Origin: a plasmid
Direction: 5' to 3' (one strand)
DNA length: 64,000 nt
Sequence record: NZ_CP148139.1
A program made the translations under genes and the position numbers. Positions 1 to 64,000 of the stretch are shown one piece after another. Positions within the stretch are counted from its first letter, which is position 1. Each line of letters begins with the position of its first letter. The notes below the pieces were generated by a model, which saw nothing but the letters and a program-made list of their open reading frames with translations, was not told where the DNA came from and searched no databases.

Positions 1-1068
1 GTGCAGGGGCTGGTGAATCAAAAGAATCCATACCTACAGCTTTCTGACATTGAGTCAGTAGAAGGTCTTTCGCCGGAGTTCATCTCCTGGCTAGAAAGCC
101 AATCCCCTAAAGAATCACCCCAGCAGCTGCCTTTAAATGAAGGTGCTGAACCAGCGCGCAAAACCCGCCGTCGTCGCGGTACGCACTCAACGGCGTGTCT
201 CTGCCCGGAACCCAGCTGGTACCGACCGGACAACTTCAAAAAGCTCCCTGGCCAGCTTGGCCATGCCTACAACCGCCTTGTTCGCCGCGATCGTAAAACC
301 GGCGCGTTAAGTCTGCGTATGCGGATCAGCCGCCACCCGTACTTCGTGCAGCTGCGTGAGCAGGCCGGCCGGAAGCGTGACTTCCGCCCGGAGCGGGAGA
401 ATCTGCTTGATGCCATCGTGCCGCTTATGGTCAGCACCGTTGACCGGGCAACCCATATAGACACTATCAACCTCAGCAAAATGGCGTGGCAGCTCAGCGA
501 AAAAGACAGCGAAGGGAACGTGATCCGGAAGGTGACGGTTCCGCGGGTTTGCCGGCTGCTGCAGCACATGATGGAGTACGGGTTACTGGCGCTGCCTGAA
601 GGTGTCACATGGGACCCGTTTAACCGCAAGTGGTTCCCCAAGCATGTCGTGCTGACGGAACGGCTCTGGAAGATAATCGGCGTTGATCTCGATAAACTGT
701 ATGCGGAGCAGGCCGAACAGGTCGCCGCTGAAGCGGCAGGATGGATAACCCGCGATGAGCATGGCCAGGCGGAAGAAATCTCTGTCAAAGCGGCGCGCCG
801 GCGCTGGTATGAGAACATGATGCACGCCACGCTGGTTCGCCGGCGTGAAGCCGCCCTGAAGGGGAAGCGCGAGAAGAAGCTGAAAGCGCTGGCAGAAAAG
901 CCCTTTGACGACCGTGTATATGCCATGTCCGTTCATCTGATGCGGACGCTGCCGAAAGACGAACTGCACGCGCTGTCGCCTGAACAGTTCACGCAGCGCG
1001 TATTCAGCCACCTTTATCAGCTCGATCTGGGGCTGGAGAGGGAAGCAGGCCCCCCTGCTTATCACTGA
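1..1068 (+). CDS. repA: RepA1/RepZ-family (IncFII/IncI-complex type) plasmid replication initiator, 5' end outside the window; true start uncertain
   Basis: Remembered architecture of R1/R100 RepA1 (RRAIDALLQG...SITTLAIECGL...GLITYQTEYDP) is matched by RENLLDAIVPL...TINLSKMAWQL...GLLALPEGVTWDP and by a basic C-terminal tail. The segment is high-GC. The ORF runs off the left edge of the window. Confidence 0.55.
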   Translation: MQGLVNQKNPYLQLSDIESVEGLSPEFISWLESQSPKESPQQLPLNEGAEPARKTRRRRGTHSTACLCPEPSWYRPDNFKKLPGQLGHAYNRLVRRDRKTGALSLRMRISRHPYFVQLREQAGRKRDFRPERENLLDAIVPLMVSTVDRATHIDTINLSKMAWQLSEKDSEGNVIRKVTVPRVCRLLQHMMEYGLLALPEGVTWDPFNRKWFPKHVVLTERLWKIIGVDLDKLYAEQAEQVAAEAAGWITRDEHGQAEEISVKAARRRWYENMMHATLVRRREAALKGKREKKLKALAEKPFDDRVYAMSVHLMRTLPKDELHALSPEQFTQRVFSHLYQLDLGLEREAGPPAYH

Positions 1069-1084
1069 TTTTATCCCCCTGTAA

Positions 1085-1115
1085 TTTTCTAACCGCCGCC
1101 TGGCGGTTTTCGTGC
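1085..1115 (+). terminator. GC-rich hairpin (ccgccgcctggcgg) followed by a T-run, downstream of repA1-like gene
   Basis: The inverted repeat ccgcc/ggcgg followed by ttttcg was seen directly in the sequence. Confidence 0.4.
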
Positions 1116-1214
1116 TGGCCAGCCGGCGCGACCTGCTCAAATTTCCTCCAGTTTTAACGTGTGGCCATCGTGATTTTTTGACCTTCTGGCGCCGCCGGTG
1201 GATAACCGGCAGTG

Positions 1215-1245
1215 AAATCACCTCTATCCACAGTTATCCGCAAAG
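1215..1245. promoter_or_regulatory. Candidate oriR element: near-consensus DnaA boxes (ctatccaca / gttatccgc) about 150 bp downstream of repA1-like gene
   Basis: The DnaA box consensus TTATCCACA is matched at 8 of 9 positions, twice in tandem. IncFII oriR lies downstream of repA1 and contains a DnaA box. Confidence 0.35.
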
Positions 1246-1960
1246 GAGGAAATAAAGTGACCTGCAATCGTGGTCAAAGCAAGCTGCAATACACTCTTAA
1301 CTTCTTTAAAAAGATGTTTATTCAATAAAAGAGATCACTGTTATTCAGGCGCAATTTTCTGTGGATTATGGGAATATGCCTGGCCTTTCAGCGCCGCTAC
1401 GCGGCACGACGGCCAGAATGGTCGCTATGCTCCCAGGTTAGCACCCGGCAAATGCCGGGCAGGGTGTCCAGCAGAAACCTCCAGGGCAGATTCTTCTTTG
1501 CCCCACCGTGCTTTTCCCCGCCGAGCCAACGGCTCGGCAGAAAAAAGCATGATGGATGATGTAACTAAGAACACCCCCGTAAGACGGCAGGGCTGCGACA
1601 CGCACCCCTGACGTCAACGCTACTACCCACGCGGGCGGTGTGCCGCTAACGTCACACCGCCCGCTCGCAGTAGCCAGGGGGTAATGTGGCCACAGCGTCA
1701 CCTGCAGGGCAGTCTGGCAGGTAAATCGCCTGCCATATCGTGCAATGCCTTTCAGGCAATCAACGCCAGTTTCAGCTGTGAGTTTTAAAATTAACAGGGA
1801 AAAGAGGATCGATTTAGCCGCGGTTATCCACGTCAGCCGCTCGCAGGCGCGTTAAACAGGGTGAAGACAGGGGAATGTTGCTCTTTTTGCAGTGAAGGCC
1901 ACAGAGAGCGTTTCAGGCGCTTATTTGAGGAAATGCGATTTCTGCCAGAATGGAGGCACA

Positions 1961-1993
1961 AAAAAACCCGACTGGTGAGATCGGGTTTTTATG
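1961..1993. terminator. Bidirectional rho-independent terminator (aaaaaaacccgactggtgagatcgggttttt)
   Basis: Perfect hairpin cccgac/gtcggg equivalent (cccgactggtgagatcggg) flanked by A-run and T-run. Confidence 0.5.
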
Positions 1994-2440
1994 TTTTGCC
2001 CCGGATGGAGGCGGGAACAACCAAAACAATTGACGGTTAAATATTACGCCATGAGTGCAGTAAATGCAAACCACCGGGAATAGGGTATACTGCGCGGGTC
2101 AATCTGTTGACGTTCTTCTCCAGCCCCCCGCTTATGCGGCATGAACGGATTAAAGTCCTGGTTGAAAAACAGGTGGTGCTGTTTCAATGCCCTGGCTGGA
2201 GTGGGAACGGCCAAAACAATTGACGTGAGGTAGCCGCTGTGACAGGCAGTGTAAGGGCGATCAGCGGTGTTCCTGCTCTGTATGGAGCTAACGGATGATT
2301 AACTTGTTAATCGTCGTTCTGCGGGCAGTTGTTGCAGTGTCTAACGCTGTGATAGCGGTCCTGGAGCTGATCCGGCAGTATTTTGACTGACCGGAAACGT
2401 AACTAAAGGCGGGGGGACCACTCCCCGCCTTTTAACAGGG

Positions 2441-3082
2441 TTACATCTCGATCATCGGGAACAGATCGTCTTCCTGGTGGTAAAGCACGTCGTCCGTTTC
2501 CGTTCCATCAAGCCATTCAGCGAACAGTTCAAACAGGCACACCGACATTTCCTCCGGTGAAATTGCGCCACACTGCAGCTCGTAGAAGACCTCAATTTTT
2601 TCCAGCAGGCTGTTGGCCGCTTTGTCGTAGCCGAACAGCTTGATCGGCGGGAATCGCATTGCATCCGGGTTGGTTTCCGCCAGTTCATCATCCTTGCGTT
2701 CCGGATAAATGCTGTACAGCGTTGCCGGCGATGGCGGCAATACCTCGATAAAGCGGTTTATCCGCATCGGCAGTTCGCTGGAAAACTTCTCATTGTCCGG
2801 AATGTAAAACGCGGCGCTGCGTACCAGGGCATCCTGGAAAGAAATTACCCCCTGACCTTCGGTCTGCTTACGTAGCTCACGAATGTTCACGCGGTCCTTT
2901 TCACGGATTTGGTACAGATCCCCTTCCCGGACCGTTTTGGAAAACGTGCCGTGTTCGGCTTCCTGCCCGGAGAGCTCAGAATAATAATCCTGGCCGACGG
3001 TTTCGCGCAGTATTTCAAAGGTTTTCCGGTCTTCAATCGACTCAAAATATTTCACGCGGGTGTTGGCGATCAGCGAATCCAC
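2441..3082 (-). CDS. Hypothetical protein; its N-terminal (start) side abuts the IS1 end and is probably truncated by IS1
   Basis: 213-aa ORF in the high-GC block. Its upstream end runs directly into the IS1 terminus at 3101. A terminator hairpin at 2403-2431 (ggcggggggaccactccccgcc + tttt) lies downstream of its stop. Confidence 0.4.
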   Translation of the reverse strand: MDSLIANTRVKYFESIEDRKTFEILRETVGQDYYSELSGQEAEHGTFSKTVREGDLYQIREKDRVNIRELRKQTEGQGVISFQDALVRSAAFYIPDNEKFSSELPMRINRFIEVLPPSPATLYSIYPERKDDELAETNPDAMRFPPIKLFGYDKAANSLLEKIEVFYELQCGAISPEEMSVCLFELFAEWLDGTETDDVLYHQEDDLFPMIEM

Positions 3083-3115
3083 CTCGCCGTTCGCGCCGCG
3101 GGTAATGACTCCAAC

Positions 3116-3619
3116 TTATTGATAGTGTTTTATGTTCAGATAATGCCCGATGACTTTGTCATGCAGCTCCACCGATTTTGAGAACGACAGCGACTTCCGT
3201 CCCAGCCGTGCCAGGTGCTGCCTCAGATTCAGGTTATGCCGCTCAATTCGCTGCGTATATCGCTTGCTGATTACGTGCAGCTTTCCCTTCAGGCGGGATT
3301 CATACAGCGGCCAGCCATCCGTCATCCATATCACCACGTCAAAGGGTGACAGCAGGCTCATAAGACGCCCCAGCGTCGCCATAGTGCGTTCACCGAATAC
3401 GTGCGCAACAACCGTCTTCCGGAGCCTGTCATACGCGTAAAACAGCCAGCGCTGGCGCGATTTAGCCCCGACGTATCCCCACTGTTCGTCCATTTCCGCG
3501 CAGACGATGACGTCACTGCCCGGCTGTATGCGCGAGGTTACCGACTGCGGCCTGAGTTTTTTAAATGGCGGAAAATCGTGTTGAGGCCAACGCCCATAAT
3601 GCGGGCGGTTGCCCGGCAT
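3116..3619 (-). CDS. insB: IS1 InsB (expressed as InsAB' by a -1 frameshift)
   Basis: The 167-aa ORF overlaps insA in the -1 frame inside the IS1 boundaries. Confidence 0.85.
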
Positions 3620-3813
3620 CCAACGCCATTCATGGCCATATCAATGATTTTCTGGTGCGTACCGGGTTGAGAAGCGGTGTAAGTGAACTGCAGTTGCCAT
3701 GTTTTACGGCAGTGAGAGCAGAGATAGCGCTGATGTCCGGCGGTGCTTTTGCCGTTACGCACCACCCCGTCAGTAGCTGAACAGGAGGGACAGCTGATAG
3801 AAACAGAAGCCAC
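3538..3813 (-). CDS. insA: IS1 InsA
   Basis: [43 protein letters not shown]... matches IS1 InsA from memory. Confidence 0.85.
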
Positions 3814-3915
3814 TGGAGCACCTCAAAAACACCATCATACACTAAATCAGTAAGTTGGCAGCATCACCTTGATTATATTATTGATAATAATAAAAACCTT
3901 ATCCCTATCCAAGAA

Positions 3916-4173
3916 GTGATGCCTATCATTGGTTGGAATGAACTTGAAAAAATTAGCCTTGAATACATTACTGGTAAGGTAAACGCCATTGTCAGCAAAT
4001 TGATCCAAGAGAACCAACTTAAAGCTTATGATGATGATGTGCTTAAAAACTTACTCAATGGCTGGTTTATGCATATCGCAATACATGCGAAAAACCTAAA
4101 AGAGCTTGCCGATAAAAAAGGCCAATTTATTGCTATTTACCGCGGCTTTTTATTGAGCTTGAAAGATAAATAA
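3916..4173 (+). CDS. Hypothetical small protein (85 aa)
   Basis: ORF in the low-GC block, followed by the bidirectional terminator at 4219-4245. Confidence 0.3.
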   Translation: MMPIIGWNELEKISLEYITGKVNAIVSKLIQENQLKAYDDDVLKNLLNGWFMHIAIHAKNLKELADKKGQFIAIYRGFLLSLKDK

Positions 4174-4218
4174 AATAGATAGGTTTTATTTGAAGCTAAA
4201 TCTTCTTTATCGTAAAAA

Positions 4219-4245
4219 ATGCCCTCTTGGGTTATCAAGAGGGTC
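4219..4245. terminator. Bidirectional terminator hairpin (ccctcttgggttatcaagaggg) downstream of tetA
   Basis: Perfect 8-bp stem with a 7-nt loop, lying between two convergent genes. Confidence 0.5.
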
Positions 4246-4285
4246 ATTATATTTCGCGGAATAACATCATTTGGTGACGAAATAA

Positions 4286-5491
4286 CTAAGCACTTGTCTC
4301 CTGTTTACTCCCCTGAGCTTGAGGGGTTAACATGAAGGTCATCGATAGCAGGATAATAATACAGTAAAACGCTAAACCAATAATCCAAATCCAGCCATCC
4401 CAAATTGGTAGTGAATGATTATAAATAACAGCAAACAGTAATGGGCCAATAACACCGGTTGCATTGGTAAGGCTCACCAATAATCCCTGTAAAGCACCTT
4501 GCTGATGACTCTTTGTTTGGATAGACATCACTCCCTGTAATGCAGGTAAAGCGATCCCACCACCAGCCAATAAAATTAAAACAGGGAAAACTAACCAACC
4601 TTCAGATATAAACGCTAAAAAGGCAAATGCACTACTATCTGCAATAAATCCGAGCAGTACTGCCGTTTTTTCGCCCCATTTAGTGGCTATTCTTCCTGCC
4701 ACAAAGGCTTGGAATACTGAGTGTAAAAGACCAAGACCCGCTAATGAAAAGCCAACCATCATGCTATTCCATCCAAAACGATTTTCGGTAAATAGCACCC
4801 ACACCGTTGCGGGAATTTGGCCTATCAATTGCGCTGAAAAATAAATAATCAACAAAATGGGCATCGTTTTAAATAAAGTGATGTATACCGAATTCGATTG
4901 CGTCTCAACCCCTACTTCGGTATCTGTATTATCACGTGTATTTTTGGTTTCACGGAACCAAAACATAACCACAAGGAAAGTGACAATATTTAGCAACGCA
5001 GCGATAAAAAAGGGACTATGCGGTGAAATCTCTCCTGCAAAACCACCAATAATAGGCCCCGCTATTAAACCAAGCCCAAAACTTGCCCCTAACCAACCGA
5101 ACCACTTCACGCGTTGAGAAGCTGAGGTGGTATCGGCAATGACCGATGCCGCGACAGCCCCAGTAGCTCCTGTGATCCCTGAAAGCAAACGGCCTAAATA
5201 CAGCATCCAAAGCGCACTTGAAAAAGCCAGCAATAAGTAATCCAGCGATGCGCCTATTAATGACAACAACAGCACTGGGCGCCGACCAAATCGGTCAGAC
5301 ATTTTTCCAAGCCAAGGAGCAAAGATAACCTGCATTAACGCATAAAGTGCAAGCAATACGCCAAAGTGGTTAGCGATATCTTCCGAAGCAATAAATTCAC
5401 GTAATAACGTTGGCAAGACTGGCATGATAAGGCCAATCCCCATGGCATCGAGTAACGTAATTACCAATGCGATCTTTGTCGAACTATTCAT
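4286..5491 (-). CDS. tet(B): Tetracycline efflux MFS pump TetA, class B
   Basis: The translation from MNSSTKIALVITLLDAMGIGLIMPVLPTLLREF... to ...QAQGSKQETSA matches Tn10 TetA(B) from memory (401 aa). Confidence 0.95.
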   Translation of the reverse strand: MNSSTKIALVITLLDAMGIGLIMPVLPTLLREFIASEDIANHFGVLLALYALMQVIFAPWLGKMSDRFGRRPVLLLSLIGASLDYLLLAFSSALWMLYLGRLLSGITGATGAVAASVIADTTSASQRVKWFGWLGASFGLGLIAGPIIGGFAGEISPHSPFFIAALLNIVTFLVVMFWFRETKNTRDNTDTEVGVETQSNSVYITLFKTMPILLIIYFSAQLIGQIPATVWVLFTENRFGWNSMMVGFSLAGLGLLHSVFQAFVAGRIATKWGEKTAVLLGFIADSSAFAFLAFISEGWLVFPVLILLAGGGIALPALQGVMSIQTKSHQQGALQGLLVSLTNATGVIGPLLFAVIYNHSLPIWDGWIWIIGLAFYCIIILLSMTFMLTPQAQGSKQETSA

Positions 5492-5496
5492 TTCAC

Positions 5497-5549
5497 TTTT
5501 CTCTATCACTGATAGGGAGTGGTAAAATAACTCTATCAATGATAGAGTG
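5497..5549. promoter_or_regulatory. tetO: tetO1/tetO2 operators and divergent tetA/tetR promoters
   Basis: The palindromes ctctatcactgatagggag and actctatcaatgatagagtg (classic tet operators) lie between the divergent tetA and tetR genes. Confidence 0.8.
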
Positions 5550-5563
5550 TCAACAAAAATTAG

Positions 5564-6860
<1,297 letters not shown>

Positions 6861-6870
6861 CGCAAGTTCA

Positions 6871-6963
<93 letters not shown>

Positions 6964-7148
6964 TCAAGCTCCTCCTAAAGATTGCAAAATTAATGTGATT
7001 GCCCCCCCACCTTCATTCCCTGTTTCTCGTTTTACTCGATCTAAAGGAAAACTAGAATTAGGGTATCGACAGGGATTGGAAAAAGGTATCTTATTTCTAG
7101 AAAACGTATGATTGTTGTTTTCCAATCAATTGATTATTGGAGTGATTT

Positions 7149-8375
7149 TTGAGTAGTTATTTTCGTTTTATGAGCCAAGAATGGCCGCTTTTAAGCTTTG
7201 GCTTTATTACTGTTTTTATCGGTAATATTGGCCAATCATTTTTTTTGAGTTGGTATGGCGCAGATATTCAACAATCACTTAACATTTCTGCTGAGGACTA
7301 TGGTTTCATTTATGCCATTGCCACGTTGTGCAGTAGTGCCGTCATTTTTATGGTTGGCGGCCTTGTTGACCGTTGGGCTTTGCATAAAGTGGTTATTGTC
7401 GTGTCATTTTTACTTTGTGTTTCCTGTTTATTAATGGCGAACATTCAAACTGTGTGGATGTTATTTTTTGCATTTTGGGGACTGAGGCTCGCTGGACAAG
7501 GACTCTTTCCACATACCGCGCAAACAACCATGCTTCGAGTTTACACTCACCAAAGGGGGAAAGCGCTTAGCCTTTCTGCTAGCGGAGTTGCCTTCGGTGA
7601 AATGGTGCTTCCCATAATTTTAATGACGACTATCGCTTTGCTTGGTTGGAGGTGGAGTTGGTTGATGTTGGCATTGATAGTCATGATTATTTATTTACCA
7701 ATGGCTTTAACTTTATTAAAAAAGTCGAATACATCTGATAAGAAAAAACCTTTGGAACCCAAAAGCACAAAAACACAAGAGCAAGGGCGTAGAGATGTCG
7801 TGAAAGATTGGCGATTTTGGTCGATTATTCCTGCCGTTTTATCCGCTCCATTTATTGTGACGGCCGTATTTATTCAACAAAATTACTTACTGGAACAAAA
7901 GGGATGGCCTGCAAGTTTATTAGCGAGTAGTTTCGTTGCATATGGTTTTTTACATTGGGCAAGTTCTATGGTCTCTGGCTCTTTGATTGATCGTTTTCAA
8001 GCTAAATCTTTATTACCATTTCTTCCATTACCTTTAATTGCCGGTTTATTAGTCTTAACGTTATTGGATAATTACTGGGCTGCACCTCTATTTATGTCCT
8101 TATTTGGTCTAGGCATTGGTAGTTCCAGTCCTGTTATTAGTGCATTATGGGTAGAGATTTATGGGACTCAGCATATTGGAGCAATCCGCTCTATGGTGAC
8201 CTCAATGATGATCTTTTCTACAGCAGCTGCCCCATGGATATTTGGGATATTTATTGAAAAAGGCTGGACAGCTTCCACTCTATTTGGTTTGTTTAGCGGC
8301 CTAACTATGATCGGATTATTACTTCTTATACCTGCTTATCAGTCCTTTAAAGATAAACAGTGTCATAGTGACTAA
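7149..8375 (+). CDS. MFS transporter (12-TM), substrate unknown; occupies the position where Tn10 has tetD; TTG start at 7149 (alternative ATG at 7170)
   Basis: MFS motif A-like GGLVDRWALHK lies between predicted TM2 and TM3. The protein is highly hydrophobic (408 aa). Confidence 0.65.
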   Translation: MSSYFRFMSQEWPLLSFGFITVFIGNIGQSFFLSWYGADIQQSLNISAEDYGFIYAIATLCSSAVIFMVGGLVDRWALHKVVIVVSFLLCVSCLLMANIQTVWMLFFAFWGLRLAGQGLFPHTAQTTMLRVYTHQRGKALSLSASGVAFGEMVLPIILMTTIALLGWRWSWLMLALIVMIIYLPMALTLLKKSNTSDKKKPLEPKSTKTQEQGRRDVVKDWRFWSIIPAVLSAPFIVTAVFIQQNYLLEQKGWPASLLASSFVAYGFLHWASSMVSGSLIDRFQAKSLLPFLPLPLIAGLLVLTLLDNYWAAPLFMSLFGLGIGSSSPVISALWVEIYGTQHIGAIRSMVTSMMIFSTAAAPWIFGIFIEKGWTASTLFGLFSGLTMIGLLLLIPAYQSFKDKQCHSD

Positions 8376-8730
8376 AAGAGTGTTAAAGATTAATTCATCT
8401 AATGATGAAGTGAAAAACCGTTTCTTTTTTGTTCTTACCATATAGACCTTTTGTGATATTCGTGTAACAATTCACACATTATTAATTTTAAAAGGATTGT
8501 AAGTTGCATATTACGCCGCCTTAGGCTACCCACCTCTTTCTTCAAAATTGTCACCATTTTGCGTGACTATTATGCCGTTTGCCGGCAGGTACCTTAGTAC
8601 CATTTATTCTATTAATTTCATTAAATACAATTTCAAAGCAGCATAGTGCGTTCACTAAATTATCTTAGGCTAAATCTGCCTATAGGATCTTGTGTGCATC
8701 GATGTCGCTTTCTTTTATGATAGGATTTTC

Positions 8731-10218
8731 ATGTTAGAAAAAATAAAACTTGAATGGTTTTCGAATGTTCGTGGCGATTTGCTCGCGGGTATTGTTGTGG
8801 CTTTAGCTCTGATCCCAGAAGCTATTGCTTTTTCTATTATTGCAGGTGTTGACCCTAAAGTTGGTCTTTACGCTTCTTTTTGTATCACTTTCATTATCTC
8901 TATTGTGGGTGGCCGCCCCGGAATGATTTCGGCTGCAACGGGTGCGATGGCGTTACTTATGGTCACTTTGGTTAAAGACCACGGTTTAGAGTATTTGTTA
9001 GCGGCAACTATGTTAACAGGGGTATTCCAAATCATAGCCGGATATTTAAAACTCGGCAGCTTAATGCGTTTTGTATCACGCTCTGTCGTGACGGGGTTTG
9101 TTAATGCATTAGCAATTCTTATCTTTATGGCTCAATTGCCCGAGTTAACCAATGTAACTTGGCATGTTTACGCGATGACAGCAGCAGGGTTAGGAATTGT
9201 TTATTTATTCCCATATGTTCCTGCTATCGGTAAAGCGATCCCATCTCCTTTGATTTGCATCATCGTTTTGACAATTGTAGCAAGCGTCTCTGGAATGGAT
9301 ATACGAACTGTTGGTGATATGGGGCAACTTCCCGATACGCTGCCTATTTTCTTATGGCCAGAAGTTCCACTTAATCTTGAAACTTTATTCATTATTTTAC
9401 CTTATTCATTGGGCCTCGCTATGGTTGGTCTGTTGGAATCAATGATGACCGCCACGATTGTGGATGACCTTACGGATACCAAAAGTAATCGTAATCAAGA
9501 GTGTAAGGGACAAGGTATTGCTAACATTGGTGCAGGCTTAATGGGCGGTATGGCTGGTTGTGCCATGATTGGCCAGTCAATTATTAATATTAAATCTGGC
9601 GGACGTGGACGATTATCCACCTTAAGCTCCGGTATTTATCTTATCATCATGGTAGTTTTTCTAGATGAATGGCTTAAGCAAATCCCGATGGCAGCGTTAG
9701 TTGCAGTAATGATTATGGTAGCAATTGGTACCTTTTCTTGGAGTTCAATTAGAGATCTTAAAAAGCACCCATTATCAACAAATATTGTGATGATAACGAC
9801 CGTTGTTGTGGTTGTGGCAACGCATAACTTAGCAATTGGTGTTTTTGTCGGGGTGTTATTAGCGACGTTATTCTTTGCCAATAAAATTGGTCGTTTTATG
9901 GTGGTAAAAACAGAGTCACCAGTAGATGCAAGCCGAACTTATCAAGTTATGGGACAAGTCTTTTTTGCATCATCAGAGCAATTTATTGAATCATTTGATT
10001 TTAAAGAGGTGGTGAATAAAGTTGTGATTGATCTCACTCATGCTCACTTTTGGGATATTACTTCAGTATCATCACTTGATAAGGTGGTGATTAAATTCCG
10101 ACGCGAAGGAACAGATGTTGAAATTATTGGGATGAGTGAAGCAACAGAAACCATCGTTGATAAGTTTGGTGTGCATAATGATCCTAAAGAAGTCGAAAAG
10201 CTCATGGCAGGCCACTAA
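8731..10218 (+). CDS. SulP-family anion permease with C-terminal STAS domain
   Basis: Many transmembrane segments followed by a soluble C-terminal domain ([16 protein letters not shown]...), typical of SulP/STAS. Likely start at MLEKIKLEW. Confidence 0.75.
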
Positions 10219-10228
10219 GGAGAAAGTA

Positions 10229-11080
10229 ATGAATAACGTAATTACCTGTATTGATGGCTCAATCTATGCTGATTCCACTTGCCGTGCTGGCATTTGGGCA
10301 TCGAATAAATTGAATAAAAAATTGTTGTTGTTACACGCAATTGAGAAAACACCATCAACCCAAGCCGAAGATCTTAGTGGTGCTATTGGCTTAGGCGCTC
10401 GTTCATCTTTATTAACTGAAATGGCCAGTTTAGATGAACAAAAAAGCAAATTAGCCTTGGAGTTAGGTAAAGAGATGCTGGAACATGCTTCTCAATTAGC
10501 GCAAGCACAAGGTTGTCACACAATTGAAAAAATGCAACGACATAGCGGTATCGTTGAAGCCATTTATGATCTGGAAGAAGAGGCTCGTTTAATTGTGATT
10601 GGACGCTCTGGTGAAAGCCATGGTGATAATTTCAATGTGGTGGGCTCTCACATTGAGCAAATTATTCGTCAAGTTCATACTCCTGTTGTTATTGCCAATA
10701 AAGAGTTTGCAGCCCCTAAAAGTTTTATGTTGGCTTATGATGGGCGTGAAACCGCAGATAAAGCGGTGAAAACTATTATTGAAGGAGGCTTACTTCATGG
10801 TTTGACATGTCATCTTGTCAGTGTGAAAAACAATCAACCTAAACAACAAGAAAAGTTTCAGCAAACCGAAGCTATGCTGAAAGAGAATGGATTTGAAGTA
10901 TGTTCGAGTTTATTGGAAGGCAATGTATTTAATTCATTGATGGAATATAAATCGAGTCATGATGTTGAAATGCTTGTGATGGGCGCATTTTCACGCTCTA
11001 AGCTGGCACAGGTTTTCCTTGGCAGTAATACACTTAAAATGATGGAAAGTACTCAACTACCAATGGTAATTCTTCGCTAA
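10229..11080 (+). CDS. uspA: Universal stress protein (tandem Usp domains)
   Basis: RBS aggagaaagtaATG. Two Usp-like halves (VMGAFSRSKLAQVFLGSNTLKMMESTQLPMVIL at the C-terminus). Confidence 0.7.
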   Translation: MNNVITCIDGSIYADSTCRAGIWASNKLNKKLLLLHAIEKTPSTQAEDLSGAIGLGARSSLLTEMASLDEQKSKLALELGKEMLEHASQLAQAQGCHTIEKMQRHSGIVEAIYDLEEEARLIVIGRSGESHGDNFNVVGSHIEQIIRQVHTPVVIANKEFAAPKSFMLAYDGRETADKAVKTIIEGGLLHGLTCHLVSVKNNQPKQQEKFQQTEAMLKENGFEVCSSLLEGNVFNSLMEYKSSHDVEMLVMGAFSRSKLAQVFLGSNTLKMMESTQLPMVILR

Positions 11081-11104
11081 GAAATTTTATTGGTTGTACT
11101 ATTA

Positions 11105-11136
11105 GTCCAGCACAATTGAGTGCTGGTCTTTTTTGT
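11105..11136 (+). terminator. Terminator hairpin (ccagcacaattgagtgctgg + T-run) after uspA
   Basis: Perfect 7-bp stem followed by tcttttttgtc. Confidence 0.4.
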
Positions 11137-11663
11137 CAAATTAAGTGTGATATACCTTATCCCTCCTTAATTCTGGTTCAGAAAATCTTTCCACAGAAGT
11201 TTCTGTGCGTTTATTGATGACTCAAGTATCAATGAACAACATGTAAAAATCCGAAGTGCAGTGACACTATTTGCCCCTCAATATCAAGAGTACTTGGTTA
11301 AAACGAAAAGGCTAACTCGCAACTCTTGGAATGATCCTGTAATGGCTGCTCTATAAGTTACTGGGTATCAAATGTTTGAGTCTAGTACAGTGAAAGTTGC
11401 ACGCAGGGTTCTCAAGAAGACGGCTTTTAATAACAAATGTCGTCCACCCGACAAAGTGAATTGTGTTGGTGCTGAGTGAAGATTGTACATTCGATCCCTC
11501 GGTACTAAACTTAGTACATCTTAGTAATCCAATTGGTAAAAATTAGACATGTTGATGAATACTTACTATTAAAAATAGACAGCTGATTAAGCTCGGTGAT
11601 TTTTTTAATATTAGATACTATCAACCTATGAAAGGTAATGGTTAATCGCTTACTTATCTATCT

Positions 11664-12731
11664 TTGACAGGAATTCTTAGCCAACTGTACGTACTTTATG
11701 CTGACATCAGCAACCGAGTCATGGACACACTATCTGATTTTGCCCCAAGAGTAGAAACGTATAGTATCGACGAGCAGTATCTAGATATGACCGGCATGTC
11801 TAGAAACTTTCCATTAGAAGATTACGGTCGCAAGATACAACAACGAATTTTGCAGATAGCTCATGTACCGGTCGGTGTTGGTTTTGCTCAAACTAAAACA
11901 CTGGCTAAACTGGCAAACCATGCTGCTAAAACATGGACCAAAACAGGCGGTGTAGTCGATTTGAGTGCTACTTCACGCCAGAAACGGCTCATGTCCCTTG
12001 TGCCTGTTAATGAAGTATGGGGTGTGGGTAGAAAAATAAGTAACCGGCTAAATGCTATGGGGATAGTTACAGCGCTTGATTTGGCTAGGGCTGAAACAAC
12101 CATGATCCGTAAAACATTCGGTGTGGTTGTAGAACGCACTGTGAGAGAGCTGAACGGTGAATCTTGCATCGAGCTTGAAGAAGTAGCAAAAACTAAAGAG
12201 CAAATCATTTGTTCACGTTCATTTGGAAAAAAAATTGAGCTCTATGAGCATATGCATCAGGCTATCTGCGAGTATTCAGAGAGAGCAGCAGAGAAACTTC
12301 GAGCTGAAAAACGAGTCTGTTCCTTTGTTTCTGTTTTTATCCAAACCAGCCATTACGCCAGCGGACCTCAATACTACAACCACCGTTCTGAACGGTTAGA
12401 ATATCCAAGTGCTGATACAAGAGACATTATCAATGCAGCAGTGCGTCTGTTAAAGACCATCTGGAAATCGGGAGTTAAATATCACAAAGCTGGCATCATG
12501 CTCACTGATTTTTCTGATCCATCAGTTACTCAACTTAATTTATTTTCTGATAGTAAACCCTACAAAGGAAGTGAACAATTGATGAAAACCTTGGACCAGA
12601 TAAATAATCGAGGTGTTAGCAAAATATGGTTCGCTGGAAAGGGAATGGACACAAACTGGCGCATGAAGCGAGAAATGCTTTCACCGGCATACACTACGAG
12701 AATTTCAGATCTTCCCGTAGTGAAGATTTAG
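11664..12731 (+). pseudogene. umuC: umuC/mucB/rumB-like Y-family polymerase V subunit, lacking about 65 N-terminal codons (5'-truncated remnant); no umuD partner present
   Basis: The ORF is collinear with E. coli UmuC starting from its internal YADMSNRVM motif (here LYADISNRVMDTL) through the C-terminal end (LSPAYTTRISDLPVVKI vs LSPRYTTRSSDLLRVK). Upstream DNA shows no N-terminal coding and no umuD. Confidence 0.8.
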
Positions 12732-13082
12732 AGGAAATCCACCAGCGTATTCAGCAGGATTCACCGCAATCCTACAATTGCTTCAACCAGTATACCTAAA
12801 TTGAGAACGTCTTTCGTTTAGAATTATATTCATATTTCTGAACATTATTAAGATAATGAAACAATCATTATCAATTTATGATTGTTGCGATATGTCATTG
12901 ATATGATTATCTTTAACACTTTTACCCTCTGGAGTTGTTCGCCTTTAACTAATTGATAGCAATGCACATAAATCGAAATGATGCCGTTTTCCTTATGTAA
13001 CTAAGGAAAATAGAAAATCCTGTGTGATAGCCTTACGTCGAATAAAAATAATACCTAGTTACACAATGACAAGGCGAGGACT

Positions 13083-14129
13083 ATGAATACTAACGCAGCA
13101 ATTTCAACGAATAGCAGTCAACAAAATTCGAATATGAGCAAGGTACTTCTCAATGACCTACCCTACCCTACTCTGAAGAAAAATACTGAAGCGCACAATA
13201 TCTCAACATTACGCAAAATGTCTGATGCCTTTGAGGAAAAGGTGTGTTCGCGTGGTGATATTTATCGCGTTAACGTTGAGTTACTGTACGTACAGGAAGG
13301 TTTCAATCTTCGGGAGATTGATACTGAACATGCTGGACGAATCAAGAATTCGTATGTATCAGGTGTTTATGTTCCACCTATCGTTGTGAAAGTTATAACG
13401 GTTGATAATCTGCCACGCTTACAGATTATTGATGGACACCACAGATATTGCGCTCTACGCATGGCAATGGAAGAAGGATGCACGATTAAAGGCGTATACG
13501 TCACGGAGTTCTCAGGCAGTCAGCAACTTGAGATCGTCAATATGCTGACATCTTCAGAAGGAAAACCTTTAGCTCCGTTAGAAAAAGCTGATGGTTTCCA
13601 TCGTTTACTTAGTATGGGATGGGAAAAAAAGGAAATTGCACGATATACGAACACAAGTGTTGTTACGATCAACAGATTATTACGCTTGTTCCGAGCAGAT
13701 TACAGAATCACTGATCTTGTCAGAAAGAACCTGATTACTTCAGATTTAGCCATAGAAATACTGCTTGAGTGTGAAGAAACTAATCAAGAGGCATATGATG
13801 TGATCATTGCAGGATTGCAGAAGGCGACTGACAGCGGCAAAAATAAAGTCACACGGAAATTTGTACCTTCAGCGAAGAAAGTACCTTTTTCAAAAAAAGA
13901 AATACATTCCGTGTTTTCACAATTAAGTGAAATCCGCACAACAATTCACGACAAAGTTGCTGATATTCAAGAAAATGATGAAACAGTGACTGTCGAAATG
14001 CCGGTAACAATTGTGACCCTGCTTAATGATGTTCTTCAGAAGTTTGCGAATGATGAATCCGCCGCATCTAATGATGATGAGAACGAACCGAGCAAAACCG
14101 AATCCAACACTGAAGCTATTCAGGCTTAA
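13083..14129 (+). CDS. ParB/Srx-fold N-terminal domain protein (ParB-like nuclease), acidic C-terminal tail
   Basis: The IIDGHHRYCAL motif is characteristic of the ParB N-terminal domain. The gene is translationally coupled to the ssb-like gene. Confidence 0.6.
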   Translation: MNTNAAISTNSSQQNSNMSKVLLNDLPYPTLKKNTEAHNISTLRKMSDAFEEKVCSRGDIYRVNVELLYVQEGFNLREIDTEHAGRIKNSYVSGVYVPPIVVKVITVDNLPRLQIIDGHHRYCALRMAMEEGCTIKGVYVTEFSGSQQLEIVNMLTSSEGKPLAPLEKADGFHRLLSMGWEKKEIARYTNTSVVTINRLLRLFRADYRITDLVRKNLITSDLAIEILLECEETNQEAYDVIIAGLQKATDSGKNKVTRKFVPSAKKVPFSKKEIHSVFSQLSEIRTTIHDKVADIQENDETVTVEMPVTIVTLLNDVLQKFANDESAASNDDENEPSKTESNTEAIQA

Positions 14130-14131
14130 CT

Positions 14132-14476
14132 ATGGAATTACTTAACAAGGTGCAACTGATCGCACGATTAGGTTCGTCCCCGAAAGATAATCTGAAGTAT
14201 TCAGAACGTAACGGTGAGGCAATGACCTACTTCTCTGTTGCAATTAACCGGCATGACTCTAAAGGAAACCCGATAACAGATTGGTTTAACATTAGTGCAT
14301 ACGGAAAAATAGCAGAAATAGCAGCTAATTTTGGTCAGAAAGGACAACTTGTTTACATCGAAGCAAGGCTACAACCGACTAATAATTCCTGTTCTATAAT
14401 AATGAATTACCAGACAGGTGTGTTTAGAGTATTACCTAATAGTAAAAATACAAATGCAGGAGAGCAGAATGGCTAA
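14132..14476 (+). CDS. ssb: Single-strand DNA-binding (OB-fold) protein, short plasmid-type SSB
   Basis: VQLIARLGSSPKDNLKYSERNGEAMTYFSVAINRHDSKGNPITDWFNISAYGKIAEIAANFGQKGQLVYIEARLQ parallels the E. coli SSB core (VILVGNLGQDPEVRY...WHRVVLFGKLAEVA..YLRKGSQVYIEGQLR). Confidence 0.55.
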   Translation: MELLNKVQLIARLGSSPKDNLKYSERNGEAMTYFSVAINRHDSKGNPITDWFNISAYGKIAEIAANFGQKGQLVYIEARLQPTNNSCSIIMNYQTGVFRVLPNSKNTNAGEQNG

Positions 14477-14891
14477 GGCAGACCAAATTTCAAATTGTAA
14501 CGTTCAAAATCCTAATTATGTGATGGCAGAAATGAAACGAGATCAAACAGTTCTAAACTATGCCCTATTTAAAGCGCGTGAGAAGCTACACGAGCTCAAA
14601 CACCTAATGAATACGTCACAGTGCAGTGAAAGTGAAATTTTGCGCTATAACGGGGTTTTGGAGATGCTGGATAGCATATTTTCATCAGATGAAAAGGAAC
14701 GTCAGAACTTATATCACTCTATGATCATGTCTGGTGTACAAATCATGTCCGGTAAGTTAAGTGGTGAGAATAGACAAGCCGTATTAGAAGCAACGACACC
14801 AGATCAGTTGGATGAGGTTTTAAAAGCCTCGGAAAATGAGGTATGGACTGAGTTGCAACTGCTATGTGAACAGCAGAACAACCTAAACTAA
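14469..14891 (+). CDS. Hypothetical protein
   Basis: ORF with RBS gcaggagagcagaATG, in an operon with the parB-like and ssb-like genes. Confidence 0.4.
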   Translation: MAKADQISNCNVQNPNYVMAEMKRDQTVLNYALFKAREKLHELKHLMNTSQCSESEILRYNGVLEMLDSIFSSDEKERQNLYHSMIMSGVQIMSGKLSGENRQAVLEATTPDQLDEVLKASENEVWTELQLLCEQQNNLN

Positions 14892-14900
14892 GAATCCAAA

Positions 14901-15293
14901 ATGAAACTGACAATATCCTTGCCTTTCATTCTGATAACTACGCTGATCTCAGTGCCAGCGTTGGGTAATAGTTATTCTGCAATGGAAGGGATTGAAGGAC
15001 AGCGATATTCTGATTTAGAGAAATACAAAGCCAACTGTCCAGCTTGTATGAGTGTTGTACAAAACATTAAAGATATCCGCTATCGGGCATGTGCACAATC
15101 AGTCACGACAGATGATGTGATAATTAGGGACCCATTATATGGCTATTTGAATAGTATGAAATTTATGCTAAATAATGATTTGTATAATCAAGTATTGTCT
15201 ATCGTTATTAATGAGAAGGACTGTATTGATAGCTTAAATTGGCTTGAACGAGCCAACTTAAAAATTGAATCATTGGTAAATAAGCCAATTTAG
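14901..15293 (+). CDS. Hypothetical secreted protein with signal peptide (Cys-containing)
   Basis: N-terminal signal peptide MKLTISLPFILITTLISVPALG. Confidence 0.4.
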   Translation: MKLTISLPFILITTLISVPALGNSYSAMEGIEGQRYSDLEKYKANCPACMSVVQNIKDIRYRACAQSVTTDDVIIRDPLYGYLNSMKFMLNNDLYNQVLSIVINEKDCIDSLNWLERANLKIESLVNKPI

Positions 15294-15573
15294 TAAGTGT
15301 AAGCCCATAACTCCCAGCGGTACAATATCGTTAAACAGTCGCTATTTTTCTTCATAAGCATTATTTACGAACCTTTTCGTAACAAATAACGCCGTATAGC
15401 GGCGTTATCACCAAAATATGAATTTATTGTATATATCAGATAACATCTCAACAACAATTTAGTTAAGAACAAAAAGTAGTCGATTTTGATTCAACGTGAC
15501 AGCTATCCCTATTGCAAATTTTAGGAAAAAATGCATTAATCAAGGTAAATTTAACATATGGAAAGGAATATCT

Positions 15574-15877
15574 ATGTCAGAAATGATTTACTTAACGCTA
15601 AAGGGAAACAAGCAAGGGCTTATCTCTGCGGGTTGTTCGAGCTATGATTCAATTGGTAATAAATATCAAGATGGTCATAAAGATCAGATACTTGTCTACT
15701 CAACAACCTATGATCTAGCACGAAAACAAAATGTATCTCACGCGCCATTCATCTTGATAAAAGCCGATGACAAATCCTCCCCCCTTCTGTTAACTGCAAT
15801 GTCAAACAATGAGATTTTAGAGTGCCTTTTTGAATATTATCGCGTAGATAAAAGCGGGGTAATGATTCCTTACAAAA
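15574..15877 (+). pseudogene. hcp: Hcp-like (T6SS tube / Hcp1-family) gene, 3' end removed by IS26 insertion
   Basis: IYLTLKGNKQGLISAGCSSYDSIGNKYQDGHKDQILVYS resembles E. coli Hcp CYISIEGKTQGLITAGACTADSIGDSFVEGHEDEMLV. The reading frame runs into the IS26 left IR at 15878. Confidence 0.5.
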
Positions 15878-16697
15878 GGCACTGTTGCAAATAGTCGGTG
15901 GTGATAAACTTATCATCCCCTTTTGCTGATGGAGCTGCACATGAACCCATTCAAAGGCCGGCATTTTCAGCGTGACATCATTCTGTGGGCCGTACGCTGG
16001 TACTGCAAATACGGCATCAGTTACCGTGAGCTGCAGGAGATGCTGGCTGAACGCGGAGTGAATGTCGATCACTCCACGATTTACCGCTGGGTTCAGCGTT
16101 ATGCGCCTGAAATGGAAAAACGGCTGCGCTGGTACTGGCGTAACCCTTCCGATCTTTGCCCGTGGCACATGGATGAAACCTACGTGAAGGTCAATGGCCG
16201 CTGGGCGTATCTGTACCGGGCCGTCGACAGCCGGGGCCGCACTGTCGATTTTTATCTCTCCTCCCGTCGTAACAGCAAAGCTGCATACCGGTTTCTGGGT
16301 AAAATCCTCAACAACGTGAAGAAGTGGCAGATCCCGCGATTCATCAACACGGATAAAGCGCCCGCCTATGGTCGCGCGCTTGCTCTGCTCAAACGCGAAG
16401 GCCGGTGCCCGTCTGACGTTGAACACCGACAGATTAAGTACCGGAACAACGTGATTGAATGCGATCATGGCAAACTGAAACGGATAATCGGCGCCACGCT
16501 GGGATTTAAATCCATGAAGACGGCTTACGCCACCATCAAAGGTATTGAGGTGATGCGTGCACTACGCAAAGGCCAGGCCTCAGCATTTTATTATGGTGAT
16601 CCCCTGGGCGAAATGCGCCTGGTAAGCAGAGTTTTTGAAATGTAAGGCCTTTGAATAAGACAAAAGGCTGCCTCATCGCTAACTTTGCAACAGTGCC
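15878..16697 (+). mobile_element. IS26: IS26 (820 bp), complete, no 8-bp target duplication
   Basis: Terminal IRs ggcactgttgcaaa (15878-15891) and tttgcaacagtgcc (16684-16697). Tnp26 is inside. The flanking 8-mers differ. Confidence 0.95.
15941..16645 (+). CDS. tnp26: IS26 transposase Tnp26
   Basis: MNPFKGRHFQRDIILWAVRWYCKYGISYRELQEMLAERGVNVDHSTIYRWVQRYAPEMEKRLRWYWRN... matches Tnp26 from memory. Confidence 0.9.
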   Translation: MNPFKGRHFQRDIILWAVRWYCKYGISYRELQEMLAERGVNVDHSTIYRWVQRYAPEMEKRLRWYWRNPSDLCPWHMDETYVKVNGRWAYLYRAVDSRGRTVDFYLSSRRNSKAAYRFLGKILNNVKKWQIPRFINTDKAPAYGRALALLKREGRCPSDVEHRQIKYRNNVIECDHGKLKRIIGATLGFKSMKTAYATIKGIEVMRALRKGQASAFYYGDPLGEMRLVSRVFEM

Positions 16698-17133
16698 CGC
16701 CGATGCGCTCAAGCCGTGGATTGCGCGGCGTGAACGCTGGCCGTCCTTTCTGATCCGGCGCGATCCGCGCGACATCAGCCGTATCTGGGTCCTGGAACCG
16801 GAGGGACAGCATTACCTGGAAATTCCCTACCGTACCTTGTCGCATCCGGCTGTCACCCTCTGGGAACAACGGCAGGCGCTGGCGAAACTGCGGCAGCAAG
16901 GGCGCGAACAGGTGGATGAGTCGGCGCTGTTCCGCATGATCGGCCAGATGCGTGAGATTGTGACCAGCGCGCAGAAGGCCACACGCAAGGCGCGGCGTGA
17001 CGCGGATCGCCGCCAGCACCTCAAGACATCAGCTCGGCCGGACAAGCCCGTTCCGCCGGATACGGATATTGCCGACCCGCAGGCAGACAACTTGCCACCC
17101 GCCAAACCGTTCGACCAGATTGAGGAGTGGTAG
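16698..17133 (+). pseudogene. tniA: tniA (Tn402-type transposase) C-terminal fragment, 5' part deleted by IS26
   Basis: The ORF begins exactly at the IS26 right IR. The C-terminus is R/D-rich and overlaps the tniB start, as in the Tn402 tni module. Confidence 0.75.
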
Positions 17134-17996
17134 CCGTGGACGAATATCCCATCATCGACCTGTCCCACCTGCTGCCGGCGGCCCAGGGCTTGGCCCGTCT
17201 TCCGGCGGACGAGCGCATCCAGCGCCTTCGCGCCGACCGCTGGATCGGCTATCCGCGCGCAGTCGAGGCGCTGAACCGGCTGGAAGCCCTTTATGCGTGG
17301 CCAAACAAGCAACGCATGCCCAACCTGCTGCTGGTTGGCCCGACCAACAATGGCAAGTCGATGATCGTCGAGAAGTTCCGCCGCACCCACCCGGCCAGCT
17401 CCGACGCCGACCAGGAGCACATCCCGGTGTTGGTCGTGCAGATGCCGTCCGAGCCGTCCGTGATCCGCTTCTACGTCGCGCTGCTCGCCGCGATGGGCGC
17501 GCCGCTGCGCCCACGCCCACGGTTGCCGGAAATGGAGCAACTGGCTCTGGCACTGCTGCGCAAGGTCGGCGTGCGCATGCTGGTGATCGACGAGCTGCAC
17601 AACGTGCTGGCCGGCAACAGCGTCAACCGCCGGGAATTCCTCAACCTGCTGCGCTTCCTCGGCAACGAACTGCGCATCCCGTTGGTTGGGGTAGGCACGC
17701 GCGACGCCTACCTAGCCATCCGCTCCGATGACCAGTTGGAAAATCGCTTCGAGCCGATGATGCTGCCGGTATGGGAGGCCAACGACGATTGCTGCTCACT
17801 GCTGGCCAGCTTCGCCGCTTCGCTCCCGCTGCGCCGGCCTTCCCCAATTGCCACGCTGGACATGGCTCGCTACCTGCTCACACGCAGCGAGGGCACCATA
17901 GGGGAACTGGCGCACTTGCTGATGGCGGCGGCCATCGTCGCCGTGGAGAGCGGCGAGGAAGCGATCAACCATCGCACACTCAGCATGGCCTGTTGA
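17127..17996 (+). pseudogene. tniB: tniB (NTP-binding transposition protein), 3' end truncated by IS1326 (tniB-delta as in In2)
   Basis: Walker A motif GPTNNGKS. The ORF terminates at the IS1326 IR (17991). Confidence 0.75.
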
Positions 17997-18018
17997 GTTG
18001 CATCTAAAATTGACCCAC

Positions 18019-19632
18019 TGGGGGTGCGGACGATTTCTTGGACGGTTTATACGGACATCAATCCGACCGCATGACGATACTCGATGGGACTACGCCCGCC
18101 AAGCGACACTTTGATGCGGCGCTCGTTGTACCAGTGGATATAGGCATCGATTCGCGTCATGAGGTCTTTCAGCGTCACGTGCTGCCAATTCCTCGGGTAG
18201 ATTAGTTCGGTCTTCAATCGTCCGAAAAAGCCCTCGCATGCAGCATTGTCTGGCGAGCAGCCCTTTTTGGACATCGACCGCGTTAATTGGGCATTTTCAG
18301 TGCGGCGGATCCACGCAGGCCAGCGATAATGCGAGCCCCTGTCCGAATGGATAACCGGATGCTCACCGGGTCGCAGTGTCCGTACCGCGTGATCCAGCAT
18401 GGTATTGACCAGGTTCGCATCCGGGCTGGTGCCGATATTCCAGGCCACCACCAGCCCATCGAAGCAATCGACGATCGGCGAGACGTAGACCTTCCCTGCC
18501 GGAATGTGTATTTCCGTCAGATCGGTCAACCATTTCGTATTCGGCGCCGACGCGTGAAAGTCGCGATTCAGCAGATTCGGGACCGCTGGTGTCGGGTCGC
18601 CAGCATACGCCGAGAAGCGCCGGCGGCGCGGTGTTCTCACGACCAGACGCTCTTGCGCCATCAAGCGACGCACGACCTTCTCGGACACACGCATGCCACC
18701 AAGGCGCAAGGCACTATCAATGCGTCGATAGCCATAGCAGCGGTAGTTGTCCTCGAAGATAGTCCGAATGACCTCACGCACCTGCGTGTACTTGTCGGGC
18801 CGCGTCTGCCGCAGGCGTTGATAGAAGTATGTGCTGCGCGCCAGCTTCAGGCCGCACAACAGATTGGCTAATGGAAACGTGACTCTGAGGGCATCAACCA
18901 CCTTCGTTTTTTCTCGGCTTGTCAGTTCGAGGGGGTTGATGCCCATGTCTTTTTTTATCAATTCACTCGCCTTCTCCAGAATTGCATTCTCCATGCGAAG
19001 CCGCTGGTTCTGGCTCTCCAGTTCGGCCAGTTCCCTGAGTAGTGCCTCATGCCGCTGCTCGAGCGAGGTGTCACCTTTCTTCTTTGTCATGGGTTTTAGG
19101 GGCACTTTGCCAAGTAATCGATGCTGCCAGTTATACAACGTTGGTCGCGATACACCGACAGTGTCGGCCACATCCTTTGCCGAACCTACGCGCAGGTTCA
19201 GTGCAATGACGGCTTGCTGCTTCTCGAGGCGAGAGCGGGCGACTGTGGGAGCGCTGCTGCCGACGACCGTCCTAGCGAATTCAGGGCGTAAATCACGGAT
19301 CCAGGCACGCAAGGCCTCGCGGCTTGGGTAGCCCAGGCTTCGGATTGTGTGACTCAGGCAGTAGCCTTGTTCGATATAGTGATCTACTGCCCGTTGCTTT
19401 TGCTCATCGGTGTACTGCCGTTTTATCCGTTGATAGCCTCGGCGAAGATCCTGATTCCGTTCGAATTCTGCCAACCAGGCCTTCAGCGAGTTCTTGGTGG
19501 GGTATCCCAGCTGCCGTAGTGTGGCGCTCATCCGGCGCCCAAGCTTCAGGTACAACCTCACGGCTCGAAGGCGATCTTCATACGAATACATGAACTACTC
19601 CTAAAGTAGTCCAAGATTTTGTCCGCACCCCA
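18019..19632 (-). mobile_element. IS1353: IS1353 (IS3 family) inserted in IS1326
   Basis: Imperfect IRs tgggggtgcggac ... gtccgcacccca. About 1614 bp, matching IS1353 size. IS3-family transposase ORF inside. Confidence 0.7.
18047..19591 (-). CDS. IS1353 IS3-family transposase (orfA and orfB read as one 514-aa frame)
   Basis: N-terminal HTH region, a central leucine zipper (LRELAELESQNQRLRMENAILEKA) and a C-terminal DDE integrase core. Confidence 0.75.
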   Translation of the reverse strand: MYSYEDRLRAVRLYLKLGRRMSATLRQLGYPTKNSLKAWLAEFERNQDLRRGYQRIKRQYTDEQKQRAVDHYIEQGYCLSHTIRSLGYPSREALRAWIRDLRPEFARTVVGSSAPTVARSRLEKQQAVIALNLRVGSAKDVADTVGVSRPTLYNWQHRLLGKVPLKPMTKKKGDTSLEQRHEALLRELAELESQNQRLRMENAILEKASELIKKDMGINPLELTSREKTKVVDALRVTFPLANLLCGLKLARSTYFYQRLRQTRPDKYTQVREVIRTIFEDNYRCYGYRRIDSALRLGGMRVSEKVVRRLMAQERLVVRTPRRRRFSAYAGDPTPAVPNLLNRDFHASAPNTKWLTDLTEIHIPAGKVYVSPIVDCFDGLVVAWNIGTSPDANLVNTMLDHAVRTLRPGEHPVIHSDRGSHYRWPAWIRRTENAQLTRSMSKKGCSPDNAACEGFFGRLKTELIYPRNWQHVTLKDLMTRIDAYIHWYNERRIKVSLGGRSPIEYRHAVGLMSV

Positions 19633-19713
19633 ACTTAGGGTAAAGATTTGCGTCGAAATTTGACCCACGTATGACACTGTTTCCCGTCTGGATATGGCGG
19701 GAGAAATCAAGGA

Positions 19714-21237
19714 GTGATAAACGTGGCGATATTGAGCGCAATTCGACGCTGGCATTTTCGCGATGGTGCGTCGATTCGGGAAATAGCCCGACGAAGCGGC
19801 CTGTCCAGGAACACCGTTCGCAAGTATTTGCAAAGCAAGGTGGTTGAACCGCAGTACCCAGCGCGAGACAGCGTTGGCAAGTTAAGTCCTTTTGAGCCCA
19901 AGTTAAGGCAGTGGCTCTCCACCGAGCACAAAAAGACAAAGAAGCTGCGCAGAAACCTGCGCAGCATGTACCGGGATTTGGTCGCTTTGGGCTTTACCGG
20001 GTCTTATGACCGAGTGTGTGCCTTTGCCCGACAGTGGAAAGATTCCGAACAGTTCAAGGCGCAAACCTCGGGCAAGGGTTGTTTCATCCCCTTGCGCTTT
20101 GCTTGTGGCGAAGCCTTCCAATTCGATTGGAGTGAGGACTTTGCCCGCATAGCGGGCAAACAGGTCAAACTTCAGATTGCCCAGTTTAAGTTGGCCCACA
20201 GCCGGGCCTTTGTGCTTCGGGCTTACTACCAGCAAAAACATGAAATGCTGTTTGATGCCCACTGGCATGCCTTTCAAATCTTCGGTGGCATTCCCAAGCG
20301 CGGCATCTACGACAACATGAAGACCGCTGTGGATTCGGTGGGGCGTGGCAAAGAGCGCAGGGTCAATCAGCGGTTCACTGCCATGGTCAGCCACTACCTG
20401 TTTGATGCGCAGTTCTGTAATCCAGCATCGGGTTGGGAGAAAGGCCAGATTGAGAAGAACGTGCAGGATTCCCGCCAACGCCTGTGGCAAGGGGCACCAG
20501 ACTTTCAAAGCCTTGCTGATTTGAATGTGTGGCTTGAGCATCGCTGCAAAGCGCTGTGGTCTGAGCTGCGCCACCCCGAATTGGACCAAACCGTGCAAGA
20601 GGCCTTTGCCGATGAACAAGGCGAGTTGATGGCGCTACCCAATGCCTTTGATGCATTCGTGGAGCAAACCAAGCGAGTCACTTCAACCTGCCTTGTTCAC
20701 CACGAGGGCAATCGCTACAGCGTTCCTGCCAGTTACGCCAACAGGGCCATCAGCCTTCGGATTTATGCAGACAAGCTGGTGATGGCTGCCGAAGGCCAAC
20801 ACATTGCCGAGCATCCAAGATTGTTTGGCAGTGGCCACGCTCGGCGTGGCCACACACAATACGACTGGCACCATTACTTGTCTGTGCTTCAGAAGAAACC
20901 TGGGGCGTTGCGCAATGGTGCGCCATTTGCTGAATTGCCACCCGCGTTCAAGAAGCTTCAATCCATCTTGCTGCAACGCCCCGGCGGTGACCGTGACATG
21001 GTGGAAATTCTGGCCCTTGTATTGCACCACGATGAAGGTGCGGTACTCAGTGCTGTGGAATTGGCATTGGAGTGTGGCAAGCCATCGAAGGAGCATGTGC
21101 TTAATCTGTTGGGACGTTTGACCGAAGAACCTCCACCCAAACCGATTCCAATTCCCAAGGGGTTAAGGCTGACATTGGAACCACAGGCCAACGTGAACCG
21201 CTATGACAGTTTAAGGAGAGCCCATGATGCAGCATGA
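19714..21237 (+). CDS. istA: IS1326 IstA transposase
   Basis: 507-aa IS21-family IstA, with the 4-nt overlap with istB typical of IS21 elements. Confidence 0.85.
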
Positions 21238-22009
21238 AGGCCATGTGAGAATCCTCAAATCCTTGAAACTCTTTGGCATGGCACACGCCATTGAGGAGTT
21301 GGGCAATCAGAATTCACCAGCATTTAATCAAGCCTTGCCCATGCTGGACAGCTTGATTAAAGCTGAAGTGGCAGAGCGTGAAGTACGTTCGGTGAACTAT
21401 CAATTGCGGGTGGCCAAGTTCCCCGTGTATCGGGACTTGGTGGGCTTTGACTTCAGTCAAAGCCTGGTTAATGAGGCCACGGTCAAACAATTGCACCGGT
21501 GCGACTTCATGGAACAAGCCCAGAACGTGGTGCTGATTGGTGGGCCAGGCACAGGCAAGACTCACCTGGCCACAGCCATTGGTACACAAGCAGTGATGCA
21601 CTTGAACCGACGGGTGCGTTTCTTCTCCACCGTGGATTTGGTCAATGCACTGGAGCAAGAGAAATCATCTGGGCGTCAGGGACAAATCGCAAACCGTCTG
21701 TTGTATGCCGATTTGGTGATTCTGGATGAGCTGGGATATTTGCCTTTTAGCCAAACCGGTGGGGCACTGCTGTTTCACCTGCTCTCAAAGCTGTACGAAA
21801 AAACCAGCGTGATACTGACCACCAACTTGAGCTTCTCGGAATGGAGCCGAGTGTTTGGCGATGAAAAGATGACAACAGCGTTGTTGGACCGACTAACCCA
21901 CCACTGCCACATCCTGGAAACCGGCAATGAAAGTTACCGCTTCAAACACAGTTCAACTCAGAATAAGCAGGAGGAAAAACAGACCCGCAAACTGAAAATC
22001 GAGACATAA
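21224..22009 (+). CDS. istB: IS1326 IstB helper ATPase
   Basis: Walker [12 protein letters not shown] and Walker B VILDELGY; 261 aa. Confidence 0.85.
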
Positions 22010-22184
22010 TTCTGACAACAAGGGGTGGGTCAAAATTCAATGCAAATCCCGGGTCAAATTTGGGTGCAAATCAACAGATATCGACAACCTCTCGCGCAAC
22101 CAAGACATCGCGGTCGGACTGCAAGTGATCTTGAAGCCACGGGCCCGTCCCACCCCGACATGGACCTCGATGCCCGAACGGACG

Positions 22185-22685
22185 TTAGATTTCGAGTTCT
22201 AGGCGTTCTGCGATGAAGGTTGGATCCCAGCCGGGATTGAAAGTGTCGACGTGGGTGAATCCGAGCCGCTCGTATAGGCCACGCAGGTTCGGGTGGCAGT
22301 CGAGCCGCAGCTTGGCGCACCCCTGCGTTCGCGCGGCATGGCGGCAAGCCTCGATCAGCGCGGAGCTGACACCCCGGCCCGCATGTGTCCGTCGCACCGC
22401 GAGCTTGTGCAGATATGCGGCCTCCCCCTTGAGGGCGTCGGGCCAGAACTCGGGATCCTCGGCCGACAAGGTGCAACAGCCGACGATGCCGTCGCTGCAA
22501 CTCGCGACTAGGAGCTCGGATCTCAGGACGAAGGTCTCCGCGAATGTCCGGTCGATCCGCGCGACGTCCCAGGCGGGCGTTCCCTTGGCGGACATCCACG
22601 CCGCAGCGTCGTGCATCAGCCGCACAACCTCGTCGATATCACCCGAGCAGGCGACCCGAACGTTCGGAGGCTCCTCGCTGTCCAT
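22185..22685 (-). CDS. orf5: orf5 GNAT acetyltransferase of the class 1 integron 3'-CS
   Basis: MDSEEPPNVRVACSGDIDEVVRLMHDAAAWM... matches orf5 from memory. Confidence 0.85.
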   Translation of the reverse strand: MDSEEPPNVRVACSGDIDEVVRLMHDAAAWMSAKGTPAWDVARIDRTFAETFVLRSELLVASCSDGIVGCCTLSAEDPEFWPDALKGEAAYLHKLAVRRTHAGRGVSSALIEACRHAARTQGCAKLRLDCHPNLRGLYERLGFTHVDTFNPGWDPTFIAERLELEI

Positions 22686-22812
22686 TCGCTCCCCTGGCGC
22701 GGTATGAACCGCCGCCTCATAGTGCAGTTTGATCCTGACGAGCCCAGCATGTCTGCGCCCACCTTCGCGGAACCTGACCAGGGTCCGCTAGCGGGCGGCC
22801 GGAAGGTGAATG

Positions 22813-23652
22813 CTAGGCATGATCTAACCCTCGGTCTCTGGCGTCGCGACTGCGAAATTTCGCGAGGGTTTCCGAGAAGGTGATTGCGCTTCGCAGATCT
22901 CCAGGCGCGTGGGTGCGGACGTAGTCAGCGCCATTGCCGATCGCGTGAAGTTCCGCCGCAAGGCTCGCTGGACCCAGATCCTTTACAGGAAGGCCAACGG
23001 TGGCGCCCAAGAAGGATTTCCGCGACACCGAGACCAATAGCGGAAGCCCCAACGCCGACTTCAGCTTTTGAAGGTTCGACAGCACGTGCAGCGATGTTTC
23101 CGGTGCGGGGCTCAAGAAAAATCCCATCCCCGGATCGAGGATGAGCCGGTCGGCAGCGACCCCGCTCCGTCGCAAGGCGGAAACCCGCGCCTCGAAGAAC
23201 CGCACAATCTCGTCGAGCGCGTCTTCGGGTCGAAGGTGACCGGTGCGGGTGGCGATGCCATCCCGCTGCGCTGAGTGCATAACCACCAGCCTGCAGTCCG
23301 CCTCAGCAATATCGGGATAGAGCGCAGGGTCAGGAAATCCTTGGATATCGTTCAGGTAGCCCACGCCGCGCTTGAGCGCATAGCGCTGGGTTTCCGGTTG
23401 GAAGCTGTCGATTGAAACACGGTGCATCTGATCGGACAGGGCGTCTAAGAGCGGCGCAATACGTCTGATCTCATCGGCCGGCGATACAGGCCTCGCGTCC
23501 GGATGGCTGGCGGCCGGTCCGACATCCACGACGTCTGATCCGACTCGCAGCATTTCGATCGCCGCGGTGACAGCGCCGGCGGGGTCTAGCCGCCGGCTCT
23601 CATCGAAGAAGGAGTCCTCGGTGAGATTCAGAATGCCGAACACCGTCACCAT
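22813..23652 (-). CDS. sul1: Sulfonamide-resistant dihydropteroate synthase Sul1
   Basis: [87 protein letters not shown]... (279 aa). Confidence 0.95.
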
Positions 23653-23993
23653 GGCGTCGGCCTCCGCAGCGACTTCCACGATGGGGATCGGGCGAGCAAA
23701 AAGGCAGCAATTATGAGCCCCATACCTACAAAGCCCCACGCATCAAGCTTTTGCCCATGAAGCAACCAGGCAATGGCTGTAATTATGACGACGCCGAGTC
23801 CCGACCAGACTGCATAAGCAACACCGACAGGGATGGATTTCAGAACCAGAGAAAGAAAATAAAATGCGATGCCATAACCGATTATGACAACGGCGGAAGG
23901 GGCAAGCTTAGTAAAGCCCTCGCTAGATTTTAATGCGGATGTTGCGATTACTTCGCCAACTATTGCGATAACAAGAAAAAGCCAGCCTTTCAT
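23646..23993 (-). CDS. qacEdelta1: QacEdelta1 SMR efflux protein
   Basis: [115 protein letters not shown]. Confidence 0.9.
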
Positions 23994-24096
23994 GATATAT
24001 CTCCCAATTTGTGTAGGGCTTATTATGCACGCTTAAAAATAATAAAAGCAGACTTGACCTGATAGTTTGGCTGTGAGCAATTATGTGCTTAGTGCA

Positions 24097-24160
24097 TCTA
24101 ACGCTTGAGTTAAGCCGCGCCGCGAAGCGGCGTCGGCTTGAACGAATTGTTAGACATTAT
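24097..24160 (-). promoter_or_regulatory. attC: attC (59-be) of the aadA1 cassette
   Basis: gcctaacaattcgttcaagccgacgccgcttcgcggcgcggcttaactcaagcgttagatgcac on the minus strand matches the aadA1 attC. Confidence 0.7.
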
Positions 24161-24948
24161 TTGCCGACTACCTTGGTGATCTCGCCTTTCACGTAGTGAA
24201 CAAATTCTTCCAACTGATCTGCGCGGGAGGCCAAGCGATCTTCTTCTTGTCCAAGATAAGCCTGTCTAGCTTCAAGTATGACGGGCTGATACTGGGCCGG
24301 CAGGCGCTCCATTGCCCAGTCGGCAGCGACATCCTTCGGCGCGATTTTGCCGGTTACTGCGCTGTACCAAATGCGGGACAACGTAAGCACTACATTTCGC
24401 TCATCGCCAGCCCAGTCGGGCGGCGAGTTCCATAGCGTTAAGGTTTCATTTAGCGCCTCAAATAGATCCTGTTCAGGAACCGGATCAAAGAGTTCCTCCG
24501 CCGCTGGACCTACCAAGGCAACGCTATGTTCTCTTGCTTTTGTCAGCAAGATAGCCAGATCAATGTCGATCGTGGCTGGCTCGAAGATACCTGCAAGAAT
24601 GTCATTGCGCTGCCATTCTCCAAATTGCAGTTCGCGCTTAGCTGGATAACGCCACGGAATGATGTCGTCGTGCACAACAATGGTGACTTCTACAGCGCGG
24701 AGAATCTCGCTCTCTCCAGGGGAAGCCGAAGTTTCCAAAAGGTCGTTGATCAAAGCTCGCCGCGTTGTTTCATCAAGCCTTACGGTCACCGTAACCAGCA
24801 AATCAATATCACTGTGTGGCTTCAGGCCGCCATCCACTGCGGAGCCGTACAAATGTACGGCCAGCAACGTCGGTTCGAGATGGCGCTCGATGACGCCAAC
24901 TACCTCTGATAGTTGAGTCGATACTTCGGCGATCACCGCTTCCCTCAT
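24157..24948 (-). CDS. aadA1: Aminoglycoside 3''-adenylyltransferase AadA1
   Basis: MREAVIAEVSTQLSEVVGVIERHLEPTLLAVHLYGSAVDGGLKPHSDIDLLVTVTVRLDETTRRALINDLLETSASPGESEILRAVEVTIVVHDDIIPWRY...VKGEITKVVGK (263 aa). Confidence 0.95.
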   Translation of the reverse strand: MREAVIAEVSTQLSEVVGVIERHLEPTLLAVHLYGSAVDGGLKPHSDIDLLVTVTVRLDETTRRALINDLLETSASPGESEILRAVEVTIVVHDDIIPWRYPAKRELQFGEWQRNDILAGIFEPATIDIDLAILLTKAREHSVALVGPAAEELFDPVPEQDLFEALNETLTLWNSPPDWAGDERNVVLTLSRIWYSAVTGKIAPKDVAADWAMERLPAQYQPVILEARQAYLGQEEDRLASRADQLEEFVHYVKGEITKVVGK

Positions 24949-24964
24949 GATGTTTAACTTTGTT

Positions 24965-25765
24965 TTAGCCACCAATGATGCCCTCACTTTCCATGATTTT
25001 GGTGGGAATGGATTTTCTTAGCGGCAACTTACTTTCGTTGTCTATATCCATGTTAAAGGCGAAAAAGTAAACCTCTGTCTCCTTCTCAACCCACCCAACC
25101 CACCATGCGACACCAGGATTTGACTCAGTTCCCACACCAGAAAAACCAGTTTTTGAATGCACTAGATATTCAGGTGCCGCCTCCGTTACCAAAGCCTCTT
25201 TTACTATTAGCTGGTTTTCTTTAGATGCTGACAATTTATTTAAATATAGAGACTCTAGAAACTCCACTTGATTAACTGCGGAAATTCTAAGCTGGCCTTC
25301 CAACCAGAATTTGTCAATGCCACCACTGATATTCTGGTTGCCATAGGAAAATTTTTTAAGGTATTTCTGCATTCTTACTTCGCCAACTTCTCTGGCGATT
25401 TGTTGAAATACGGGAACAGCTGAAACTTGTATTGCCCCTCTTAAGGTCAAGTCTCTTTCCCATTGCTTCATGGCTCTTGGCTTTCCGTCCCATTTGAAAA
25501 CCTGATGCTCATTCTTTATGACACCAGTTTCTAGGCCGATAATTGCGTTGGGGATCTTAAATGTTGATGCTGGAAGATATTCCTTTGATGCACGAGCTAA
25601 GTCATTGGTAGCGCAGGATTTACTGCTACTTTTACAAAGCACGAAGACACCATTGACGGCTTCGGCAGAGAACTCTTTGTTCCAAGACGTATTTTCTGTA
25701 ATTGAACCAGCTAATGCCGTACTCGAAAGACACGCGATAATTACATATGCGGCAAATGTTTTCAT
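24965..25765 (-). CDS. blaOXA-10: Class D beta-lactamase, OXA-10 family
   Basis: [82 protein letters not shown]... matches OXA-10 (PSE-2) from memory. It is followed directly by GTTAAAC and the aadA1 start, with no attC of its own. Confidence 0.9.
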
Positions 25766-25794
25766 GGCACCTTCTTGGTGGCTAACGCCAGAAT

Positions 25795-25853
25795 TAAGCC
25801 GTGCCGCGAAGCGGCGTCGGCTTGAATGAATTGTTAGACGACAAACTCGCGCC
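25795..25853 (-). promoter_or_regulatory. attC: attC of the catB cassette (aadA1/aadB-like sequence)
   Basis: gtctaacaattcattcaagccgacgccgcttcgcggcacggcttaattctggc on the minus strand. Confidence 0.6.
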
Positions 25854-26466
25854 AATACTTATGCAGACCAAAAATATTTGACGAGCACAGCAGAGGCATT
25901 GCTGTCTTAATTTTATCCAGTGGCCAGTTCCACCACTCCATCTCCATGAGCAATGAGATTTCCTCATCGGAGAAGCGCTTCTTAATTTGCTTTGCGGGAC
26001 TTCCTCCGATGATGGCATAAGGCACTACATCTTTTGTCACCAACGAGCGACTACCTATCACGGCACCGTCTCCAATTTTGATTCCGGGCATAATCATTGC
26101 CTCCGAGCCTATCCAGACATCATTGCCAATGGCGGTATCACCTGCTCTTTGGAAGGCATCGAGTGCGCTTGAGAAAGCAGGTTCCTCTTGCATATAGAAG
26201 AAGGGGAAGGATGATGCCCAGTCATGCCGATGCCCCTGATTGCCAGCCATGATGAAGGAAGCCCCGCTTCCTATAGAACAAAAGCTGCCAATGATCAATT
26301 TATCAACGTCATCACGATCTGGATGCAAGTATCGCGCGCATTCATCAAATGAGTGGCCGTGATAGTAGCCAGAGTAATAGCTATAACGGCCTACTTTGAT
26401 GTTTGGATTTTTCACTTGCTCAGAAAGAAGCTCCCCTTTGAAAGGGCTGTCAAAGTAGTTTTTCAT
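25834..26466 (-). CDS. catB8: Chloramphenicol acetyltransferase CatB (xenobiotic acetyltransferase hexapeptide family), catB8-like
   Basis: [80 protein letters not shown]... (210 aa) is very close to CatB3/CatB8 from memory. Confidence 0.85.
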
Positions 26467-26499
26467 CAGAGTTCGTGGAACCTTTTCTTGCCGTCTAAC

Positions 26500-26558
26500 A
26501 CCTGAGTTAAGCCGCGCCGCGAAGCGGCGTCGGCTTGGACGAATTGTTAGGCCGCATA
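26500..26558 (-). promoter_or_regulatory. attC: attC of the aadB cassette
   Basis: gcctaacaattcgtccaagccgacgccgcttcgcggcgcggcttaactcaggtgttag on the minus strand matches the aadB attC. Confidence 0.7.
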
Positions 26559-27080
26559 TCGCGACCTGAAAGCGGCACGCAAGACCTCAACCTTTTCCGC
26601 CCCGAGTGAGGTGCATGCGAGCCTGTAGGACTCTATGTGCTTTGTAGGCCAGTCCACTGGTGGTACTTCATCGGCATAGTAAAAGTAATCCCAGATGATC
26701 GCCTCCCAGCTGTTACAACGGACTGGCCGCCCGGCGATGACGCCCTCAGCCGCCTCTGGGCACGAGCCCTGCGGAGCCTCCGCGATTTCATACGCTTCGT
26801 CTGCCCACCAAGCAGGTTCGCAGTCAAGTAACTCATCCCCGATCTCCGCTAAGAATCCATAGTCCAACTCCTCCATGACGCGCCCGCCGAGCATTTCAAC
26901 TATTGCCTCGAGCTCGCCGCGCCTCTCGCCGGGAAACGTCAGATCAATATCATCGTGCTTGCGTGTTACACGCCCTAGCCGTGCATCGATCGCCCAGCCC
27001 CCACCGATCCAGAGCGGCAGATTTCGCTCATCTGCCGCAGCTAGAATTTTGTGTATCAATGTGACCTGCGTTGTGTCCAT
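26547..27080 (-). CDS. aadB: Aminoglycoside 2''-nucleotidyltransferase ANT(2'')-Ia
   Basis: [76 protein letters not shown]... (177 aa). Confidence 0.9.
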
Positions 27081-27160
27081 GCGGCCTAACTTTGTTTTAG
27101 GGCGACTGCCCTGCTGCGTAACATCGTTGCTGCTCCATAACATCAAACATCGACCCACGG
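27081..27160 (-). promoter_or_regulatory. attI1: attI1 recombination site region between the first cassette and intI1
   Basis: Position between the aadB start and the divergent intI1 start. Boundaries are approximate. Confidence 0.45.
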
Positions 27161-27225
27161 CGTAACGCGCTTGCTGCTTGGATGCCCGAGGCATAGACTG
27201 TACAAAAAAACAGTCATAACAAGCC

Positions 27226-28239
27226 ATGAAAACCGCCACTGCGCCGTTACCACCGCTGCGTTCGGTCAAGGTTCTGGACCAGTTGCGTGAGCGCATACGC
27301 TACTTGCATTACAGTTTACGAACCGAACAGGCTTATGTCAACTGGGTTCGTGCCTTCATCCGTTTCCACGGTGTGCGTCACCCGGCAACCTTGGGCAGCA
27401 GCGAAGTCGAGGCATTTCTGTCCTGGCTGGCGAACGAGCGCAAGGTTTCGGTCTCCACGCATCGTCAGGCATTGGCGGCCTTGCTGTTCTTCTACGGCAA
27501 GGTGCTGTGCACGGATCTGCCCTGGCTTCAGGAGATCGGAAGACCTCGGCCGTCGCGGCGCTTGCCGGTGGTGCTGACCCCGGATGAAGTGGTTCGCATC
27601 CTCGGTTTTCTGGAAGGCGAGCATCGTTTGTTCGCCCAGCTTCTGTATGGAACGGGCATGCGGATCAGTGAGGGTTTGCAACTGCGGGTCAAGGATCTGG
27701 ATTTCGATCACGGCACGATCATCGTGCGGGAGGGCAAGGGCTCCAAGGATCGGGCCTTGATGTTACCCGAGAGCTTGGCACCCAGCCTGCGCGAGCAGCT
27801 GTCGCGTGCACGGGCATGGTGGCTGAAGGACCAGGCCGAGGGCCGCAGCGGCGTTGCGCTTCCCGACGCCCTTGAGCGGAAGTATCCGCGCGCCGGGCAT
27901 TCCTGGCCGTGGTTCTGGGTTTTTGCGCAGCACACGCATTCGACCGATCCACGGAGCGGTGTCGTGCGTCGCCATCACATGTATGACCAGACCTTTCAGC
28001 GCGCCTTCAAACGTGCCGTAGAACAAGCAGGCATCACGAAGCCCGCCACACCGCACACCCTCCGCCACTCGTTCGCGACGGCCTTGCTCCGCAGCGGTTA
28101 CGACATTCGAACCGTGCAGGATCTGCTCGGCCATTCCGACGTCTCTACGACGATGATTTACACGCATGTGCTGAAAGTTGGCGGTGCCGGAGTGCGCTCA
28201 CCGCTTGATGCGCTGCCGCCCCTCACTAGTGAGAGGTAG
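27226..28239 (+). CDS. intI1: Class 1 integron integrase IntI1
   Basis: [94 protein letters not shown]... (337 aa). Confidence 0.95.
27313..27341 (-). promoter_or_regulatory. Pc: Integron cassette promoter Pc, strong variant (TTGACA-17 bp-TAAACT), inside the intI1 5' coding region
   Basis: The minus strand reads ttgacataagcctgttcggttcgtaaact, spanning the tgtcaa (27336-27341) and agttta (27313-27318) plus-strand hexamers. Confidence 0.6.
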
Positions 28240-28417
28240 GGCAGCGCAAGTCAATCCTGGCGGATTCACTACCCCTGCGCGAAGGCCATCGGTGCCGCAT
28301 CGAACGGCCGGTTGCGGAAAGTCCTCCCTGCGTCCGCTGATGGCCGGCAGCAGCCCGTCGTTGCCTGATGGATCCAACCCCTCCGCTGCTATAGTGCAGT
28401 CGGCTTCTGACGTTCAG

Positions 28418-28442
28418 TGCAGCCGTCTTCTGAAAACGACAC
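28418..28442 (-). repeat. IRi: IRi, the 25-bp inverted repeat at the intI1 end of the class 1 integron
   Basis: gtgcagccgtcttctgaaaacgaca is the reverse complement of TGTCGTTTTCAGAAGACGGCTGCAC. Confidence 0.7.
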
Positions 28443-28544
28443 CATGTGCAAACGATGTCAGAATAGAGTTAAATTTCCTATTGATTGACATATTCCGTCA
28501 AAGGTAATAGATTTCATCCTGACACTTTTGCCTTTGGAGGCATC
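28443..28544 (+). promoter_or_regulatory. res: Residual res subsite(s) and tnpR promoter; the integron boundary lies only about 100 bp upstream of tnpR
   Basis: Short AT-rich interval between IRi and the tnpR start. In Tn21-family elements the res site lies immediately upstream of tnpR. Confidence 0.4.
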
Positions 28545-29102
28545 TTGCAAGGTCAACGCATCGGCTATGTCCGCGTCAGCAGCTTCGACCAGAACCCGGA
28601 ACGGCAATTGGAGGGTGTTCAGGTGGCGCGGGTGTTCACCGACAAGGCTTCTGGCAAGGACACCCAGCGTCCCGAGCTGGAAAGGCTGCTGGCCTTCGTC
28701 CGCGAGGGCGACACCGTGGTGGTGCATAGCATGGACAGGCTGGCACGCAACCTTGATGACCTGCGCCGCATCGTCCAAGGGCTGACACAACGGGGCGTGC
28801 GCATGGAGTTCGTCAAAGAAGGGCTGAAGTTCACCGGCGAGGACTCACCGATGGCCAATCTGATGCTGTCGGTCATGGGAGCCTTCGCTGAGTTCGAGCG
28901 CGCCCTGATCCGCGAACGTCAGCGCGAGGGAATCGTGCTGGCCAAGCAGCGCGGTGCCTACCGGGGACGAAAGAAATCGCTGAACAGCGAACAAATTGCC
29001 GAGTTGAAACGGCGAGTTGCGGCAGGCGACCAAAAAACCTTGGTGGCCCGTGACTTCGGCATCAGCCGCGAAACCTTGTACCAGTACCTGCGGGAAGACT
29101 GA
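28545..29102 (+). CDS. tnpR: Tn21-subgroup resolvase TnpR (serine recombinase), TTG start
   Basis: (L)[22 protein letters not shown]... parallels Tn21 Tnp[27 protein letters not shown] ggagg 5 nt upstream of TTG. Confidence 0.85.
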
Positions 29103-29104
29103 CC

Positions 29105-32077
29105 ATGCCACGCCGCTCAATCCTGTCCGCCACCGAGCGCGAAAGCCTGCTGGCACTGCCAGATGCCAAAGACGAACTGATACGGCACTACACGTTCAAC
29201 GAAACCGACCTGTCGGTGATCCGTCAGCGTCGCGGCGCCGCGAATCGATTGGGCTTCGCTGTGCAGCTTTGCTACTTGCGATTCCCTGGCACCTTTTTGG
29301 GCGTCGATGAGCCTCCGTTTCCGCCCCTGTTGCGCATGGTGGCCGCGCAACTCAAGATGCCAGTGGAAAGTTGGAGCGAGTACGGCCAGCGCGAACAGAC
29401 ACGGCGGGAGCACTTGGTCGAGCTGCAAACGGTTTTTGGGTTCAAGCCCTTCACCATGAGCCACTATCGGCAAGCCGTGCATACATTGACCGAGCTGGCC
29501 TTGCAGACCGACAAAGGCATCGTGCTGGCGAGCGCACTTGTCGAGAATCTGCGGCGGCAGAGCATTATCCTGCCCGCCATGAATGCCATCGAGCGCGCAA
29601 GCGCCGAGGCCATCACCCGTGCCAACCGACGCATTTACGCGGCGCTGACCGATTCTTTGTTATCACCCCACCGTCAGCGCCTGGACGAACTTCTCAAGCG
29701 CAAGGACGGCAGTAAAGTGACGTGGCTGGCATGGCTGCGCCAGTCGCCTGCCAAACCGAACTCTCGCCACATGCTCGAACATATTGAGCGCCTGAAATCC
29801 TGGCAAGCACTTGATCTGCCCGCAGGCATCGAGCGGCAGGTTCACCAGAACCGCCTGCTCAAAATCGCTCGTGAAGGTGGCCAGATGACGCCTGCTGATC
29901 TGGCAAAGTTCGAGGTGCAACGACGCTATGCCACGCTGGTAGCGCTGGCCATCGAAGGCATGGCCACCGTCACCGATGAAATCATCGACCTTCACGATCG
30001 CATCATCGGCAAGCTGTTCAACGCGGCCAAGAACAAGCATCAGCAGCAGTTCCAGGCTTCCGGCAAGGCGATCAACGACAAGGTGCGGATGTATGGGCGC
30101 ATCGGTCAAGCGTTGATTGAGGCCAAGCAAAGCGGCAGCGATCCGTTCGCCGCCATCGAGGCCGTTATGCCCTGGGACACCTTCGCCGCCAGCGTCACCG
30201 AAGCGCAAACATTGGCGCGGCCTGCCGACTTTGATTTCCTGCACCACATCGGTGAAAGCTATGCCACGCTACGCCGCTACGCGCCGCAGTTCCTGGGCGT
30301 GCTCAAATTGCGGGCTGCGCCCGCCGCCAAGGGTGTGCTCGATGCCATCGACATGCTGCGCGGCATGAACAGCGACAGCGCGCGCAAGGTGCCCGCCGAT
30401 GCGCCAACCGCATTCATCAAGCCGCGCTGGGCAAAGCTGGTTCTGACCGACGACGGCATCGACCGGCGTTACTACGAGTTATGCGCCCTGTCGGAGCTGA
30501 AGAACGCGCTGCGCTCCGGTGATGTCTGGGTGCAGGGTTCTCGCCAGTTCAAGGACTTCGACGAATACCTGGTGCCGGTCGAGAAGTTCGCCACTTTGAA
30601 GCTGGCCAGCGAATTGCCGCTGGCAGTGGCCACCGACTGCGACCAATACCTGCATGACCGGTTGGAATTGTTGGAGGCGCAACTCGCCACAGTCAACCGC
30701 ATGGCTGCGGCCAACGACTTACCGGATGCCATCATCACCACCGCGTCAGGCCTGAAGATCACGCCGCTGGACGCGGCAGTACCAGACGCCGCGCAAGCCA
30801 TGATCGACCAGACAGCTATGCTGCTGCCGCACCTCAAAATCACCGAGTTGCTGATGGAGGTCGATGAATGGACGGGCTTCACCCGCCACTTCACACACCT
30901 GAAGACCAGCGACACGGCCAAGGACAAAACCTTGCTGTTGACGACGATCCTGGCCGACGCGATCAACCTGGGTCTGACCAAAATGGCCGAGTCCTGCCCT
31001 GGCACCACCTACGCCAAGCTGTCTTGGCTGCAAGCCTGGCACATCCGCGATGAAACCTATTCGACGGCGCTGGCCGAGCTGGTGAATGCGCAGTTTCGGC
31101 AACCCTTCGCCGGCAACTGGGGTGACGGCACCACGTCATCGTCGGACGGCCAGAACTTCAGAACCGGCAGCAAAGCAGAAAGCACTGGTCATATCAACCC
31201 GAAGTATGGAAGCAGTCCAGGACGGACTTTCTACACCCATATCTCCGACCAGTACGCGCCCTTCAGTGCCAAGGTGGTCAACGTGGGCATTCGTGATTCA
31301 ACTTACGTGCTTGATGGCCTGCTGTACCACGAGTCGGACTTGCGCATCGAGGAACACTACACCGACACGGCAGGCTTCACCGATCACGTGTTTGGCTTGA
31401 TGCATTTGCTGGGATTTCGCTTCGCGCCGCGTATCCGTGACTTGGGCGAAACCAAGCTATTCATCCCCAAGGGCGATGCCGCCTATGACGCGCTCAAGCC
31501 GATGATTAGCAGCGACAGGCTGAACATCAAGCAAATACGCGCCCATTGGGATGAAATTCTGCGGCTGGCCACCTCCATCAAGCAAGGCACGGTAACGGCT
31601 TCGCTGATGCTGCGCAAACTCGGCAGCTACCCGCGCCAGAACGGCTTGGCCGTGGCGTTGCGCGAGCTGGGGCGCATCGAGCGCACGCTGTTCATTTTGG
31701 ATTGGCTGCAAAGCGTGGAGCTGCGCCGCCGCGTCCATGCGGGGCTGAATAAGGGCGAGGCGCGCAACGCGCTGGCCAGGGCGGTCTTCTTCTACCGATT
31801 GGGTGAAATCCGCGACCGCAGTTTTGAGCAGCAGCGCTACCGGGCCAGCGGCCTCAATCTGGTGACGGCGGCCATCGTGTTGTGGAACACGGTATATCTG
31901 GAGCGTGCCACCAGTGCTTTGCGTGGCAACGGCACGGCGCTGGACGACACATTGTTGCAATATCTGTCGCCGCTGGGGTGGGAGCACATCAACCTGACCG
32001 GCGATTACCTATGGCGCAGCAGCGCCAAGGTCGGTGCGGGGAAGTTTAGGCCATTGCGACCGCTGCCACCGGCTTAG
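29105..32077 (+). CDS. tnpA: Tn21-subgroup (Tn3 family) transposase TnpA
   Basis: 990-aa ORF directly after tnpR, ending inside the 38-bp terminal IR as in Tn21/Tn1696. Confidence 0.9.
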
Positions 32078-32110
32078 CGTGCTTTATTTTCCGTTTTCTG
32101 AGACGACCCC
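32073..32110 (-). repeat. IRtnp: 38-bp terminal inverted repeat (tnp end) of the Tn21-family transposon
   Basis: cttagcgtgctttattttccgttttctgagacgacccc is the reverse complement of GGGGTCGTCTCAGAAAACGGAAAATAAAGCACGCTAAG. Confidence 0.8.
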
Positions 32111-32430
32111 TAATTTCATACGAACCTCAATGCTGTATAAAAATACAGTATTGTATACATCCGAGTTAGGAAATTGCAAGCTATGTATTAGATATTAAAA
32201 TGACTGGATAACGGCATTTACTGTTTAGCTGCTCACAAATCACGATATAGATAATTATTGTACTGTAAGCCTATTATTGAACTGAATGCGCGATGGGGGA
32301 GAGCACATTTTCCCCCAATCATAATTGAGTCTAAGACGAAACTACGCGAGATGCCCGTTACGATATTTCAGCCAGACTACCAGCGTTTTCATGAGATGAT
32401 TTCGAGAACGAAAATAGAGGCTATTTCTAA

Positions 32431-33183
32431 TTAACTGATCTGTTTTCTAAACCAAGCCTTGAACTGATTGCGTTTTGAGTGAGTGTACAGGTCGTAATCA
32501 ATAGGATACTTTTTACGGAACTCGCTGATAGCTCGTTCGCATGTTTTTTTATCTTTTACTTGTTCTGATGAAAAACCTAGTGAAGCAATTTTTTGTGTAA
32601 TTTGAGGGTCGGTGTGGTGTGGTGGTCTTTTCGGTTGAGCACCGACATCGAGTCCGAAACGAACAAGTTTATCATGAGCCAACTTTTGTACTTCAAAGAT
32701 ATGATCGTTGTTCATAGTATTAACTAGCATATCTATACATTCTGTACACTTATATTTACCAAGTAAGTGAATCGCCAGTAGCCTTTTCTCAAAGGAGTAA
32801 ACAACACTTATATTTCTTTTAATATCTTTCCATACTTTTTCTGATGGTTCTGACTCACTATATTTCTCTTTTGGCTCCTCAAGAGATAATAAGAAATCCT
32901 TAGCGGTAATAGATTCTTTTAATAGCTTTCTTTTAAAACTATTAAAAGCAGTCTTCATGTATTGCAAAGGCTCTGCCATAGGATGTGATTTACCCGGCTT
33001 TGTTAATCTCTCATGCTCTTGGTAACGCTTATTAACTCTTTCCCAATCCTTTGGATAGATACGTTTAAACTCAGAAAAGAAGGAATCAAAATCACAATCA
33101 ACAGCAAGGAGAGACAGCACCGTTGCTATTTTGAATTCTTTTTTTGGTATAACACTGCCTTTTGATACCCGTTGTCTACTCAT
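32431..33183 (-). CDS. Hypothetical protein (250 aa)
   Basis: Long ORF in the AT-rich backbone. No recognisable motif. Confidence 0.4.
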   Translation of the reverse strand: MSRQRVSKGSVIPKKEFKIATVLSLLAVDCDFDSFFSEFKRIYPKDWERVNKRYQEHERLTKPGKSHPMAEPLQYMKTAFNSFKRKLLKESITAKDFLLSLEEPKEKYSESEPSEKVWKDIKRNISVVYSFEKRLLAIHLLGKYKCTECIDMLVNTMNNDHIFEVQKLAHDKLVRFGLDVGAQPKRPPHHTDPQITQKIASLGFSSEQVKDKKTCERAISEFRKKYPIDYDLYTHSKRNQFKAWFRKQIS

Positions 33184-33434
33184 ATTAACCCTCTACATAC
33201 CAAAGTTGGTTACAAACCCCACTTTTATGTGAGGTTACAATTTGAATTGTATGAAATTTTTTGGGGAAGAGAAAGCTGAAAATAGGGCTTGAATTGCCGA
33301 TAAACTCTGAGGTGTATACCTTTTTATGAGGTAAGCTCAATGGGATCTAATGAGCATTTTTCGCATCCAGCATCTTGCCAACTACCTCATCTAAAGGAAT
33401 AGTAACCTTGCCTTTCATAATGATTTTTACATAA

Positions 33435-33860
33435 TTAATAGTGGAAATTTGAACGACCTGCATGTTTATTTAAACCGTTTAATTTTATTAGTAACGGTAA
33501 ATAATTCTGGTTCTTCAGATATGCTTTTGCTTTAAGCGCGAGATAGTAACTCTCAATCCCCGCAATCACCACAAACAAAGCAGTAGCAGACTCATACCCT
33601 ATCCCATATGCATAGTTTTTACAGTCGGGCAATATATCGTCACTGTGGCTATGTATTGCGGAATGAGGCTCACCGGTCAAAGTATTGATGATAATAGGCA
33701 GGGGGTTTTCGAGTAGTTCAAGCAGATCCGATGGTGACAGTTCATTAATGAATGTTTCATCACCTGCACTAATTTTATCAAATGCCGGTTTCACAGGAAC
33801 TCCTGAATGGGCTATAAATTCAGAGGCTATGTGCTGTAACAACGCTGTGTTGTTCATCAT
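33435..33860 (-). CDS. Hypothetical protein (141 aa), third gene of the operon
   Basis: Overlaps the lipoprotein gene stop (ATGA). Confidence 0.4.
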   Translation of the reverse strand: MMNNTALLQHIASEFIAHSGVPVKPAFDKISAGDETFINELSPSDLLELLENPLPIIINTLTGEPHSAIHSHSDDILPDCKNYAYGIGYESATALFVVIAGIESYYLALKAKAYLKNQNYLPLLIKLNGLNKHAGRSNFHY

Positions 33861-34153
33861 TTTTTATAGGTCCTCCCATACTGTTTGAAATATTCATTGA
33901 GCTCTTTGTCTCGCTCATACGTAGCCGCATCTGCCGCTTGTCTGGCTTCATCAACCTGCTTTCTTTGTAGTTCTTCAGCCAGCTTCAGATAAGATTGAAT
34001 ATTCTCTTGGTTTGGTTCATTTGTTACGAGTTCAAACGCAGCTCTTTCACGTTCTTCCAATGAGCTGCACCCCATCAACGAAAACATGGCAACTGAAGCA
34101 CAAAAGTAAAAACGGGCGGTTGAGAATTCCCGTTGTGTTTTTTTCTTCATCAT
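33857..34153 (-). CDS. Small lipoprotein (98 aa; lipobox LMGC)
   Basis: Signal peptide plus lipobox FSLMGCSS. Translationally coupled on both sides. Confidence 0.45.
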   Translation of the reverse strand: MMKKKTQREFSTARFYFCASVAMFSLMGCSSLEERERAAFELVTNEPNQENIQSYLKLAEELQRKQVDEARQAADAATYERDKELNEYFKQYGRTYKK

Positions 34154-34986
34154 TTTTCCAACTTAATTATCTGTTGCCCCCTAAACACGCCAAGGAGAGT
34201 CGTTTTGTGTTTGTCAGAACGCTCCTGTCTGTCTGCTTCAGCAGTAAACAATGGCAGGGGACTTACTTTAAAATCCTGATCCTGCACTATCAAAAACGGC
34301 ACAGGAGCGTTTATGCAGCGTTTTTTCCCACTGGCAAAGGTTAGGTTGCAGATCGGCTGCGGCGTAACGCTACGCTTTATTCTGAGCCTATTAGCAGGGC
34401 ACTCTTGGATTTTATCCATTAAGTCCTGTAACTCAGCGTTGCCTTTTGCTATGTCAGCTATGAGCTGATAAAGCTTAACAGGGTCTGTTTTCTGCATGAG
34501 TCCTTTTAAGCCCCACGTATATGAAGCATGAGTGATCACATCGTCAGAGTTAAATACAGGAATGTTCCGGTACAAATGCAGTGTCATTACGTTACTCAGA
34601 TGTTTACGCAAAATTCTGAAACGCTCAGATTTTGGCAGTGCGACAACCGAGCTTCTGATATTGTTTTTTACGGTATTGATTTTGATTAGATGATCAGCAA
34701 GTTCCATAGCCGCAGTTGATAACTGTACATATCCGGCTGTTCGCCTCGCAAACTTTTGTGAGTACAACGGAGAAATGTATAAGTCCTGCCAACATGAGAT
34801 AACCGATGTATAGGCATGAGGACCCCAATTCACAACCGGCTCAATGCATTTACCGATATCATCACAACCATTTTCTACCGGTGGAATGACACAGGTAAGG
34901 GCTGAAATTACCTTTGTATCTCGAAAAAGAGAGTCAAGCTGGTGGAGGTACTTCAGCAATGAACCAATATAGCTATCAAGCATCAC
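34150..34986 (-). CDS. Hypothetical protein (278 aa), first gene of a three-gene overlapping operon; contains an Rx4H motif (RILRKH)
   Basis: RBS aggag upstream of the ATG. Its stop overlaps the next start (ATGA). Confidence 0.45.
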   Translation of the reverse strand: MMLDSYIGSLLKYLHQLDSLFRDTKVISALTCVIPPVENGCDDIGKCIEPVVNWGPHAYTSVISCWQDLYISPLYSQKFARRTAGYVQLSTAAMELADHLIKINTVKNNIRSSVVALPKSERFRILRKHLSNVMTLHLYRNIPVFNSDDVITHASYTWGLKGLMQKTDPVKLYQLIADIAKGNAELQDLMDKIQECPANRLRIKRSVTPQPICNLTFASGKKRCINAPVPFLIVQDQDFKVSPLPLFTAEADRQERSDKHKTTLLGVFRGQQIIKLEK

Positions 34987-35242
34987 ATGAAACTCCTGTT
35001 CTTAGAAAGAAAGAATCATAACCAAATATGCCAACATACAAATAGGTGTCTAACAAAAACAGGAGCGAAACTTACACATCTGCGCCCCTGACTCGCGCTT
35101 TTTTCTCTCTTTTTCTCTTTTTTTCTCCCCTTTTCTCTAGGCACGGCTGTTCAGGTTGAACGCCCATATTACTACCTCCTCTTTTGTATGTTGGCATATT
35201 TCATGGTGACTTTTACAAAATGAAATATGACCGATCATGCTA

Positions 35243-35470
35243 TTATTCTTGTTCTCTGGATTTCTTCAAAAATTTTTTAAAACTGCTATCACTGACCATC
35301 AAGCCGTAAGCCGGTAAAGCATCCATAATCGCATTCCAAGACATGCCTGATGATTTCATTTCAAATAAATCATCCTGAATATGGTTCAACATAGCATTTT
35401 TTTTATAATTCTGGTTCTGCAAACTGAACTGAGTAATTTTTTCTTGTAATCGTTTATTTTTATACATCAT
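35243..35470 (-). CDS. Small basic protein (75 aa) translationally coupled downstream of rep; possible HTH
   Basis: Its start overlaps the rep stop region by 1 nt. The C-terminal half (SSGMSWNAIMDALPAYGLMVSDSSFKKFL) resembles a resolvase/Hin-type HTH. Confidence 0.35.
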   Translation of the reverse strand: MMYKNKRLQEKITQFSLQNQNYKKNAMLNHIQDDLFEMKSSGMSWNAIMDALPAYGLMVSDSSFKKFLKKSREQE

Positions 35471-35472
35471 TA

Positions 35473-36309
35473 CTATAATAAACCTATCTGCTTTTCGAGC
35501 TCGTCCAGTTCCTTATCGGTAGGTATAGAACTACCCACTTTTTCATTGTGAATAACATAGGATATGCGTAACACAGAAGCCTTGCGTCCTTTACGTGACT
35601 CAATCGCAATTGAAACATCCTTGATATTCGTTTGTTCACCCAAACTAACCGCCAGCCGCTTTAAAAACTGACCAAAATACTTATAGCTTTGATAGAGATA
35701 TTCCTTATTGCCTTTCTTATCTATATTGAACAGCCACATTTCGTCCTTAAGTTCGTCAACTCCAATTGTGAAAGACGTTTTATATTCGGCAATAGTATTA
35801 CGTTTAGAGTAACGTTTCATAATTAGCTGATATAGATTTGCCAAACTAGCATCCGATAATCTAGCTACATAAAAAAGGTTTTGTGTCGTGAATTTTTTTG
35901 ATAATTCAAAGAAATAGGGAAATACCCTACGGTTAAAGAATATTTTGCAGTAGCCTTCGTCAAAGTAATATGTAGCACTCGTTGTAATGTTGGTTTTTGA
36001 AGCTCGTTTAAAACCTTCCTCACTTAGATCTTCATATATGTGAGAGCTCAACAGAGTATCTACGGCGAGTGGAAGGGATTTATACGCAGTTGAAAGGTCC
36101 ACGTCACAAATTTCAGCATACTCCTTAGCTTTAACCTCAAAGCATATTTCATCTTCATCAACAGATTCTCTAGGATCAGATATCTGAGCGAGAATAAGAA
36201 ACAGCACTCTTTTCGCCGGTATAGGTAAGCTGGCGAGAGAAAGATTGAAATCATCAGAATGACGAACATTAGTATAAAGTGTTAAGTTACTGATTTGCTT
36301 CTTTTTCAT
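35473..36309 (-). CDS. repA: Iteron-type replication initiator (Rep_3 / RepA family); alternative upstream TTG start at 36372
   Basis: About 280-aa basic protein immediately downstream of an array of 22-bp iterons. General resemblance to pSC101/R6K-type Rep proteins. The product assignment rests mainly on context. Confidence 0.65.
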   Translation of the reverse strand: MKKKQISNLTLYTNVRHSDDFNLSLASLPIPAKRVLFLILAQISDPRESVDEDEICFEVKAKEYAEICDVDLSTAYKSLPLAVDTLLSSHIYEDLSEEGFKRASKTNITTSATYYFDEGYCKIFFNRRVFPYFFELSKKFTTQNLFYVARLSDASLANLYQLIMKRYSKRNTIAEYKTSFTIGVDELKDEMWLFNIDKKGNKEYLYQSYKYFGQFLKRLAVSLGEQTNIKDVSIAIESRKGRKASVLRISYVIHNEKVGSSIPTDKELDELEKQIGLL

Positions 36310-36537
36310 TACAAAAGACTCAATTCCAACATGATAGGTATATATTCTAAAGGTTGTTTTGTCTAAAAGCAAAGTGACCTTTAAAGTAATACGTAGCTGG
36401 TGGAGTATTGAACACCAGACGAAAATAGCCTTAACGTTGTGATAATAAATACATAAAGTATGTTACCTCTCACATTAGCAATACTTCCATGACGACTTAT
36501 TGCCAAGTCAGTTAACGAAATTTCCATATGACAAACT

Positions 36538-37080
36538 GCATATGTCACGACCTTTCGTTAACATACTGATAAACAGTAAGTTAATGAAGTCCACCATACT
36601 ACTCTATACTGCATCAACGACGACCTTTTACCTTAAACAGAAAAGTAACTTTTTTTTATGATCATACTGCACCAATGACGACCTTTAGCATAGCTGATTG
36701 ATATACAAAGATTATATATACATACTTACACCATTCTATACTGCATTAGCGGCGACCTTTAGCCACCAGCAGAAAAATACCTTTTTTTTATGACCGTACT
36801 GCATCAACGGCGACCTTTAGCGTAACAATATGATATATAAGGATTTATTTTAAGCATTTACACCGTTATATACTGCACAAGTGGCGACCTTTAGCCTTTA
36901 ATAGAAAAGTACCTTTTTTTATGACTATACTGCACCAACGGCGACCTTTTGTATAACATGTTGATATATATGAATTAAATTATGATAGAAGTATATATTT
37001 ATACTGCATCAGAGGCGACCTTTAGCCACCAGCAGAAAAATACTTTTTTATTGATTAACTGCATCAACGGCGACCTTTTG
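36538..37080 (+). repeat. Spaced iteron array: about 10 copies of the ctgcatcaacggcgaccttt family, 55-75 bp apart, each next to A/T-rich tracts
   Basis: Copies at about 36538, 36608, 36667, 36740, 36798, 36872, 36929, 37003, 37058 and 37240 (the tenth copy lies outside the 36538-37080 span, just before the tandem array), all read directly from the sequence. Confidence 0.75.
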
Positions 37081-37257
37081 CAGCAAATCAAAAATATACT
37101 TTTTCGGTAGTGGAATATTACAAAACATTTAAGAAAATCGTACTTATCCACAACAAAATTAGAAAATAAACTAATATTAATTAATAGGATATGATTTTTT
37201 TGATTAAATAACGAGCCTTGATTAATAATTAACCGCATATACTTTACAAGTGACGAC

Positions 37258-37375
37258 CTTTCACTGCATCAACGGCGACCTTTCACTGCATCAACGGCGA
37301 CCTTTCACTGCATCAACGGCGACCTTTTACTGCATCAGCGACGACCTTTCACTGCATCAGCGACGACCTTTAATA
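37258..37375 (+). repeat. Tandem iteron array: five contiguous 22-bp repeats (three tcactgcatcaacggcgaccttt, two tactgcatcagcgacgaccttt)
   Basis: Directly abutting repeats with no spacers, so they are iterons rather than a CRISPR array. Confidence 0.8.
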
Positions 37376-37644
37376 TCGTAACTAAATGATTATTATGAAT
37401 ATATCCCCATATCTAAGGTTTTAATGTTTTAAGATCTAAAAAGAAAGAAAAGATCTTAATATGCTAAGATGTGCTTCACTGTGGACAATTTTCTTATGCT
37501 TTCTAACGCACTCGCTTTGCTCGTTTGTTCAACAGCGACACCGACACGAAAACAAGTTTTCATGTCTCTCGCTGTTCAGAGCTAAAAATGTAAATTCATT
37601 TATGATTGAAAAAAAAAGCCCAAACAAATGTTTAGGCTTCTCAG

Positions 37645-38136
37645 TTAATGAGTGTCGATCAAATACAGACTTTTTAGCGTTACAACAGTACATGCATAAC
37701 TTATTTTTAACGCTGCGGATAGCTGCTGTACGATGAACACAGCAAGTTCCAAACGTTGGTATTGATCTATACCGTGTTCTAGCGTCTGTCCTGCTTCAGA
37801 GATCAAGAAAATCATTCCTGACTTGCCATTATCAAAGACAGACAACCCTTTGTTTCTATGACCCCCATGATATCGGGCATCTAGATTATCAATATACTTC
37901 TTTGATAGAAGAACTAATGCAGTGAGTTGAGTCAATTCTTTTAAGGATAACTGAATAGTCATTTTCTGTTCCCATCTTGCAGTTCCATCCTTTTCAAGAG
38001 GTGCTATCTCGATGTTAAGGGTAGGAACGCCAGATCTGGAAACTACCTTTTGAAAGTTAAGACAGGAACGTTTCTTTTCGTGTTTCTGCCAATCGGCGAA
38101 GAACTTTAAAGTCTCACCATACACTTGTTCGGACAT
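37645..38136 (-). CDS. Hypothetical protein (163 aa) downstream of parR
   Basis: ORF just downstream of parR on the same strand, with a short gap. Confidence 0.4.
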   Translation of the reverse strand: MSEQVYGETLKFFADWQKHEKKRSCLNFQKVVSRSGVPTLNIEIAPLEKDGTARWEQKMTIQLSLKELTQLTALVLLSKKYIDNLDARYHGGHRNKGLSVFDNGKSGMIFLISEAGQTLEHGIDQYQRLELAVFIVQQLSAALKISYACTVVTLKSLYLIDTH

Positions 38137-38146
38137 ACACCACCCA

Positions 38147-38527
38147 TCAATCTGGTAATGAACCTTTCAAATTCTGTGCTGCCTGACTTGGGGGCTCCTT
38201 CTCTATTTTTACTTTATCAGTCAGTAACGCCCGTTTTGCCTGACTCAAATTTACTTTATTGTGAGCATGAGTGCCGTCACTATCAACAGTTAGAAAGGAA
38301 TCTAACATTACTTTGAAGGTATCAGCCTTTGTCCTGTCTGATAGAATTGAAGCCAGCAAAGAAGGCAATCTATCATCAATTTCCCCTAATGCGATCCCTG
38401 CCAGTAACGCTGTACGTACTGCTTCAGTTTGAACCGGCGATTCTTCAATCTTTTTAATTGCGAATTTATCAGCCTCGCTGAGTTCGGGACGAAGATACAA
38501 AATTATCTTTTTACGCTCTTGTTTCAT
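38147..38527 (-). CDS. parR: ParR/StbB-like centromere-binding adaptor
   Basis: Small basic protein (126 aa) immediately downstream of parM, as in the R1 parMRC locus. Confidence 0.55.
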   Translation of the reverse strand: MKQERKKIILYLRPELSEADKFAIKKIEESPVQTEAVRTALLAGIALGEIDDRLPSLLASILSDRTKADTFKVMLDSFLTVDSDGTHAHNKVNLSQAKRALLTDKVKIEKEPPSQAAQNLKGSLPD

Positions 38528-38531
38528 AACG

Positions 38532-39491
38532 TTATCCTAATAATTTCAGACCCCGAACCAAAGCAAACTGAGGTTCTTCAGCCACGTAGAAACGTTCTGG
38601 TTGGATTGCTATTTTCTTTCTGATTGCATCAGCGGAAAGCGCAGCTCCACCACCAATAACCATGACATGTGTATAGCCCTTAAAGGTGCTGACCGCATCG
38701 AGCACACGGGTATTTAGTCGTTCAATACTGCTATTCATGGCATCTTTCACCATCTGAATATCATCAACGCTGTTGATGTTATCTAACAGATAGTTTTCAT
38801 CGTGCCGGTTAATAATGAGTTGATCTGCGTTATAGCTGGATGTTTCTGTTGAAGCGTTCGCCAAAGCTCTTTTGACTTCGTTAGTCACCAATGATACGCC
38901 AAGCGTAGGATCACCAAAAATGCGTGATACAGACGTCATTTGACCAGAAACCATTGAGATATCAGTTGTGGTGCCTCCAATATCAATAATCAGTACAGAA
39001 TGATTGGGTCTTAATTCATCACACAAAGATATACCCGCAGGAATTGACTCAGGACGAACGGTTACTTTTTTGATTTTGAAAGGTTCATTCCGGCTTACTT
39101 GAACTTCGCGCATTAAGTTATCTTTTTTGCGTTGGATGTTATCCATTCGATATTGCGCATCCTGATCGTAAAATTCTGCCAATGGTAGAGTGACAACGAT
39201 TTCAACCTCTTGGGGAGGTAAACCGCTAATCTGAAGTGCATGTTGCACTGCAACTGCGTTTAGAGGGCTATACTGCCAAGCTACGTTGTTAGTTGGCAAA
39301 TTGTCAGGATCAATAATATCGAATGAATACTTCTCGTTATCAACGGTATAGTTGAATGGTTTGCCAGTACCAAAAGCCGTACCCCAACCGCGTTTGAAGC
39401 TGTTAGGACTAATTTTAATTACTTCACCTTCCTGATCCTGTTCCCACAGCATTTTTATGTTAGTAGAACCATCATCTATATAAATACGCAT
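38532..39491 (-). CDS. parM: ParM/StbA actin-like segregation ATPase
   Basis: [58 protein letters not shown]... parallels R1 ParM [58 protein letters not shown], including the DLGGTTTD phosphate-binding motif. Confidence 0.85.
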   Translation of the reverse strand: [319 protein letters not shown]

Positions 39492-39496
39492 TTGAA

Positions 39497-39790
39497 GCCT
39501 CTAATTGTTAATGTGATGCATCTGAGATTTATTTGATGCGATATTGAGTATGTTTGTAATTTTAACAGTGGGAGTTGAGTGTCGCAAGAGGTTGATGTGA
39601 GATTAATTTGAGAAATATCAGGGTGTAAAAATCATAATGAAAATGAAAATATATCATTTAGATGTGGGTGTGATGCATAACTGAGGTTTATATGAGGCTT
39701 ATTCTATGTGGTATTACTGTGTGAGGATTAATTGAGGTATATCTGATGTGTGTAGATATACCTCGATACCTTGACTGTGAATGTGTATCA
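39497..39790. promoter_or_regulatory. parC: Candidate parC centromere/promoter: repeated ga(g/t)(a/g)tt(a/t)atttgag-type 11-bp motifs upstream of parM
   Basis: Repeats such as ctgagatttatttgatg, gtgagattaatttgag, ctgaggtttatatgagg and gaggattaattgagg, seen directly. Confidence 0.45.
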
Positions 39791-40633
39791 CAAAGGCGGC
39801 AATGCTGAGGGGAAAAGTTTTGCGATCAAATCATTAGTATTATTTATCAAACTTTCACTTTTAAATAATAGATGCATTGTGCCTTTTTTGTACCACTTAA
39901 CGATGAAAAATTCAGTTTCAAAATTTTTATTATTAGTTCGCACATTATCAGATATATATAGCCCTACACTATTTTGAAATTCGTGAATTGGTTTTTTTTG
40001 TAAGATGCAAAATATTCTAACTAGATCGTTAACGGTGTCAGTCTTATTAAATCTAGTTGAATACTTACGAACTGAAACAGCATTATCCATTATTATTTTT
40101 TTGCCAAGATAGCGAGGATTATTACTCTTGTAATCCCATGAGACAGATTGCAACGCATCCATCAATCCATTCTTAAATGAATCAGCTTTGTTAGCGCTTA
40201 AACTTGTAAAAGTGCTTAATGCATTCTCAAAGTTGAATATAGGCGATTTCATATCGTAAAGGTCGTAATGTAACTTTTCTATTTGTTTATTGCTCATGAT
40301 TGTTTTGATACCAGATTTATCAATAAACATTTTCCATATCTTTCTGTCTAACCAAAGTTCAAACCGTGTTCTGTTATCATCATCATTAGTATTTCTAGGG
40401 TATTGCAAATCAATTAAATCGTCCTCTATGCATTGGTGAGGAAAATGATTGTTGGTATTGGGAATTGTTTTTAATATTTCGATAGCCTCTGCTGCTTTAG
40501 AGAGTGATTCTTTATATAGGCTAATAGCATGTTCTCGGATTGCAATTACTCTGTCTATCTCAATTGATTCGATGATATTAGTATTGGTATTAAGGTTCAT
40601 TAATAAAATCCAATTTAATTTTTTATATGGCAT
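39788..40633 (-). CDS. Hypothetical Asn-rich protein (281 aa), solitary gene
   Basis: Monocistronic ORF flanked by AT-rich intergenic DNA. Confidence 0.4.
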   Translation of the reverse strand: MPYKKLNWILLMNLNTNTNIIESIEIDRVIAIREHAISLYKESLSKAAEAIEILKTIPNTNNHFPHQCIEDDLIDLQYPRNTNDDDNRTRFELWLDRKIWKMFIDKSGIKTIMSNKQIEKLHYDLYDMKSPIFNFENALSTFTSLSANKADSFKNGLMDALQSVSWDYKSNNPRYLGKKIIMDNAVSVRKYSTRFNKTDTVNDLVRIFCILQKKPIHEFQNSVGLYISDNVRTNNKNFETEFFIVKWYKKGTMHLLFKSESLINNTNDLIAKLFPSALPPL

Positions 40634-40923
40634 ACGTTAGGCGAGAAAAAATAGAAGTAGTACCATATCAAGCAAATAACAATAAAGATATATATTTGTC
40701 AAAGTGAAAACTTCATTATTTAATTAAAGATGAATAATTAAGATTTAATTTAATTCTGTTAATTTGGTAATTAATTGTATAATGAATTGTTGTGTTTATA
40801 TAAGTGGTGATATTGTATTTATCATTTTTACAAAAATATTGCTTTCAGCATTGTACGAATATATTATTAATTCTCAAATATAATTAATTACCACAGCTAA
40901 TAATAATTAAACGAGGATGAGTC

Positions 40924-41343
40924 ATGAATACCTATAATGTATCGTATAAGGTTAATCTTAATAACAATAACTATGCACTAGCTTCATTTGATGTACAAGC
41001 AAAGTCTGAAAAGGAAGCGCGTAGAATAATAAGCAAGTCGAATATAGGTGTTGAAGAATATACTGTTACTGGGAAAGACTTTTTCTCGGTAACGTGGTGT
41101 GTTGAAGATATTCATGCAAGTATTGTTTCCGGTTGGGATAGTGAAACAGAATTAGATGAATTTAATAAAACTGATCTTGATGTTTTCTATTTTAATTTAA
41201 GTGATGATGATAAAAAGAATTTTTGTTTAGATGTATTGGAGTCACTTAAAAACAACCATGATTGTAATTACGGTATTAATTGGGATGTAATTAAAATATC
41301 AGCAGATTCAAGTATGGATATATGGAAAAGATTAATTAATTAA
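40924..41343 (+). CDS. Hypothetical protein (139 aa)
   Basis: ORF with RBS gaggatgagtcATG. Confidence 0.35.
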   Translation: MNTYNVSYKVNLNNNNYALASFDVQAKSEKEARRIISKSNIGVEEYTVTGKDFFSVTWCVEDIHASIVSGWDSETELDEFNKTDLDVFYFNLSDDDKKNFCLDVLESLKNNHDCNYGINWDVIKISADSSMDIWKRLIN

Positions 41344-41678
41344 GATTCAATATTAAATTACAGAAAAATAGTCAGAGCTTATTGTGTCTGGCTATCTTCA
41401 CCAAAGGGAAAGCCTCTACTTATTCGTAAAATACTGCACAAAATGGCTGAAAAAAGTGAATGGATGCAAGTAGTGGCTTTTTAATATCATATATGCTTCG
41501 TCTAAGCGATTCTGAGTCACTTTAGCCTGTGCGCCAATGCTTACCCACGATGATGTGTGTAAGACCTCTCAAAATCGCCCCTACGCTGTTTTTAAAGACA
41601 GGGAAAGGATCGCCTACGGCTCACAGTACCCCCTAAAAGATCGCCTACGGCTCACAGTAAACAAAAAAAACATAAAAA

Positions 41679-42149
41679 TCAGCGAGTAACACCGATAACC
41701 GTTTTTCTTGTGCCCTTTTTCAAATGTGTAATTCTCATTTTCAATGATTTAGTAATATTTTTGGTTTGCTTAATGTCAGCCCTGATAATTTTAAACTTAT
41801 CCTCGTATTTTTGAATAAGTTGGCGTACTTCATCTGACCGAATAGAAAAATAGCGTATGTCAAAATCGCCATTACCTGTGGTTGGAGCATTACGCATAGA
41901 GCCAACTTTTTTAGTCGCCTTGTTCATCACGACCATTCCCCATCGAATCCGTACTGAGCCCCTGTCGTTATGAATTACTGGCAGGTATGGGGAGAATAGC
42001 TGTTTGTTATTTATTTCTTGCATAAACTGTTGGATCAGATTTACCGCATTATCAGCGCATACAGTTATTGCTTCCTCACAGTCAGCAAGGATTGCTTCCA
42101 GCTTTAGCAATAACGCATCTTCATATGATACTGACATGTATTTCAGCAC
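41679..42149 (-). CDS. Hypothetical basic protein (156 aa), divergent from the ltg-activator operon; candidate regulator
   Basis: ORF whose upstream region contains the repeated 13-bp boxes. Confidence 0.4.
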   Translation of the reverse strand: MLKYMSVSYEDALLLKLEAILADCEEAITVCADNAVNLIQQFMQEINNKQLFSPYLPVIHNDRGSVRIRWGMVVMNKATKKVGSMRNAPTTGNGDFDIRYFSIRSDEVRQLIQKYEDKFKIIRADIKQTKNITKSLKMRITHLKKGTRKTVIGVTR

Positions 42150-42208
42150 TCCAGAAAAGGTTCAGAAAAAGTCATTTTAACATAAACTAATTATACCGTA
42201 ACCACCCT

Positions 42209-42309
42209 ATTGGTGACTTAATGTCTCGATTACAATAAGTCGTAACTACTGTTTTGGTGACTTAATATGTGAGATACATTAAGTCACCAAAACCCCCTTG
42301 GTGACTTAA
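42209..42309. promoter_or_regulatory. Four copies (three direct, one inverted) of the 13-bp box TTGGTGACTTAAT in the divergent promoter region
   Basis: ttggtgacttaat at 42209-42221 (first copy, ttggtgacttaatg); further copies inside ttttggtgacttaata and ccttggtgacttaatg (exact coordinates not derived); inverted copy attaagtcaccaa. Confidence 0.45.
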
Positions 42310-42623
42310 TGTTTTTTGAAAATGTGCCGATAACAATTTTGGTGCAGAAGAAAGAATTGTCTTTCGTAAGCCATAAAACACCTATTTTCGACTTAATGCG
42401 AATGTTATTAATTTCTTTGGATAATAAGTATCATGCTACTAATTATTTTTGTTATGTAACATGTTGAATATAAGTGAAATTTTACTCCCTCTCTGTTTAC
42501 GTATACTGTAAATAAATGTATAATAAATTGCATTAGTCGTAGATAGTGTGTTGACGACTAATGTATGTCTTACTATAATTTATACTGATATATACGTATA
42601 TGCTCAGAATAAGTGAGGGGAGG

Positions 42624-43172
42624 ATGAAACGCTTTCTTCTGTTTTTAAGCATTTTTAATGCTGCGATTTGCGAGGCTGCTGTTGTAGATTTAACTAATAC
42701 CTCGTGGGAAAAGCACGCTAAACAATGTAACCTCGATCCGCTTTTACTCTATGCTATTGCTCTTAAAGAGAGCTCCCATAGAACAGCCGATAAATCCTTT
42801 GTTGCACCCCATCGCTATGCTTTAAATAACCCAATTATGGGCTCTTATTATCCGGTGAACCGAGATGATGCTGTCCGAAAAGTGCGGGAATATGTAAGCG
42901 TTTCAGCATTGACTGATATCGGTATTACACAAATTAATTGGCGTTGGAACGGTAGTAATTATGTTTCTGACCCTGCTGAGTTATTAGATGTAGATAAGAA
43001 CATTGAGGTATCAGCGAAGGTCTTGTGTCGAGCGATTGAACTATCTCCAAATGATATAGCGCAAGCCATCGGTAATTATCACACACCAAATCCAGCGTTA
43101 AAGAACAAAGCTAAAGAATATGGTGAATCAGTTCTGCTCATATGGAAAAGATTGAAAGAAAATGAACAATAA
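42624..43172 (+). CDS. Lytic transglycosylase (SLT domain; F orf169 / P19-like conjugation-associated muramidase)
   Basis: Signal peptide followed by the SLT catalytic motif AIALKESSH. Size 183 aa. Confidence 0.65.
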   Translation: MKRFLLFLSIFNAAICEAAVVDLTNTSWEKHAKQCNLDPLLLYAIALKESSHRTADKSFVAPHRYALNNPIMGSYYPVNRDDAVRKVREYVSVSALTDIGITQINWRWNGSNYVSDPAELLDVDKNIEVSAKVLCRAIELSPNDIAQAIGNYHTPNPALKNKAKEYGESVLLIWKRLKENEQ

Positions 43173-43716
43173 AATAAATTGCTACAACACTGAAATGACT
43201 GATGTACTTTTCAGTTTATTAAGTAATTCTGAAAGAGTTGATAATAATCCATTTGTGGTCGTCAATTCTGACAAAACCTGTTTTGTTGAAGATTTTTCCA
43301 TTATGAGAGATTTTTTCAGTGGATTGAAAGTGCCTGCTTATATATTAAGCTATAAAGAGGATTCTCAGTCTTTATATACTAAGAAAGACCCAAATTTTAA
43401 AAAATCTCTGTTGGATGTTTCATTTTTGCGTTTAACAATGCTAATTGAATCAGCAATTATTAATAGCATGTCTGGCACAGATACTAATCATTTCTTTTGG
43501 TTTAATGATTGTCAGTCATACAATACAATTAATAAGTTTTCTTTTAAGGAAATACTGTTTTCTTTGTATTCAAAGCAAATAAATATTTCTCCAATTTACA
43601 GACCTTCGATTATATCAACTAGATTAGTCGATAGTGATGGTTATCATAAAAAATATGATGATGTATTATTCTATCTTAAATCTAGAGCGCGCTTATGTGG
43701 AAAGGTGTTTAAATGA
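43162..43716 (+). CDS. Hypothetical protein, possible partner subunit (FlhD/SetD/AcaD-position) of the FlhC-like activator
   Basis: Translationally coupled upstream of the FlhC-like gene (4-nt overlap). No sequence-level recognition. Confidence 0.3.
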   Translation: MNNKINCYNTEMTDVLFSLLSNSERVDNNPFVVVNSDKTCFVEDFSIMRDFFSGLKVPAYILSYKEDSQSLYTKKDPNFKKSLLDVSFLRLTMLIESAIINSMSGTDTNHFFWFNDCQSYNTINKFSFKEILFSLYSKQINISPIYRPSIISTRLVDSDGYHKKYDDVLFYLKSRARLCGKVFK

Positions 43717-44273
43717 AATTAACTATTGCGCCAGAAGATTATCAATTAGCAATTGATATGATAAAACTTGGATTTAGAAAGAATGTAATATTGTCTGAGA
43801 TTCCAGCAATATCTCCACGTATGTATGGATGTTTACGAAATGATTCAGGAATTGATAATGAGGATAATGATTTTACGTTAGGACGACTAAGAAAAATTAG
43901 CACTATATTAGCTAATCAACATGATAAACGATCTGCTACTGATTTTTTACATGTATATTTAATGACTGCACAAGATCCAGAAAATAGATTGCAAATAGAA
44001 GAATTGGTTGGTGCTTATAAAGCATACCGCCATTTATTTAATGTTCATTGTGGTTTCTTTGATGATCCATTAAAGAAACACATAATTGATCCGAACTTGG
44101 CATGGCAAATTGCAACCAATTACCGAAATGGAATAATTGGTTTAACTGGCTGTTTTGAGTGTCGGCAGAAATATATCTATCTTACACACGAATCAGAGGA
44201 TTCCTGCAATATGAAATGTCCTTATTGCTCTGAATCTAAAGAAAATGAATTCATTAATAATAAGGGTGAATAA
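43713..44273 (+). CDS. FlhC-like transcriptional activator (SetC/AcaC-family master activator of transfer genes)
   Basis: The N-terminus AIDMIKLGFRKNVILSEIPAISPRMYGCL parallels FlhC [29 protein letters not shown]. The C-terminal four-Cys zinc site CFECRQ...CPYCSES parallels FlhC CNCCGGNF...CSLCQ. Confidence 0.5.
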   Translation: MKLTIAPEDYQLAIDMIKLGFRKNVILSEIPAISPRMYGCLRNDSGIDNEDNDFTLGRLRKISTILANQHDKRSATDFLHVYLMTAQDPENRLQIEELVGAYKAYRHLFNVHCGFFDDPLKKHIIDPNLAWQIATNYRNGIIGLTGCFECRQKYIYLTHESEDSCNMKCPYCSESKENEFINNKGE

Positions 44274-45112
44274 TGAAAAGTTGTAAAATGATTACAGGAA
44301 TTCTATTTTCATTAGTGTTATCCGGCTGTGCTAATAATGAAAATAGTAATTGGATATATAATAATGAGGCTTCAAAACCAGTGGTTGAAAATGGAAGTGA
44401 AGCTCTCAAAATTGCTAAATCAATAGGGTTGAATAATCTAGATGATGATGCGGATAATTACACAATCTTTGCTGTGTTAGTACCAAGTCAGAAAGGAAAT
44501 TCATTAAAAAAAATTAAGGAACCTATTGTTGTAAGCGATACAAAAGGGATGGATCAGTTAAGAGAAATCATCTCACAAAGTAAGAATGCAGTAAATGTAG
44601 TGGATCTTACCCTTGCTGCAACAGTAAACCCTGTTTTTGGGCTCTTAGCTTTTGATACAAGCACACCAGAAGAACGAGCGCCTATGATGGAAGGTCGTTT
44701 ACTAGTAACCGAATGGGGATCTACACCGCTGAGTTTCAGTGACCAACTTTTGAAAACGAAGCGTATTAACTCTGTCTTTGATAAATACTTATCAAATGCA
44801 ATTAAAGCTGAAGTGGCTGGAAATGTTTTAGCATGTAACGCTGCTAAATTTGTATCTGTTACTGAAAATAGAAATATTTCCGATCAGAATCTATATGTAA
44901 ATGTGCATCAAGCACCATTCACTAATCTGAAGTATTCATATAATTATACGGATCATGAGTGTGTTCATTATTTACACGATACTGGTAGGTATGAGGAAGA
45001 ATTCAAGAAAATTAGTGTTGAGTTAGGTCCTGAAACCGTACTGTTTTTGCCGAGCAATTTGAAAAGTGAGCCAAAAATAATACGGAATGGTCAGGTATAT
45101 AAATTTAGATAA
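44273..45112 (+). CDS. Lipoprotein (279 aa; lipobox LSGC)
   Basis: Signal peptide MKSCKMITGILFSLVLSGCANN. Confidence 0.5.
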   Translation: MKSCKMITGILFSLVLSGCANNENSNWIYNNEASKPVVENGSEALKIAKSIGLNNLDDDADNYTIFAVLVPSQKGNSLKKIKEPIVVSDTKGMDQLREIISQSKNAVNVVDLTLAATVNPVFGLLAFDTSTPEERAPMMEGRLLVTEWGSTPLSFSDQLLKTKRINSVFDKYLSNAIKAEVAGNVLACNAAKFVSVTENRNISDQNLYVNVHQAPFTNLKYSYNYTDHECVHYLHDTGRYEEEFKKISVELGPETVLFLPSNLKSEPKIIRNGQVYKFR

Positions 45113-45117
45113 AAAAA

Positions 45118-45146
45118 ATCCCGCTAATAAGCGGGATTTTTTTTAT
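45118..45146. terminator. Bidirectional terminator (aaaaaaaatcccgctaataagcgggattttttttat) between the lipoprotein gene and traN
   Basis: Perfect hairpin cccgct/agcggg flanked by A-run and T-run. Confidence 0.65.
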
Positions 45147-47918
45147 CTATTCATCTTTAACACTTAACCTTGTTTTCGCTCTTTGTCTAACTTCTTCTAA
45201 ATCTGTACCTTCAACCCCTCTGGTAAATCGCTCGACAGAGTTTACTCGCTTTCCATCAGCATTGAGTGTACTTCCAGAACCCGTATATTTATCGAGGTCA
45301 AATTCTTTGAAATCAGGAAGCATGTCGGCTTCTTTAAGAGTTGCGGTCCATTCAGAAAAGTCTATTTTGGTGAAGTCTACTTTATCCATATCTGCTAATG
45401 TAATTCCTTCACAATTCGGATTTTTTGTATCACCGTATCCTATTGTTCCTCTAACGTGCTCAGTGATTATTCTGGCTACCTGAGAGTTATACGCACAGTA
45501 GCTACTTTTCTTTTCGATACATGCGCCAAGGACCTTCTTAGAACACCAACTGTCTACCTTTGTCGCTAACTTAGTTTCTTTTTTGATTGCCAGTTTGAAT
45601 TCTTCATCGGTACAAGCCCATATAATATTCACCAATAGGTTTGCCATTTGGTATGCCAAGTATGCATATCCGACAACTGACATGGCTGTTGTGATCGTTG
45701 ATGAAAGTTGCACTACTGAAGCACCTGAGCTAGCCCCTCCGTTTTCTGCTAATGATTGAGTTGCAGTTTTTCCGCCTTCAGTAGCTGCGGATTGGAAAAT
45801 AGCGTTTGTAACAGCCTCACCGAAGGTGTTTGCAGTCCATTCGGCAACTTTGGTTGTTAGGTTGTTAAGCGCTGCTGTTGTCATCGAGACAACGCCTTTT
45901 TCAGCGACTCCTTGAGCTACTTCAGCACCGGCATTTCCAACAAAAGAGTTAAAAGCGGAAATAGCAGGTTTTGTAATAGCTTCCACCGCATCCATAGCTG
46001 CTGTGCTTGCCATATCAAATAAGCCTACACCACCATCAAACAACCCTGCTTCTATCGCTAAGGCATCTGCCGCTCTCATAGTCATCATTGAAAGCTGTAC
46101 GTATTCTATCCAGCTCACACCGACCGGTTGATCACAACAATCTACCCATCCTCCCATTGCCGTTCGGCATGTCAGAGCTTCACCTTTGAAAATGACACAT
46201 TGCTCTTTATTCAAAGAAGATTCACCGTTGTTTGCTTCTTCTGCATCAGCACAATTCGTATCTGCCAATGCAAAAGATGCCGCATTCAACATAGCAGCCG
46301 CTGTTGCAAAATCACCATTCTCTTGAGATGAAGGACGTAAACATGATCCATTTAGACATTGTACAGCGCCGTCACAAATTAGCTTTTCATGGACTGCGCC
46401 ATTATTAAAGGTAACATCTTTTCCACAATCCCATGTTTCACTAGATTGCCAGCAACCAGCAATATCACCTTCTTTTCCTGTTAAACATTGAGATTTTATA
46501 AACGAACAACCTTGCTTCTCGTATTTCTTGCATGTGTTGTTTACCCCATGCTCTTTACCGCAATGCGTGATCACTTCTGCTCTCTTACAGAATGGTGATA
46601 TTTTATCTAACGGAGGTGGTACGAAGTCCTCTTTACAGAGTTTGACACCATCTATGACAGCACAACCGTCTTTATCGGGGATTATTGTGTCATGACAAAC
46701 AACAGTGTAATCCTGACAAAATCCTTCTTTAATGGCTTTTACAGCCTTGTTAAATTCACTTTGCTGTGGCGAGCTCCAGACATCATTAGTAAGTGCTTTT
46801 TTCTTATCAAATTGAATGCGTAATTGTGCAAAGCCTTCACCTGCACCGGTTACTGATACTCTGTTTTTAAAAAATACCTCATCATTCGGTTGGACTTTAC
46901 TAAATTTTTCAGTCACATCAACATTTAACTGCTGATCCCAACTCGTTGAAAGTTCGCACCGACCAGGAGTTTCAGGTGGAAAAACATCTTTTCCGTGTGG
47001 TCCACCCCATACCTGTTCAAGATCAGTGCTTGTACCAGCATAGATTTGCATGTAATCATCCCATTTAGCGCGGGTTATTTTTGCGCTAATAACAGCGGTT
47101 GGGTTAATAACATTCACAGACATATAATCTTCAAATATTCGGCAGTTACCTTTCCAATAGTCATCACCTACTTTTCCTAACCAGATATCAACACATGTCT
47201 CACCACAGGTTTTAATATTTGCAGGACCTGAATTATGAGATACCAAACCTGCTAAATATGGATGATTAACTATGTAACCACCTGTCACATCGACTGTTTT
47301 TGTGCATTCCTTATAATCAGGTATGTGCTTTTTATCTACATAATCCTCAAATACCTGTTTTGTTTCGCATTTTGAAATAGCATCGGAATATTTTTTTTCA
47401 TTTGAGAGAAAATCGTTATGAACATTAAAAACATCATCATCTTTGTTAATGTCAATTGAGGAGTGACGGGATGCCCCTACTAAAGTTCGGTATGCCTCTC
47501 CTTTGGGGCTTTGTTCTGTTTTCAGTTTTTTTGATTCATGAAACCCAATTTCATTTGTTTTGCTATCATTGCCATAGACGTTTGATACATCATCTACCCC
47601 CATAGCAAAGCTGTCTTTATAATAAATATTGTTAAAATTGACAGATTCACCTTTACCAAATTGTGAAGTACCTTTCGAATCTACATTTAGGCTTGGTAAT
47701 GTTTTATAAAAATTTAAAGCCTCTTTAGCTGTGTCATGACCAGCAGTAACTCCCTCCAGATTATTTTTATCTGTCTGATATTTACCTGTGTTTTCTGGAG
47801 GTTTTGTCGAAACTTCAGCAAATGAGTTAACGGGTGTTATCATCACTGAGAGATAGGCTATTAGTGATAAATGTGTCACCACCGAAGAAAAATTTCTTCT
47901 CCTAAAATTTTGAATCAT
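45147..47918 (-). CDS. traN: TraN-like mating-pair stabilisation outer-membrane protein (Cys-rich, 923 aa)
   Basis: Signal peptide, a large size, and a very Cys-rich C-terminal half (more than 30 Cys), as in F/SXT TraN. Context is with traG/H/F. Confidence 0.65.
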   Translation of the reverse strand: MIQNFRRRNFSSVVTHLSLIAYLSVMITPVNSFAEVSTKPPENTGKYQTDKNNLEGVTAGHDTAKEALNFYKTLPSLNVDSKGTSQFGKGESVNFNNIYYKDSFAMGVDDVSNVYGNDSKTNEIGFHESKKLKTEQSPKGEAYRTLVGASRHSSIDINKDDDVFNVHNDFLSNEKKYSDAISKCETKQVFEDYVDKKHIPDYKECTKTVDVTGGYIVNHPYLAGLVSHNSGPANIKTCGETCVDIWLGKVGDDYWKGNCRIFEDYMSVNVINPTAVISAKITRAKWDDYMQIYAGTSTDLEQVWGGPHGKDVFPPETPGRCELSTSWDQQLNVDVTEKFSKVQPNDEVFFKNRVSVTGAGEGFAQLRIQFDKKKALTNDVWSSPQQSEFNKAVKAIKEGFCQDYTVVCHDTIIPDKDGCAVIDGVKLCKEDFVPPPLDKISPFCKRAEVITHCGKEHGVNNTCKKYEKQGCSFIKSQCLTGKEGDIAGCWQSSETWDCGKDVTFNNGAVHEKLICDGAVQCLNGSCLRPSSQENGDFATAAAMLNAASFALADTNCADAEEANNGESSLNKEQCVIFKGEALTCRTAMGGWVDCCDQPVGVSWIEYVQLSMMTMRAADALAIEAGLFDGGVGLFDMASTAAMDAVEAITKPAISAFNSFVGNAGAEVAQGVAEKGVVSMTTAALNNLTTKVAEWTANTFGEAVTNAIFQSAATEGGKTATQSLAENGGASSGASVVQLSSTITTAMSVVGYAYLAYQMANLLVNIIWACTDEEFKLAIKKETKLATKVDSWCSKKVLGACIEKKSSYCAYNSQVARIITEHVRGTIGYGDTKNPNCEGITLADMDKVDFTKIDFSEWTATLKEADMLPDFKEFDLDKYTGSGSTLNADGKRVNSVERFTRGVEGTDLEEVRQRAKTRLSVKDE

Positions 47919-48076
47919 TTTCTTTCCTCATGGTTTTCAGATCATCACATGATAAACACCTTACATTTTTGTTTTTCAGGATAAATACTTAGAAAAGGGT
48001 TCTATTTAGCATGTAATTTTTTATCAAATAAGGTATGATTTGATGGTATATAAATTAATCAGTTGAGGGGGGCGAT

Positions 48077-48331
48077 ATGTCTTTTAATCACGGTTTCATA
48101 TACAGACGACCGCGTTATTATCACTTCACCCGTTCGTGTAAGTGTCATGCGGAGAGAATGCAAAAAACAGAACAACAAGCCGCAGAACAGCGTCAACATG
48201 ATATTGATTTATATGGCTCTGCTTATGTTAGGAAGCGTGAAAACGGTTCTGGTTTCGGTAGTTTTTTAGAAGATTATGGATTAGGTATTGCTATCGTCGT
48301 TTTTCTGGTGTTTTTTTTAATGCCAATTTGA
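48077..48331 (+). CDS. Small membrane protein (84 aa, C-terminal TM) on the strand opposite to tra genes, between traN and traG; entry-exclusion candidate
   Basis: Strong RBS gaggggggcgatATG. C-terminal hydrophobic helix LGIAIVVFLVFFLMPI. Confidence 0.4.
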   Translation: MSFNHGFIYRRPRYYHFTRSCKCHAERMQKTEQQAAEQRQHDIDLYGSAYVRKRENGSGFGSFLEDYGLGIAIVVFLVFFLMPI

Positions 48332-48389
48332 GTAACGCTGATCATAAAGATAAGGCAAAAACACAATGTTTTTGCCTTTTTTATATCCG

Positions 48390-51300
48390 TTATCGTGGTT
48401 TAATTTGTTCTACTCTTGGCATTGGATTACCTTTTGTAATAATTGCTTTATCTTCACCAGAACCTTCTGATTTTTCTGGTTTTTCTGGTATAGAACTAGG
48501 TGAGAGATCAGTACCGGTAATTATATCTCGACGACTTCTTTGAGGAATTTGATTGCCGTTACCACCAGCTAATGTGTTGTTGGTAATGTTTAATTGAGTA
48601 TTTCCAGACCCAGTTCTTGCTTCAATTTGCACATTATTAAGTGCGCTGTAAAGTTGGTCACGGCTAGCATTACCACCATTTTCATAATATGTATTTGCGA
48701 AATTTGTTGCTGCTTCATTAATTTGATTAATAGAGGTGGAATTTTTAGCAATAGCTGCATATTTTGCCAGACCGTCAGTAATATTGTTGGACTGCTCATA
48801 CGGCATAGTTGCAGCGTTTACTGACTTCATAGAATTTAAATTTGCTGTTGTATCTGATTCTATATTGTTTTGGTCTGCACCCACGTTACTAACTGAATTG
48901 GTCAATGCATTCATGCTAGTAGCAACACTTGTACCTTCATTTGAAATTATTCGAGAACTATTTTCTGATACCGAGCTACCATGTAATTGCTCTCTAGCTC
49001 TCCTAGATTCTGAATAATGCTCAGCCATACCTAGTCCTGCATTATTTTTGGCTGACTCATCTTCTATATTAGCCTGTTGGCTGTTTAGGTACTGTTGGGC
49101 TTGAGCAGTTGTATTAACGAACTTGGTATTAACAGCCCCCTGATTATTCACAATATTTTCTTGAACTTTTGTCTCTGTATTTTGTGCAACATTCATGTTT
49201 CTACTTTCTTCGCCATTCATTGCACCGGTAGGGTTTGTTGCAGGACCGAACAATTCGCCAAAGTGATTAGCTAAACCACCAGTATCATTTGCCGCATATA
49301 TTGTCGCAGCGCTTTCTGCATCTGAAGCTCCCATAATGGAACTAAGCTGCTGTTGGTATTCTTTTTTTCTGTTTTGAAATTCATCATTACTTAGGTTTTC
49401 GTTATTGATTTTGTCTATAACATTACTGTTTTCATTTGCTAAAGTTGCCACCTGACCTGCGGTATAAGACTGTTTGGTAGATACTGAATTATTCGCAGAA
49501 ACAGTATCACTATATGATTCTTGTGCTGTTTCTGCTTGTGAAGCGGCTTGTCGGATGCTTTGAGCAAGTTGTGCTGTTTCTTGAGTACCACCATGTTTAT
49601 CAAGCTGATCCGCAATGTGTTCAGCAAATTGAATGTTATTAGATACACTAGTTGCGTCATTCGTTGCAACAGAGTCATTTGTCATTATGCCGGTTGTTTG
49701 AGCTCCGGAATTACGGTGAATATCGGAGGATTGAGCGCTAACGGCAGTGCTACCACCAATAGAAACTCCTTTACCACCAGCACCACCCGTTTCTGGAGAA
49801 CCTACACCCATACCACCTGATACGCTTGCGTCACCGGATAAAGCCGTAATTTTGGCACTCTCATCAATAGTGGAAGATGTATTACCAGTTGTGAGCATCG
49901 AACCACTATTGGATGAATTGCTAACTGTATTGCTCAAACCTGTATCACTATTGATGGTAGATCCGTAGTTATGAGATGTATTTATCCCCATAGAACTCAA
50001 AGAACTAACACCTTTATCAATAGCAGAAGTTAAAGTTTCTTGAGCTGTAATATTTCTGCTGGAAGCAGATTGTATAGCTTGTTGTCGCGTATTTGATAAG
50101 TCCAGTTTTGGAGCAGTGCTATTCCCGCCAGTTATCGTTGATACTGCATTATGTGCTGATTGTTCAGTAACTGCTGATTGCTTGTGTAAAGCAGGAGAAT
50201 CAGTAGCATCTGGAGTCATTGGTGACGTATCAGGAGCACCAGTTGTTGATAGACCTTTTGTTAATCCCGTGAAAGCATAAGAGGAACCAAACACCACAAA
50301 TGCGCCCAACATCGGTACTGATGCCATCATGTGCCCTGCTATGGCGATATTTTTCTGTGTAACAAATAACAAATGGTATAAATCGGAGAAACTAGAAGCA
50401 CCAGAAACCAGCACTGAGATATCAGACTGTGTTTTAGTTAACATAATAGCGTTCATGATCGCCAGCAACGGTTGCCATGTTTGAATCCACAAAAGCACCA
50501 GAACGTATTTAAGGCTCAAACCTACGCCCATTAATCCGAATGCTAAAGCGAAGGCAACAAATGGCACCAGACCGTATACAGCCGCCTGTATAAAAGACTG
50601 AAGATACTGAATCCAAATTAGAAATGACGAACCTTCAGACGCCCATTTGAATGATTGTTGAATTTGCGACTGTGATTTAGCAACTGCCGCATATGAGTGA
50701 TAGGCGTTTTCATTAGCGGTTTGTGGCATATTAACAACGAATGGGTACATTAATAGCTGTGCTTGAAAATCCCGTAGGTTTTTCCCAGTTGCTCCAAAAA
50801 ATGTCATTGCTTCAGTCATGGTTTTGTTTGCAAAAGGCAGTGAACACTGGTTCTTTGAGCCATATGTTTTACATTTTTCACTAAACCCATTTCTTACACT
50901 GAGCACACCTTTACCGATTGAGTCAGCTTGTCCGCCAACCATAAGCCTGATACTTTTCATTGCCTCAAGACAGGACACATCATCAACTTTACCGTTTACT
51001 TCAATGGCAATAGTTCTGTTCGGGCTTGTTGCTAGTTGATCATCAAATGGCTTATTCATGATCCCCATGAAACTTTGAGCCCCTCTTGCAATATCAAATG
51101 CAAGACATTGATTTGTGTAAACCTTTATAGCTTCCTCTAAGTGAGCACTTTTGCTATCGCCACTGGACCAAATTAACGGATCTCGCATTGCATCAAACAT
51201 TGATGCAAGGGTATACAATGGGTCAACGGGACCGTTTTCAGTCATGCTTGGCATTGAAAATGCCTGTTCCATTTTTCGTGTAAACTGATAACCAGTATTG

Positions 51301-51623
51301 CTGATAATTGATGCTGTAAAACCAACACCGAAAGGTACATTATCAACAGCCCGTACTTCGCCGGTTGTAACATCTTCAATCGTGACTCTTGTTGTAACTT
51401 GAAAGAAGCATAAAAATAGAACTACTGATACGGCAGCTTGTTGAAATGCTATGGTTTTACCACCATCAGCGGCAGATTTTATTACATATCCGATGATAGA
51501 TAACAAAAAAGCGATTTTAAATGATCCTGCCAAGACACCATCGTTACTGAGCATACTAAGCCCGTTAAACACCATTGAAAGCGCCGAAGCTCCACCAGAT
51601 GATGTGTATACGTGAAAATCCAT
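48390..51623 (-). CDS. traG: TraG-like mating-pair stabilisation / entry-exclusion inner-membrane protein (1077 aa)
   Basis: N-terminal polytopic domain with YVLVLLWIQTWQPLLAIMNAIML, matching F TraG GYVFALMWLQTWPLLYAILNSAMT. Long S/T/N/Q-rich C-terminal domain. Confidence 0.8.
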   Translation of the reverse strand: MDFHVYTSSGGASALSMVFNGLSMLSNDGVLAGSFKIAFLLSIIGYVIKSAADGGKTIAFQQAAVSVVLFLCFFQVTTRVTIEDVTTGEVRAVDNVPFGVGFTASIISNTGYQFTRKMEQAFSMPSMTENGPVDPLYTLASMFDAMRDPLIWSSGDSKSAHLEEAIKVYTNQCLAFDIARGAQSFMGIMNKPFDDQLATSPNRTIAIEVNGKVDDVSCLEAMKSIRLMVGGQADSIGKGVLSVRNGFSEKCKTYGSKNQCSLPFANKTMTEAMTFFGATGKNLRDFQAQLLMYPFVVNMPQTANENAYHSYAAVAKSQSQIQQSFKWASEGSSFLIWIQYLQSFIQAAVYGLVPFVAFALAFGLMGVGLSLKYVLVLLWIQTWQPLLAIMNAIMLTKTQSDISVLVSGASSFSDLYHLLFVTQKNIAIAGHMMASVPMLGAFVVFGSSYAFTGLTKGLSTTGAPDTSPMTPDATDSPALHKQSAVTEQSAHNAVSTITGGNSTAPKLDLSNTRQQAIQSASSRNITAQETLTSAIDKGVSSLSSMGINTSHNYGSTINSDTGLSNTVSNSSNSGSMLTTGNTSSTIDESAKITALSGDASVSGGMGVGSPETGGAGGKGVSIGGSTAVSAQSSDIHRNSGAQTTGIMTNDSVATNDATSVSNNIQFAEHIADQLDKHGGTQETAQLAQSIRQAASQAETAQESYSDTVSANNSVSTKQSYTAGQVATLANENSNVIDKINNENLSNDEFQNRKKEYQQQLSSIMGASDAESAATIYAANDTGGLANHFGELFGPATNPTGAMNGEESRNMNVAQNTETKVQENIVNNQGAVNTKFVNTTAQAQQYLNSQQANIEDESAKNNAGLGMAEHYSESRRAREQLHGSSVSENSSRIISNEGTSVATSMNALTNSVSNVGADQNNIESDTTANLNSMKSVNAATMPYEQSNNITDGLAKYAAIAKNSTSINQINEAATNFANTYYENGGNASRDQLYSALNNVQIEARTGSGNTQLNITNNTLAGGNGNQIPQRSRRDIITGTDLSPSSIPEKPEKSEGSGEDKAIITKGNPMPRVEQIKPR

Positions 51624-51642
51624 TACTGATTACTCCGATTGA

Positions 51643-53052
51643 TTATTGGGCGTTCACACCATCTGGAACGTGAATTGGTTTCGTACCGACCATGAATGTA
51701 TTAAATATTTCGTTTATTCTGACTAAACCACCATGCTTAACAATGTAACCATCATGTATTTGTCGAAGGGTTACTTTTGCATCTCGTATCATTTCACGCT
51801 GTTTTTTGATATGAGCAAAAATAGGTTCCTCATTGTTTTCTATAATTCTATCTGCACTGCTTTCTGCGACAGTTAACATATCGTTTAAATATACGAAGGC
51901 TGCTTCATAACTAATTATTTCAGATATATTTCTGTAATAGTGCATTGCTCTAGTAGTATCTTGACCTTCTATTAATTTGTAACCATTAGTGACAGCCCCA
52001 TTAACATTGAAAAACAATACTTTTTGCTTTATGTTTTCAGCAGGTTTCTCATTGCTTATATATTTTTGAAGATAGTTATATTTTTCAAATATATCTAAGA
52101 ATTGAGTCTGAAGCCCATCAACCTTAATTTTCTTCGGTGCTGGAGCTATGCAGGTGTCTTTTGATGTACCACAGCCATAGATTTGAACATTTTCTTTTTC
52201 TTTTGAGCCTTTCATCAACAGTTCATAGACTTCCTCAATAGGGATGGGGGCAATTGTTTGGTGCAATATGGGAGTGGATTTGTCATTAGATTGTGTGGCT
52301 TCTTTTACAATAACCATACCAGTCAAACTCATAACTAATTCTTTTTGTTCGTCAGTAGAATTTAAAAATCCACTATTAAATCCACCTTTACTTAATAAAC
52401 ACCACATTACATTACCGTAGTGAGTACACGGTTTTGTTAAACCGGCTTTTTGTGCTGCCATCATTGGCGGTTGTTTACCTAACACCTCGGATTTATAGCT
52501 ATTGAATGAATCCTGAATACCTTTTGACGAAAGCTGTGCAGACACTGACGTTTTCATTTCTTCGCTAATTGCACCTGCCATATCTACCATTAAACCTTTT
52601 GATAATTGACATGAGTTGGCGGTGTATTCATTCAGCTTTTGTATGATGGATTGTAGTTTTGATAATTCCCCTCCCAGTACGGCATCCATAGCGTTAATAG
52701 CCAACTGAAATGCCAGACCGACAGAATTAGCCGCGATATTTCGGAGCAATTGAATAAATTCTTCCGTGTTAATGAAACTGAATGACCCTGCAAAGAAATC
52801 AATACCGGCACACCCACCAGACGCTTTAGGTAACGTTACGTTAACGGGTGTAAGGGTTCGTAGTTGATTACGGACCACGAAGCCCCCTCCTACGTACCCC
52901 TCGCGAGTAACACTCTTATAAGAACCACCGCTGGTTGTGTTCGACATAGAGCCAAACATCTTATTTAATTGCTCGTTTACATCAGCGGATTGACTAATAG
53001 GAGTAAATCCGAAAAGAGCTGTAACAACCAAACTTAATAATGTCTTTTTCAT
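51643..53052 (-). CDS. traH: TraH-like conjugal pilus assembly protein
   Basis: GYVGGGFVVRNQ...PKASGGCAGIDFFAGSFSFINTEEFIQLLRNIAANSVGLAFQLAI parallels F TraH GYYSGGSLVVRT...LKAGCGGIDAFLGSFSHINGDQFQQMLRNIGNNALTYGFQLAL. Confidence 0.8.
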   Translation of the reverse strand: MKKTLLSLVVTALFGFTPISQSADVNEQLNKMFGSMSNTTSGGSYKSVTREGYVGGGFVVRNQLRTLTPVNVTLPKASGGCAGIDFFAGSFSFINTEEFIQLLRNIAANSVGLAFQLAINAMDAVLGGELSKLQSIIQKLNEYTANSCQLSKGLMVDMAGAISEEMKTSVSAQLSSKGIQDSFNSYKSEVLGKQPPMMAAQKAGLTKPCTHYGNVMWCLLSKGGFNSGFLNSTDEQKELVMSLTGMVIVKEATQSNDKSTPILHQTIAPIPIEEVYELLMKGSKEKENVQIYGCGTSKDTCIAPAPKKIKVDGLQTQFLDIFEKYNYLQKYISNEKPAENIKQKVLFFNVNGAVTNGYKLIEGQDTTRAMHYYRNISEIISYEAAFVYLNDMLTVAESSADRIIENNEEPIFAHIKKQREMIRDAKVTLRQIHDGYIVKHGGLVRINEIFNTFMVGTKPIHVPDGVNAQ

Positions 53053-53067
53053 TACGAAATTAGCCTT

Positions 53068-54099
53068 TTAAGGTTTTGTAACTTGAGATCGTTTTTGGAT
53101 ATATTCAACAAATAGAATTGGGTCATTTAAAATATCGTCTGGCATATCTTTGATTATGTCGCTGTCAATATATCCATTGTGATTAAGGGGAAGTGTGCTT
53201 GTGTAATCTTGTTCAGAAATTAGTTTTGCATCTTTAGCAATCAACACAGTGCGTTCCTTCAGAGAATCACTACTGATAGCGCTAAATGAAATGATTCTGA
53301 TATCTTTAGGGGGTATGGCTAATGCAATCGCTGGTACATTAGTAATTCCAAGTTTTTTGGCTTGACCGGTATCAATTTTCATATTGTTAAATTCATTTTG
53401 AGGTAGAGGGAGACCATCAACAGAAATAGGAATTACATTTATGCTAGTTTCATGACTAAATGTTTTTAAAACAAAGGCTTGCTTCTCACATAAAGGACAG
53501 TCCTTTCCTTTAAAAAAGAAAAAGATACCTGCTTTACTTGAAATGCTATTCAAAACACGTCCTCTATTTTCGTCAGCTACTCGTGTTTGCTCCATAGCCG
53601 CAAATGAGGATGTGGATCGGCGATTGTTTTCATCAATGAAAGGATCAGTAGTAGTTACCAGTCTCGCCATATCTGCATAACGGCTGGCTTTGTCCAGCAT
53701 GATCCGTTGCACGTAATAGTATCGCCTTACATTCTCTTTAGTCGGATTGTCAATTGCCTCATCTCGTAACTTCTGAATGTTTTCCCGATACCATTTAACA
53801 GTAAATTTCGGCTCTGGTGCAGGAGCTGGCGCTGGTATTAGTTTTGGTTCAACTGGCTTAGGTTTTGGTGTATCTGGTTTTGGTTTAGTTGGAATGATTG
53901 GCTTTGGTTTCGTGACTTGCTTTTCATTATAGAAAAACCACCCTTCATCTTTTTTTTCCAAGTCTTGTACACTTCCACCAATTACCTGCTCAGAATCATC
54001 GTATGCTTTCTTGGGCTCCTGATTTGCCAAAGAATAACCTGTTCCTGAAAATGAGATAGCTACAATTACAGCCATAGATAAATATTTATGTTTTCTCAT
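53068..54099 (-). CDS. traF: TraF-like periplasmic thioredoxin-fold protein with CxxC (CPLC) and an N-terminal Pro/Lys-rich linker
   Basis: Signal peptide, a PKPKPxxPKP...PAPAPAPEP linker and a thioredoxin-like FFFFKGKDCPLCEKQAFVLKTF. Sits in the traF position before traH. Confidence 0.6.
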   Translation of the reverse strand: MRKHKYLSMAVIVAISFSGTGYSLANQEPKKAYDDSEQVIGGSVQDLEKKDEGWFFYNEKQVTKPKPIIPTKPKPDTPKPKPVEPKLIPAPAPAPEPKFTVKWYRENIQKLRDEAIDNPTKENVRRYYYVQRIMLDKASRYADMARLVTTTDPFIDENNRRSTSSFAAMEQTRVADENRGRVLNSISSKAGIFFFFKGKDCPLCEKQAFVLKTFSHETSINVIPISVDGLPLPQNEFNNMKIDTGQAKKLGITNVPAIALAIPPKDIRIISFSAISSDSLKERTVLIAKDAKLISEQDYTSTLPLNHNGYIDSDIIKDMPDDILNDPILFVEYIQKRSQVTKP

Positions 54100-54334
54100 T
54101 GAAATTCACTTATGTTTGATGACAGCGACCTAATAAAAATGTTTTGCATTAGGAAAACACTGTTTTTATTCATTTTTTACATGGAAAATATTTGTATTTT
54201 ATAATTGCAATAATTATTTTTTCTTGTATTAGGGTGATAAATTTCAAGCAAAAAAAAGCCCCCGACGAAGGAGGCTTTATAGTTGTTGTAAGTGAAAACA
54301 AACTTTGTGTAACAACGCGAAAAGTAACCTTTTA

Positions 54335-56110
54335 CTATCGTGCTGTGACTATTAAATTTGCACACATTTGAAGTATGGATTGCTCAATTTCATTGAAATT
54401 ATTGATAAATATTGTATTTTTACCAAATATCCCCTTGAAATAGGCTTCGTTTGCACCATCTTCGTTCAATACAAAGGTACAGACTTCTATCCCTTCGATT
54501 GTTGCTGAATTGATGATTTCTTTTGTCTTTTTATCATCATTAGGTTCCCCGTCAGTGATAATAAAAATCATCTTTTTCTTTTCCCTTGATAGAGCGATTT
54601 CGCTTATTACGGGAATCAAACTTTCAGCCAATGGAGTAGAGCCTAAACATCCTTTGTGCGTAAAAACACCTTGAGAAATACTTGCGCGAAGCGGTGTGTA
54701 TCTTGGCTTCATCGTTTGTACTAGTAGTGAATTGGATTCTTCAACGTAAAACGGAAATGCATAGCAAGCGGTTGAAACACCTGAGATATTTAACCCTTCC
54801 AATACTGCAATGACGGAAGATAATGCAGCTCGAATACGAGATGTATCAAAGTGGTATTCATGCATTGAGGAACTAGTATCAAGTAAAATAGAACAAGCAC
54901 AATTTGGGCTTTGGATAACATTTTTAGTCTTAAAAATGTTAGTGTTTCCCGTTTTAACACCTGCTAATTTACTAGATTTAATTCTTGCGCCTTGCTCCCT
55001 TAACCGTGAAGTGGATGTAGTATTATCATGGACTAATTTTTCAAATGACCGGCGTAATCTACTTCCTGTTGTCAAACTTCTTTTAATATCAAGAGAAGTT
55101 ATTGTTTGAGTGGCTTGATCAAAATTCTTCTTCCACTCTGTGTTAATAATAGCAACGTTAAAAAAATCATTAACTATTCCCTTGGAACTCATATCCTTTT
55201 TAAGTTGTTCCTTATTCGAGATTGTAGATGTTATATCTTGAATAACATTGGCATTTATAGTATCGAATGAAACATCCTTAAAAATATCGCTAAAACTCTC
55301 TGGATCTGAATCTAAATCGTCAATATCAGTTTCGGTTGAAAAATTGGCGTCATTAGGTCCATTTGAAGTTTTACCCATACCAGAGCAGTCAGAGTTGCCA
55401 GAACCGTCAGAGTCATTCCCCTCAGAGTTACCGTAATTATCAGAGCTCCCATTAGAAGGAGGTAACGTATCTTGTGGTTTGAGTTGAAGGGCTGTTGCTA
55501 GAACAATGAATAATTTTTTTGCGATCAGATTATTATCGACAGTAGTTGTGGATAAAAGCACCATTTCTAATAATCTATCAACCTTGTCAGAAATTGTTTT
55601 GGTAAAGATTGAAATGAATTGAAGTTTTAGATCGTTAATGTTGTTAACAACGACTCCGTTATATTTACTTCTACCATGCAGTAAAACGTAGTTGATGAAA
55701 AACGTAATTTTTTCCTCAATTGAAATAACGGAGTTAATAGGCTTTTCGGTAAAAACATGTTGTCTTACGGCATCCAAGTAATACTTGGCACCACCATAAA
55801 CATGCTCTAACTTTGATTCAATCCAGATATCTTCGCAAATGTTTTCTAATACACTAATATATTTGTTGCCTGTTTGAGCAACAAATGAAAAATCAGTGAA
55901 TTTGGCATGTCCAATTTCATGAAGTAAAAAACCTAACAAAATATTACCGAAAGATGTATCAGTTGTGTAAGGAATCCCTATTTCATATTTACCACTTTCA
56001 GATACACCACAATACGCTTCATCAGTAGTAAACTTAATTGAAATGTCAAATTTGCCAGCCAATACATTAGCAACGATTGCTAATGAGGCTGCACTTCTTA
56101 ATTGTTTCAT
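54335..56110 (-). CDS. Two-domain protein: N-terminal zincin-like metallopeptidase (HEIGH) and C-terminal von Willebrand factor A domain with MIDAS motif (DTSSS); 'CobT-like'
   Basis: Motifs LLGFLLHEIGHAKF (HExxH) and ILLDTSSSMHEY (DxSxS), plus downstream vWA-like beta-alpha repeats, were seen directly in the translation. Confidence 0.7.
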   Translation of the reverse strand: MKQLRSAASLAIVANVLAGKFDISIKFTTDEAYCGVSESGKYEIGIPYTTDTSFGNILLGFLLHEIGHAKFTDFSFVAQTGNKYISVLENICEDIWIESKLEHVYGGAKYYLDAVRQHVFTEKPINSVISIEEKITFFINYVLLHGRSKYNGVVVNNINDLKLQFISIFTKTISDKVDRLLEMVLLSTTTVDNNLIAKKLFIVLATALQLKPQDTLPPSNGSSDNYGNSEGNDSDGSGNSDCSGMGKTSNGPNDANFSTETDIDDLDSDPESFSDIFKDVSFDTINANVIQDITSTISNKEQLKKDMSSKGIVNDFFNVAIINTEWKKNFDQATQTITSLDIKRSLTTGSRLRRSFEKLVHDNTTSTSRLREQGARIKSSKLAGVKTGNTNIFKTKNVIQSPNCACSILLDTSSSMHEYHFDTSRIRAALSSVIAVLEGLNISGVSTACYAFPFYVEESNSLLVQTMKPRYTPLRASISQGVFTHKGCLGSTPLAESLIPVISEIALSREKKKMIFIITDGEPNDDKKTKEIINSATIEGIEVCTFVLNEDGANEAYFKGIFGKNTIFINNFNEIEQSILQMCANLIVTAR

Positions 56111-56174
56111 ATATATACCTATTTAAATAAAAACGCCTGAATAAATTCAGGCGTTAGTTTGGTTTCCCATATTA

Positions 56175-57362
56175 TTAGTAGAAAAATGGAACATCCTGAT
56201 TTTCATCTTCAACACTAAAGGATGAACTTGCAGGTAGATCCGAAGAAACTACTTCAGGTTCTGATTGAACATCAATTGGTGTCGGAGTTGGTGTCGTATT
56301 TTCTACAACATCTTGACTCACATTCGGCACTGTAACCGTTTGTGAGTTTTCGGCGACATTCACAATGTTTAAATCGTTTTCTGTTGGTTCAGCAAGATCA
56401 TCTTCATCGACTACAATTTCAATGAAATCACTATCAGTATTACCCGTTACAGGTACTGAAGTTGGTATGGCAATTGATACATCAATGTTGTTTGTAGTTT
56501 GTGGTAAAACAGTTAATTCCACATCTGATACATTGTTCACATTGGTGGAGTTTATTAACTGCTTCAAAGTTTTAATGTCTGATAACGTAATAAAAAGTGT
56601 TGTTACGGCAATTGATTCGTCATTAGACAATCTCCCAACGCTTGGCAACGTTGAAATAAAGTTACTCAAATAATCACTTAAACTGCCAGCATCTGGATTT
56701 AATACAGCTAATCCTTTCAGCTTACTTGCAACTTCTCGTAACGTATTGAGTGTAGTTTGAGATATGTTTGATGCATTGTATGAGCCACGTTCCCGTAACT
56801 CAGAAATTCTATCAACAACATCAAGCAGGACAGATTCTTTAAGGCTTTGTACTTTTTCTTCTGACTCGCCTTCACCAAAGGGTGAAATATTGAAAGAAGA
56901 AAAACCAAATTGTAGCTTTTCATCTAACCGCTTGACGTCAATCACTTCGGACTCAAACAGTTTTTTTACAGTTTCATCTTCTTTATCTAACCATGAAAGA
57001 AAATCAGTTGATATAGCGGATAAAAACTCATTTTTGAATATATAGAATTGGTCCTTTAAATCATTCAACTGCTGTCTTACGTGACTTGCAAGTGAAGTCG
57101 GCACTGCATACCCGTTCAAGAATGGAACACCATATTTTGAACAGATTGCATCAGCACCAGTACGAAAGGTACGCATTTTGTTGATTTTTGCAGGGTCAAT
57201 AACCTTTTTGGTTCCGAGGCTGGCTATTGTTTCGGGAGGCAGAACTATATCTCCAGTGTTAATAACCTTAATATCTTTACCTTTAAGTGTTTTTCTTCCA
57301 GTAGTTAAACGGATACCTTCCAGAGAAAAAATTACTACGTTTTCAAGAATGTTTGGGCTCAT
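56175..57362 (-). CDS. Hypothetical protein (395 aa) between the AAA ATPase and vWA genes; acidic, T/P-rich C-terminus
   Basis: ORF on the same strand with short intergenic spacers and the shared TTTAAATAGGT initiation motif. Confidence 0.45.
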   Translation of the reverse strand: MSPNILENVVIFSLEGIRLTTGRKTLKGKDIKVINTGDIVLPPETIASLGTKKVIDPAKINKMRTFRTGADAICSKYGVPFLNGYAVPTSLASHVRQQLNDLKDQFYIFKNEFLSAISTDFLSWLDKEDETVKKLFESEVIDVKRLDEKLQFGFSSFNISPFGEGESEEKVQSLKESVLLDVVDRISELRERGSYNASNISQTTLNTLREVASKLKGLAVLNPDAGSLSDYLSNFISTLPSVGRLSNDESIAVTTLFITLSDIKTLKQLINSTNVNNVSDVELTVLPQTTNNIDVSIAIPTSVPVTGNTDSDFIEIVVDEDDLAEPTENDLNIVNVAENSQTVTVPNVSQDVVENTTPTPTPIDVQSEPEVVSSDLPASSSFSVEDENQDVPFFY

Positions 57363-57460
57363 AAATTCACCTACATATTTATATATTTAAAAAAGGCAAA
57401 TAGATAAATCTATTTACCTTGTCGATTTATTAATAATTAAAATTAAAAATAAGATTTGAA

Positions 57461-58468
57461 TTAAGATTTAAAATAAACATTAAACATATCGTTCAATGCT
57501 ATTTTTTCATCTTCAGGAGCTCTGTTAGAGATATGTAATTGCCATGCATCTAACAGAATATCTACCGGTGGTTGTTTAGAACGAAGCATAAAATCGAAAC
57601 GGCGAACAACATTCACAAGGCTTCTAGTTGAAATAGCGGTACTACTGAAGTTAGTGACTGTCGCAGATGTACTTTTACGTACATCGTTAGCCAGCTTTAT
57701 TAGTCCATCCGTCAGTAACTGATGTGATTCAGGATCAGACAAAAATGAAGCAAGTAGCTTACGTTCTTCTTTTTCGGGCATATAGTCAGCCTCAACAAAC
57801 ATAAACCTATCGAGGTTGGCTATATTCTGCGGTTTTACACCACTGTAATTTCCTGTCATATCACCGGTCCCATTACTGTTTGCAGTTACTGCAAATCTAA
57901 AGTTTTCATGGTGATGAATGCATTCATTTGTTTCAGGAATGACAAGAGAACCCATCTCTAAGATCCCGTTGAGGGAATTAGCTACGGAAGGTTCTAATTG
58001 GTCATACTCATCAATCAGAAAAACCAACCCATGCTTATACGCGATGGTTAGCGGTCCTTCATGAAAGACGGTTTCTTGATCACCCGTTAATTTATCGACT
58101 TTTAGCCGAAAACTACCGAGTAAGCTACTCATATCAAGATCAGGACTGGCTGTTACTTTCATCAATCCCCAATTCATACGAGCAGCAATTTGCTCAACTA
58201 TTGACGATTTTCCACAGCCAGTAGGTCCAGAAATCCAGAGTGATGTATCTAATGGGTTATCAAACCACATTAACACATGCTTTCTGAGTGAAGGTTCAAA
58301 CACATACTTCTCATTAAATTTCGGGATATACTCTGAAAATTGATGGTCATTAGAAAAACCCTTGATACTATATTTGCCCTTTAAATTCTCAGGCAGAATA
58401 ATACCTAAAGATTCCATATCGACCGGAGTGTTACGTTTAATATCAAAACTGTTATTTACAGCGTTCAT
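57461..58468 (-). CDS. MoxR/CbbQ-like AAA+ ATPase ('CobS-like')
   Basis: Walker A ISGPTGCGKSSIVE and Walker B VFLIDEYDQ. About 335 aa, the size of MoxR-class AAA ATPases. Confidence 0.75.
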   Translation of the reverse strand: MNAVNNSFDIKRNTPVDMESLGIILPENLKGKYSIKGFSNDHQFSEYIPKFNEKYVFEPSLRKHVLMWFDNPLDTSLWISGPTGCGKSSIVEQIAARMNWGLMKVTASPDLDMSSLLGSFRLKVDKLTGDQETVFHEGPLTIAYKHGLVFLIDEYDQLEPSVANSLNGILEMGSLVIPETNECIHHHENFRFAVTANSNGTGDMTGNYSGVKPQNIANLDRFMFVEADYMPEKEERKLLASFLSDPESHQLLTDGLIKLANDVRKSTSATVTNFSSTAISTRSLVNVVRRFDFMLRSKQPPVDILLDAWQLHISNRAPEDEKIALNDMFNVYFKS

Positions 58469-58521
58469 ATATTTACCTATTTAAATAATAAACATTCAAA
58501 TTAATTTGAGGTTTAAGTTTG

Positions 58522-58890
58522 TTAAATTGAACAATTAATAACACCGCAATGACGTTGACGTTTTAAAACCTCGCCATTCACAAATGTTGTTACTTGTTTT
58601 ACGTTGGTCATGTAAGTTTCAATGTCTAAATCTCTCATGCTTTTAGTAATAAAAGGAATGAGAAAAGATTTTCCACCAATCAAACATTTATTTGTTTTGT
58701 ACTTAACACTCAAGAATTCAGCAAATAAAGCAATGCTATTTGCTTGGTTTAATAAATCTTTTCTTTCGGTGTTTGTAACACGTAATAGCATACGAAGTTT
58801 TTCATTTTCATCTTGAGTTAAATCAATAACGCCAAAGTTTTTTTGATCCTCGGATGCAGCATAAGTTGTCATATTAATGATATTATTCAT
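58522..58890 (-). CDS. Hypothetical protein (122 aa)
   Basis: ORF between the exo and AAA genes on the same strand. Confidence 0.35.
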   Translation of the reverse strand: MNNIINMTTYAASEDQKNFGVIDLTQDENEKLRMLLRVTNTERKDLLNQANSIALFAEFLSVKYKTNKCLIGGKSFLIPFITKSMRDLDIETYMTNVKQVTTFVNGEVLKRQRHCGVINCSI

Positions 58891-58927
58891 TGATAATCCT
58901 TAAAACCTGAATTAAAACTCAGGGTTA

Positions 58928-60034
58928 TTATAAATATTTATATATATCTATTATTGAATCACCTTTCTGATTATTATCGTTATCTTGATAATTATCAGAG
59001 GATGATATTGAATTGGAAGAATGATATTCATAACTTGTTATTGATGTTCTAATTGACGACTCACCATAACAATCAGGATGATCTTCTTCATTGATACCCA
59101 ATTTCTCTCTTAGTTTCTTCCAAGAAAATCGTGGAGCGCTTTGAGATTCTAAATATCGAATTCCAAAGCCTTCAAGCCTCAAGGGAGCATTAGGTTGTAA
59201 CTTTAATACAGATGATAAAACCTTTATTTCATTTCTTATCTGTTCATCAAATGATGCTACTTTTTCTTTAGCTTCATTCAATTGTTTTTGTGCTAATTGA
59301 AATGCAGATTGTAATTCAACTAACTTTTTGGTTCGTGATATTAAATTATCAGGATTAATATTACGTTCTTTTAGTACATCATCACTATTTAAATAAATTA
59401 TATCCTTATTTACATCAAATTCAGGAGGCGTTTTGTTATTAACGCAATTCCAGAATCTTTTGGTGATGGTAACAACCTTATTTATTATTTTGTCATTAAT
59501 TTTTAATTTAAAGACAATAGGTGTTTCTTTAGCAGACCAGAATACCAAGTACCCGTATGTGCTGCCAGTAACTACCATTTGATGATAAACCTGCCATTTG
59601 TAATAGTTGAAAACTGAAGATTTTGCTTTTTCCTCTAATAACATACGGTGATTTTTTGGGGATATATTTTTGAACTCTACAACATCATTATTATCAATAA
59701 GTCCATCAAGTGAGGCTATCATGTGCGGATATTTCCTACTACGCACGCAACATGGACTACTGATTTCCCCATACTGATTCTCAAACCAGTGTCGGGCGAA
59801 CTGTTCGGATAGCTTCCCTACTTCAACTTGCCGTATACATGACAAATCCTTTGGAGGAATAGCACCGATCCATTCTAAATATAAGCTGTAAGGAGTATTG
59901 CTGAACTCATTTTTAACCTCGGGATTTAGTGTGGGGGTACACGTAGCTGTTACACCCGTTTTTCTCCAGCTTAACCATTTATCAGAGCCTTGAATGAGAT
60001 CATATATATCGAAATTATTCATATTAATATCCAA
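58928..60034 (-). CDS. exo: YqaJ/lambda-exonuclease-like PD-(D/E)xK recombination exonuclease with C-terminal extension
   Basis: The N-terminal LIQGSDKWLSWRKTGVTATC resembles YqaJ ...TEEWFAARLGKVTAS. Possible active-site residues lie in ASLDGLI...VEFKN. The gene sits downstream of a RecT-like gene. Confidence 0.55.
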   Translation of the reverse strand: MDINMNNFDIYDLIQGSDKWLSWRKTGVTATCTPTLNPEVKNEFSNTPYSLYLEWIGAIPPKDLSCIRQVEVGKLSEQFARHWFENQYGEISSPCCVRSRKYPHMIASLDGLIDNNDVVEFKNISPKNHRMLLEEKAKSSVFNYYKWQVYHQMVVTGSTYGYLVFWSAKETPIVFKLKINDKIINKVVTITKRFWNCVNNKTPPEFDVNKDIIYLNSDDVLKERNINPDNLISRTKKLVELQSAFQLAQKQLNEAKEKVASFDEQIRNEIKVLSSVLKLQPNAPLRLEGFGIRYLESQSAPRFSWKKLREKLGINEEDHPDCYGESSIRTSITSYEYHSSNSISSSDNYQDNDNNQKGDSIIDIYKYL

Positions 60035-60070
60035 AACCCGTAGATAAACTACGGGTCCGGTTGATATCTA

Positions 60071-61360
60071 TTAATTCCGCTCAATAGTAAGCAAAATATA
60101 ATCAGATAACGGTTTAAATTCGATAATAGACAACTTATTTATAAGTGGTGTCATATCGCTTTGTTTTTTGCAATCAGAGAATAACTGTCGGCAACAAGCT
60201 AAATCAGATTTAACTTGCTCAAGTGTTTTTATAAATGCCACTTGATCTGAACCTGAAACAGTTGAAATGAAATTATCAACATCTTCAAAATTATTATTCT
60301 GGATTGCATTAGTTAGTATTTTATTAAATACATTCTTTCTTTCTGCTATTAATTCCTCCTTTGCATATTCAATTTCAGCAGGATTAAACTCAAAGTTATT
60401 TGAGATTTCATCAAGCATACTTTCAAATGCATTGGTCTTGCTGCACCGTTCAACCAGCTTGTCAATCCGCCGTTTCACTCCATTACGAATGACATCAACT
60501 ACAATAGCCTCAGACACGTTTTTAGGCGAGTCTGTTACTACTGCTGAGTCTTGGTCGGTAAATGCGTGTACAGCTTCATAAGTAGTTGTTTCGAGCGAAA
60601 CAGGACGATTTTGAGTAAAACCCTCACCCCCATCTGTATTCAGATAATCAATTGTTCGCATGATTGCCTGATTAGCGTTAGGAAGTAAGTGTATACTGGA
60701 TTTGATAGCAGTTTTTCTGATCATCTGTGTAGTAAACAACGACCACGGAGATTTATCAGGACTATACAGCCAACTTGCAGATTTTAAACGGGCGCTTGCA
60801 ATATCACGTCTGGTTATGAAGTAAATCAAGTGAGTATCGTCATGCAGAAGGTAGTCAACATACACCCCCCTGAAATTACCTCTTTCACCGATTGAGCCTT
60901 TGTCGAATTGGTCTATAAGAATATTTCCAACATCAGCAAAAGGGTCATAGTGATGTGTTGGTGGTGTCCGTCTGCCATTGAACTCAAATTTATCTTTTTC
61001 AAAAACTAAATCTATAATTAAGTTTTTGCACATTTGAGCTTCAATAGCCATTTTAATTAAACCCAAATACGAGACATCAAGAATAACACGCTCATCTCTG
61101 GGTACTAAGTATGCTAATTTTTGAGCAGGGTCTAACGTTAGTGACGTTGTTGCAAGCTGTAAAAAAGCAGTTTTAAAACTAGCGGGATTATTAATAGCAA
61201 TCGCCATTAGTTTTTTGTTGTTATCAATCTGATTCTTAGCAAAAATTGCTTCATTAAAATACGATGTTTCACTAAGAGAGTTCTCAGTAAATTTCGGTTT
61301 TAAACTTGCGATTATGTTAGAAACAGCTTTGCTACCTTGAACTATATTCGATGATGACAT
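60071..61360 (-). CDS. bet: RecT/Red-beta-type single-strand annealing protein with a roughly 180-aa C-terminal extension
   Basis: TSLTLDPAQKLAYLVPRDERVILDVSYLGLIKMAIEA...VDLVFEKDKFEFNG parallels E. coli RecT LGLEPGSALGHAYLLPFG...QLIIGYRGMIDLARRSGQIASLSARVVREGDEFSFEFG. TTQMIRKTAIKSSIHLLP parallels RecT EEMAKKTAIRRLFKYLP. Confidence 0.6.
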   Translation of the reverse strand: MSSSNIVQGSKAVSNIIASLKPKFTENSLSETSYFNEAIFAKNQIDNNKKLMAIAINNPASFKTAFLQLATTSLTLDPAQKLAYLVPRDERVILDVSYLGLIKMAIEAQMCKNLIIDLVFEKDKFEFNGRRTPPTHHYDPFADVGNILIDQFDKGSIGERGNFRGVYVDYLLHDDTHLIYFITRRDIASARLKSASWLYSPDKSPWSLFTTQMIRKTAIKSSIHLLPNANQAIMRTIDYLNTDGGEGFTQNRPVSLETTTYEAVHAFTDQDSAVVTDSPKNVSEAIVVDVIRNGVKRRIDKLVERCSKTNAFESMLDEISNNFEFNPAEIEYAKEELIAERKNVFNKILTNAIQNNNFEDVDNFISTVSGSDQVAFIKTLEQVKSDLACCRQLFSDCKKQSDMTPLINKLSIIEFKPLSDYILLTIERN

Positions 61361-61437
61361 ATATAAGATACCTATTTAAGAAACAAAAAAACCGCATATA
61401 GCGGCTATTGTTTGAATTGGAATTGATGAATATTAGT

Positions 61438-61935
61438 TCAAATAGATTTTTTACTATCTAATGAATTTAATAATTGGCTTTTTAACAAAAGCTGATTATT
61501 ATCATATTTATTTTCTTCCAATTTTTTATTTGATTCATCAAGCGAATTTCTGGATTTATTAAAGTTTAATATATCCGTTAACTCTCTGATGCGTTCTAAA
61601 CTTCTAACGCGCTGTTGTCTTGCTTCCTCATCTATTTCAATCTCTGATTTTGTTTGGTAAGTATTAACGCCATTGATTGATAATATAAATGGAAGAATAT
61701 AGAATCTTTCTTTAACAATATTGTTAATTACAGATTCTTTTAATTTAACTTCACCCTTTGCAAATATCGTATCATTGCTTTTAGCATTTGATAATATCTC
61801 TGCAAGTTTGAGGTCCTTACAAACTATATGAAAGTAAGCACTTTGATCTTCAAGCATGACATCATAAACTATTTTGTCTTTTACTTGAGTCGAGCGAATA
61901 ATATTTATTTTACCTGAGAATGATAATTCACACAT
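61438..61935 (-). CDS. Hypothetical protein (165 aa), possible OB-fold ssDNA-binding protein upstream of the annealing protein
   Basis: Position analogous to ssb in ssb-bet-exo modules. Weak beta-rich N-terminal half and a charged C-terminal tail. No strong motif. Confidence 0.3.
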   Translation of the reverse strand: MCELSFSGKINIIRSTQVKDKIVYDVMLEDQSAYFHIVCKDLKLAEILSNAKSNDTIFAKGEVKLKESVINNIVKERFYILPFILSINGVNTYQTKSEIEIDEEARQQRVRSLERIRELTDILNFNKSRNSLDESNKKLEENKYDNNQLLLKSQLLNSLDSKKSI

Positions 61936-62065
61936 ATTTTCACCTATTTATTAAATAAGAGACACATAATTAAAACTATGAGCTCAGAGTTTTTGAATAA
62001 AGTATATTCAATGATTGATTATATTTTATTAGGGCGTAGAAAAGCCTTGACTGTTAAGCGTGATG

Positions 62066-62794
62066 CTAAACAGTTGTGATTAACCAGAAAGATCTCCGTT
62101 TGGGAGCTGCCAGTTTCTCACTACCGAGTCGGTTTCCTGACTCATCAATTATACGGGCATATTCAACAACTTCTTCACGCTCTTTTTTGAGTGTGATGAA
62201 ATCACCTTTCTGCACCGTTGAGTTAGCAATTGCATCTGCCAGACCTAAACCCCAAATGATATCTTCATCAATACGAACGTAATAGGACCGTCTGTTTTGA
62301 GGTTTGAACTGGTAGTGCGCTACTCCGAAATCACGTAAAATACCGTGGTATTCTTTGTGAGAGCCCTTTCGACAGTCGTTAGAAGATGAAAGCTGTACTT
62401 CATTTCTATGCAATCTATCGCTATTTAAGGCGCAAATTTCCGGATAATTATTGCTTGAGTCGTCTTTTTGCTCACAATCGTGTGCAATCATTAACTCGTG
62501 TGAAGTTGGAACTTCAGCGTTTGGATATAGGTTCACATCATCGGCATTGCGAAAATGTGCCTTTCGTCTATTAAGCTGATCTCTATTGCGTTTATTTAGA
62601 TACATAATCATGAAGATAGTTGTACTGATAGCAATCGAAACCAGATTTTTAGTGCTAAAACTTTCTACGTTTGGTAGTGATCCATCCCACAAAAACACAA
62701 GCGCAAACATTATTGAAGCGTATGCAACCGTGAATTTATAGTTCAGGCAGGCGTGAACAAGCACACCAATCACTAGTATTGATATGATTAACAT
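62066..62794 (-). CDS. Hypothetical membrane-anchored protein (two N-terminal TM helices plus a soluble C-terminal domain)
   Basis: Hydrophobic segments IISILVIGVLVHACL and SIAISTTIFMIMYL. Confidence 0.4.
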   Translation of the reverse strand: MLIISILVIGVLVHACLNYKFTVAYASIMFALVFLWDGSLPNVESFSTKNLVSIAISTTIFMIMYLNKRNRDQLNRRKAHFRNADDVNLYPNAEVPTSHELMIAHDCEQKDDSSNNYPEICALNSDRLHRNEVQLSSSNDCRKGSHKEYHGILRDFGVAHYQFKPQNRRSYYVRIDEDIIWGLGLADAIANSTVQKGDFITLKKEREEVVEYARIIDESGNRLGSEKLAAPKRRSFWLITTV

Positions 62795-62975
62795 ATAATT
62801 TACCTTCGTAAACTTGGGTATTATTGGAGAGTTTAAAACCGTTAGTAGTAAAAACTACTTCGGGGGAGAGAGGGATTATTGAGATCTCTCTGAATTGAAC
62901 TATGAGTTAACATAGCTAGATGTAGTGTCAATCAGACACTTGTAACAGAACCATTCTGTTTCAAAAATAATAAGA

Positions 62976-63734
62976 ATGCAAGTCCCTTTTTTGATTACAA
63001 CTTTTATTGCTATCATGAAAAGTTCTTTTTTATTGGTACGTATAATGAAGGTCTTTGAAACCGGTTTTGGAGAAAACATGAGTCAGGATAAAGAAGTTTT
63101 CGATTCAGTAACTACACGAAAAACAAGACGGAAAAAAGTAACTTCTGTACCGTCGTCTGAATACCAAATGCATTTAGATACCACTATTGCGATTGATGCC
63201 TATCATCAACGGTTCTTTGTAGCAAGCCAAGCCGCCTATTTGTTGGAACAGCGCCTTGAACGCTGTCTTATGCATCGAGACAAAATTATGCGTGATCGTG
63301 CATCTGCTATCGTAAAATCACTGAGTCAGGCAGTTGACAGCAATTTTTCAGACTTAGAAAATTTTAAACTGACATTGGCACAACTCATATCTGAAGTAGA
63401 GACTGAACGCGGTACTAAATATGAGTTATTGAGCTATTCCACACCGCGCTCTATGACGATTGAAAATCGTACTTATCTGGCAACCAGAATGTGTACTGGC
63501 TTAGAGACTCTTGATCTTGTAGTTAAGTATCTCGATGTTTGCCGACATTATTCTTTAGTACCATTGGCTGAGATCCTTGAAACTCAAAACACTGCTGACA
63601 AACGTATGCGTGGGGTGTTTAGTACAATCATACGTCATGGTGCAACAATGAAGCGGTTGGAAACTGAGCACTCCACACGGAAAGTTACCTCAGATGATAA
63701 GTCAGTATCAGATATAAAAATTGAAAATGAATAA
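62976..63734 (+). CDS. Hypothetical protein, divergent from the bet-exo cluster; start uncertain (possibly MSQDKEVF at about 63078)
   Basis: ORF with a long hydrophilic sequence. No recognisable motif. Confidence 0.35.
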   Translation: MQVPFLITTFIAIMKSSFLLVRIMKVFETGFGENMSQDKEVFDSVTTRKTRRKKVTSVPSSEYQMHLDTTIAIDAYHQRFFVASQAAYLLEQRLERCLMHRDKIMRDRASAIVKSLSQAVDSNFSDLENFKLTLAQLISEVETERGTKYELLSYSTPRSMTIENRTYLATRMCTGLETLDLVVKYLDVCRHYSLVPLAEILETQNTADKRMRGVFSTIIRHGATMKRLETEHSTRKVTSDDKSVSDIKIENE

Positions 63735-64000
63735 TTGACTTTCAGTTAAATTATAAAAGATGATCAGATTAATGATCATCTTTTATTTTATATAACTAAT
63801 GGTTTAGGAATAATGTTATTAATAACATAATCGATATAATCTTCTTTATAAAATTCTATTGGAGAAAAATCTCTTTTTTCATCAAAAAATAAAGAGTAAT
63901 CCCTCGTATTTAATGTGTTTAACTCGTTTGATATATCATCAATACCCAGTGGTTTTAAAAACATATCATATGCTTTTTTAGAATCAAAAATTCTATTGAA

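Follow-up and report, generated by a model that had tools for sequence, protein, structure and literature searches.

Organization of the locus

The window, by which we mean the whole stretch of 64,000 nucleotides analysed here (plasmid record NZ_CP148139.1), matched CP099527.1 and pHFK418-NDM (typed MOBH, MPF_F) at 100%, and judged by its sequence it is a pPrY2001-like MOBH/MPF_F conjugative plasmid of the Providencia/Proteus resistance type. The original prediction had described an operon of three genes in it, coding for a lytic transglycosylase, a 184-aa protein and a 186-aa FlhC-like protein. The overlapping ORFs of this module were present where it had placed them, but the operon extends to a fourth overlapping gene and ends at a bidirectional hairpin terminator (45106..45149), which is common to the operon and the convergent traN gene.

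The first gene (42600..43172, + strand; annotated start 42624; 190/182 aa) encodes a specialised lytic transglycosylase with a signal peptide. The protein matched the Pfam SLT model PF01464 (E = 9e-7, 28.9 bits, cut-off 21.3), its translation shows the catalytic Glu-Ser motif ALKESS, and it was 37% identical to vcrx147 of pVCR94 (E = 2e-33); by homology, it is the orthologue of the conjugation-linked IncC vcrx147. The 184-aa ORF (43162..43716, + strand) stands in the AcaD/SetD position, referred to here as the D slot, and overlaps the transglycosylase ORF by 11 nt. It shares an ATGA stop/start overlap at 43713-43716 with the 186-aa ORF (43713..44273, + strand), in agreement with the translational coupling proposed for the pair. 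The fourth gene (44273..45112, + strand) overlaps the FlhC-like gene by 1 nt and encodes a 279-aa lipoprotein with the lipobox LSGC, for which no significant match was found in Pfam or NCBIfam. Of five syntenic plasmids examined, those of Arsenophonus, Citrobacter, Klebsiella and Xenorhabdus have a gene of comparable size after the FlhC-like gene, and two smaller genes stand there instead in the fifth, Proteus pNDM_NMG38-2.

Directly upstream of the transglycosylase gene, we found a sigma-70-like promoter, TTGACG-17-TATAAT (42551..42579, + strand; 11/12 matches), and a second sigma-70-like site with 10/12 consensus matches at 42496-42524 (+ strand). The promoter at 42551..42579 was recognised solely by its match to the consensus, and it is conserved in neither Arsenophonus nor Xenorhabdus. 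The operon promoter looks constitutive, and no acr1- or setR-like repressor gene was found before the operon.

The FlhC-like protein and its gene context

We compared the 186-aa protein with family models and with solved FlhC structures. The results showed that it matched the Pfam FlhC model PF05280 over residues 8-173 with 27.9 bits (cut-off 27; E = 2.4e-6), and that a profile of six orthologues aligned at full length (columns 4-165) with solved FlhC (8j56_C, E = 4e-10; 2avu_E, E = 8e-7), confirming the FlhC-like nature claimed for it. The match to the NCBIfam FlhC model (E = 9e-7) fell far under the equivalog cut-off, indicating that the protein is not a flagellar FlhC. Four cysteines, C147, C150, C169 and C172, were invariant across seven sequences including AcaC, as expected from the C-terminal four-Cys zinc site that had been predicted. 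The protein was 25% identical to AcaC (E = 7e-7) and 32% identical to SetC over the C-terminal 82 residues, Cys pairs included.

The order transglycosylase, D, C recurs in IncC, R997 (SXT/R391), pHX3, pVAS19 and plasmids of Arsenophonus, Xenorhabdus, Citrobacter, Proteus and Klebsiella, with a D/C stop-start overlap in most of them. In the window, the 186-aa gene follows the D-slot and transglycosylase genes and lies beside the tra genes of the MOBH/MPF_F element. Previous work showed that neither acaD nor acaC is dispensable and that AcaD and AcaC co-purify (PMC4207636), and a review pointed out that traG, a lysozyme-like gene, SrpRM and MobI occur in a conserved context (PMC4542580). Because the C protein belongs to the FlhC family and the module matches vcrx147-acaD-acaC and SLT-setD-setC by position, a SetCD/AcaCD-type master activator of the tra genes is the best reading of the predicted proteins. 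The FlhC-like zinc-ribbon protein and the translationally coupled 184-aa protein would then form a heteromeric class-II-type activator, which would switch on the tra, relaxase and recombination operons. We applied a home-made EM search and visual inspection to 17-27 upstream regions; no shared activator motif was found upstream of the tra operons, and the search returned only GC-rich hairpins and Shine-Dalgarno sites.

The D-slot protein

The 184-aa protein was described in the original prediction as longer than FlhD and not recognisably related to it. The first statement is true but marks no anomaly, AcaD being 202 aa; across the nine plasmid lineages examined, the D-slot gene specifies 174-202 aa, and R997 (SXT/R391) has a 99-aa SetD in this position. 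The second statement was upheld by both Pfam and hhalign, which gave no similarity to FlhD, AcaD or SetD. The protein had no Pfam or NCBIfam match, and the Pfam FlhD model PF05247 matched neither it nor the five syntenic D-slot proteins at E ≤ 1. Known D subunits matched the same model (AcaD, 2e-7; SetD, 1.9e-9; AqaD of the pAQU type, 3.8e-4, although at 21.1 bits AqaD scores under the 27-bit cut-off). In hhalign comparisons with AcaD, with its two half-domains and with a domain-level FlhD alignment, the probability stayed below 1% (best E 0.07-0.9), and SetD likewise gave no signal, while the positive controls worked (AcaD vs FlhD, E = 2e-4; N half vs C half of AcaD, E = 2e-12).

A PDB profile search with the 184-aa protein found nothing, and AlphaFold2 models from a 7-sequence alignment reached a mean pLDDT of 42.5 at full length and 46.4 for residues 79-184, too poor for a fold search. 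Only 4 real homologues were present among 1.84 billion representative proteins. In hhalign, the protein proved related to the D-slot family of the Citrobacter type (81.5%, E = 1e-5), and the D-slot proteins of the syntenic MOBH plasmids form one family at this level. Since no similarity between the 184-aa protein and FlhD, AcaD or SetD could be detected, a D-C complex is suggested solely by position. Of the SetCD/AcaCD-type heteromeric activator that had been proposed, the C subunit and the gene order are supported, and the 184-aa protein is presumed to be a partner subunit from an orphan family.

The divergent gene encodes a MobI homologue

The divergently transcribed gene (41679..42149, - strand) encodes a basic protein (pI 9.8), which had been suggested as a repressor. 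Its ORF runs to a GTG at 42149 (156 aa), and an ATG at 42137 gives 152 aa; the ATG is most likely the start, as annotated in identical plasmids and as the orthologue alignment indicates. The protein matched the Pfam MobI model PF19456 with E = 1.9e-5 and 25.2 bits, just below the 26.6 cut-off, and all six syntenic counterparts matched PF19456 at E < 0.01 (best 3.8e-31). It was 43% identical to an Arsenophonus protein that NCBI names MobI(A/C) and 51% identical to the corresponding Xenorhabdus protein, which bears no annotation beyond 'hypothetical'. In hhalign, the window group matched the Citrobacter group (97.2%, E = 4e-11), which in turn matched the IncC/pAQU/Aeromonas MobI group (97.1%, E = 6e-11); the direct comparison of the window group with the IncC MobI group was weak (E = 0.03). 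The TraI relaxase of the identical plasmid CP099527.1, encoded outside the window, matched TraI_2 (E = 3.5e-67) and lacked TraI_2_C, so that in this plasmid type the MobI homologue co-occurs with a MOBH1 TraI_2 relaxase without TraI_2_C. Taken with synteny, the profile score close to the cut-off and the hhalign chain to IncC MobI replace the suggested repressor with a MobI homologue, a candidate oriT-binding relaxosome adaptor.

A repeat array adjoins the 5' end of mobI

Four 13-bp boxes, three direct and one inverted, had been reported between the divergent genes. We found exact copies of TTGGTGACTTAAT at 42210..42222 (+ strand, box 1), 42254..42266 (+ strand, box 2), 42278..42290 (- strand) and 42298..42310 (+ strand, box 4). 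No further copies with ≤1 mismatch occurred in the 64 kb (0.12 expected), and none of 100 shuffles reached four copies. The direct boxes are 44 and 44 bp apart, close to the spacing of about 45 bp given before. Five of the window's six GACTTAAT octamers fall in the 190-bp box stretch. Two degenerate boxes had been missed: an inverted one at 42233..42245 (- strand; AATAAGTCGTAAC on the + strand), for which Arsenophonus, Xenorhabdus and the small plasmids have full inverted boxes at the aligned position, and a direct one at 42385..42397 (+ strand; TTTTCGACTTAAT), 87 bp past box 4, whose left flank resembles that of box 1.

A 135-bp block at 42181..42316 is a candidate oriT on account of its repeats, its collinearity with other plasmids and its copies on small plasmids. 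It consists of a 30-bp conserved leader (CATAAACTAATTATACCGTAACCACCCTA) followed by alternating direct and inverted 13-bp boxes, with a GC content of 0.35 and a single-strand fold z of -5.3. The exact inverted box forms perfect palindromes with boxes 2 and 4, one of 16 nt with an 11-nt spacer and one of 15 nt with a C-rich 7-nt spacer, the latter at 42276-42312 inside the block.

In the Arsenophonus (ATGGACTTATTG) and Xenorhabdus (TTAGGACTTTAT) plasmids, the array is collinear with that of the window and has a GACTT core in common with it, and the remaining region between mobI and the transglycosylase gene is not conserved among the three plasmids. The linkage of the box array to mobI is kept in three lineages. 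The boxes adjoin the 5' end of mobI, 61-160 bp from the start of its ORF; the strong sigma-70-like promoter of the transglycosylase gene is 240-340 bp downstream of them. Box 1 overlaps the -35 position of a putative mobI promoter, whose -10 element TATAAT (42190-42195, - strand) occupies invariant columns in a three-plasmid alignment. We scanned the whole plasmid and found no box copy (≤2 mismatches) upstream of the tra, relaxase or recombination operons.

The box block recurs on small plasmids

Copies of the 135-bp block, with about 79% identity, were present on eight plasmids of 5.5-13.4 kb. The stretch common to the large and small plasmids is exactly 42181-42316, within which the boxes are conserved and the spacers have diverged. 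We examined two of the eight, pZF2-7kb and pPRVEN3-2. Their genes comprise Rep_3, a toxin-antitoxin pair and cargo, and neither plasmid has a relaxase, a mobI gene or a homologous gene beside the boxes. The host assemblies of two small plasmids were checked, and no co-resident pPrY2001-like plasmid was found in them. The small plasmids with the block include a blaOXA-181 carrier and a SIR2-defence carrier and are typed 'non-mobilizable'. In addition, two pPrY2001-like plasmids hold an integrated small plasmid bearing a second box block; in the cointegrate, the box blocks lie about 30 kb apart, and the small replicon stands between duplicated merR genes next to IS26.

Function of the boxes

Since the boxes adjoin mobI, lie about 240 bp from the operon promoter and recur on small plasmids, they are most likely oriT/MobI sites rather than operators of the activator operon. 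The block is selectively conserved as a cis element, its boxes being kept while the flanks (in the relatives) and the spacers (in the small plasmids) diverged. The IncC oriT has a like arrangement, with short direct and inverted repeats upstream of mobI, and oriT was shown to adjoin the 5' end of mobI (PMC5587640). In ChIP-exo, the only peak of IncC MobI lies at oriT, where the protein binds and recruits the MOBH relaxase; it self-associates and binds the relaxase C-terminus (PMC13635750). By analogy, MobI dimers or multimers would bind the direct and inverted boxes, and box-bound MobI would recruit the TraI_2 relaxase, with nicking nearby; the conserved 30-bp leader beside box 1 is a candidate nick region.

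The original prediction had taken the boxes for probable operators, and we consider it unlikely that they serve the basic protein, or the activator itself, for repression or autoregulation of the transglycosylase/activator operon. The boxes do lie in the common divergent intergenic region, the operon has no acr1- or setR-type repressor gene in front and so needs other control, and a box-like TTGACGACTAATGT (one deletion) overlaps the -35 and spacer of the promoter at 42551. However, the perfect boxes are far from this promoter and beside mobI, the basic protein belongs to a family whose demonstrated role is oriT binding and relaxase recruitment (PMC13635750), IncC mobI is constitutive and outside the acaDC control circuit (PMC13635750), and the two examined small plasmids keep the block with neither mobI nor the activator operon next to it. 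MobI bound at box 1, which covers the -35 position of the mobI promoter, might autoregulate mobI itself, which is plausible. We also judge it very unlikely that the boxes are class II binding sites of the FlhC-like/184-aa activator, driving mobI or transcription into oriT. The arguments for such sites are that box 1 lies where the mobI promoter has no -35, like SetCD/AcaCD-dependent promoters (PMC4344509), that a SetCD ChIP peak of SXT falls in the mobI-s003 intergenic region (PMC4344509), and that the 13-11-13 palindrome geometry is reminiscent of FlhDC sites; but a regulon-wide motif would be expected, whereas no box with ≤2 mismatches precedes the tra, relaxase or recombination operons, IncC mobI is independent of AcaCD (PMC13635750), and the two small plasmids have boxes but no gene placed for activation.

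It is improbable, too, that the array serves site-specific recombination or multimer resolution, perhaps also mediating cointegration of small and large plasmids. Its 13-nt inverted arms around a 7-nt spacer, together with the additional direct copies, recall loxP- or FRT-type sites, a 14-bp inverted repeat of IncA/C that mimicked oriT turned out to be a hot spot of recombination (PMC5587640), and two pPrY2001-like plasmids carry an integrated small plasmid with a second block. In the cointegrate, however, the small replicon lies between the merR duplicates next to IS26 and not between hybrid box sites; the spacers, which would need to match for a recombinase, are the least conserved part between large and small plasmids, no recombinase gene is linked to the locus, and mobI linkage is kept in three lineages. 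The boxes can hardly be replication iterons or a partition centromere: short repeats are indeed common to two kinds of Rep_3 plasmids, but both types have their own tandem 22-bp iterons beside rep, unrelated to the box, parM has separate upstream repeats (39520-39695), and the boxes are of mixed orientation, phased at 44 bp and about 6 kb from repA.

With the boxes read as oriT/MobI sites, the locus is probably a transfer-initiation and transfer-control hub with two separable parts, the activator operon and mobI/oriT. The homologies, the synteny, the non-random conserved boxes and the box block on small plasmids are observed; we infer MobI DNA binding, nicking, tra promoter activation and the D-C complex.

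Comparison with known systems

The locus was compared with the known systems closest to it. The IncA/C plasmid pVCR94 (acr1-vcrx147-acaD-acaC-acr2) has the same order of transglycosylase, D and C, its D and C genes likewise overlap by 4 nt, and it too combines MPF_F tra genes with a MOBH TraI_2 relaxase. At the 5' end of its mobI are AT-rich short direct and inverted repeats, whose sequences are unrelated to those of the window. In contrast to IncA/C, the window operon has neither acr1 (HTH) before the transglycosylase gene nor the H-NS-like acr2 after C, and it includes a lipoprotein gene. AcaD is a tandem of two FlhD-like domains, whereas the D-slot protein of the window lacks an FlhD signature and is shorter (184 vs 202 aa). 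Moreover, mobI/oriT faces the activator operon directly in the window, whereas parM, acr2 and another gene lie between them in IncC.

SXT/R391 (R997), whose regulatory genes are setR/croS and transglycosylase-setD-setC-eex, also has the transglycosylase-D-C order, adjoining traG/traN, and oriT upstream of mobI in SXT (PMC4344509, PMC5587640). Its SetD, unlike the 184-aa protein, is a single FlhD domain (Pfam E = 2e-9); SXT is under the SOS-responsive SetR repressor, which is absent from the window, and it is integrative with mobI far from setDC, whereas the window belongs to a plasmid in which mobI adjoins the operon. With flagellar FlhD4C2 (PDB 2AVU, 8J56), the locus has in common adjacent D and C genes, which in the window would specify a heteromeric activator, and a C protein matching FlhC at full length including the four-Cys zinc site. 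It differs from FlhD4C2 in being plasmid-borne and transglycosylase-linked and in its partner without FlhD similarity, and its likely targets are conjugation genes, vs flagellar genes for FlhD4C2.

Uncharacterised MOBH plasmids with a like locus were found in Arsenophonus nasoniae (paNv_CAN3), Xenorhabdus sp. TH1 and a Citrobacter/Klebsiella/Proteus group (e.g. pNDM_NMG38-2). The Arsenophonus and Xenorhabdus plasmids have 43-51% identity to the window in MobI, 47-53% in C and 36-40% in D, and the box flanks differ lineage by lineage. In the Citrobacter-type plasmids, mobI is separated from the transglycosylase gene by parM and one other gene, and the repeats of these plasmids are unrelated to the window boxes.

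Significance for mobilisation and transfer control

In helper-oriT-copy mobilizable elements such as the MGIs of SXT and IncC, a situation like that of the small Proteus/Providencia plasmids with their diverged helper box array is seen. IncC MGIs, however, have their own mobI beside oriT (PMC13635750), whereas the examined small plasmids have neither mobI nor relaxase and therefore would need the helper's MobI to recognise the near-identical boxes. We tentatively propose, as a joint reading that is possible but rather doubtful, that an unrelated protein of 175-185 aa took the place of the FlhD-type partner of the FlhC-like activator and that the 135-bp array is an oriT on small plasmids mobilised via helper MobI. 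The partner swap would have occurred in MOBH plasmids of the pPrY2001, Arsenophonus, Xenorhabdus and Citrobacter types and would make the pair a novel sort of heteromeric master activator, to which no acr1/setR-type repressor is linked, and in the mobilisation part NDM-carrying pPrY2001-like helpers would move 'non-mobilizable' small plasmids through their own MobI.

The pPrY2001-like plasmids are major blaNDM-1 carriers in Proteus and Providencia. If the proposed mobilisation is true, small plasmids typed non-mobilizable, one of them with blaOXA-181, could be mobilised by pPrY2001-like helpers, which would alter the modelling of how the carried genes spread. The AcaCD/SetCD and MobI/oriT framework supplies handles on transfer, namely a 135-bp candidate oriT, a predicted binding adaptor and two activator genes, the loss of either of which is predicted to abolish transfer. 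The orphan D-slot protein lends itself to asking how much divergence the partner of an FlhC-type activator can undergo, or whether this partner can be replaced. In the parts of the pPrY2001 literature reached by our text searches, neither oriT nor relaxase was mentioned and transfer regulation was not defined; one pPrY2001 paper places flhC under 'plasmid maintenance'.

The probable master-activator module

The locus is of the AcaCD/SetCD kind, with a mobI gene and a candidate oriT beside the activator operon, and a reading of its repeats as operators of a repressor does not stand. The operon opens with the gene for an SLT-domain protein with a signal peptide (42600/42624-43172; Pfam SLT, E 9e-7), followed by the 184-aa ORF (43162-43716; 11-nt overlap) and the 186-aa ORF (43713-44273; ATGA overlap), in agreement with the original prediction. 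The overlapping chain continues into a gene absent from that prediction, which encodes a 279-aa lipoprotein (44273-45112) and is translationally coupled to the FlhC-like gene, and it ends at a bidirectional hairpin (45106-45149) common to convergent traN. Of the five syntenic MOBH plasmids examined, four have a gene of similar size at the lipoprotein position. The lipoprotein matched no family. In SXT/R391, this place is held by the entry-exclusion gene eex, and an exclusion function proposed by this analogy would be only a guess. The best nearby operon promoter is TTGACG-17-TATAAT at 42551-42579, ~240 bp past the last perfect copy of the repeat described below. Its -35 and spacer (42551-42569, TTGACGACTAATGT) are similar to that repeat (TTGGTGACTTAATGT), differing by two changes and the loss of one T; the likeness may be accidental or may mark an additional weak binding site. 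A 52-aa intergenic ORF (42309-42467) received no support and is unannotated in every identical record.

We then compared the 186-aa protein with known activators. The results showed that it exceeds the Pfam FlhC cut-off (27.9 vs 27 bits), and that a profile of this protein and five orthologues matches solved FlhC over its full length (8j56_C, E 4e-10; 2avu_E, E 8e-7). Its four Cys are invariant, AcaC included, and its identity is 25% to IncC AcaC (E 7e-7) and 32% to the C-terminal part of SetC. The SLT protein is 37% identical to vcrx147 of pVCR94 (E 2e-33), a plasmid with the order acr1, vcrx147 (transglycosylase), acaD (202 aa) and acaC, the last two overlapping by 4 nt. The transglycosylase-D-C order was also found in R997 (SXT/R391), in an Aeromonas plasmid, in a pAQU-type plasmid, and in the MOBH plasmids of Arsenophonus, Xenorhabdus, Citrobacter, Proteus and Klebsiella. 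A contig search with the FlhC-like alignment yielded eight loci only, all in lineages already known. Both acaC and acaD are essential, their products co-purify, and tra promoters are activated directly (PMC4207636); SetCD is a class II activator (PMC4344509), and such activator genes always lie near traG, a lysozyme-like gene, a ParM-type partition system and mobI (PMC4542580). Because of the FlhC match, the SLT homology, the shared gene order and these published roles, the module is, as judged from sequence, a new family member of the known AcaCD/SetCD master-activator kind, and the master-activator claim made for it originally stands.

The 184-aa protein, which takes the AcaD/SetD position (D slot), is the only piece of the module without a clean fit and is unusually divergent. 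It had no Pfam or NCBIfam match, and phmmer, run exhaustively on 1.84 billion representative proteins, returned only four real homologues, too few for a deep profile; a word-indexed search added none. It is related to the Citrobacter-type D-slot proteins (hhalign 81.5%, E 1e-5, 142 columns). When AcaD, SetD and FlhD were compared with both the window-type and the Citrobacter-type family, hhalign probability stayed <1% in every set-up (whole proteins, halves, domain-level alignment, relaxed mact and global mode), while the positive controls were positive (AcaD vs FlhD, E 2e-4; AcaD vs solved FlhD, E 1.5e-5). The register of the weak local alignments differed from one comparison to another, and these alignments were discarded as noise. 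Pfam FlhD was matched by AcaD, SetD and the pAQU-type D protein (the last scoring 21.1 bits, under the cut-off), and by none of the six D-slot proteins from the window and the five syntenic plasmids. AlphaFold2 models had a pLDDT of 42.5 (full length) and 46.4 (residues 79-184), too poor for fold comparison. The profile comparisons and Pfam agree with the original description of this protein as not recognisably related to FlhD; its greater length than FlhD, also pointed out there, is real but not anomalous, because AcaD has 202 aa. That it is the partner of the FlhC-like protein is inferred solely from its conserved gene position and translational coupling. C subunits change more slowly than D subunits (AcaD/SetD 23% vs AcaC/SetC 34% identity; PMC4207636), and since C is here down to 25% identity with AcaC, divergence of the faster-evolving D past detection is possible. 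The 184-aa protein could thus be an FlhD relative diverged beyond detection, or it may be an unrelated replacement of the FlhD-type partner.

The AcaD family itself (pVCR94 acaD, L008:9145-9750, and homologues P0012-P0029) showed an internal tandem duplication of the FlhD-like domain, with its N and C halves aligning at hhalign 97.7% (E 2e-12). SetD (99 aa) and FlhD carry a single copy, and AcaD may be a covalent FlhD 'dimer'.

MobI and the candidate oriT

The divergent minus-strand gene (41679-42149) encodes a 156-aa basic protein that had been proposed as a repressor of the operon. It proved instead to be a MobI homologue: it matches Pfam MobI at E 1.9e-5, just below the cut-off, and a two-step comparison via Citrobacter-type proteins links it to IncC MobI (hhalign 97%, E 4e-11, then 97%, E 6e-11). 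Identity is 43% with the Arsenophonus counterpart, annotated MobI(A/C) by NCBI, and 51% with the Xenorhabdus counterpart, annotated hypothetical. The locus has no acr1-, acr2- or setR-like gene, nor did ten unknown proteins encoded nearby include such a repressor; the ten showed no HTH or H-NS domain. Just 3' of the mobI stop codon, at 41604-41659, lie two 25-nt direct repeats (AAAGGATCGCCTACGGCTCACAGTA), 96% identical and 31 bp apart.

Upstream of mobI are four exact 13-bp boxes, TTGGTGACTTAAT, at 42210, 42254 and 42298 on the plus strand and 42278 on the minus strand, 61-160 bp from the mobI ORF. Their clustering, already noted from the sequence, is real and far past chance (four matches at <=1 mismatch vs 0.12 expected; 0/100 shuffles reached four), and of the six GACTTAAT octamers in the 64 kb, five fall within the 190-bp stretch that holds the boxes. 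Comparison with relatives revealed a degenerate inverted box (42233-42245) and a degenerate direct box (42385-42397). The Arsenophonus and Xenorhabdus plasmids carry collinear arrays in the same place, with boxes ATGGACTTATTG and TTAGGACTTTAT, respectively; these have a GACTT core in common and form inverted pairs separated by C-rich spacers. Elsewhere, the intergenic regions of the three plasmids did not align. An Rfam search of 41300-42700 returned nothing, and a hairpin at 42276-42312 was rejected as an intrinsic terminator (GC pairs 5/15, no upstream plus-strand gene, and an Arsenophonus counterpart lacking the T-run).

The IncA/C oriT is AT-rich, measures ~150 bp, contains several inverted repeats as well as 14-bp direct repeats, and lies immediately upstream of mobI, overlapping its promoters (PMC5587640); we saw repeats of this kind in the IncA/C oriT sequence. 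ChIP-exo of MobI shows one peak only, at oriT; the protein also self-associates and binds the relaxase C-terminal domain, and oriT abuts the mobI 5' end in all MobI-dependent elements studied (PMC13635750). In the window, the mobI -10 is a consensus TATAAT on the minus strand (42190-42195) and box 1 (42210) occupies the -35 position; an oriT function of the array is compatible with MobI regulating its own gene via box 1.

Copies of the array on small plasmids

A 135-bp copy of exactly 42181-42316, at ~79% identity, is present on eight Proteus and Providencia plasmids of 5.5-13.4 kb, all of which belong to the 18 matching records that PLSDB types non-mobilizable. The copies keep the boxes and a 30-bp leader (CATAAACTAATTATACCGTAAC...), near which the nick would be expected, and their spacers have diverged. 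Two were examined, pZF2-7kb (array at 1699-1833), which carries a SIR2 gene, and pPRVEN3-2 (array at 9835-9969), which carries blaOXA-181. The genes found on both are those for a Rep_3 initiator, an HTH/coiled-coil protein, a toxin-antitoxin pair and cargo; neither has a relaxase or MobI, and no activator operon lies beside the block. With mobI and the activator operon missing, an operator would have no reason to persist, while an oriT used in trans would. These copies are the most telling evidence for a cis-acting array that would serve as a transfer origin in trans. The small Rep_3 plasmids are accordingly predicted to be mobilizable by pPrY2001-like plasmids, a prediction that is testable and of practical relevance.

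The pPrY2001-like plasmid pPROV081-1 (L026, NZ_CP096343.1 68951-85101) contains an integrated small rep_cluster_1791 replicon with a second box array, situated between two merR copies next to IS26. This arrangement makes pPROV081-1 a cointegrate of a helper with its putative passenger.

Other functions were weighed for the boxes. As operators of the activator operon, the role originally proposed, they are improbable: they sit beside mobI, the last perfect one ~240 bp from the operon promoter, and they persist on the small plasmids. If they were the motif of the activator's regulon, copies would be expected before tra operons, but the whole plasmid has none there, and IncC mobI is constitutive (PMC13635750); a de novo search upstream of tra operons for an activator box gave only terminator hairpins and ribosome-binding sites. 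Replication iterons and a partition centromere were both rejected, because each plasmid type has separate tandem 22-bp iterons beside rep, and parM has upstream repeats of its own. A 13-7-13 palindrome would suit a recombination site, and IncA/C offers the precedent of one that mimics oriT (PMC5587640), but conservation is lowest in the spacers, the locus has no linked recombinase gene, and in the one cointegrate examined the replicon lies between the duplicated merR near IS26, ~30 kb from the resident array; we give this reading a low probability.

Plasmid setting

The region is 100% identical to pPrY2001-group plasmids of Providencia and Proteus, such as CP099527.1 and pHFK418-NDM, which type as MOBH relaxase with an MPF_F mating-pair system. 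The remaining backbone is SXT/R391- and IncA/C-like (traF-traH-traG, traN and bet/exo-like recombination genes), and the relaxase has TraI_2 and lacks TraI_2_C. None of the pPrY2001 papers searched names an oriT or a relaxase, and one of them files flhC under 'plasmid maintenance'.

Outside the window, within a hypothetical CDS of CP099527.1 (28198-28239), we found a box-like inverted pair, TAGGTGACGTAAT ... ATTAAGTTACCAG, with two mismatches each and 16 nt apart, and one more 2-mismatch copy at 28513-28525. About two such matches are expected by chance on this plasmid, but the pairing at 28198-28239 is suspicious. The replication origin (36532-37393) lies upstream of the Rep_3 gene (35473-36372). 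Its tandem 22-bp iterons (CGACCTTTCACTGCATCAACGG), about six in number, are at 37232-37393, and further copies are dispersed in 132-bp units. Next to the origin is a gene of the Tus-like Ter family (34150-34986; Pfam Ter, E 2.5e-23). A 17-nt repeat (ATCTGAGATTTATTTGA) occurs three times at 39512-39695, upstream of parM (38532-39491) and of a Plasmid_stab_B gene (38147-38527); this is probably the parC centromere, unrelated to the boxes.

Follow-up and report, generated by a model that had tools for sequence, protein, structure and literature searches.

A CobS-like ATPase, a DUF3150 protein and a CobT-like zincin-motif/vWA protein form a conserved backbone module of MOBH plasmids with a possible role in host-defence evasion

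Overview

The pPrY2001-type MOBH/MPF_F conjugative plasmid studied here, a Proteus/Providencia resistance plasmid, harbours three adjacent genes encoding a CobS-like AAA ATPase, a DUF3150 protein and a CobT-like protein with a zincin motif and a vWA domain. The three genes belong to the conserved backbone of MOBH plasmids and ICEs, as one module and not as hotspot cargo, and represent a variant of a module that was already known and characterised in part. We give about an even chance to the reading that they lie at the distal end of an operon for host-defence evasion and establishment, and that they act in the recipient shortly after DNA entry. Readings as a VMAP-type ternary conflict system or as a chelatase are rejected, and transfer does not strictly require the trio.

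Genomic context and operon structure

The window, a stretch of 64,000 nucleotides, contains the three co-oriented ORFs at the limits originally predicted, all on the minus strand (Table 1). The predicted flanks were also confirmed, with RecT and a YqaJ exonuclease upstream, traF, traH and traG downstream, and a gap of 235 bp between the trio and traF. The motifs GPTGCGKS, LIDEYD, HEIGH and DTSSS were all located in the translations.

Table 1. Features of the trio and its neighbourhood in the window
Feature	Position	Strand	Evidence or remark
CobS-like AAA_5 (MoxR-class) ATPase, 335 aa	57461..58468	-	Pfam AAA_5, homology to CobS and Vcrx089
DUF3150 protein, 395 aa, pI 4.4	56175..57362	-	PF11348
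CobT-like zincin-motif/vWA protein, 591 aa	54335..56110	-	HExxH and vWA/MIDAS
Conserved basic protein, 122 aa, directly upstream of the AAA gene	58522..58890	-	
YqaJ/lambda-type exonuclease	58928..60034	-	Pfam YqaJ, E=6e-19
RecT/Bet annealase	60071..61360	-	Pfam RecT, E=2e-13
traF	53068..54099	-	Downstream flank of the trio
Intrinsic-terminator-like hairpin and U-run before traF	54255..54278	-	dG -15.5 kcal/mol
Hairpin and U-rich tract, DUF3150/vWA intergene	56132..56155	-	dG -14.2, z=-6.4
Hairpin and U-run, AAA/DUF3150 intergene	57393..57420	-	dG -13.1, z=-4.4

A terminator hairpin had been placed at 54237-54262, and the trio had been regarded as a possible transcription unit of its own. The hairpin was found instead at 54278..54255, and a U-run comes next. 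Its stem of nine pairs includes one G-U, z is -3.9, and none of 200 shuffled sequences folded as well. Comparable structures are also present 3' of the AAA gene and of the DUF3150 gene, and gaps of 36-53 bp separate the genes of the probable operon from recT to the AAA region. A separate unit is not favoured, and the trio is probably the distal part of an operon starting on the recT-exo side, in the proposed order 165-aa gene, recT, exo, 122-aa gene, AAA, DUF3150, zincin-vWA.

The 122-aa basic protein is likely a fourth member of the module in this arrangement. Its homologues lie at the equivalent site in Citrobacter (E=2e-19), Pseudomonas and IncT plasmids (E=7e-19), and it had no match in Pfam, PHROG or PADLOC. 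The 165-aa protein, located at the ssb position of the window, gave no SSB match.

The AAA ATPase

The predicted MoxR-class ATPase matches PF07728 (AAA_5) with 68.8 bits against a cutoff of 22 (E=6e-19), and possesses both Walker A (residues 81-88, 58205-58228) and Walker B (residues 151-156, 58001-58018). Its matches in the PDB include CobS (9ujv, E=3e-26) and NorQ (E=2e-10). The protein shares 33% identity over 283 aa with Vcrx089 of IncC plasmids (E=1.6e-45), the sole such match in the window, and 48% with its IncT homologue. The RefSeq gene is shorter (280 aa, GTG start at V56); we favour the longer ORF because homology to CobS and Vcrx089 begins at residues 44-47.

The DUF3150 protein

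The 395-aa protein, originally described as having no recognisable domain, in fact matches Pfam DUF3150 (PF11348) with E=1.7e-50 and 172 bits against a cutoff of 24.9, over model positions 1-257 of 257. The folded domain (residues 1-262, 56577-57362) is followed by an acidic, disordered tail (residues 263-395, 56178-56576) with 24 D+E versus 2 K+R and a pLDDT of about 30 in the AF2 model. The tail ends in an aromatic tip, ...DVPFFY, and such a tip is kept in 19/19 homologues examined. Identity to the IncC homologue is 28% (E=4e-28). Of the 1107 plasmids with DUF3150, 969 are conjugative. In the 'phages' collection only one record matched, from Salmonella Typhimurium and 127.7 kb long, and its DUF3150 match is 27.7%, the value also seen in IncC plasmids.

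The zincin-motif/vWA protein

The third protein consists of an N-domain (residues 1-210, 55481-56110), an acidic repeat linker (residues 211-340, 55091-55480) and a vWA domain (residues ~400-591, 54338-54913). The N-domain contains HEIGH (residues 64-68, 55907-55921) and ENICEDIWIE (55817-55846). The vWA fold carries the intact MIDAS that had been predicted, a DxSxS...T...D metal site formed by DTSSS (residues 411-415, 54866-54880), T492 and D520, and is closest to the ring-docking MIDAS domains of NorD and Midasin.

Among 150 homologues taken from clusters at <=50% identity, H64, E65 and H68 were each present in 149, E93, D94 and E98 were about 99% conserved, and D411, S413, S415, T492 and D520 were invariant (150/150). 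Judged by this conservation, the zincin and MIDAS motifs are not chance. HEIGH lies on a helix (52-71) preceded by three strands, and E93/D94/E98 lie on the next helix (83-104), an arrangement of HExxH and downstream Glu that agrees with the gluzincin motif. Weak MPTase-PolyVal matches (E=0.02) were obtained with two of 25 N-domains.

The protein is 22% identical to its IncC homologue over the full length (E=9e-32). The family profile matches CobT 9uka_G over positions 6-579 (E=1.3e-32); PF06213 was matched by 41/74 homologues and CobT_C (PF11775) by 54/74. The window protein itself matches only VWA in Pfam, and full-length homology to CobT is seen via the family profile. The vWA partner retains an apparently catalytic HExxH site, which is no longer present in true CobT.

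Synteny and distribution

Several plasmid families have the module in an ancestral, contiguous form. In all loci with context (L002-L010, L012, L013, L017-L024), the gene immediately 5' of the zincin-vWA gene encodes DUF3150, and in most of them the AAA gene is nearby and ssb/recT/exo adjoin. The order ssb-recT-exo-(small)-AAA-DUF3150-vWA recurs in L003, L009, L010 and L022. CobS/CobT-like pairs in phage-plasmids and phages are mislabelled 'porphyrin/cobalamin biosynthesis'.

Locus-specific C-terminal tips

Disordered, acidic C-terminal regions with a hydrophobic/aromatic end are common to the DUF3150, Exo and Vcrx090-like proteins; in IncC-type loci, Bet too carries the same tip as DUF3150. 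Across these non-homologous proteins the tips co-vary within loci: all end in ...FWF in L010, ...WF in L009, ...YF in pVPS62 and ...LF in IncT (permutation, p~2e-4 in both comparisons). This co-variation of acidic-aromatic tips is a new observation and suggests, from the sequences, that the three kinds of protein share one docking site. The tips are locus-specific (FWF, WF, YF, LF, FFY) and not universal, which points to a receptor that is itself a product of the same locus.

Predicted function

The favoured reading draws on the IncC/SXT 'hde' host-defence-evasion operon, vcrx089-vcrx093 followed by vcrx094/095 (Roy et al. 2020, Dimitriu et al. 2024). In IncC a single transcript runs from vcrx087 through vcrx094; the latter, the gene after exo, is by position the DUF3150 homologue. 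Deletion of vcrx089-090 lowers IncC transfer 25-fold into type I R-M+ V. cholerae, a defect restored by expression in the recipient and not in the donor, and raises EcoKI/EcoBI restriction 400-900-fold. The anti-restriction phenotype of Vcrx089 and Vcrx090 was demonstrated for the IncC plasmids pVCR94 and pKAZ3 only. It was originally stated that cobS/cobT-like genes at the equivalent place in SXT/R391 and IncA/C have no established function; homologues are indeed present there, but the IncC AAA protein and Vcrx090 are needed for type I evasion. Among the roles first proposed, an establishment factor acting in recipients is the one we favour, at even chances. Besides this recipient phenotype, the arguments for it are the homology to the IncC genes, the recurring synteny, the predominance of conjugative plasmids among DUF3150 carriers, the conserved HExxH and MIDAS residues, the vWA fold and the co-varying tips.

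By analogy with CobS-CobT, NorQ-NorD and Midasin, the CobS-like ATPase would form a ring on which the CobT-like protein docks, its MIDAS face holding a carboxylate-bearing ligand, for which we infer a tip; ATP hydrolysis would then remodel the bound protein. Remodelling may be coupled to cleavage, since the window subunit keeps an intact HExxH...E site, unlike true CobT. DUF3150, with its acidic DNA-mimic-like tail and aromatic tip, may serve as a tethered adaptor or as a client, inserting into the docking site that Exo and, in other elements, the Vcrx090-like proteins would use as well. The likely result would be that host restriction, especially of type I, is neutralised and that Exo/Bet repair of the incoming plasmid is supported.

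A more specific version, which we offer only tentatively and consider doubtful, is that the AAA ring and zincin-vWA protein form an ATP-driven protease/remodeller hub. The hub would recognise the locus-specific tips of DUF3150, Exo, Vcrx090-like proteins and sometimes Bet, and would employ these proteins as interchangeable adaptors to capture and inactivate type I restriction complexes of the host, or further defence proteins, on the incoming DNA. Such an anti-defence would be plasmid-encoded, enzymatic and energy-using, akin to ClpXP-mediated restriction alleviation, and not a stoichiometric inhibitor.

A possible alternative, though on the unlikely side, is that the trio is a recombination/replication accessory remodeller that loads Exo, Bet, SSB or further proteins bound to the incoming strand, or recycles or removes them. 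It could include proteolysis of proteins stuck on DNA, and partly overlaps with evasion of host defence. The tight synteny with ssb-recT-exo agrees with it, as do the tip that Exo, and Bet in IncC-type loci, share with DUF3150, the toprim/primase-like genes downstream of the trio in three loci, and the phage and phage-plasmid CobT/CobS-like pairs with intact HExxH that adjoin DnaE. However, deletion of ssb-exo in IncC leaves transfer unaffected unless a CRISPR target is present, the defect of the AAA deletion is restriction-specific, and Pseudomonas and some metagenomic loci possess the trio without recT/exo.

The T4SS maturation or assembly role of the original prediction, a donor-acting chaperone of the conjugation machinery (e.g. 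for TraF/H/G or the pilus), is improbable. MoxR-vWA pairs are established assembly chaperones elsewhere (NorQD/CobST structures), and the trio lies immediately upstream of traFHG in the window, SXT, IncT and the Citrobacter plasmid. Nevertheless, a terminator lies between trio and traF, and the module is away from tra genes in Shewanella, Aeromonas, L009, L010 and phages. Deletions of SXT s067, s068 and s070, the genes after exo, cut transfer <=10-fold, and complementation of the AAA defect in IncC succeeds only from the recipient side.

Equally unlikely is a plasmid-borne defence system, an NTP-dependent vWA-MoxR effector module directed against phages or rival elements. The MoxR-class ATPase, vWA domain and peptidase motif superficially resemble the ternary VMAP/iSTAND systems, which have an N-terminal vWA, variable C-terminal effectors and a VMAP-C or iSTAND third component (Kaur et al. 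2020). The resemblance did not hold: here the architecture is inverted, with vWA at the C-terminus, and invariant across the 150 homologues, variable effectors are absent, and DUF3150 takes the place of the third component. PADLOC gave only weak partial P-loop matches on the ATPase (IetA, E=5.6e-07, residues 62-119; mad8, E=0.001), and PADLOC-DB gave no match for the DUF3150 or vWA proteins and no system-level match. Furthermore, the trio belongs to a conserved backbone gene set, and in IncC it shares a transcript with genes of proven anti-defence function.

The identification, in many annotations, as true CobS/CobT subunits of the cobaltochelatase of cobalamin synthesis is effectively refuted despite pairwise homology to both: the ATPase scores 92.4 bits with TIGR01650 (CobS equivalog), well under the cutoff of 558, HExxH is intact, within 48-64 kb the only ORF >1000 aa is traG and no CobN client or cobalamin gene was found among the identifiable ORFs (tra, recombination; several hypothetical), and the DUF3150 partner and plasmid/phage context do not fit.

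Elements of the pPrY2001, IncT, IncC, pAQU and SXT/R391 types disseminate carbapenemase and other resistance genes across genera, and how well they enter restriction-proficient hosts determines their host range. For IncC, the AAA gene and vcrx090 together bring a 25- to 900-fold advantage in transfer when type I restriction is met, and the DUF3150 and zincin-vWA genes always accompany the AAA gene. The CobS/CobT-like pair is also found in phages and phage-plasmids, and an account of how it works would therefore correct a widespread annotation.

Comparison with known systems

Similar to the window, the IncC hde region belongs to a MOBH/MPF_F element, lies upstream of tra genes and encodes homologous AAA (33%), DUF3150 (28%) and zincin-vWA (22%) proteins linked to recT/exo. 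In the window the AAA gene is contiguous with those for DUF3150 and vWA and preceded by that for the 122-aa protein, whereas in IncC ssb-bet-exo lies between the AAA-Vcrx090 pair and DUF3150-vWA, and the phenotype was measured for the AAA-Vcrx090 pair only. A Vcrx090-like partner was not found in the window with BLASTP/TBLASTN, an HMM of seven Vcrx090-like proteins, or phmmer against six-frame ORFs. IncT plasmids (Rts1-like, e.g. pCHS4.1-2) have the same order as the window, ssb-recT-exo-small-AAA-DUF3150-vWA, with identities of 37/42/35/48/33/29% from recT through vWA; their ssb is recognisable, in contrast to the 165-aa gene.

Like the window, the VMAP/iSTAND systems have a three-gene set in which a MoxR-class ATPase and a vWA protein occur; they differ in domain order, effector variability, third component and host range. 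CobS-CobT (PDB 9ujv/9uka) is homologous as a pair, with an acidic linker in both; however, the solved CobT lacks HExxH at the aligned position, and the window has no CobN client and an extra DUF3150 partner. NorQ-NorD, CbbQ-CbbO and Midasin/Rea1 likewise combine an AAA_5 ring with a MIDAS adaptor, but act on metabolic enzymes or pre-ribosomes and have no protease motif.

ArdC-type anti-restriction proteins and MPTase-PolyVal zincins join an ssDNA-binding domain to a metalloprotease that guards the incoming strand from type I restriction. Similar to the window protein, ArdC is an HExxH-domain protein of conjugative elements tied to restriction evasion, although the two have no significant sequence relationship and ArdC has no AAA or vWA partner. 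The acidic C-terminal tip of SSB (..DDDIPF) is a protein-docking peptide. Like the tips of the DUF3150, Exo and Vcrx090-like proteins, it is an acidic stretch with a hydrophobic/aromatic end; in contrast to it, the module tips are locus-specific and not universal.

The AAA, DUF3150 and zincin-vWA genes

The three genes described in the original prediction were found as described, all on the minus strand and with every quoted motif, and the flanks were also borne out, with RecT and exonuclease genes upstream of the trio and traF, traH and traG downstream. RefSeq labels the products 'MoxR family ATPase', 'DUF3150 domain-containing protein' and 'VWA domain-containing protein'. The middle protein had been described as lacking a recognisable domain; it is a full-length DUF3150 protein, a catalogued family of unknown function. 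A terminator hairpin is present after the vWA gene, but not at the predicted 54237-54262.

Positions of the features discussed, in the window unless a locus number is given
Feature	Position	Strand	Details
AAA ATPase gene	58468..57461	-	335 aa; Walker A GPTGCGKS, residues 81-88; Walker B LIDEYD, residues 151-156
DUF3150 gene	57362..56175	-	395 aa, acidic, pI 4.4; PF11348, E=1.7e-50
Zincin-vWA gene	56110..54335	-	591 aa; HEIGH, residues 64-68; DTSSS, residues 411-415
RecT gene	61360..60071	-	
YqaJ/lambda-type exonuclease gene (exo)	60034..58928	-	
165-aa protein	61438-61935		
122-aa protein	58522-58890		
Hairpin and U-run after vWA gene	54278..54255	-	dG -15.5 kcal/mol
Hairpin and U structure after AAA gene	57420..57393	-	dG -13.1
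Hairpin and U structure after DUF3150 gene	56155..56132	-	dG -14.2
TAC[AG]CCCT[AG]ATA	54227-54237, 62027-62037, 39616-39626	-	
DUF3150 tip	56178-56195		..PFFY
Exo tip	58928-58945		..IYKYL
Acidic linker of vWA protein	55376-55453		residues ~220-245
Match to IncC Ssb	14141-14365	+	sole tblastn match in window
990-aa ORF	29105-32077		
Toprim/DUF7146 primase-like gene	L005 10786-11967, L006 11189-12556, L007 11115-12155, L010 13516-14583		after vWA gene
SSB	L002 5102-5632, L009 2105-2644, L024 2511-3143		..DDIPF plus extension
CobT/CobS-like pair	L015 5947-9555, L016 5848-9690		upstream of DnaE

Word-indexed homologue searches with the vWA protein, and with DUF3150 even as an 8-sequence alignment, returned almost only near-identical proteins. 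Diverse homologues were obtained by exhaustive search of cluster representatives, 2047 of which match the 591-aa protein. Among 74 examined homologues of this protein, 41 match Pfam CobT and 54 match CobT_C, and the profile of the family matches solved CobT over its full length (9uka_G, E=1.3e-32). Across 150 homologues with 19-43% identity to the window protein, H64, E65 and H68 each occur in 149, conservation of N90, E93, D94 and E98 is 93-99%, and the MIDAS residues D411, S413, S415, T492 and D520 are invariant. Solved CobT has lost the HExxH motif and reads GDSM--ALRQ at the aligned position; the plasmid family, which keeps the motif, therefore looks like the catalytically intact form of a domain which has decayed in the chelatase. 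The acidic linker of the vWA protein carries an 11-aa repeat, GNSEGN[DN]PDGS, in 0 to about 8 copies. Repeat copy number accounts for lengths of 581-668 aa among >95%-identical alleles (P0001-P0041); the window allele is among the shortest, and no tandem DNA repeat was detected in its linker.

The window ATPase belongs to the AAA_5 family, and its nearest solved proteins are the Midasin AAA modules and CobS (E=3e-26), with NorQ and CbbQ more distant. As a true CobS it was rejected, scoring 92 bits against a TIGR01650 cutoff of 558. RefSeq starts the protein at a GTG at 58303 (V56, 280 aa) instead of the ATG at 58468 (335 aa). Since homology to CobS and to Vcrx089, the AAA ATPase of IncC plasmids, begins at residues 44-47, the ATG at 58468 or M18 is favoured. 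The 122-aa protein kept directly upstream of the AAA gene is basic and has no family match. It is conserved across pPrY2001-type, IncT, Citrobacter and Pseudomonas plasmids. The ending ..AA is found on three of its homologues and also on many vWA proteins (..LAA, ..FAA).

The DUF3150 protein consists of a folded part of ~260 residues and a tail of 133 residues, predicted to be disordered, with 24 acidic and 2 basic residues. The structure-database search found no solved relatives, and the predicted model was too poor for a fold assignment. It is conceivable that the acidic tail could serve as a DNA-like lure.

Transcription unit

Between recT and the AAA gene, neighbouring genes are 36-53 bp apart, and the only strong terminator lies after the vWA gene. 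The scan for sigma-70-like sites gave 27, compared with 43.8 in shuffled sequence; no site stands out and a promoter ahead of the trio gets no support. In IncC, cDNA primed in vcrx094, which follows exo (vcrx093), includes vcrx087, vcrx089 and bet (PMC7498323), so that vcrx087 through vcrx094 form one transcript; by position, vcrx094 is the IncC DUF3150 gene. Given the short gaps, the missing promoter signal, the single strong terminator and the IncC RT-PCR, the most plausible reading makes the trio the distal portion of an operon beginning ahead of the 165-aa gene. The hairpins after the AAA and DUF3150 genes may grade expression along this operon.

The motif TAC[AG]CCCT[AG]ATA is found 92-128 nt upstream of three genes: traF, the 165-aa gene and a gene of 319 aa. 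Similar to the GCGCCCTAAAA half of the published AcaCD box, it is a possible site of the FlhCD-like activator of the plasmid; its count in the window (7 found, 5.1 expected) does not exceed chance.

Distribution and gene order

The 4.8-kb stretch is 100% identical to pSNYG35, a MOBH/MPF_F plasmid, and matches 53 other plasmids of Proteus, Providencia, Moellerella and E. coli at 95-100% identity, among them pPrY2001 (NC_022589). All 54 are typed as conjugative, and in 53 of them at least 80% of the stretch is covered. With tblastn, DUF3150 was found in 1107 plasmids, of which 969 are conjugative. The phage collection gave one match, a 127.7-kb Salmonella Typhimurium record with 27.7% identity, as in IncC plasmids. 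In the window, GC content is 0.51-0.65 at 1-4000 and 16000-32000 and 0.29-0.43 in the backbone, consistent with the high-GC blocks being inserted resistance or transposon regions; a 990-aa ORF is also present.

Gene order was compared in IncC (L002), a Citrobacter AcaB-type plasmid (L003), Pseudomonas plasmids typed IncP/MOBH (L004, L008), Shewanella, Aeromonas and Comamonas plasmids (L005-L007, L024), an IncT plasmid (L022), the MOBH/MPF_F Vibrio plasmid pVPS62 (L023), five genomic loci (L017-L021), and contigs with diverse homologues, one from an NCBI genome assembly (L009) and three metagenomic or from read assemblies (L010, L012, L013). In every locus with enough context, the zincin-vWA gene lies directly downstream of DUF3150, with an AAA_5 gene close by. 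Two arrangements were found. The IncC type runs AAA, Vcrx090-like, (ssb), bet, exo, DUF3150, vWA. The window type, shared with IncT, Citrobacter and Pseudomonas plasmids, has a ~120-aa protein (E=2e-19 and 7e-19 to the 122-aa protein) followed by contiguous AAA-DUF3150-vWA, and the window contains no Vcrx090-like gene.

Klebsiella phage-plasmids (SSU5-like, pJN2-26) and Rhizobium phages also possess a CobT-like protein of 759-836 aa, with HExxH and MIDAS intact, and a CobS-like ATPase. These pairs lie immediately upstream of DnaE, are annotated as porphyrin/cobalamin biosynthesis, and come without DUF3150.

The 165-aa protein occupies the ssb position of related operons and gave no SSB or Pfam match; the IncC Ssb matches the window at a single other place. 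In the SSBs of IncC, L009 and the Comamonas plasmid L024, ..DDIPF is followed by a 9-residue extension (e.g. MRLHHLAGG), so the usual SSB tip is internal, not C-terminal.

Shared C-terminal tips

A hydrophobic or aromatic tip ends DUF3150 in 19 out of 19 homologues examined (FFY, YFF, FWF, VWF, GFY, MVF and others). Similar ends were found in the same loci on Exo and Vcrx090-like proteins, which are unrelated to DUF3150, and on Bet in IncC-type loci. Tips were taken from the window and from L002, L003, L005, L006, L009, L010 and L017-L024. These acidic-aromatic tips are alike within a locus and unlike between loci (FWF, WF, YF, LF, VF): L010 has ..DFWF on Exo and ..GFWF on both mid proteins and DUF3150, L009 has ..IWF, ..VWF and ..VWF, pVPS62 has ..SYF, ..NYF, ..AYF and ..CYF, IncT has ..TLF and ..FLF, and Citrobacter has ..VVF and ..MVF. 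Exo and DUF3150 share their last two residues in five out of ten divergent loci (0.8 expected, permutation p~2e-4), and Vcrx090-like proteins and DUF3150 do so in six out of eight (1.25 expected, permutation p~2e-4). The match in the window is looser. Two aromatics among the last three residues occur in 2 of its 76 ORFs of at least 100 aa.

Because the tips co-vary within loci, these sequence comparisons argue that the proteins share a docking site which the locus itself encodes. Only two candidate partners are common to all loci, the AAA ring and the vWA MIDAS face. The sharing of tips across DUF3150, Exo and Vcrx090-like proteins is a new observation.

Predicted function

In the IncC plasmid pVCR94, vcrx089-093 constitute the 'host defence evasion' (hde) operon (PMC7498323), and vcrx089 encodes an AAA_5/CbbQ_C ATPase 33% identical to the window AAA. 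Deletion of vcrx089 and vcrx090 lowers transfer 25-fold into type I R-M V. cholerae and has no effect with an hsdR mutant recipient; transfer recovers when the genes are expressed in the recipient, but not when they are expressed in the donor (PMC7498323). In pKAZ3, the same deletion increases EcoKI/EcoBI restriction 400-900-fold (PMC11602122). IncC ssb-bet-exo repair CRISPR-Cas breaks (PMC7498323). In SXT, s064-s066 correspond to ssb, bet and exo; transfer falls at most 10-fold in deletions of bet, exo, s067, s068 and s070 (PMC2791158). The literature search found no published tests of the DUF3150 or vWA protein. On our reading, the pVCR94 TnSeq, which compared Cas+ with delta-cas, both R-M+, would be blind to an anti-restriction role of genes downstream of exo.

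We propose that the trio could be a CobS/CobT-type motor-adaptor pair acting in the recipient, a role to which we give about even chances. The MIDAS, the ring or both would hold tip-bearing adaptors or clients (DUF3150, Exo), and a bound host protein would be remodelled by ATP hydrolysis, with possible cleavage by the intact HExxH site; this detailed mechanism we regard as doubtful. As targets, type I restriction complexes are the obvious candidates, because of the IncC phenotype and of the precedent in E. coli, where ClpXP degrades HsdR and so relieves type I restriction.

In the main rival reading, which we hold to be possible but less likely, the trio is an accessory of recombination or replication and manages Exo, Bet and SSB on the incoming DNA. 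The ssb-recT-exo genes adjoin the DUF3150-vWA module in most loci, and the toprim/DUF7146 primase-like gene found after the vWA gene in several distant loci is another link of the module to incoming-DNA processing. A T4SS chaperone acting in the donor, a defence system and a chelatase are all unlikely.

Comparison with known systems

The window module is a variant of the hde-linked gene set of IncC/SXT elements and is nearly co-linear with the IncT module. Membership tests placed it outside the true CobS/CobT chelatases, the VMAP/iSTAND ternary systems and, as it is without Vcrx090, the Vcrx089-Vcrx090 pair. By analogy, its mode of action is probably that of NorQD, CbbQO and Midasin, extended by a protease head. 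The module is not new in kind, since its genes already carry annotations and are widespread, and a phenotype has been published for one of them in a relative; what makes it of interest is its mechanism, the zincin site that has stayed intact and the tips shared between proteins.
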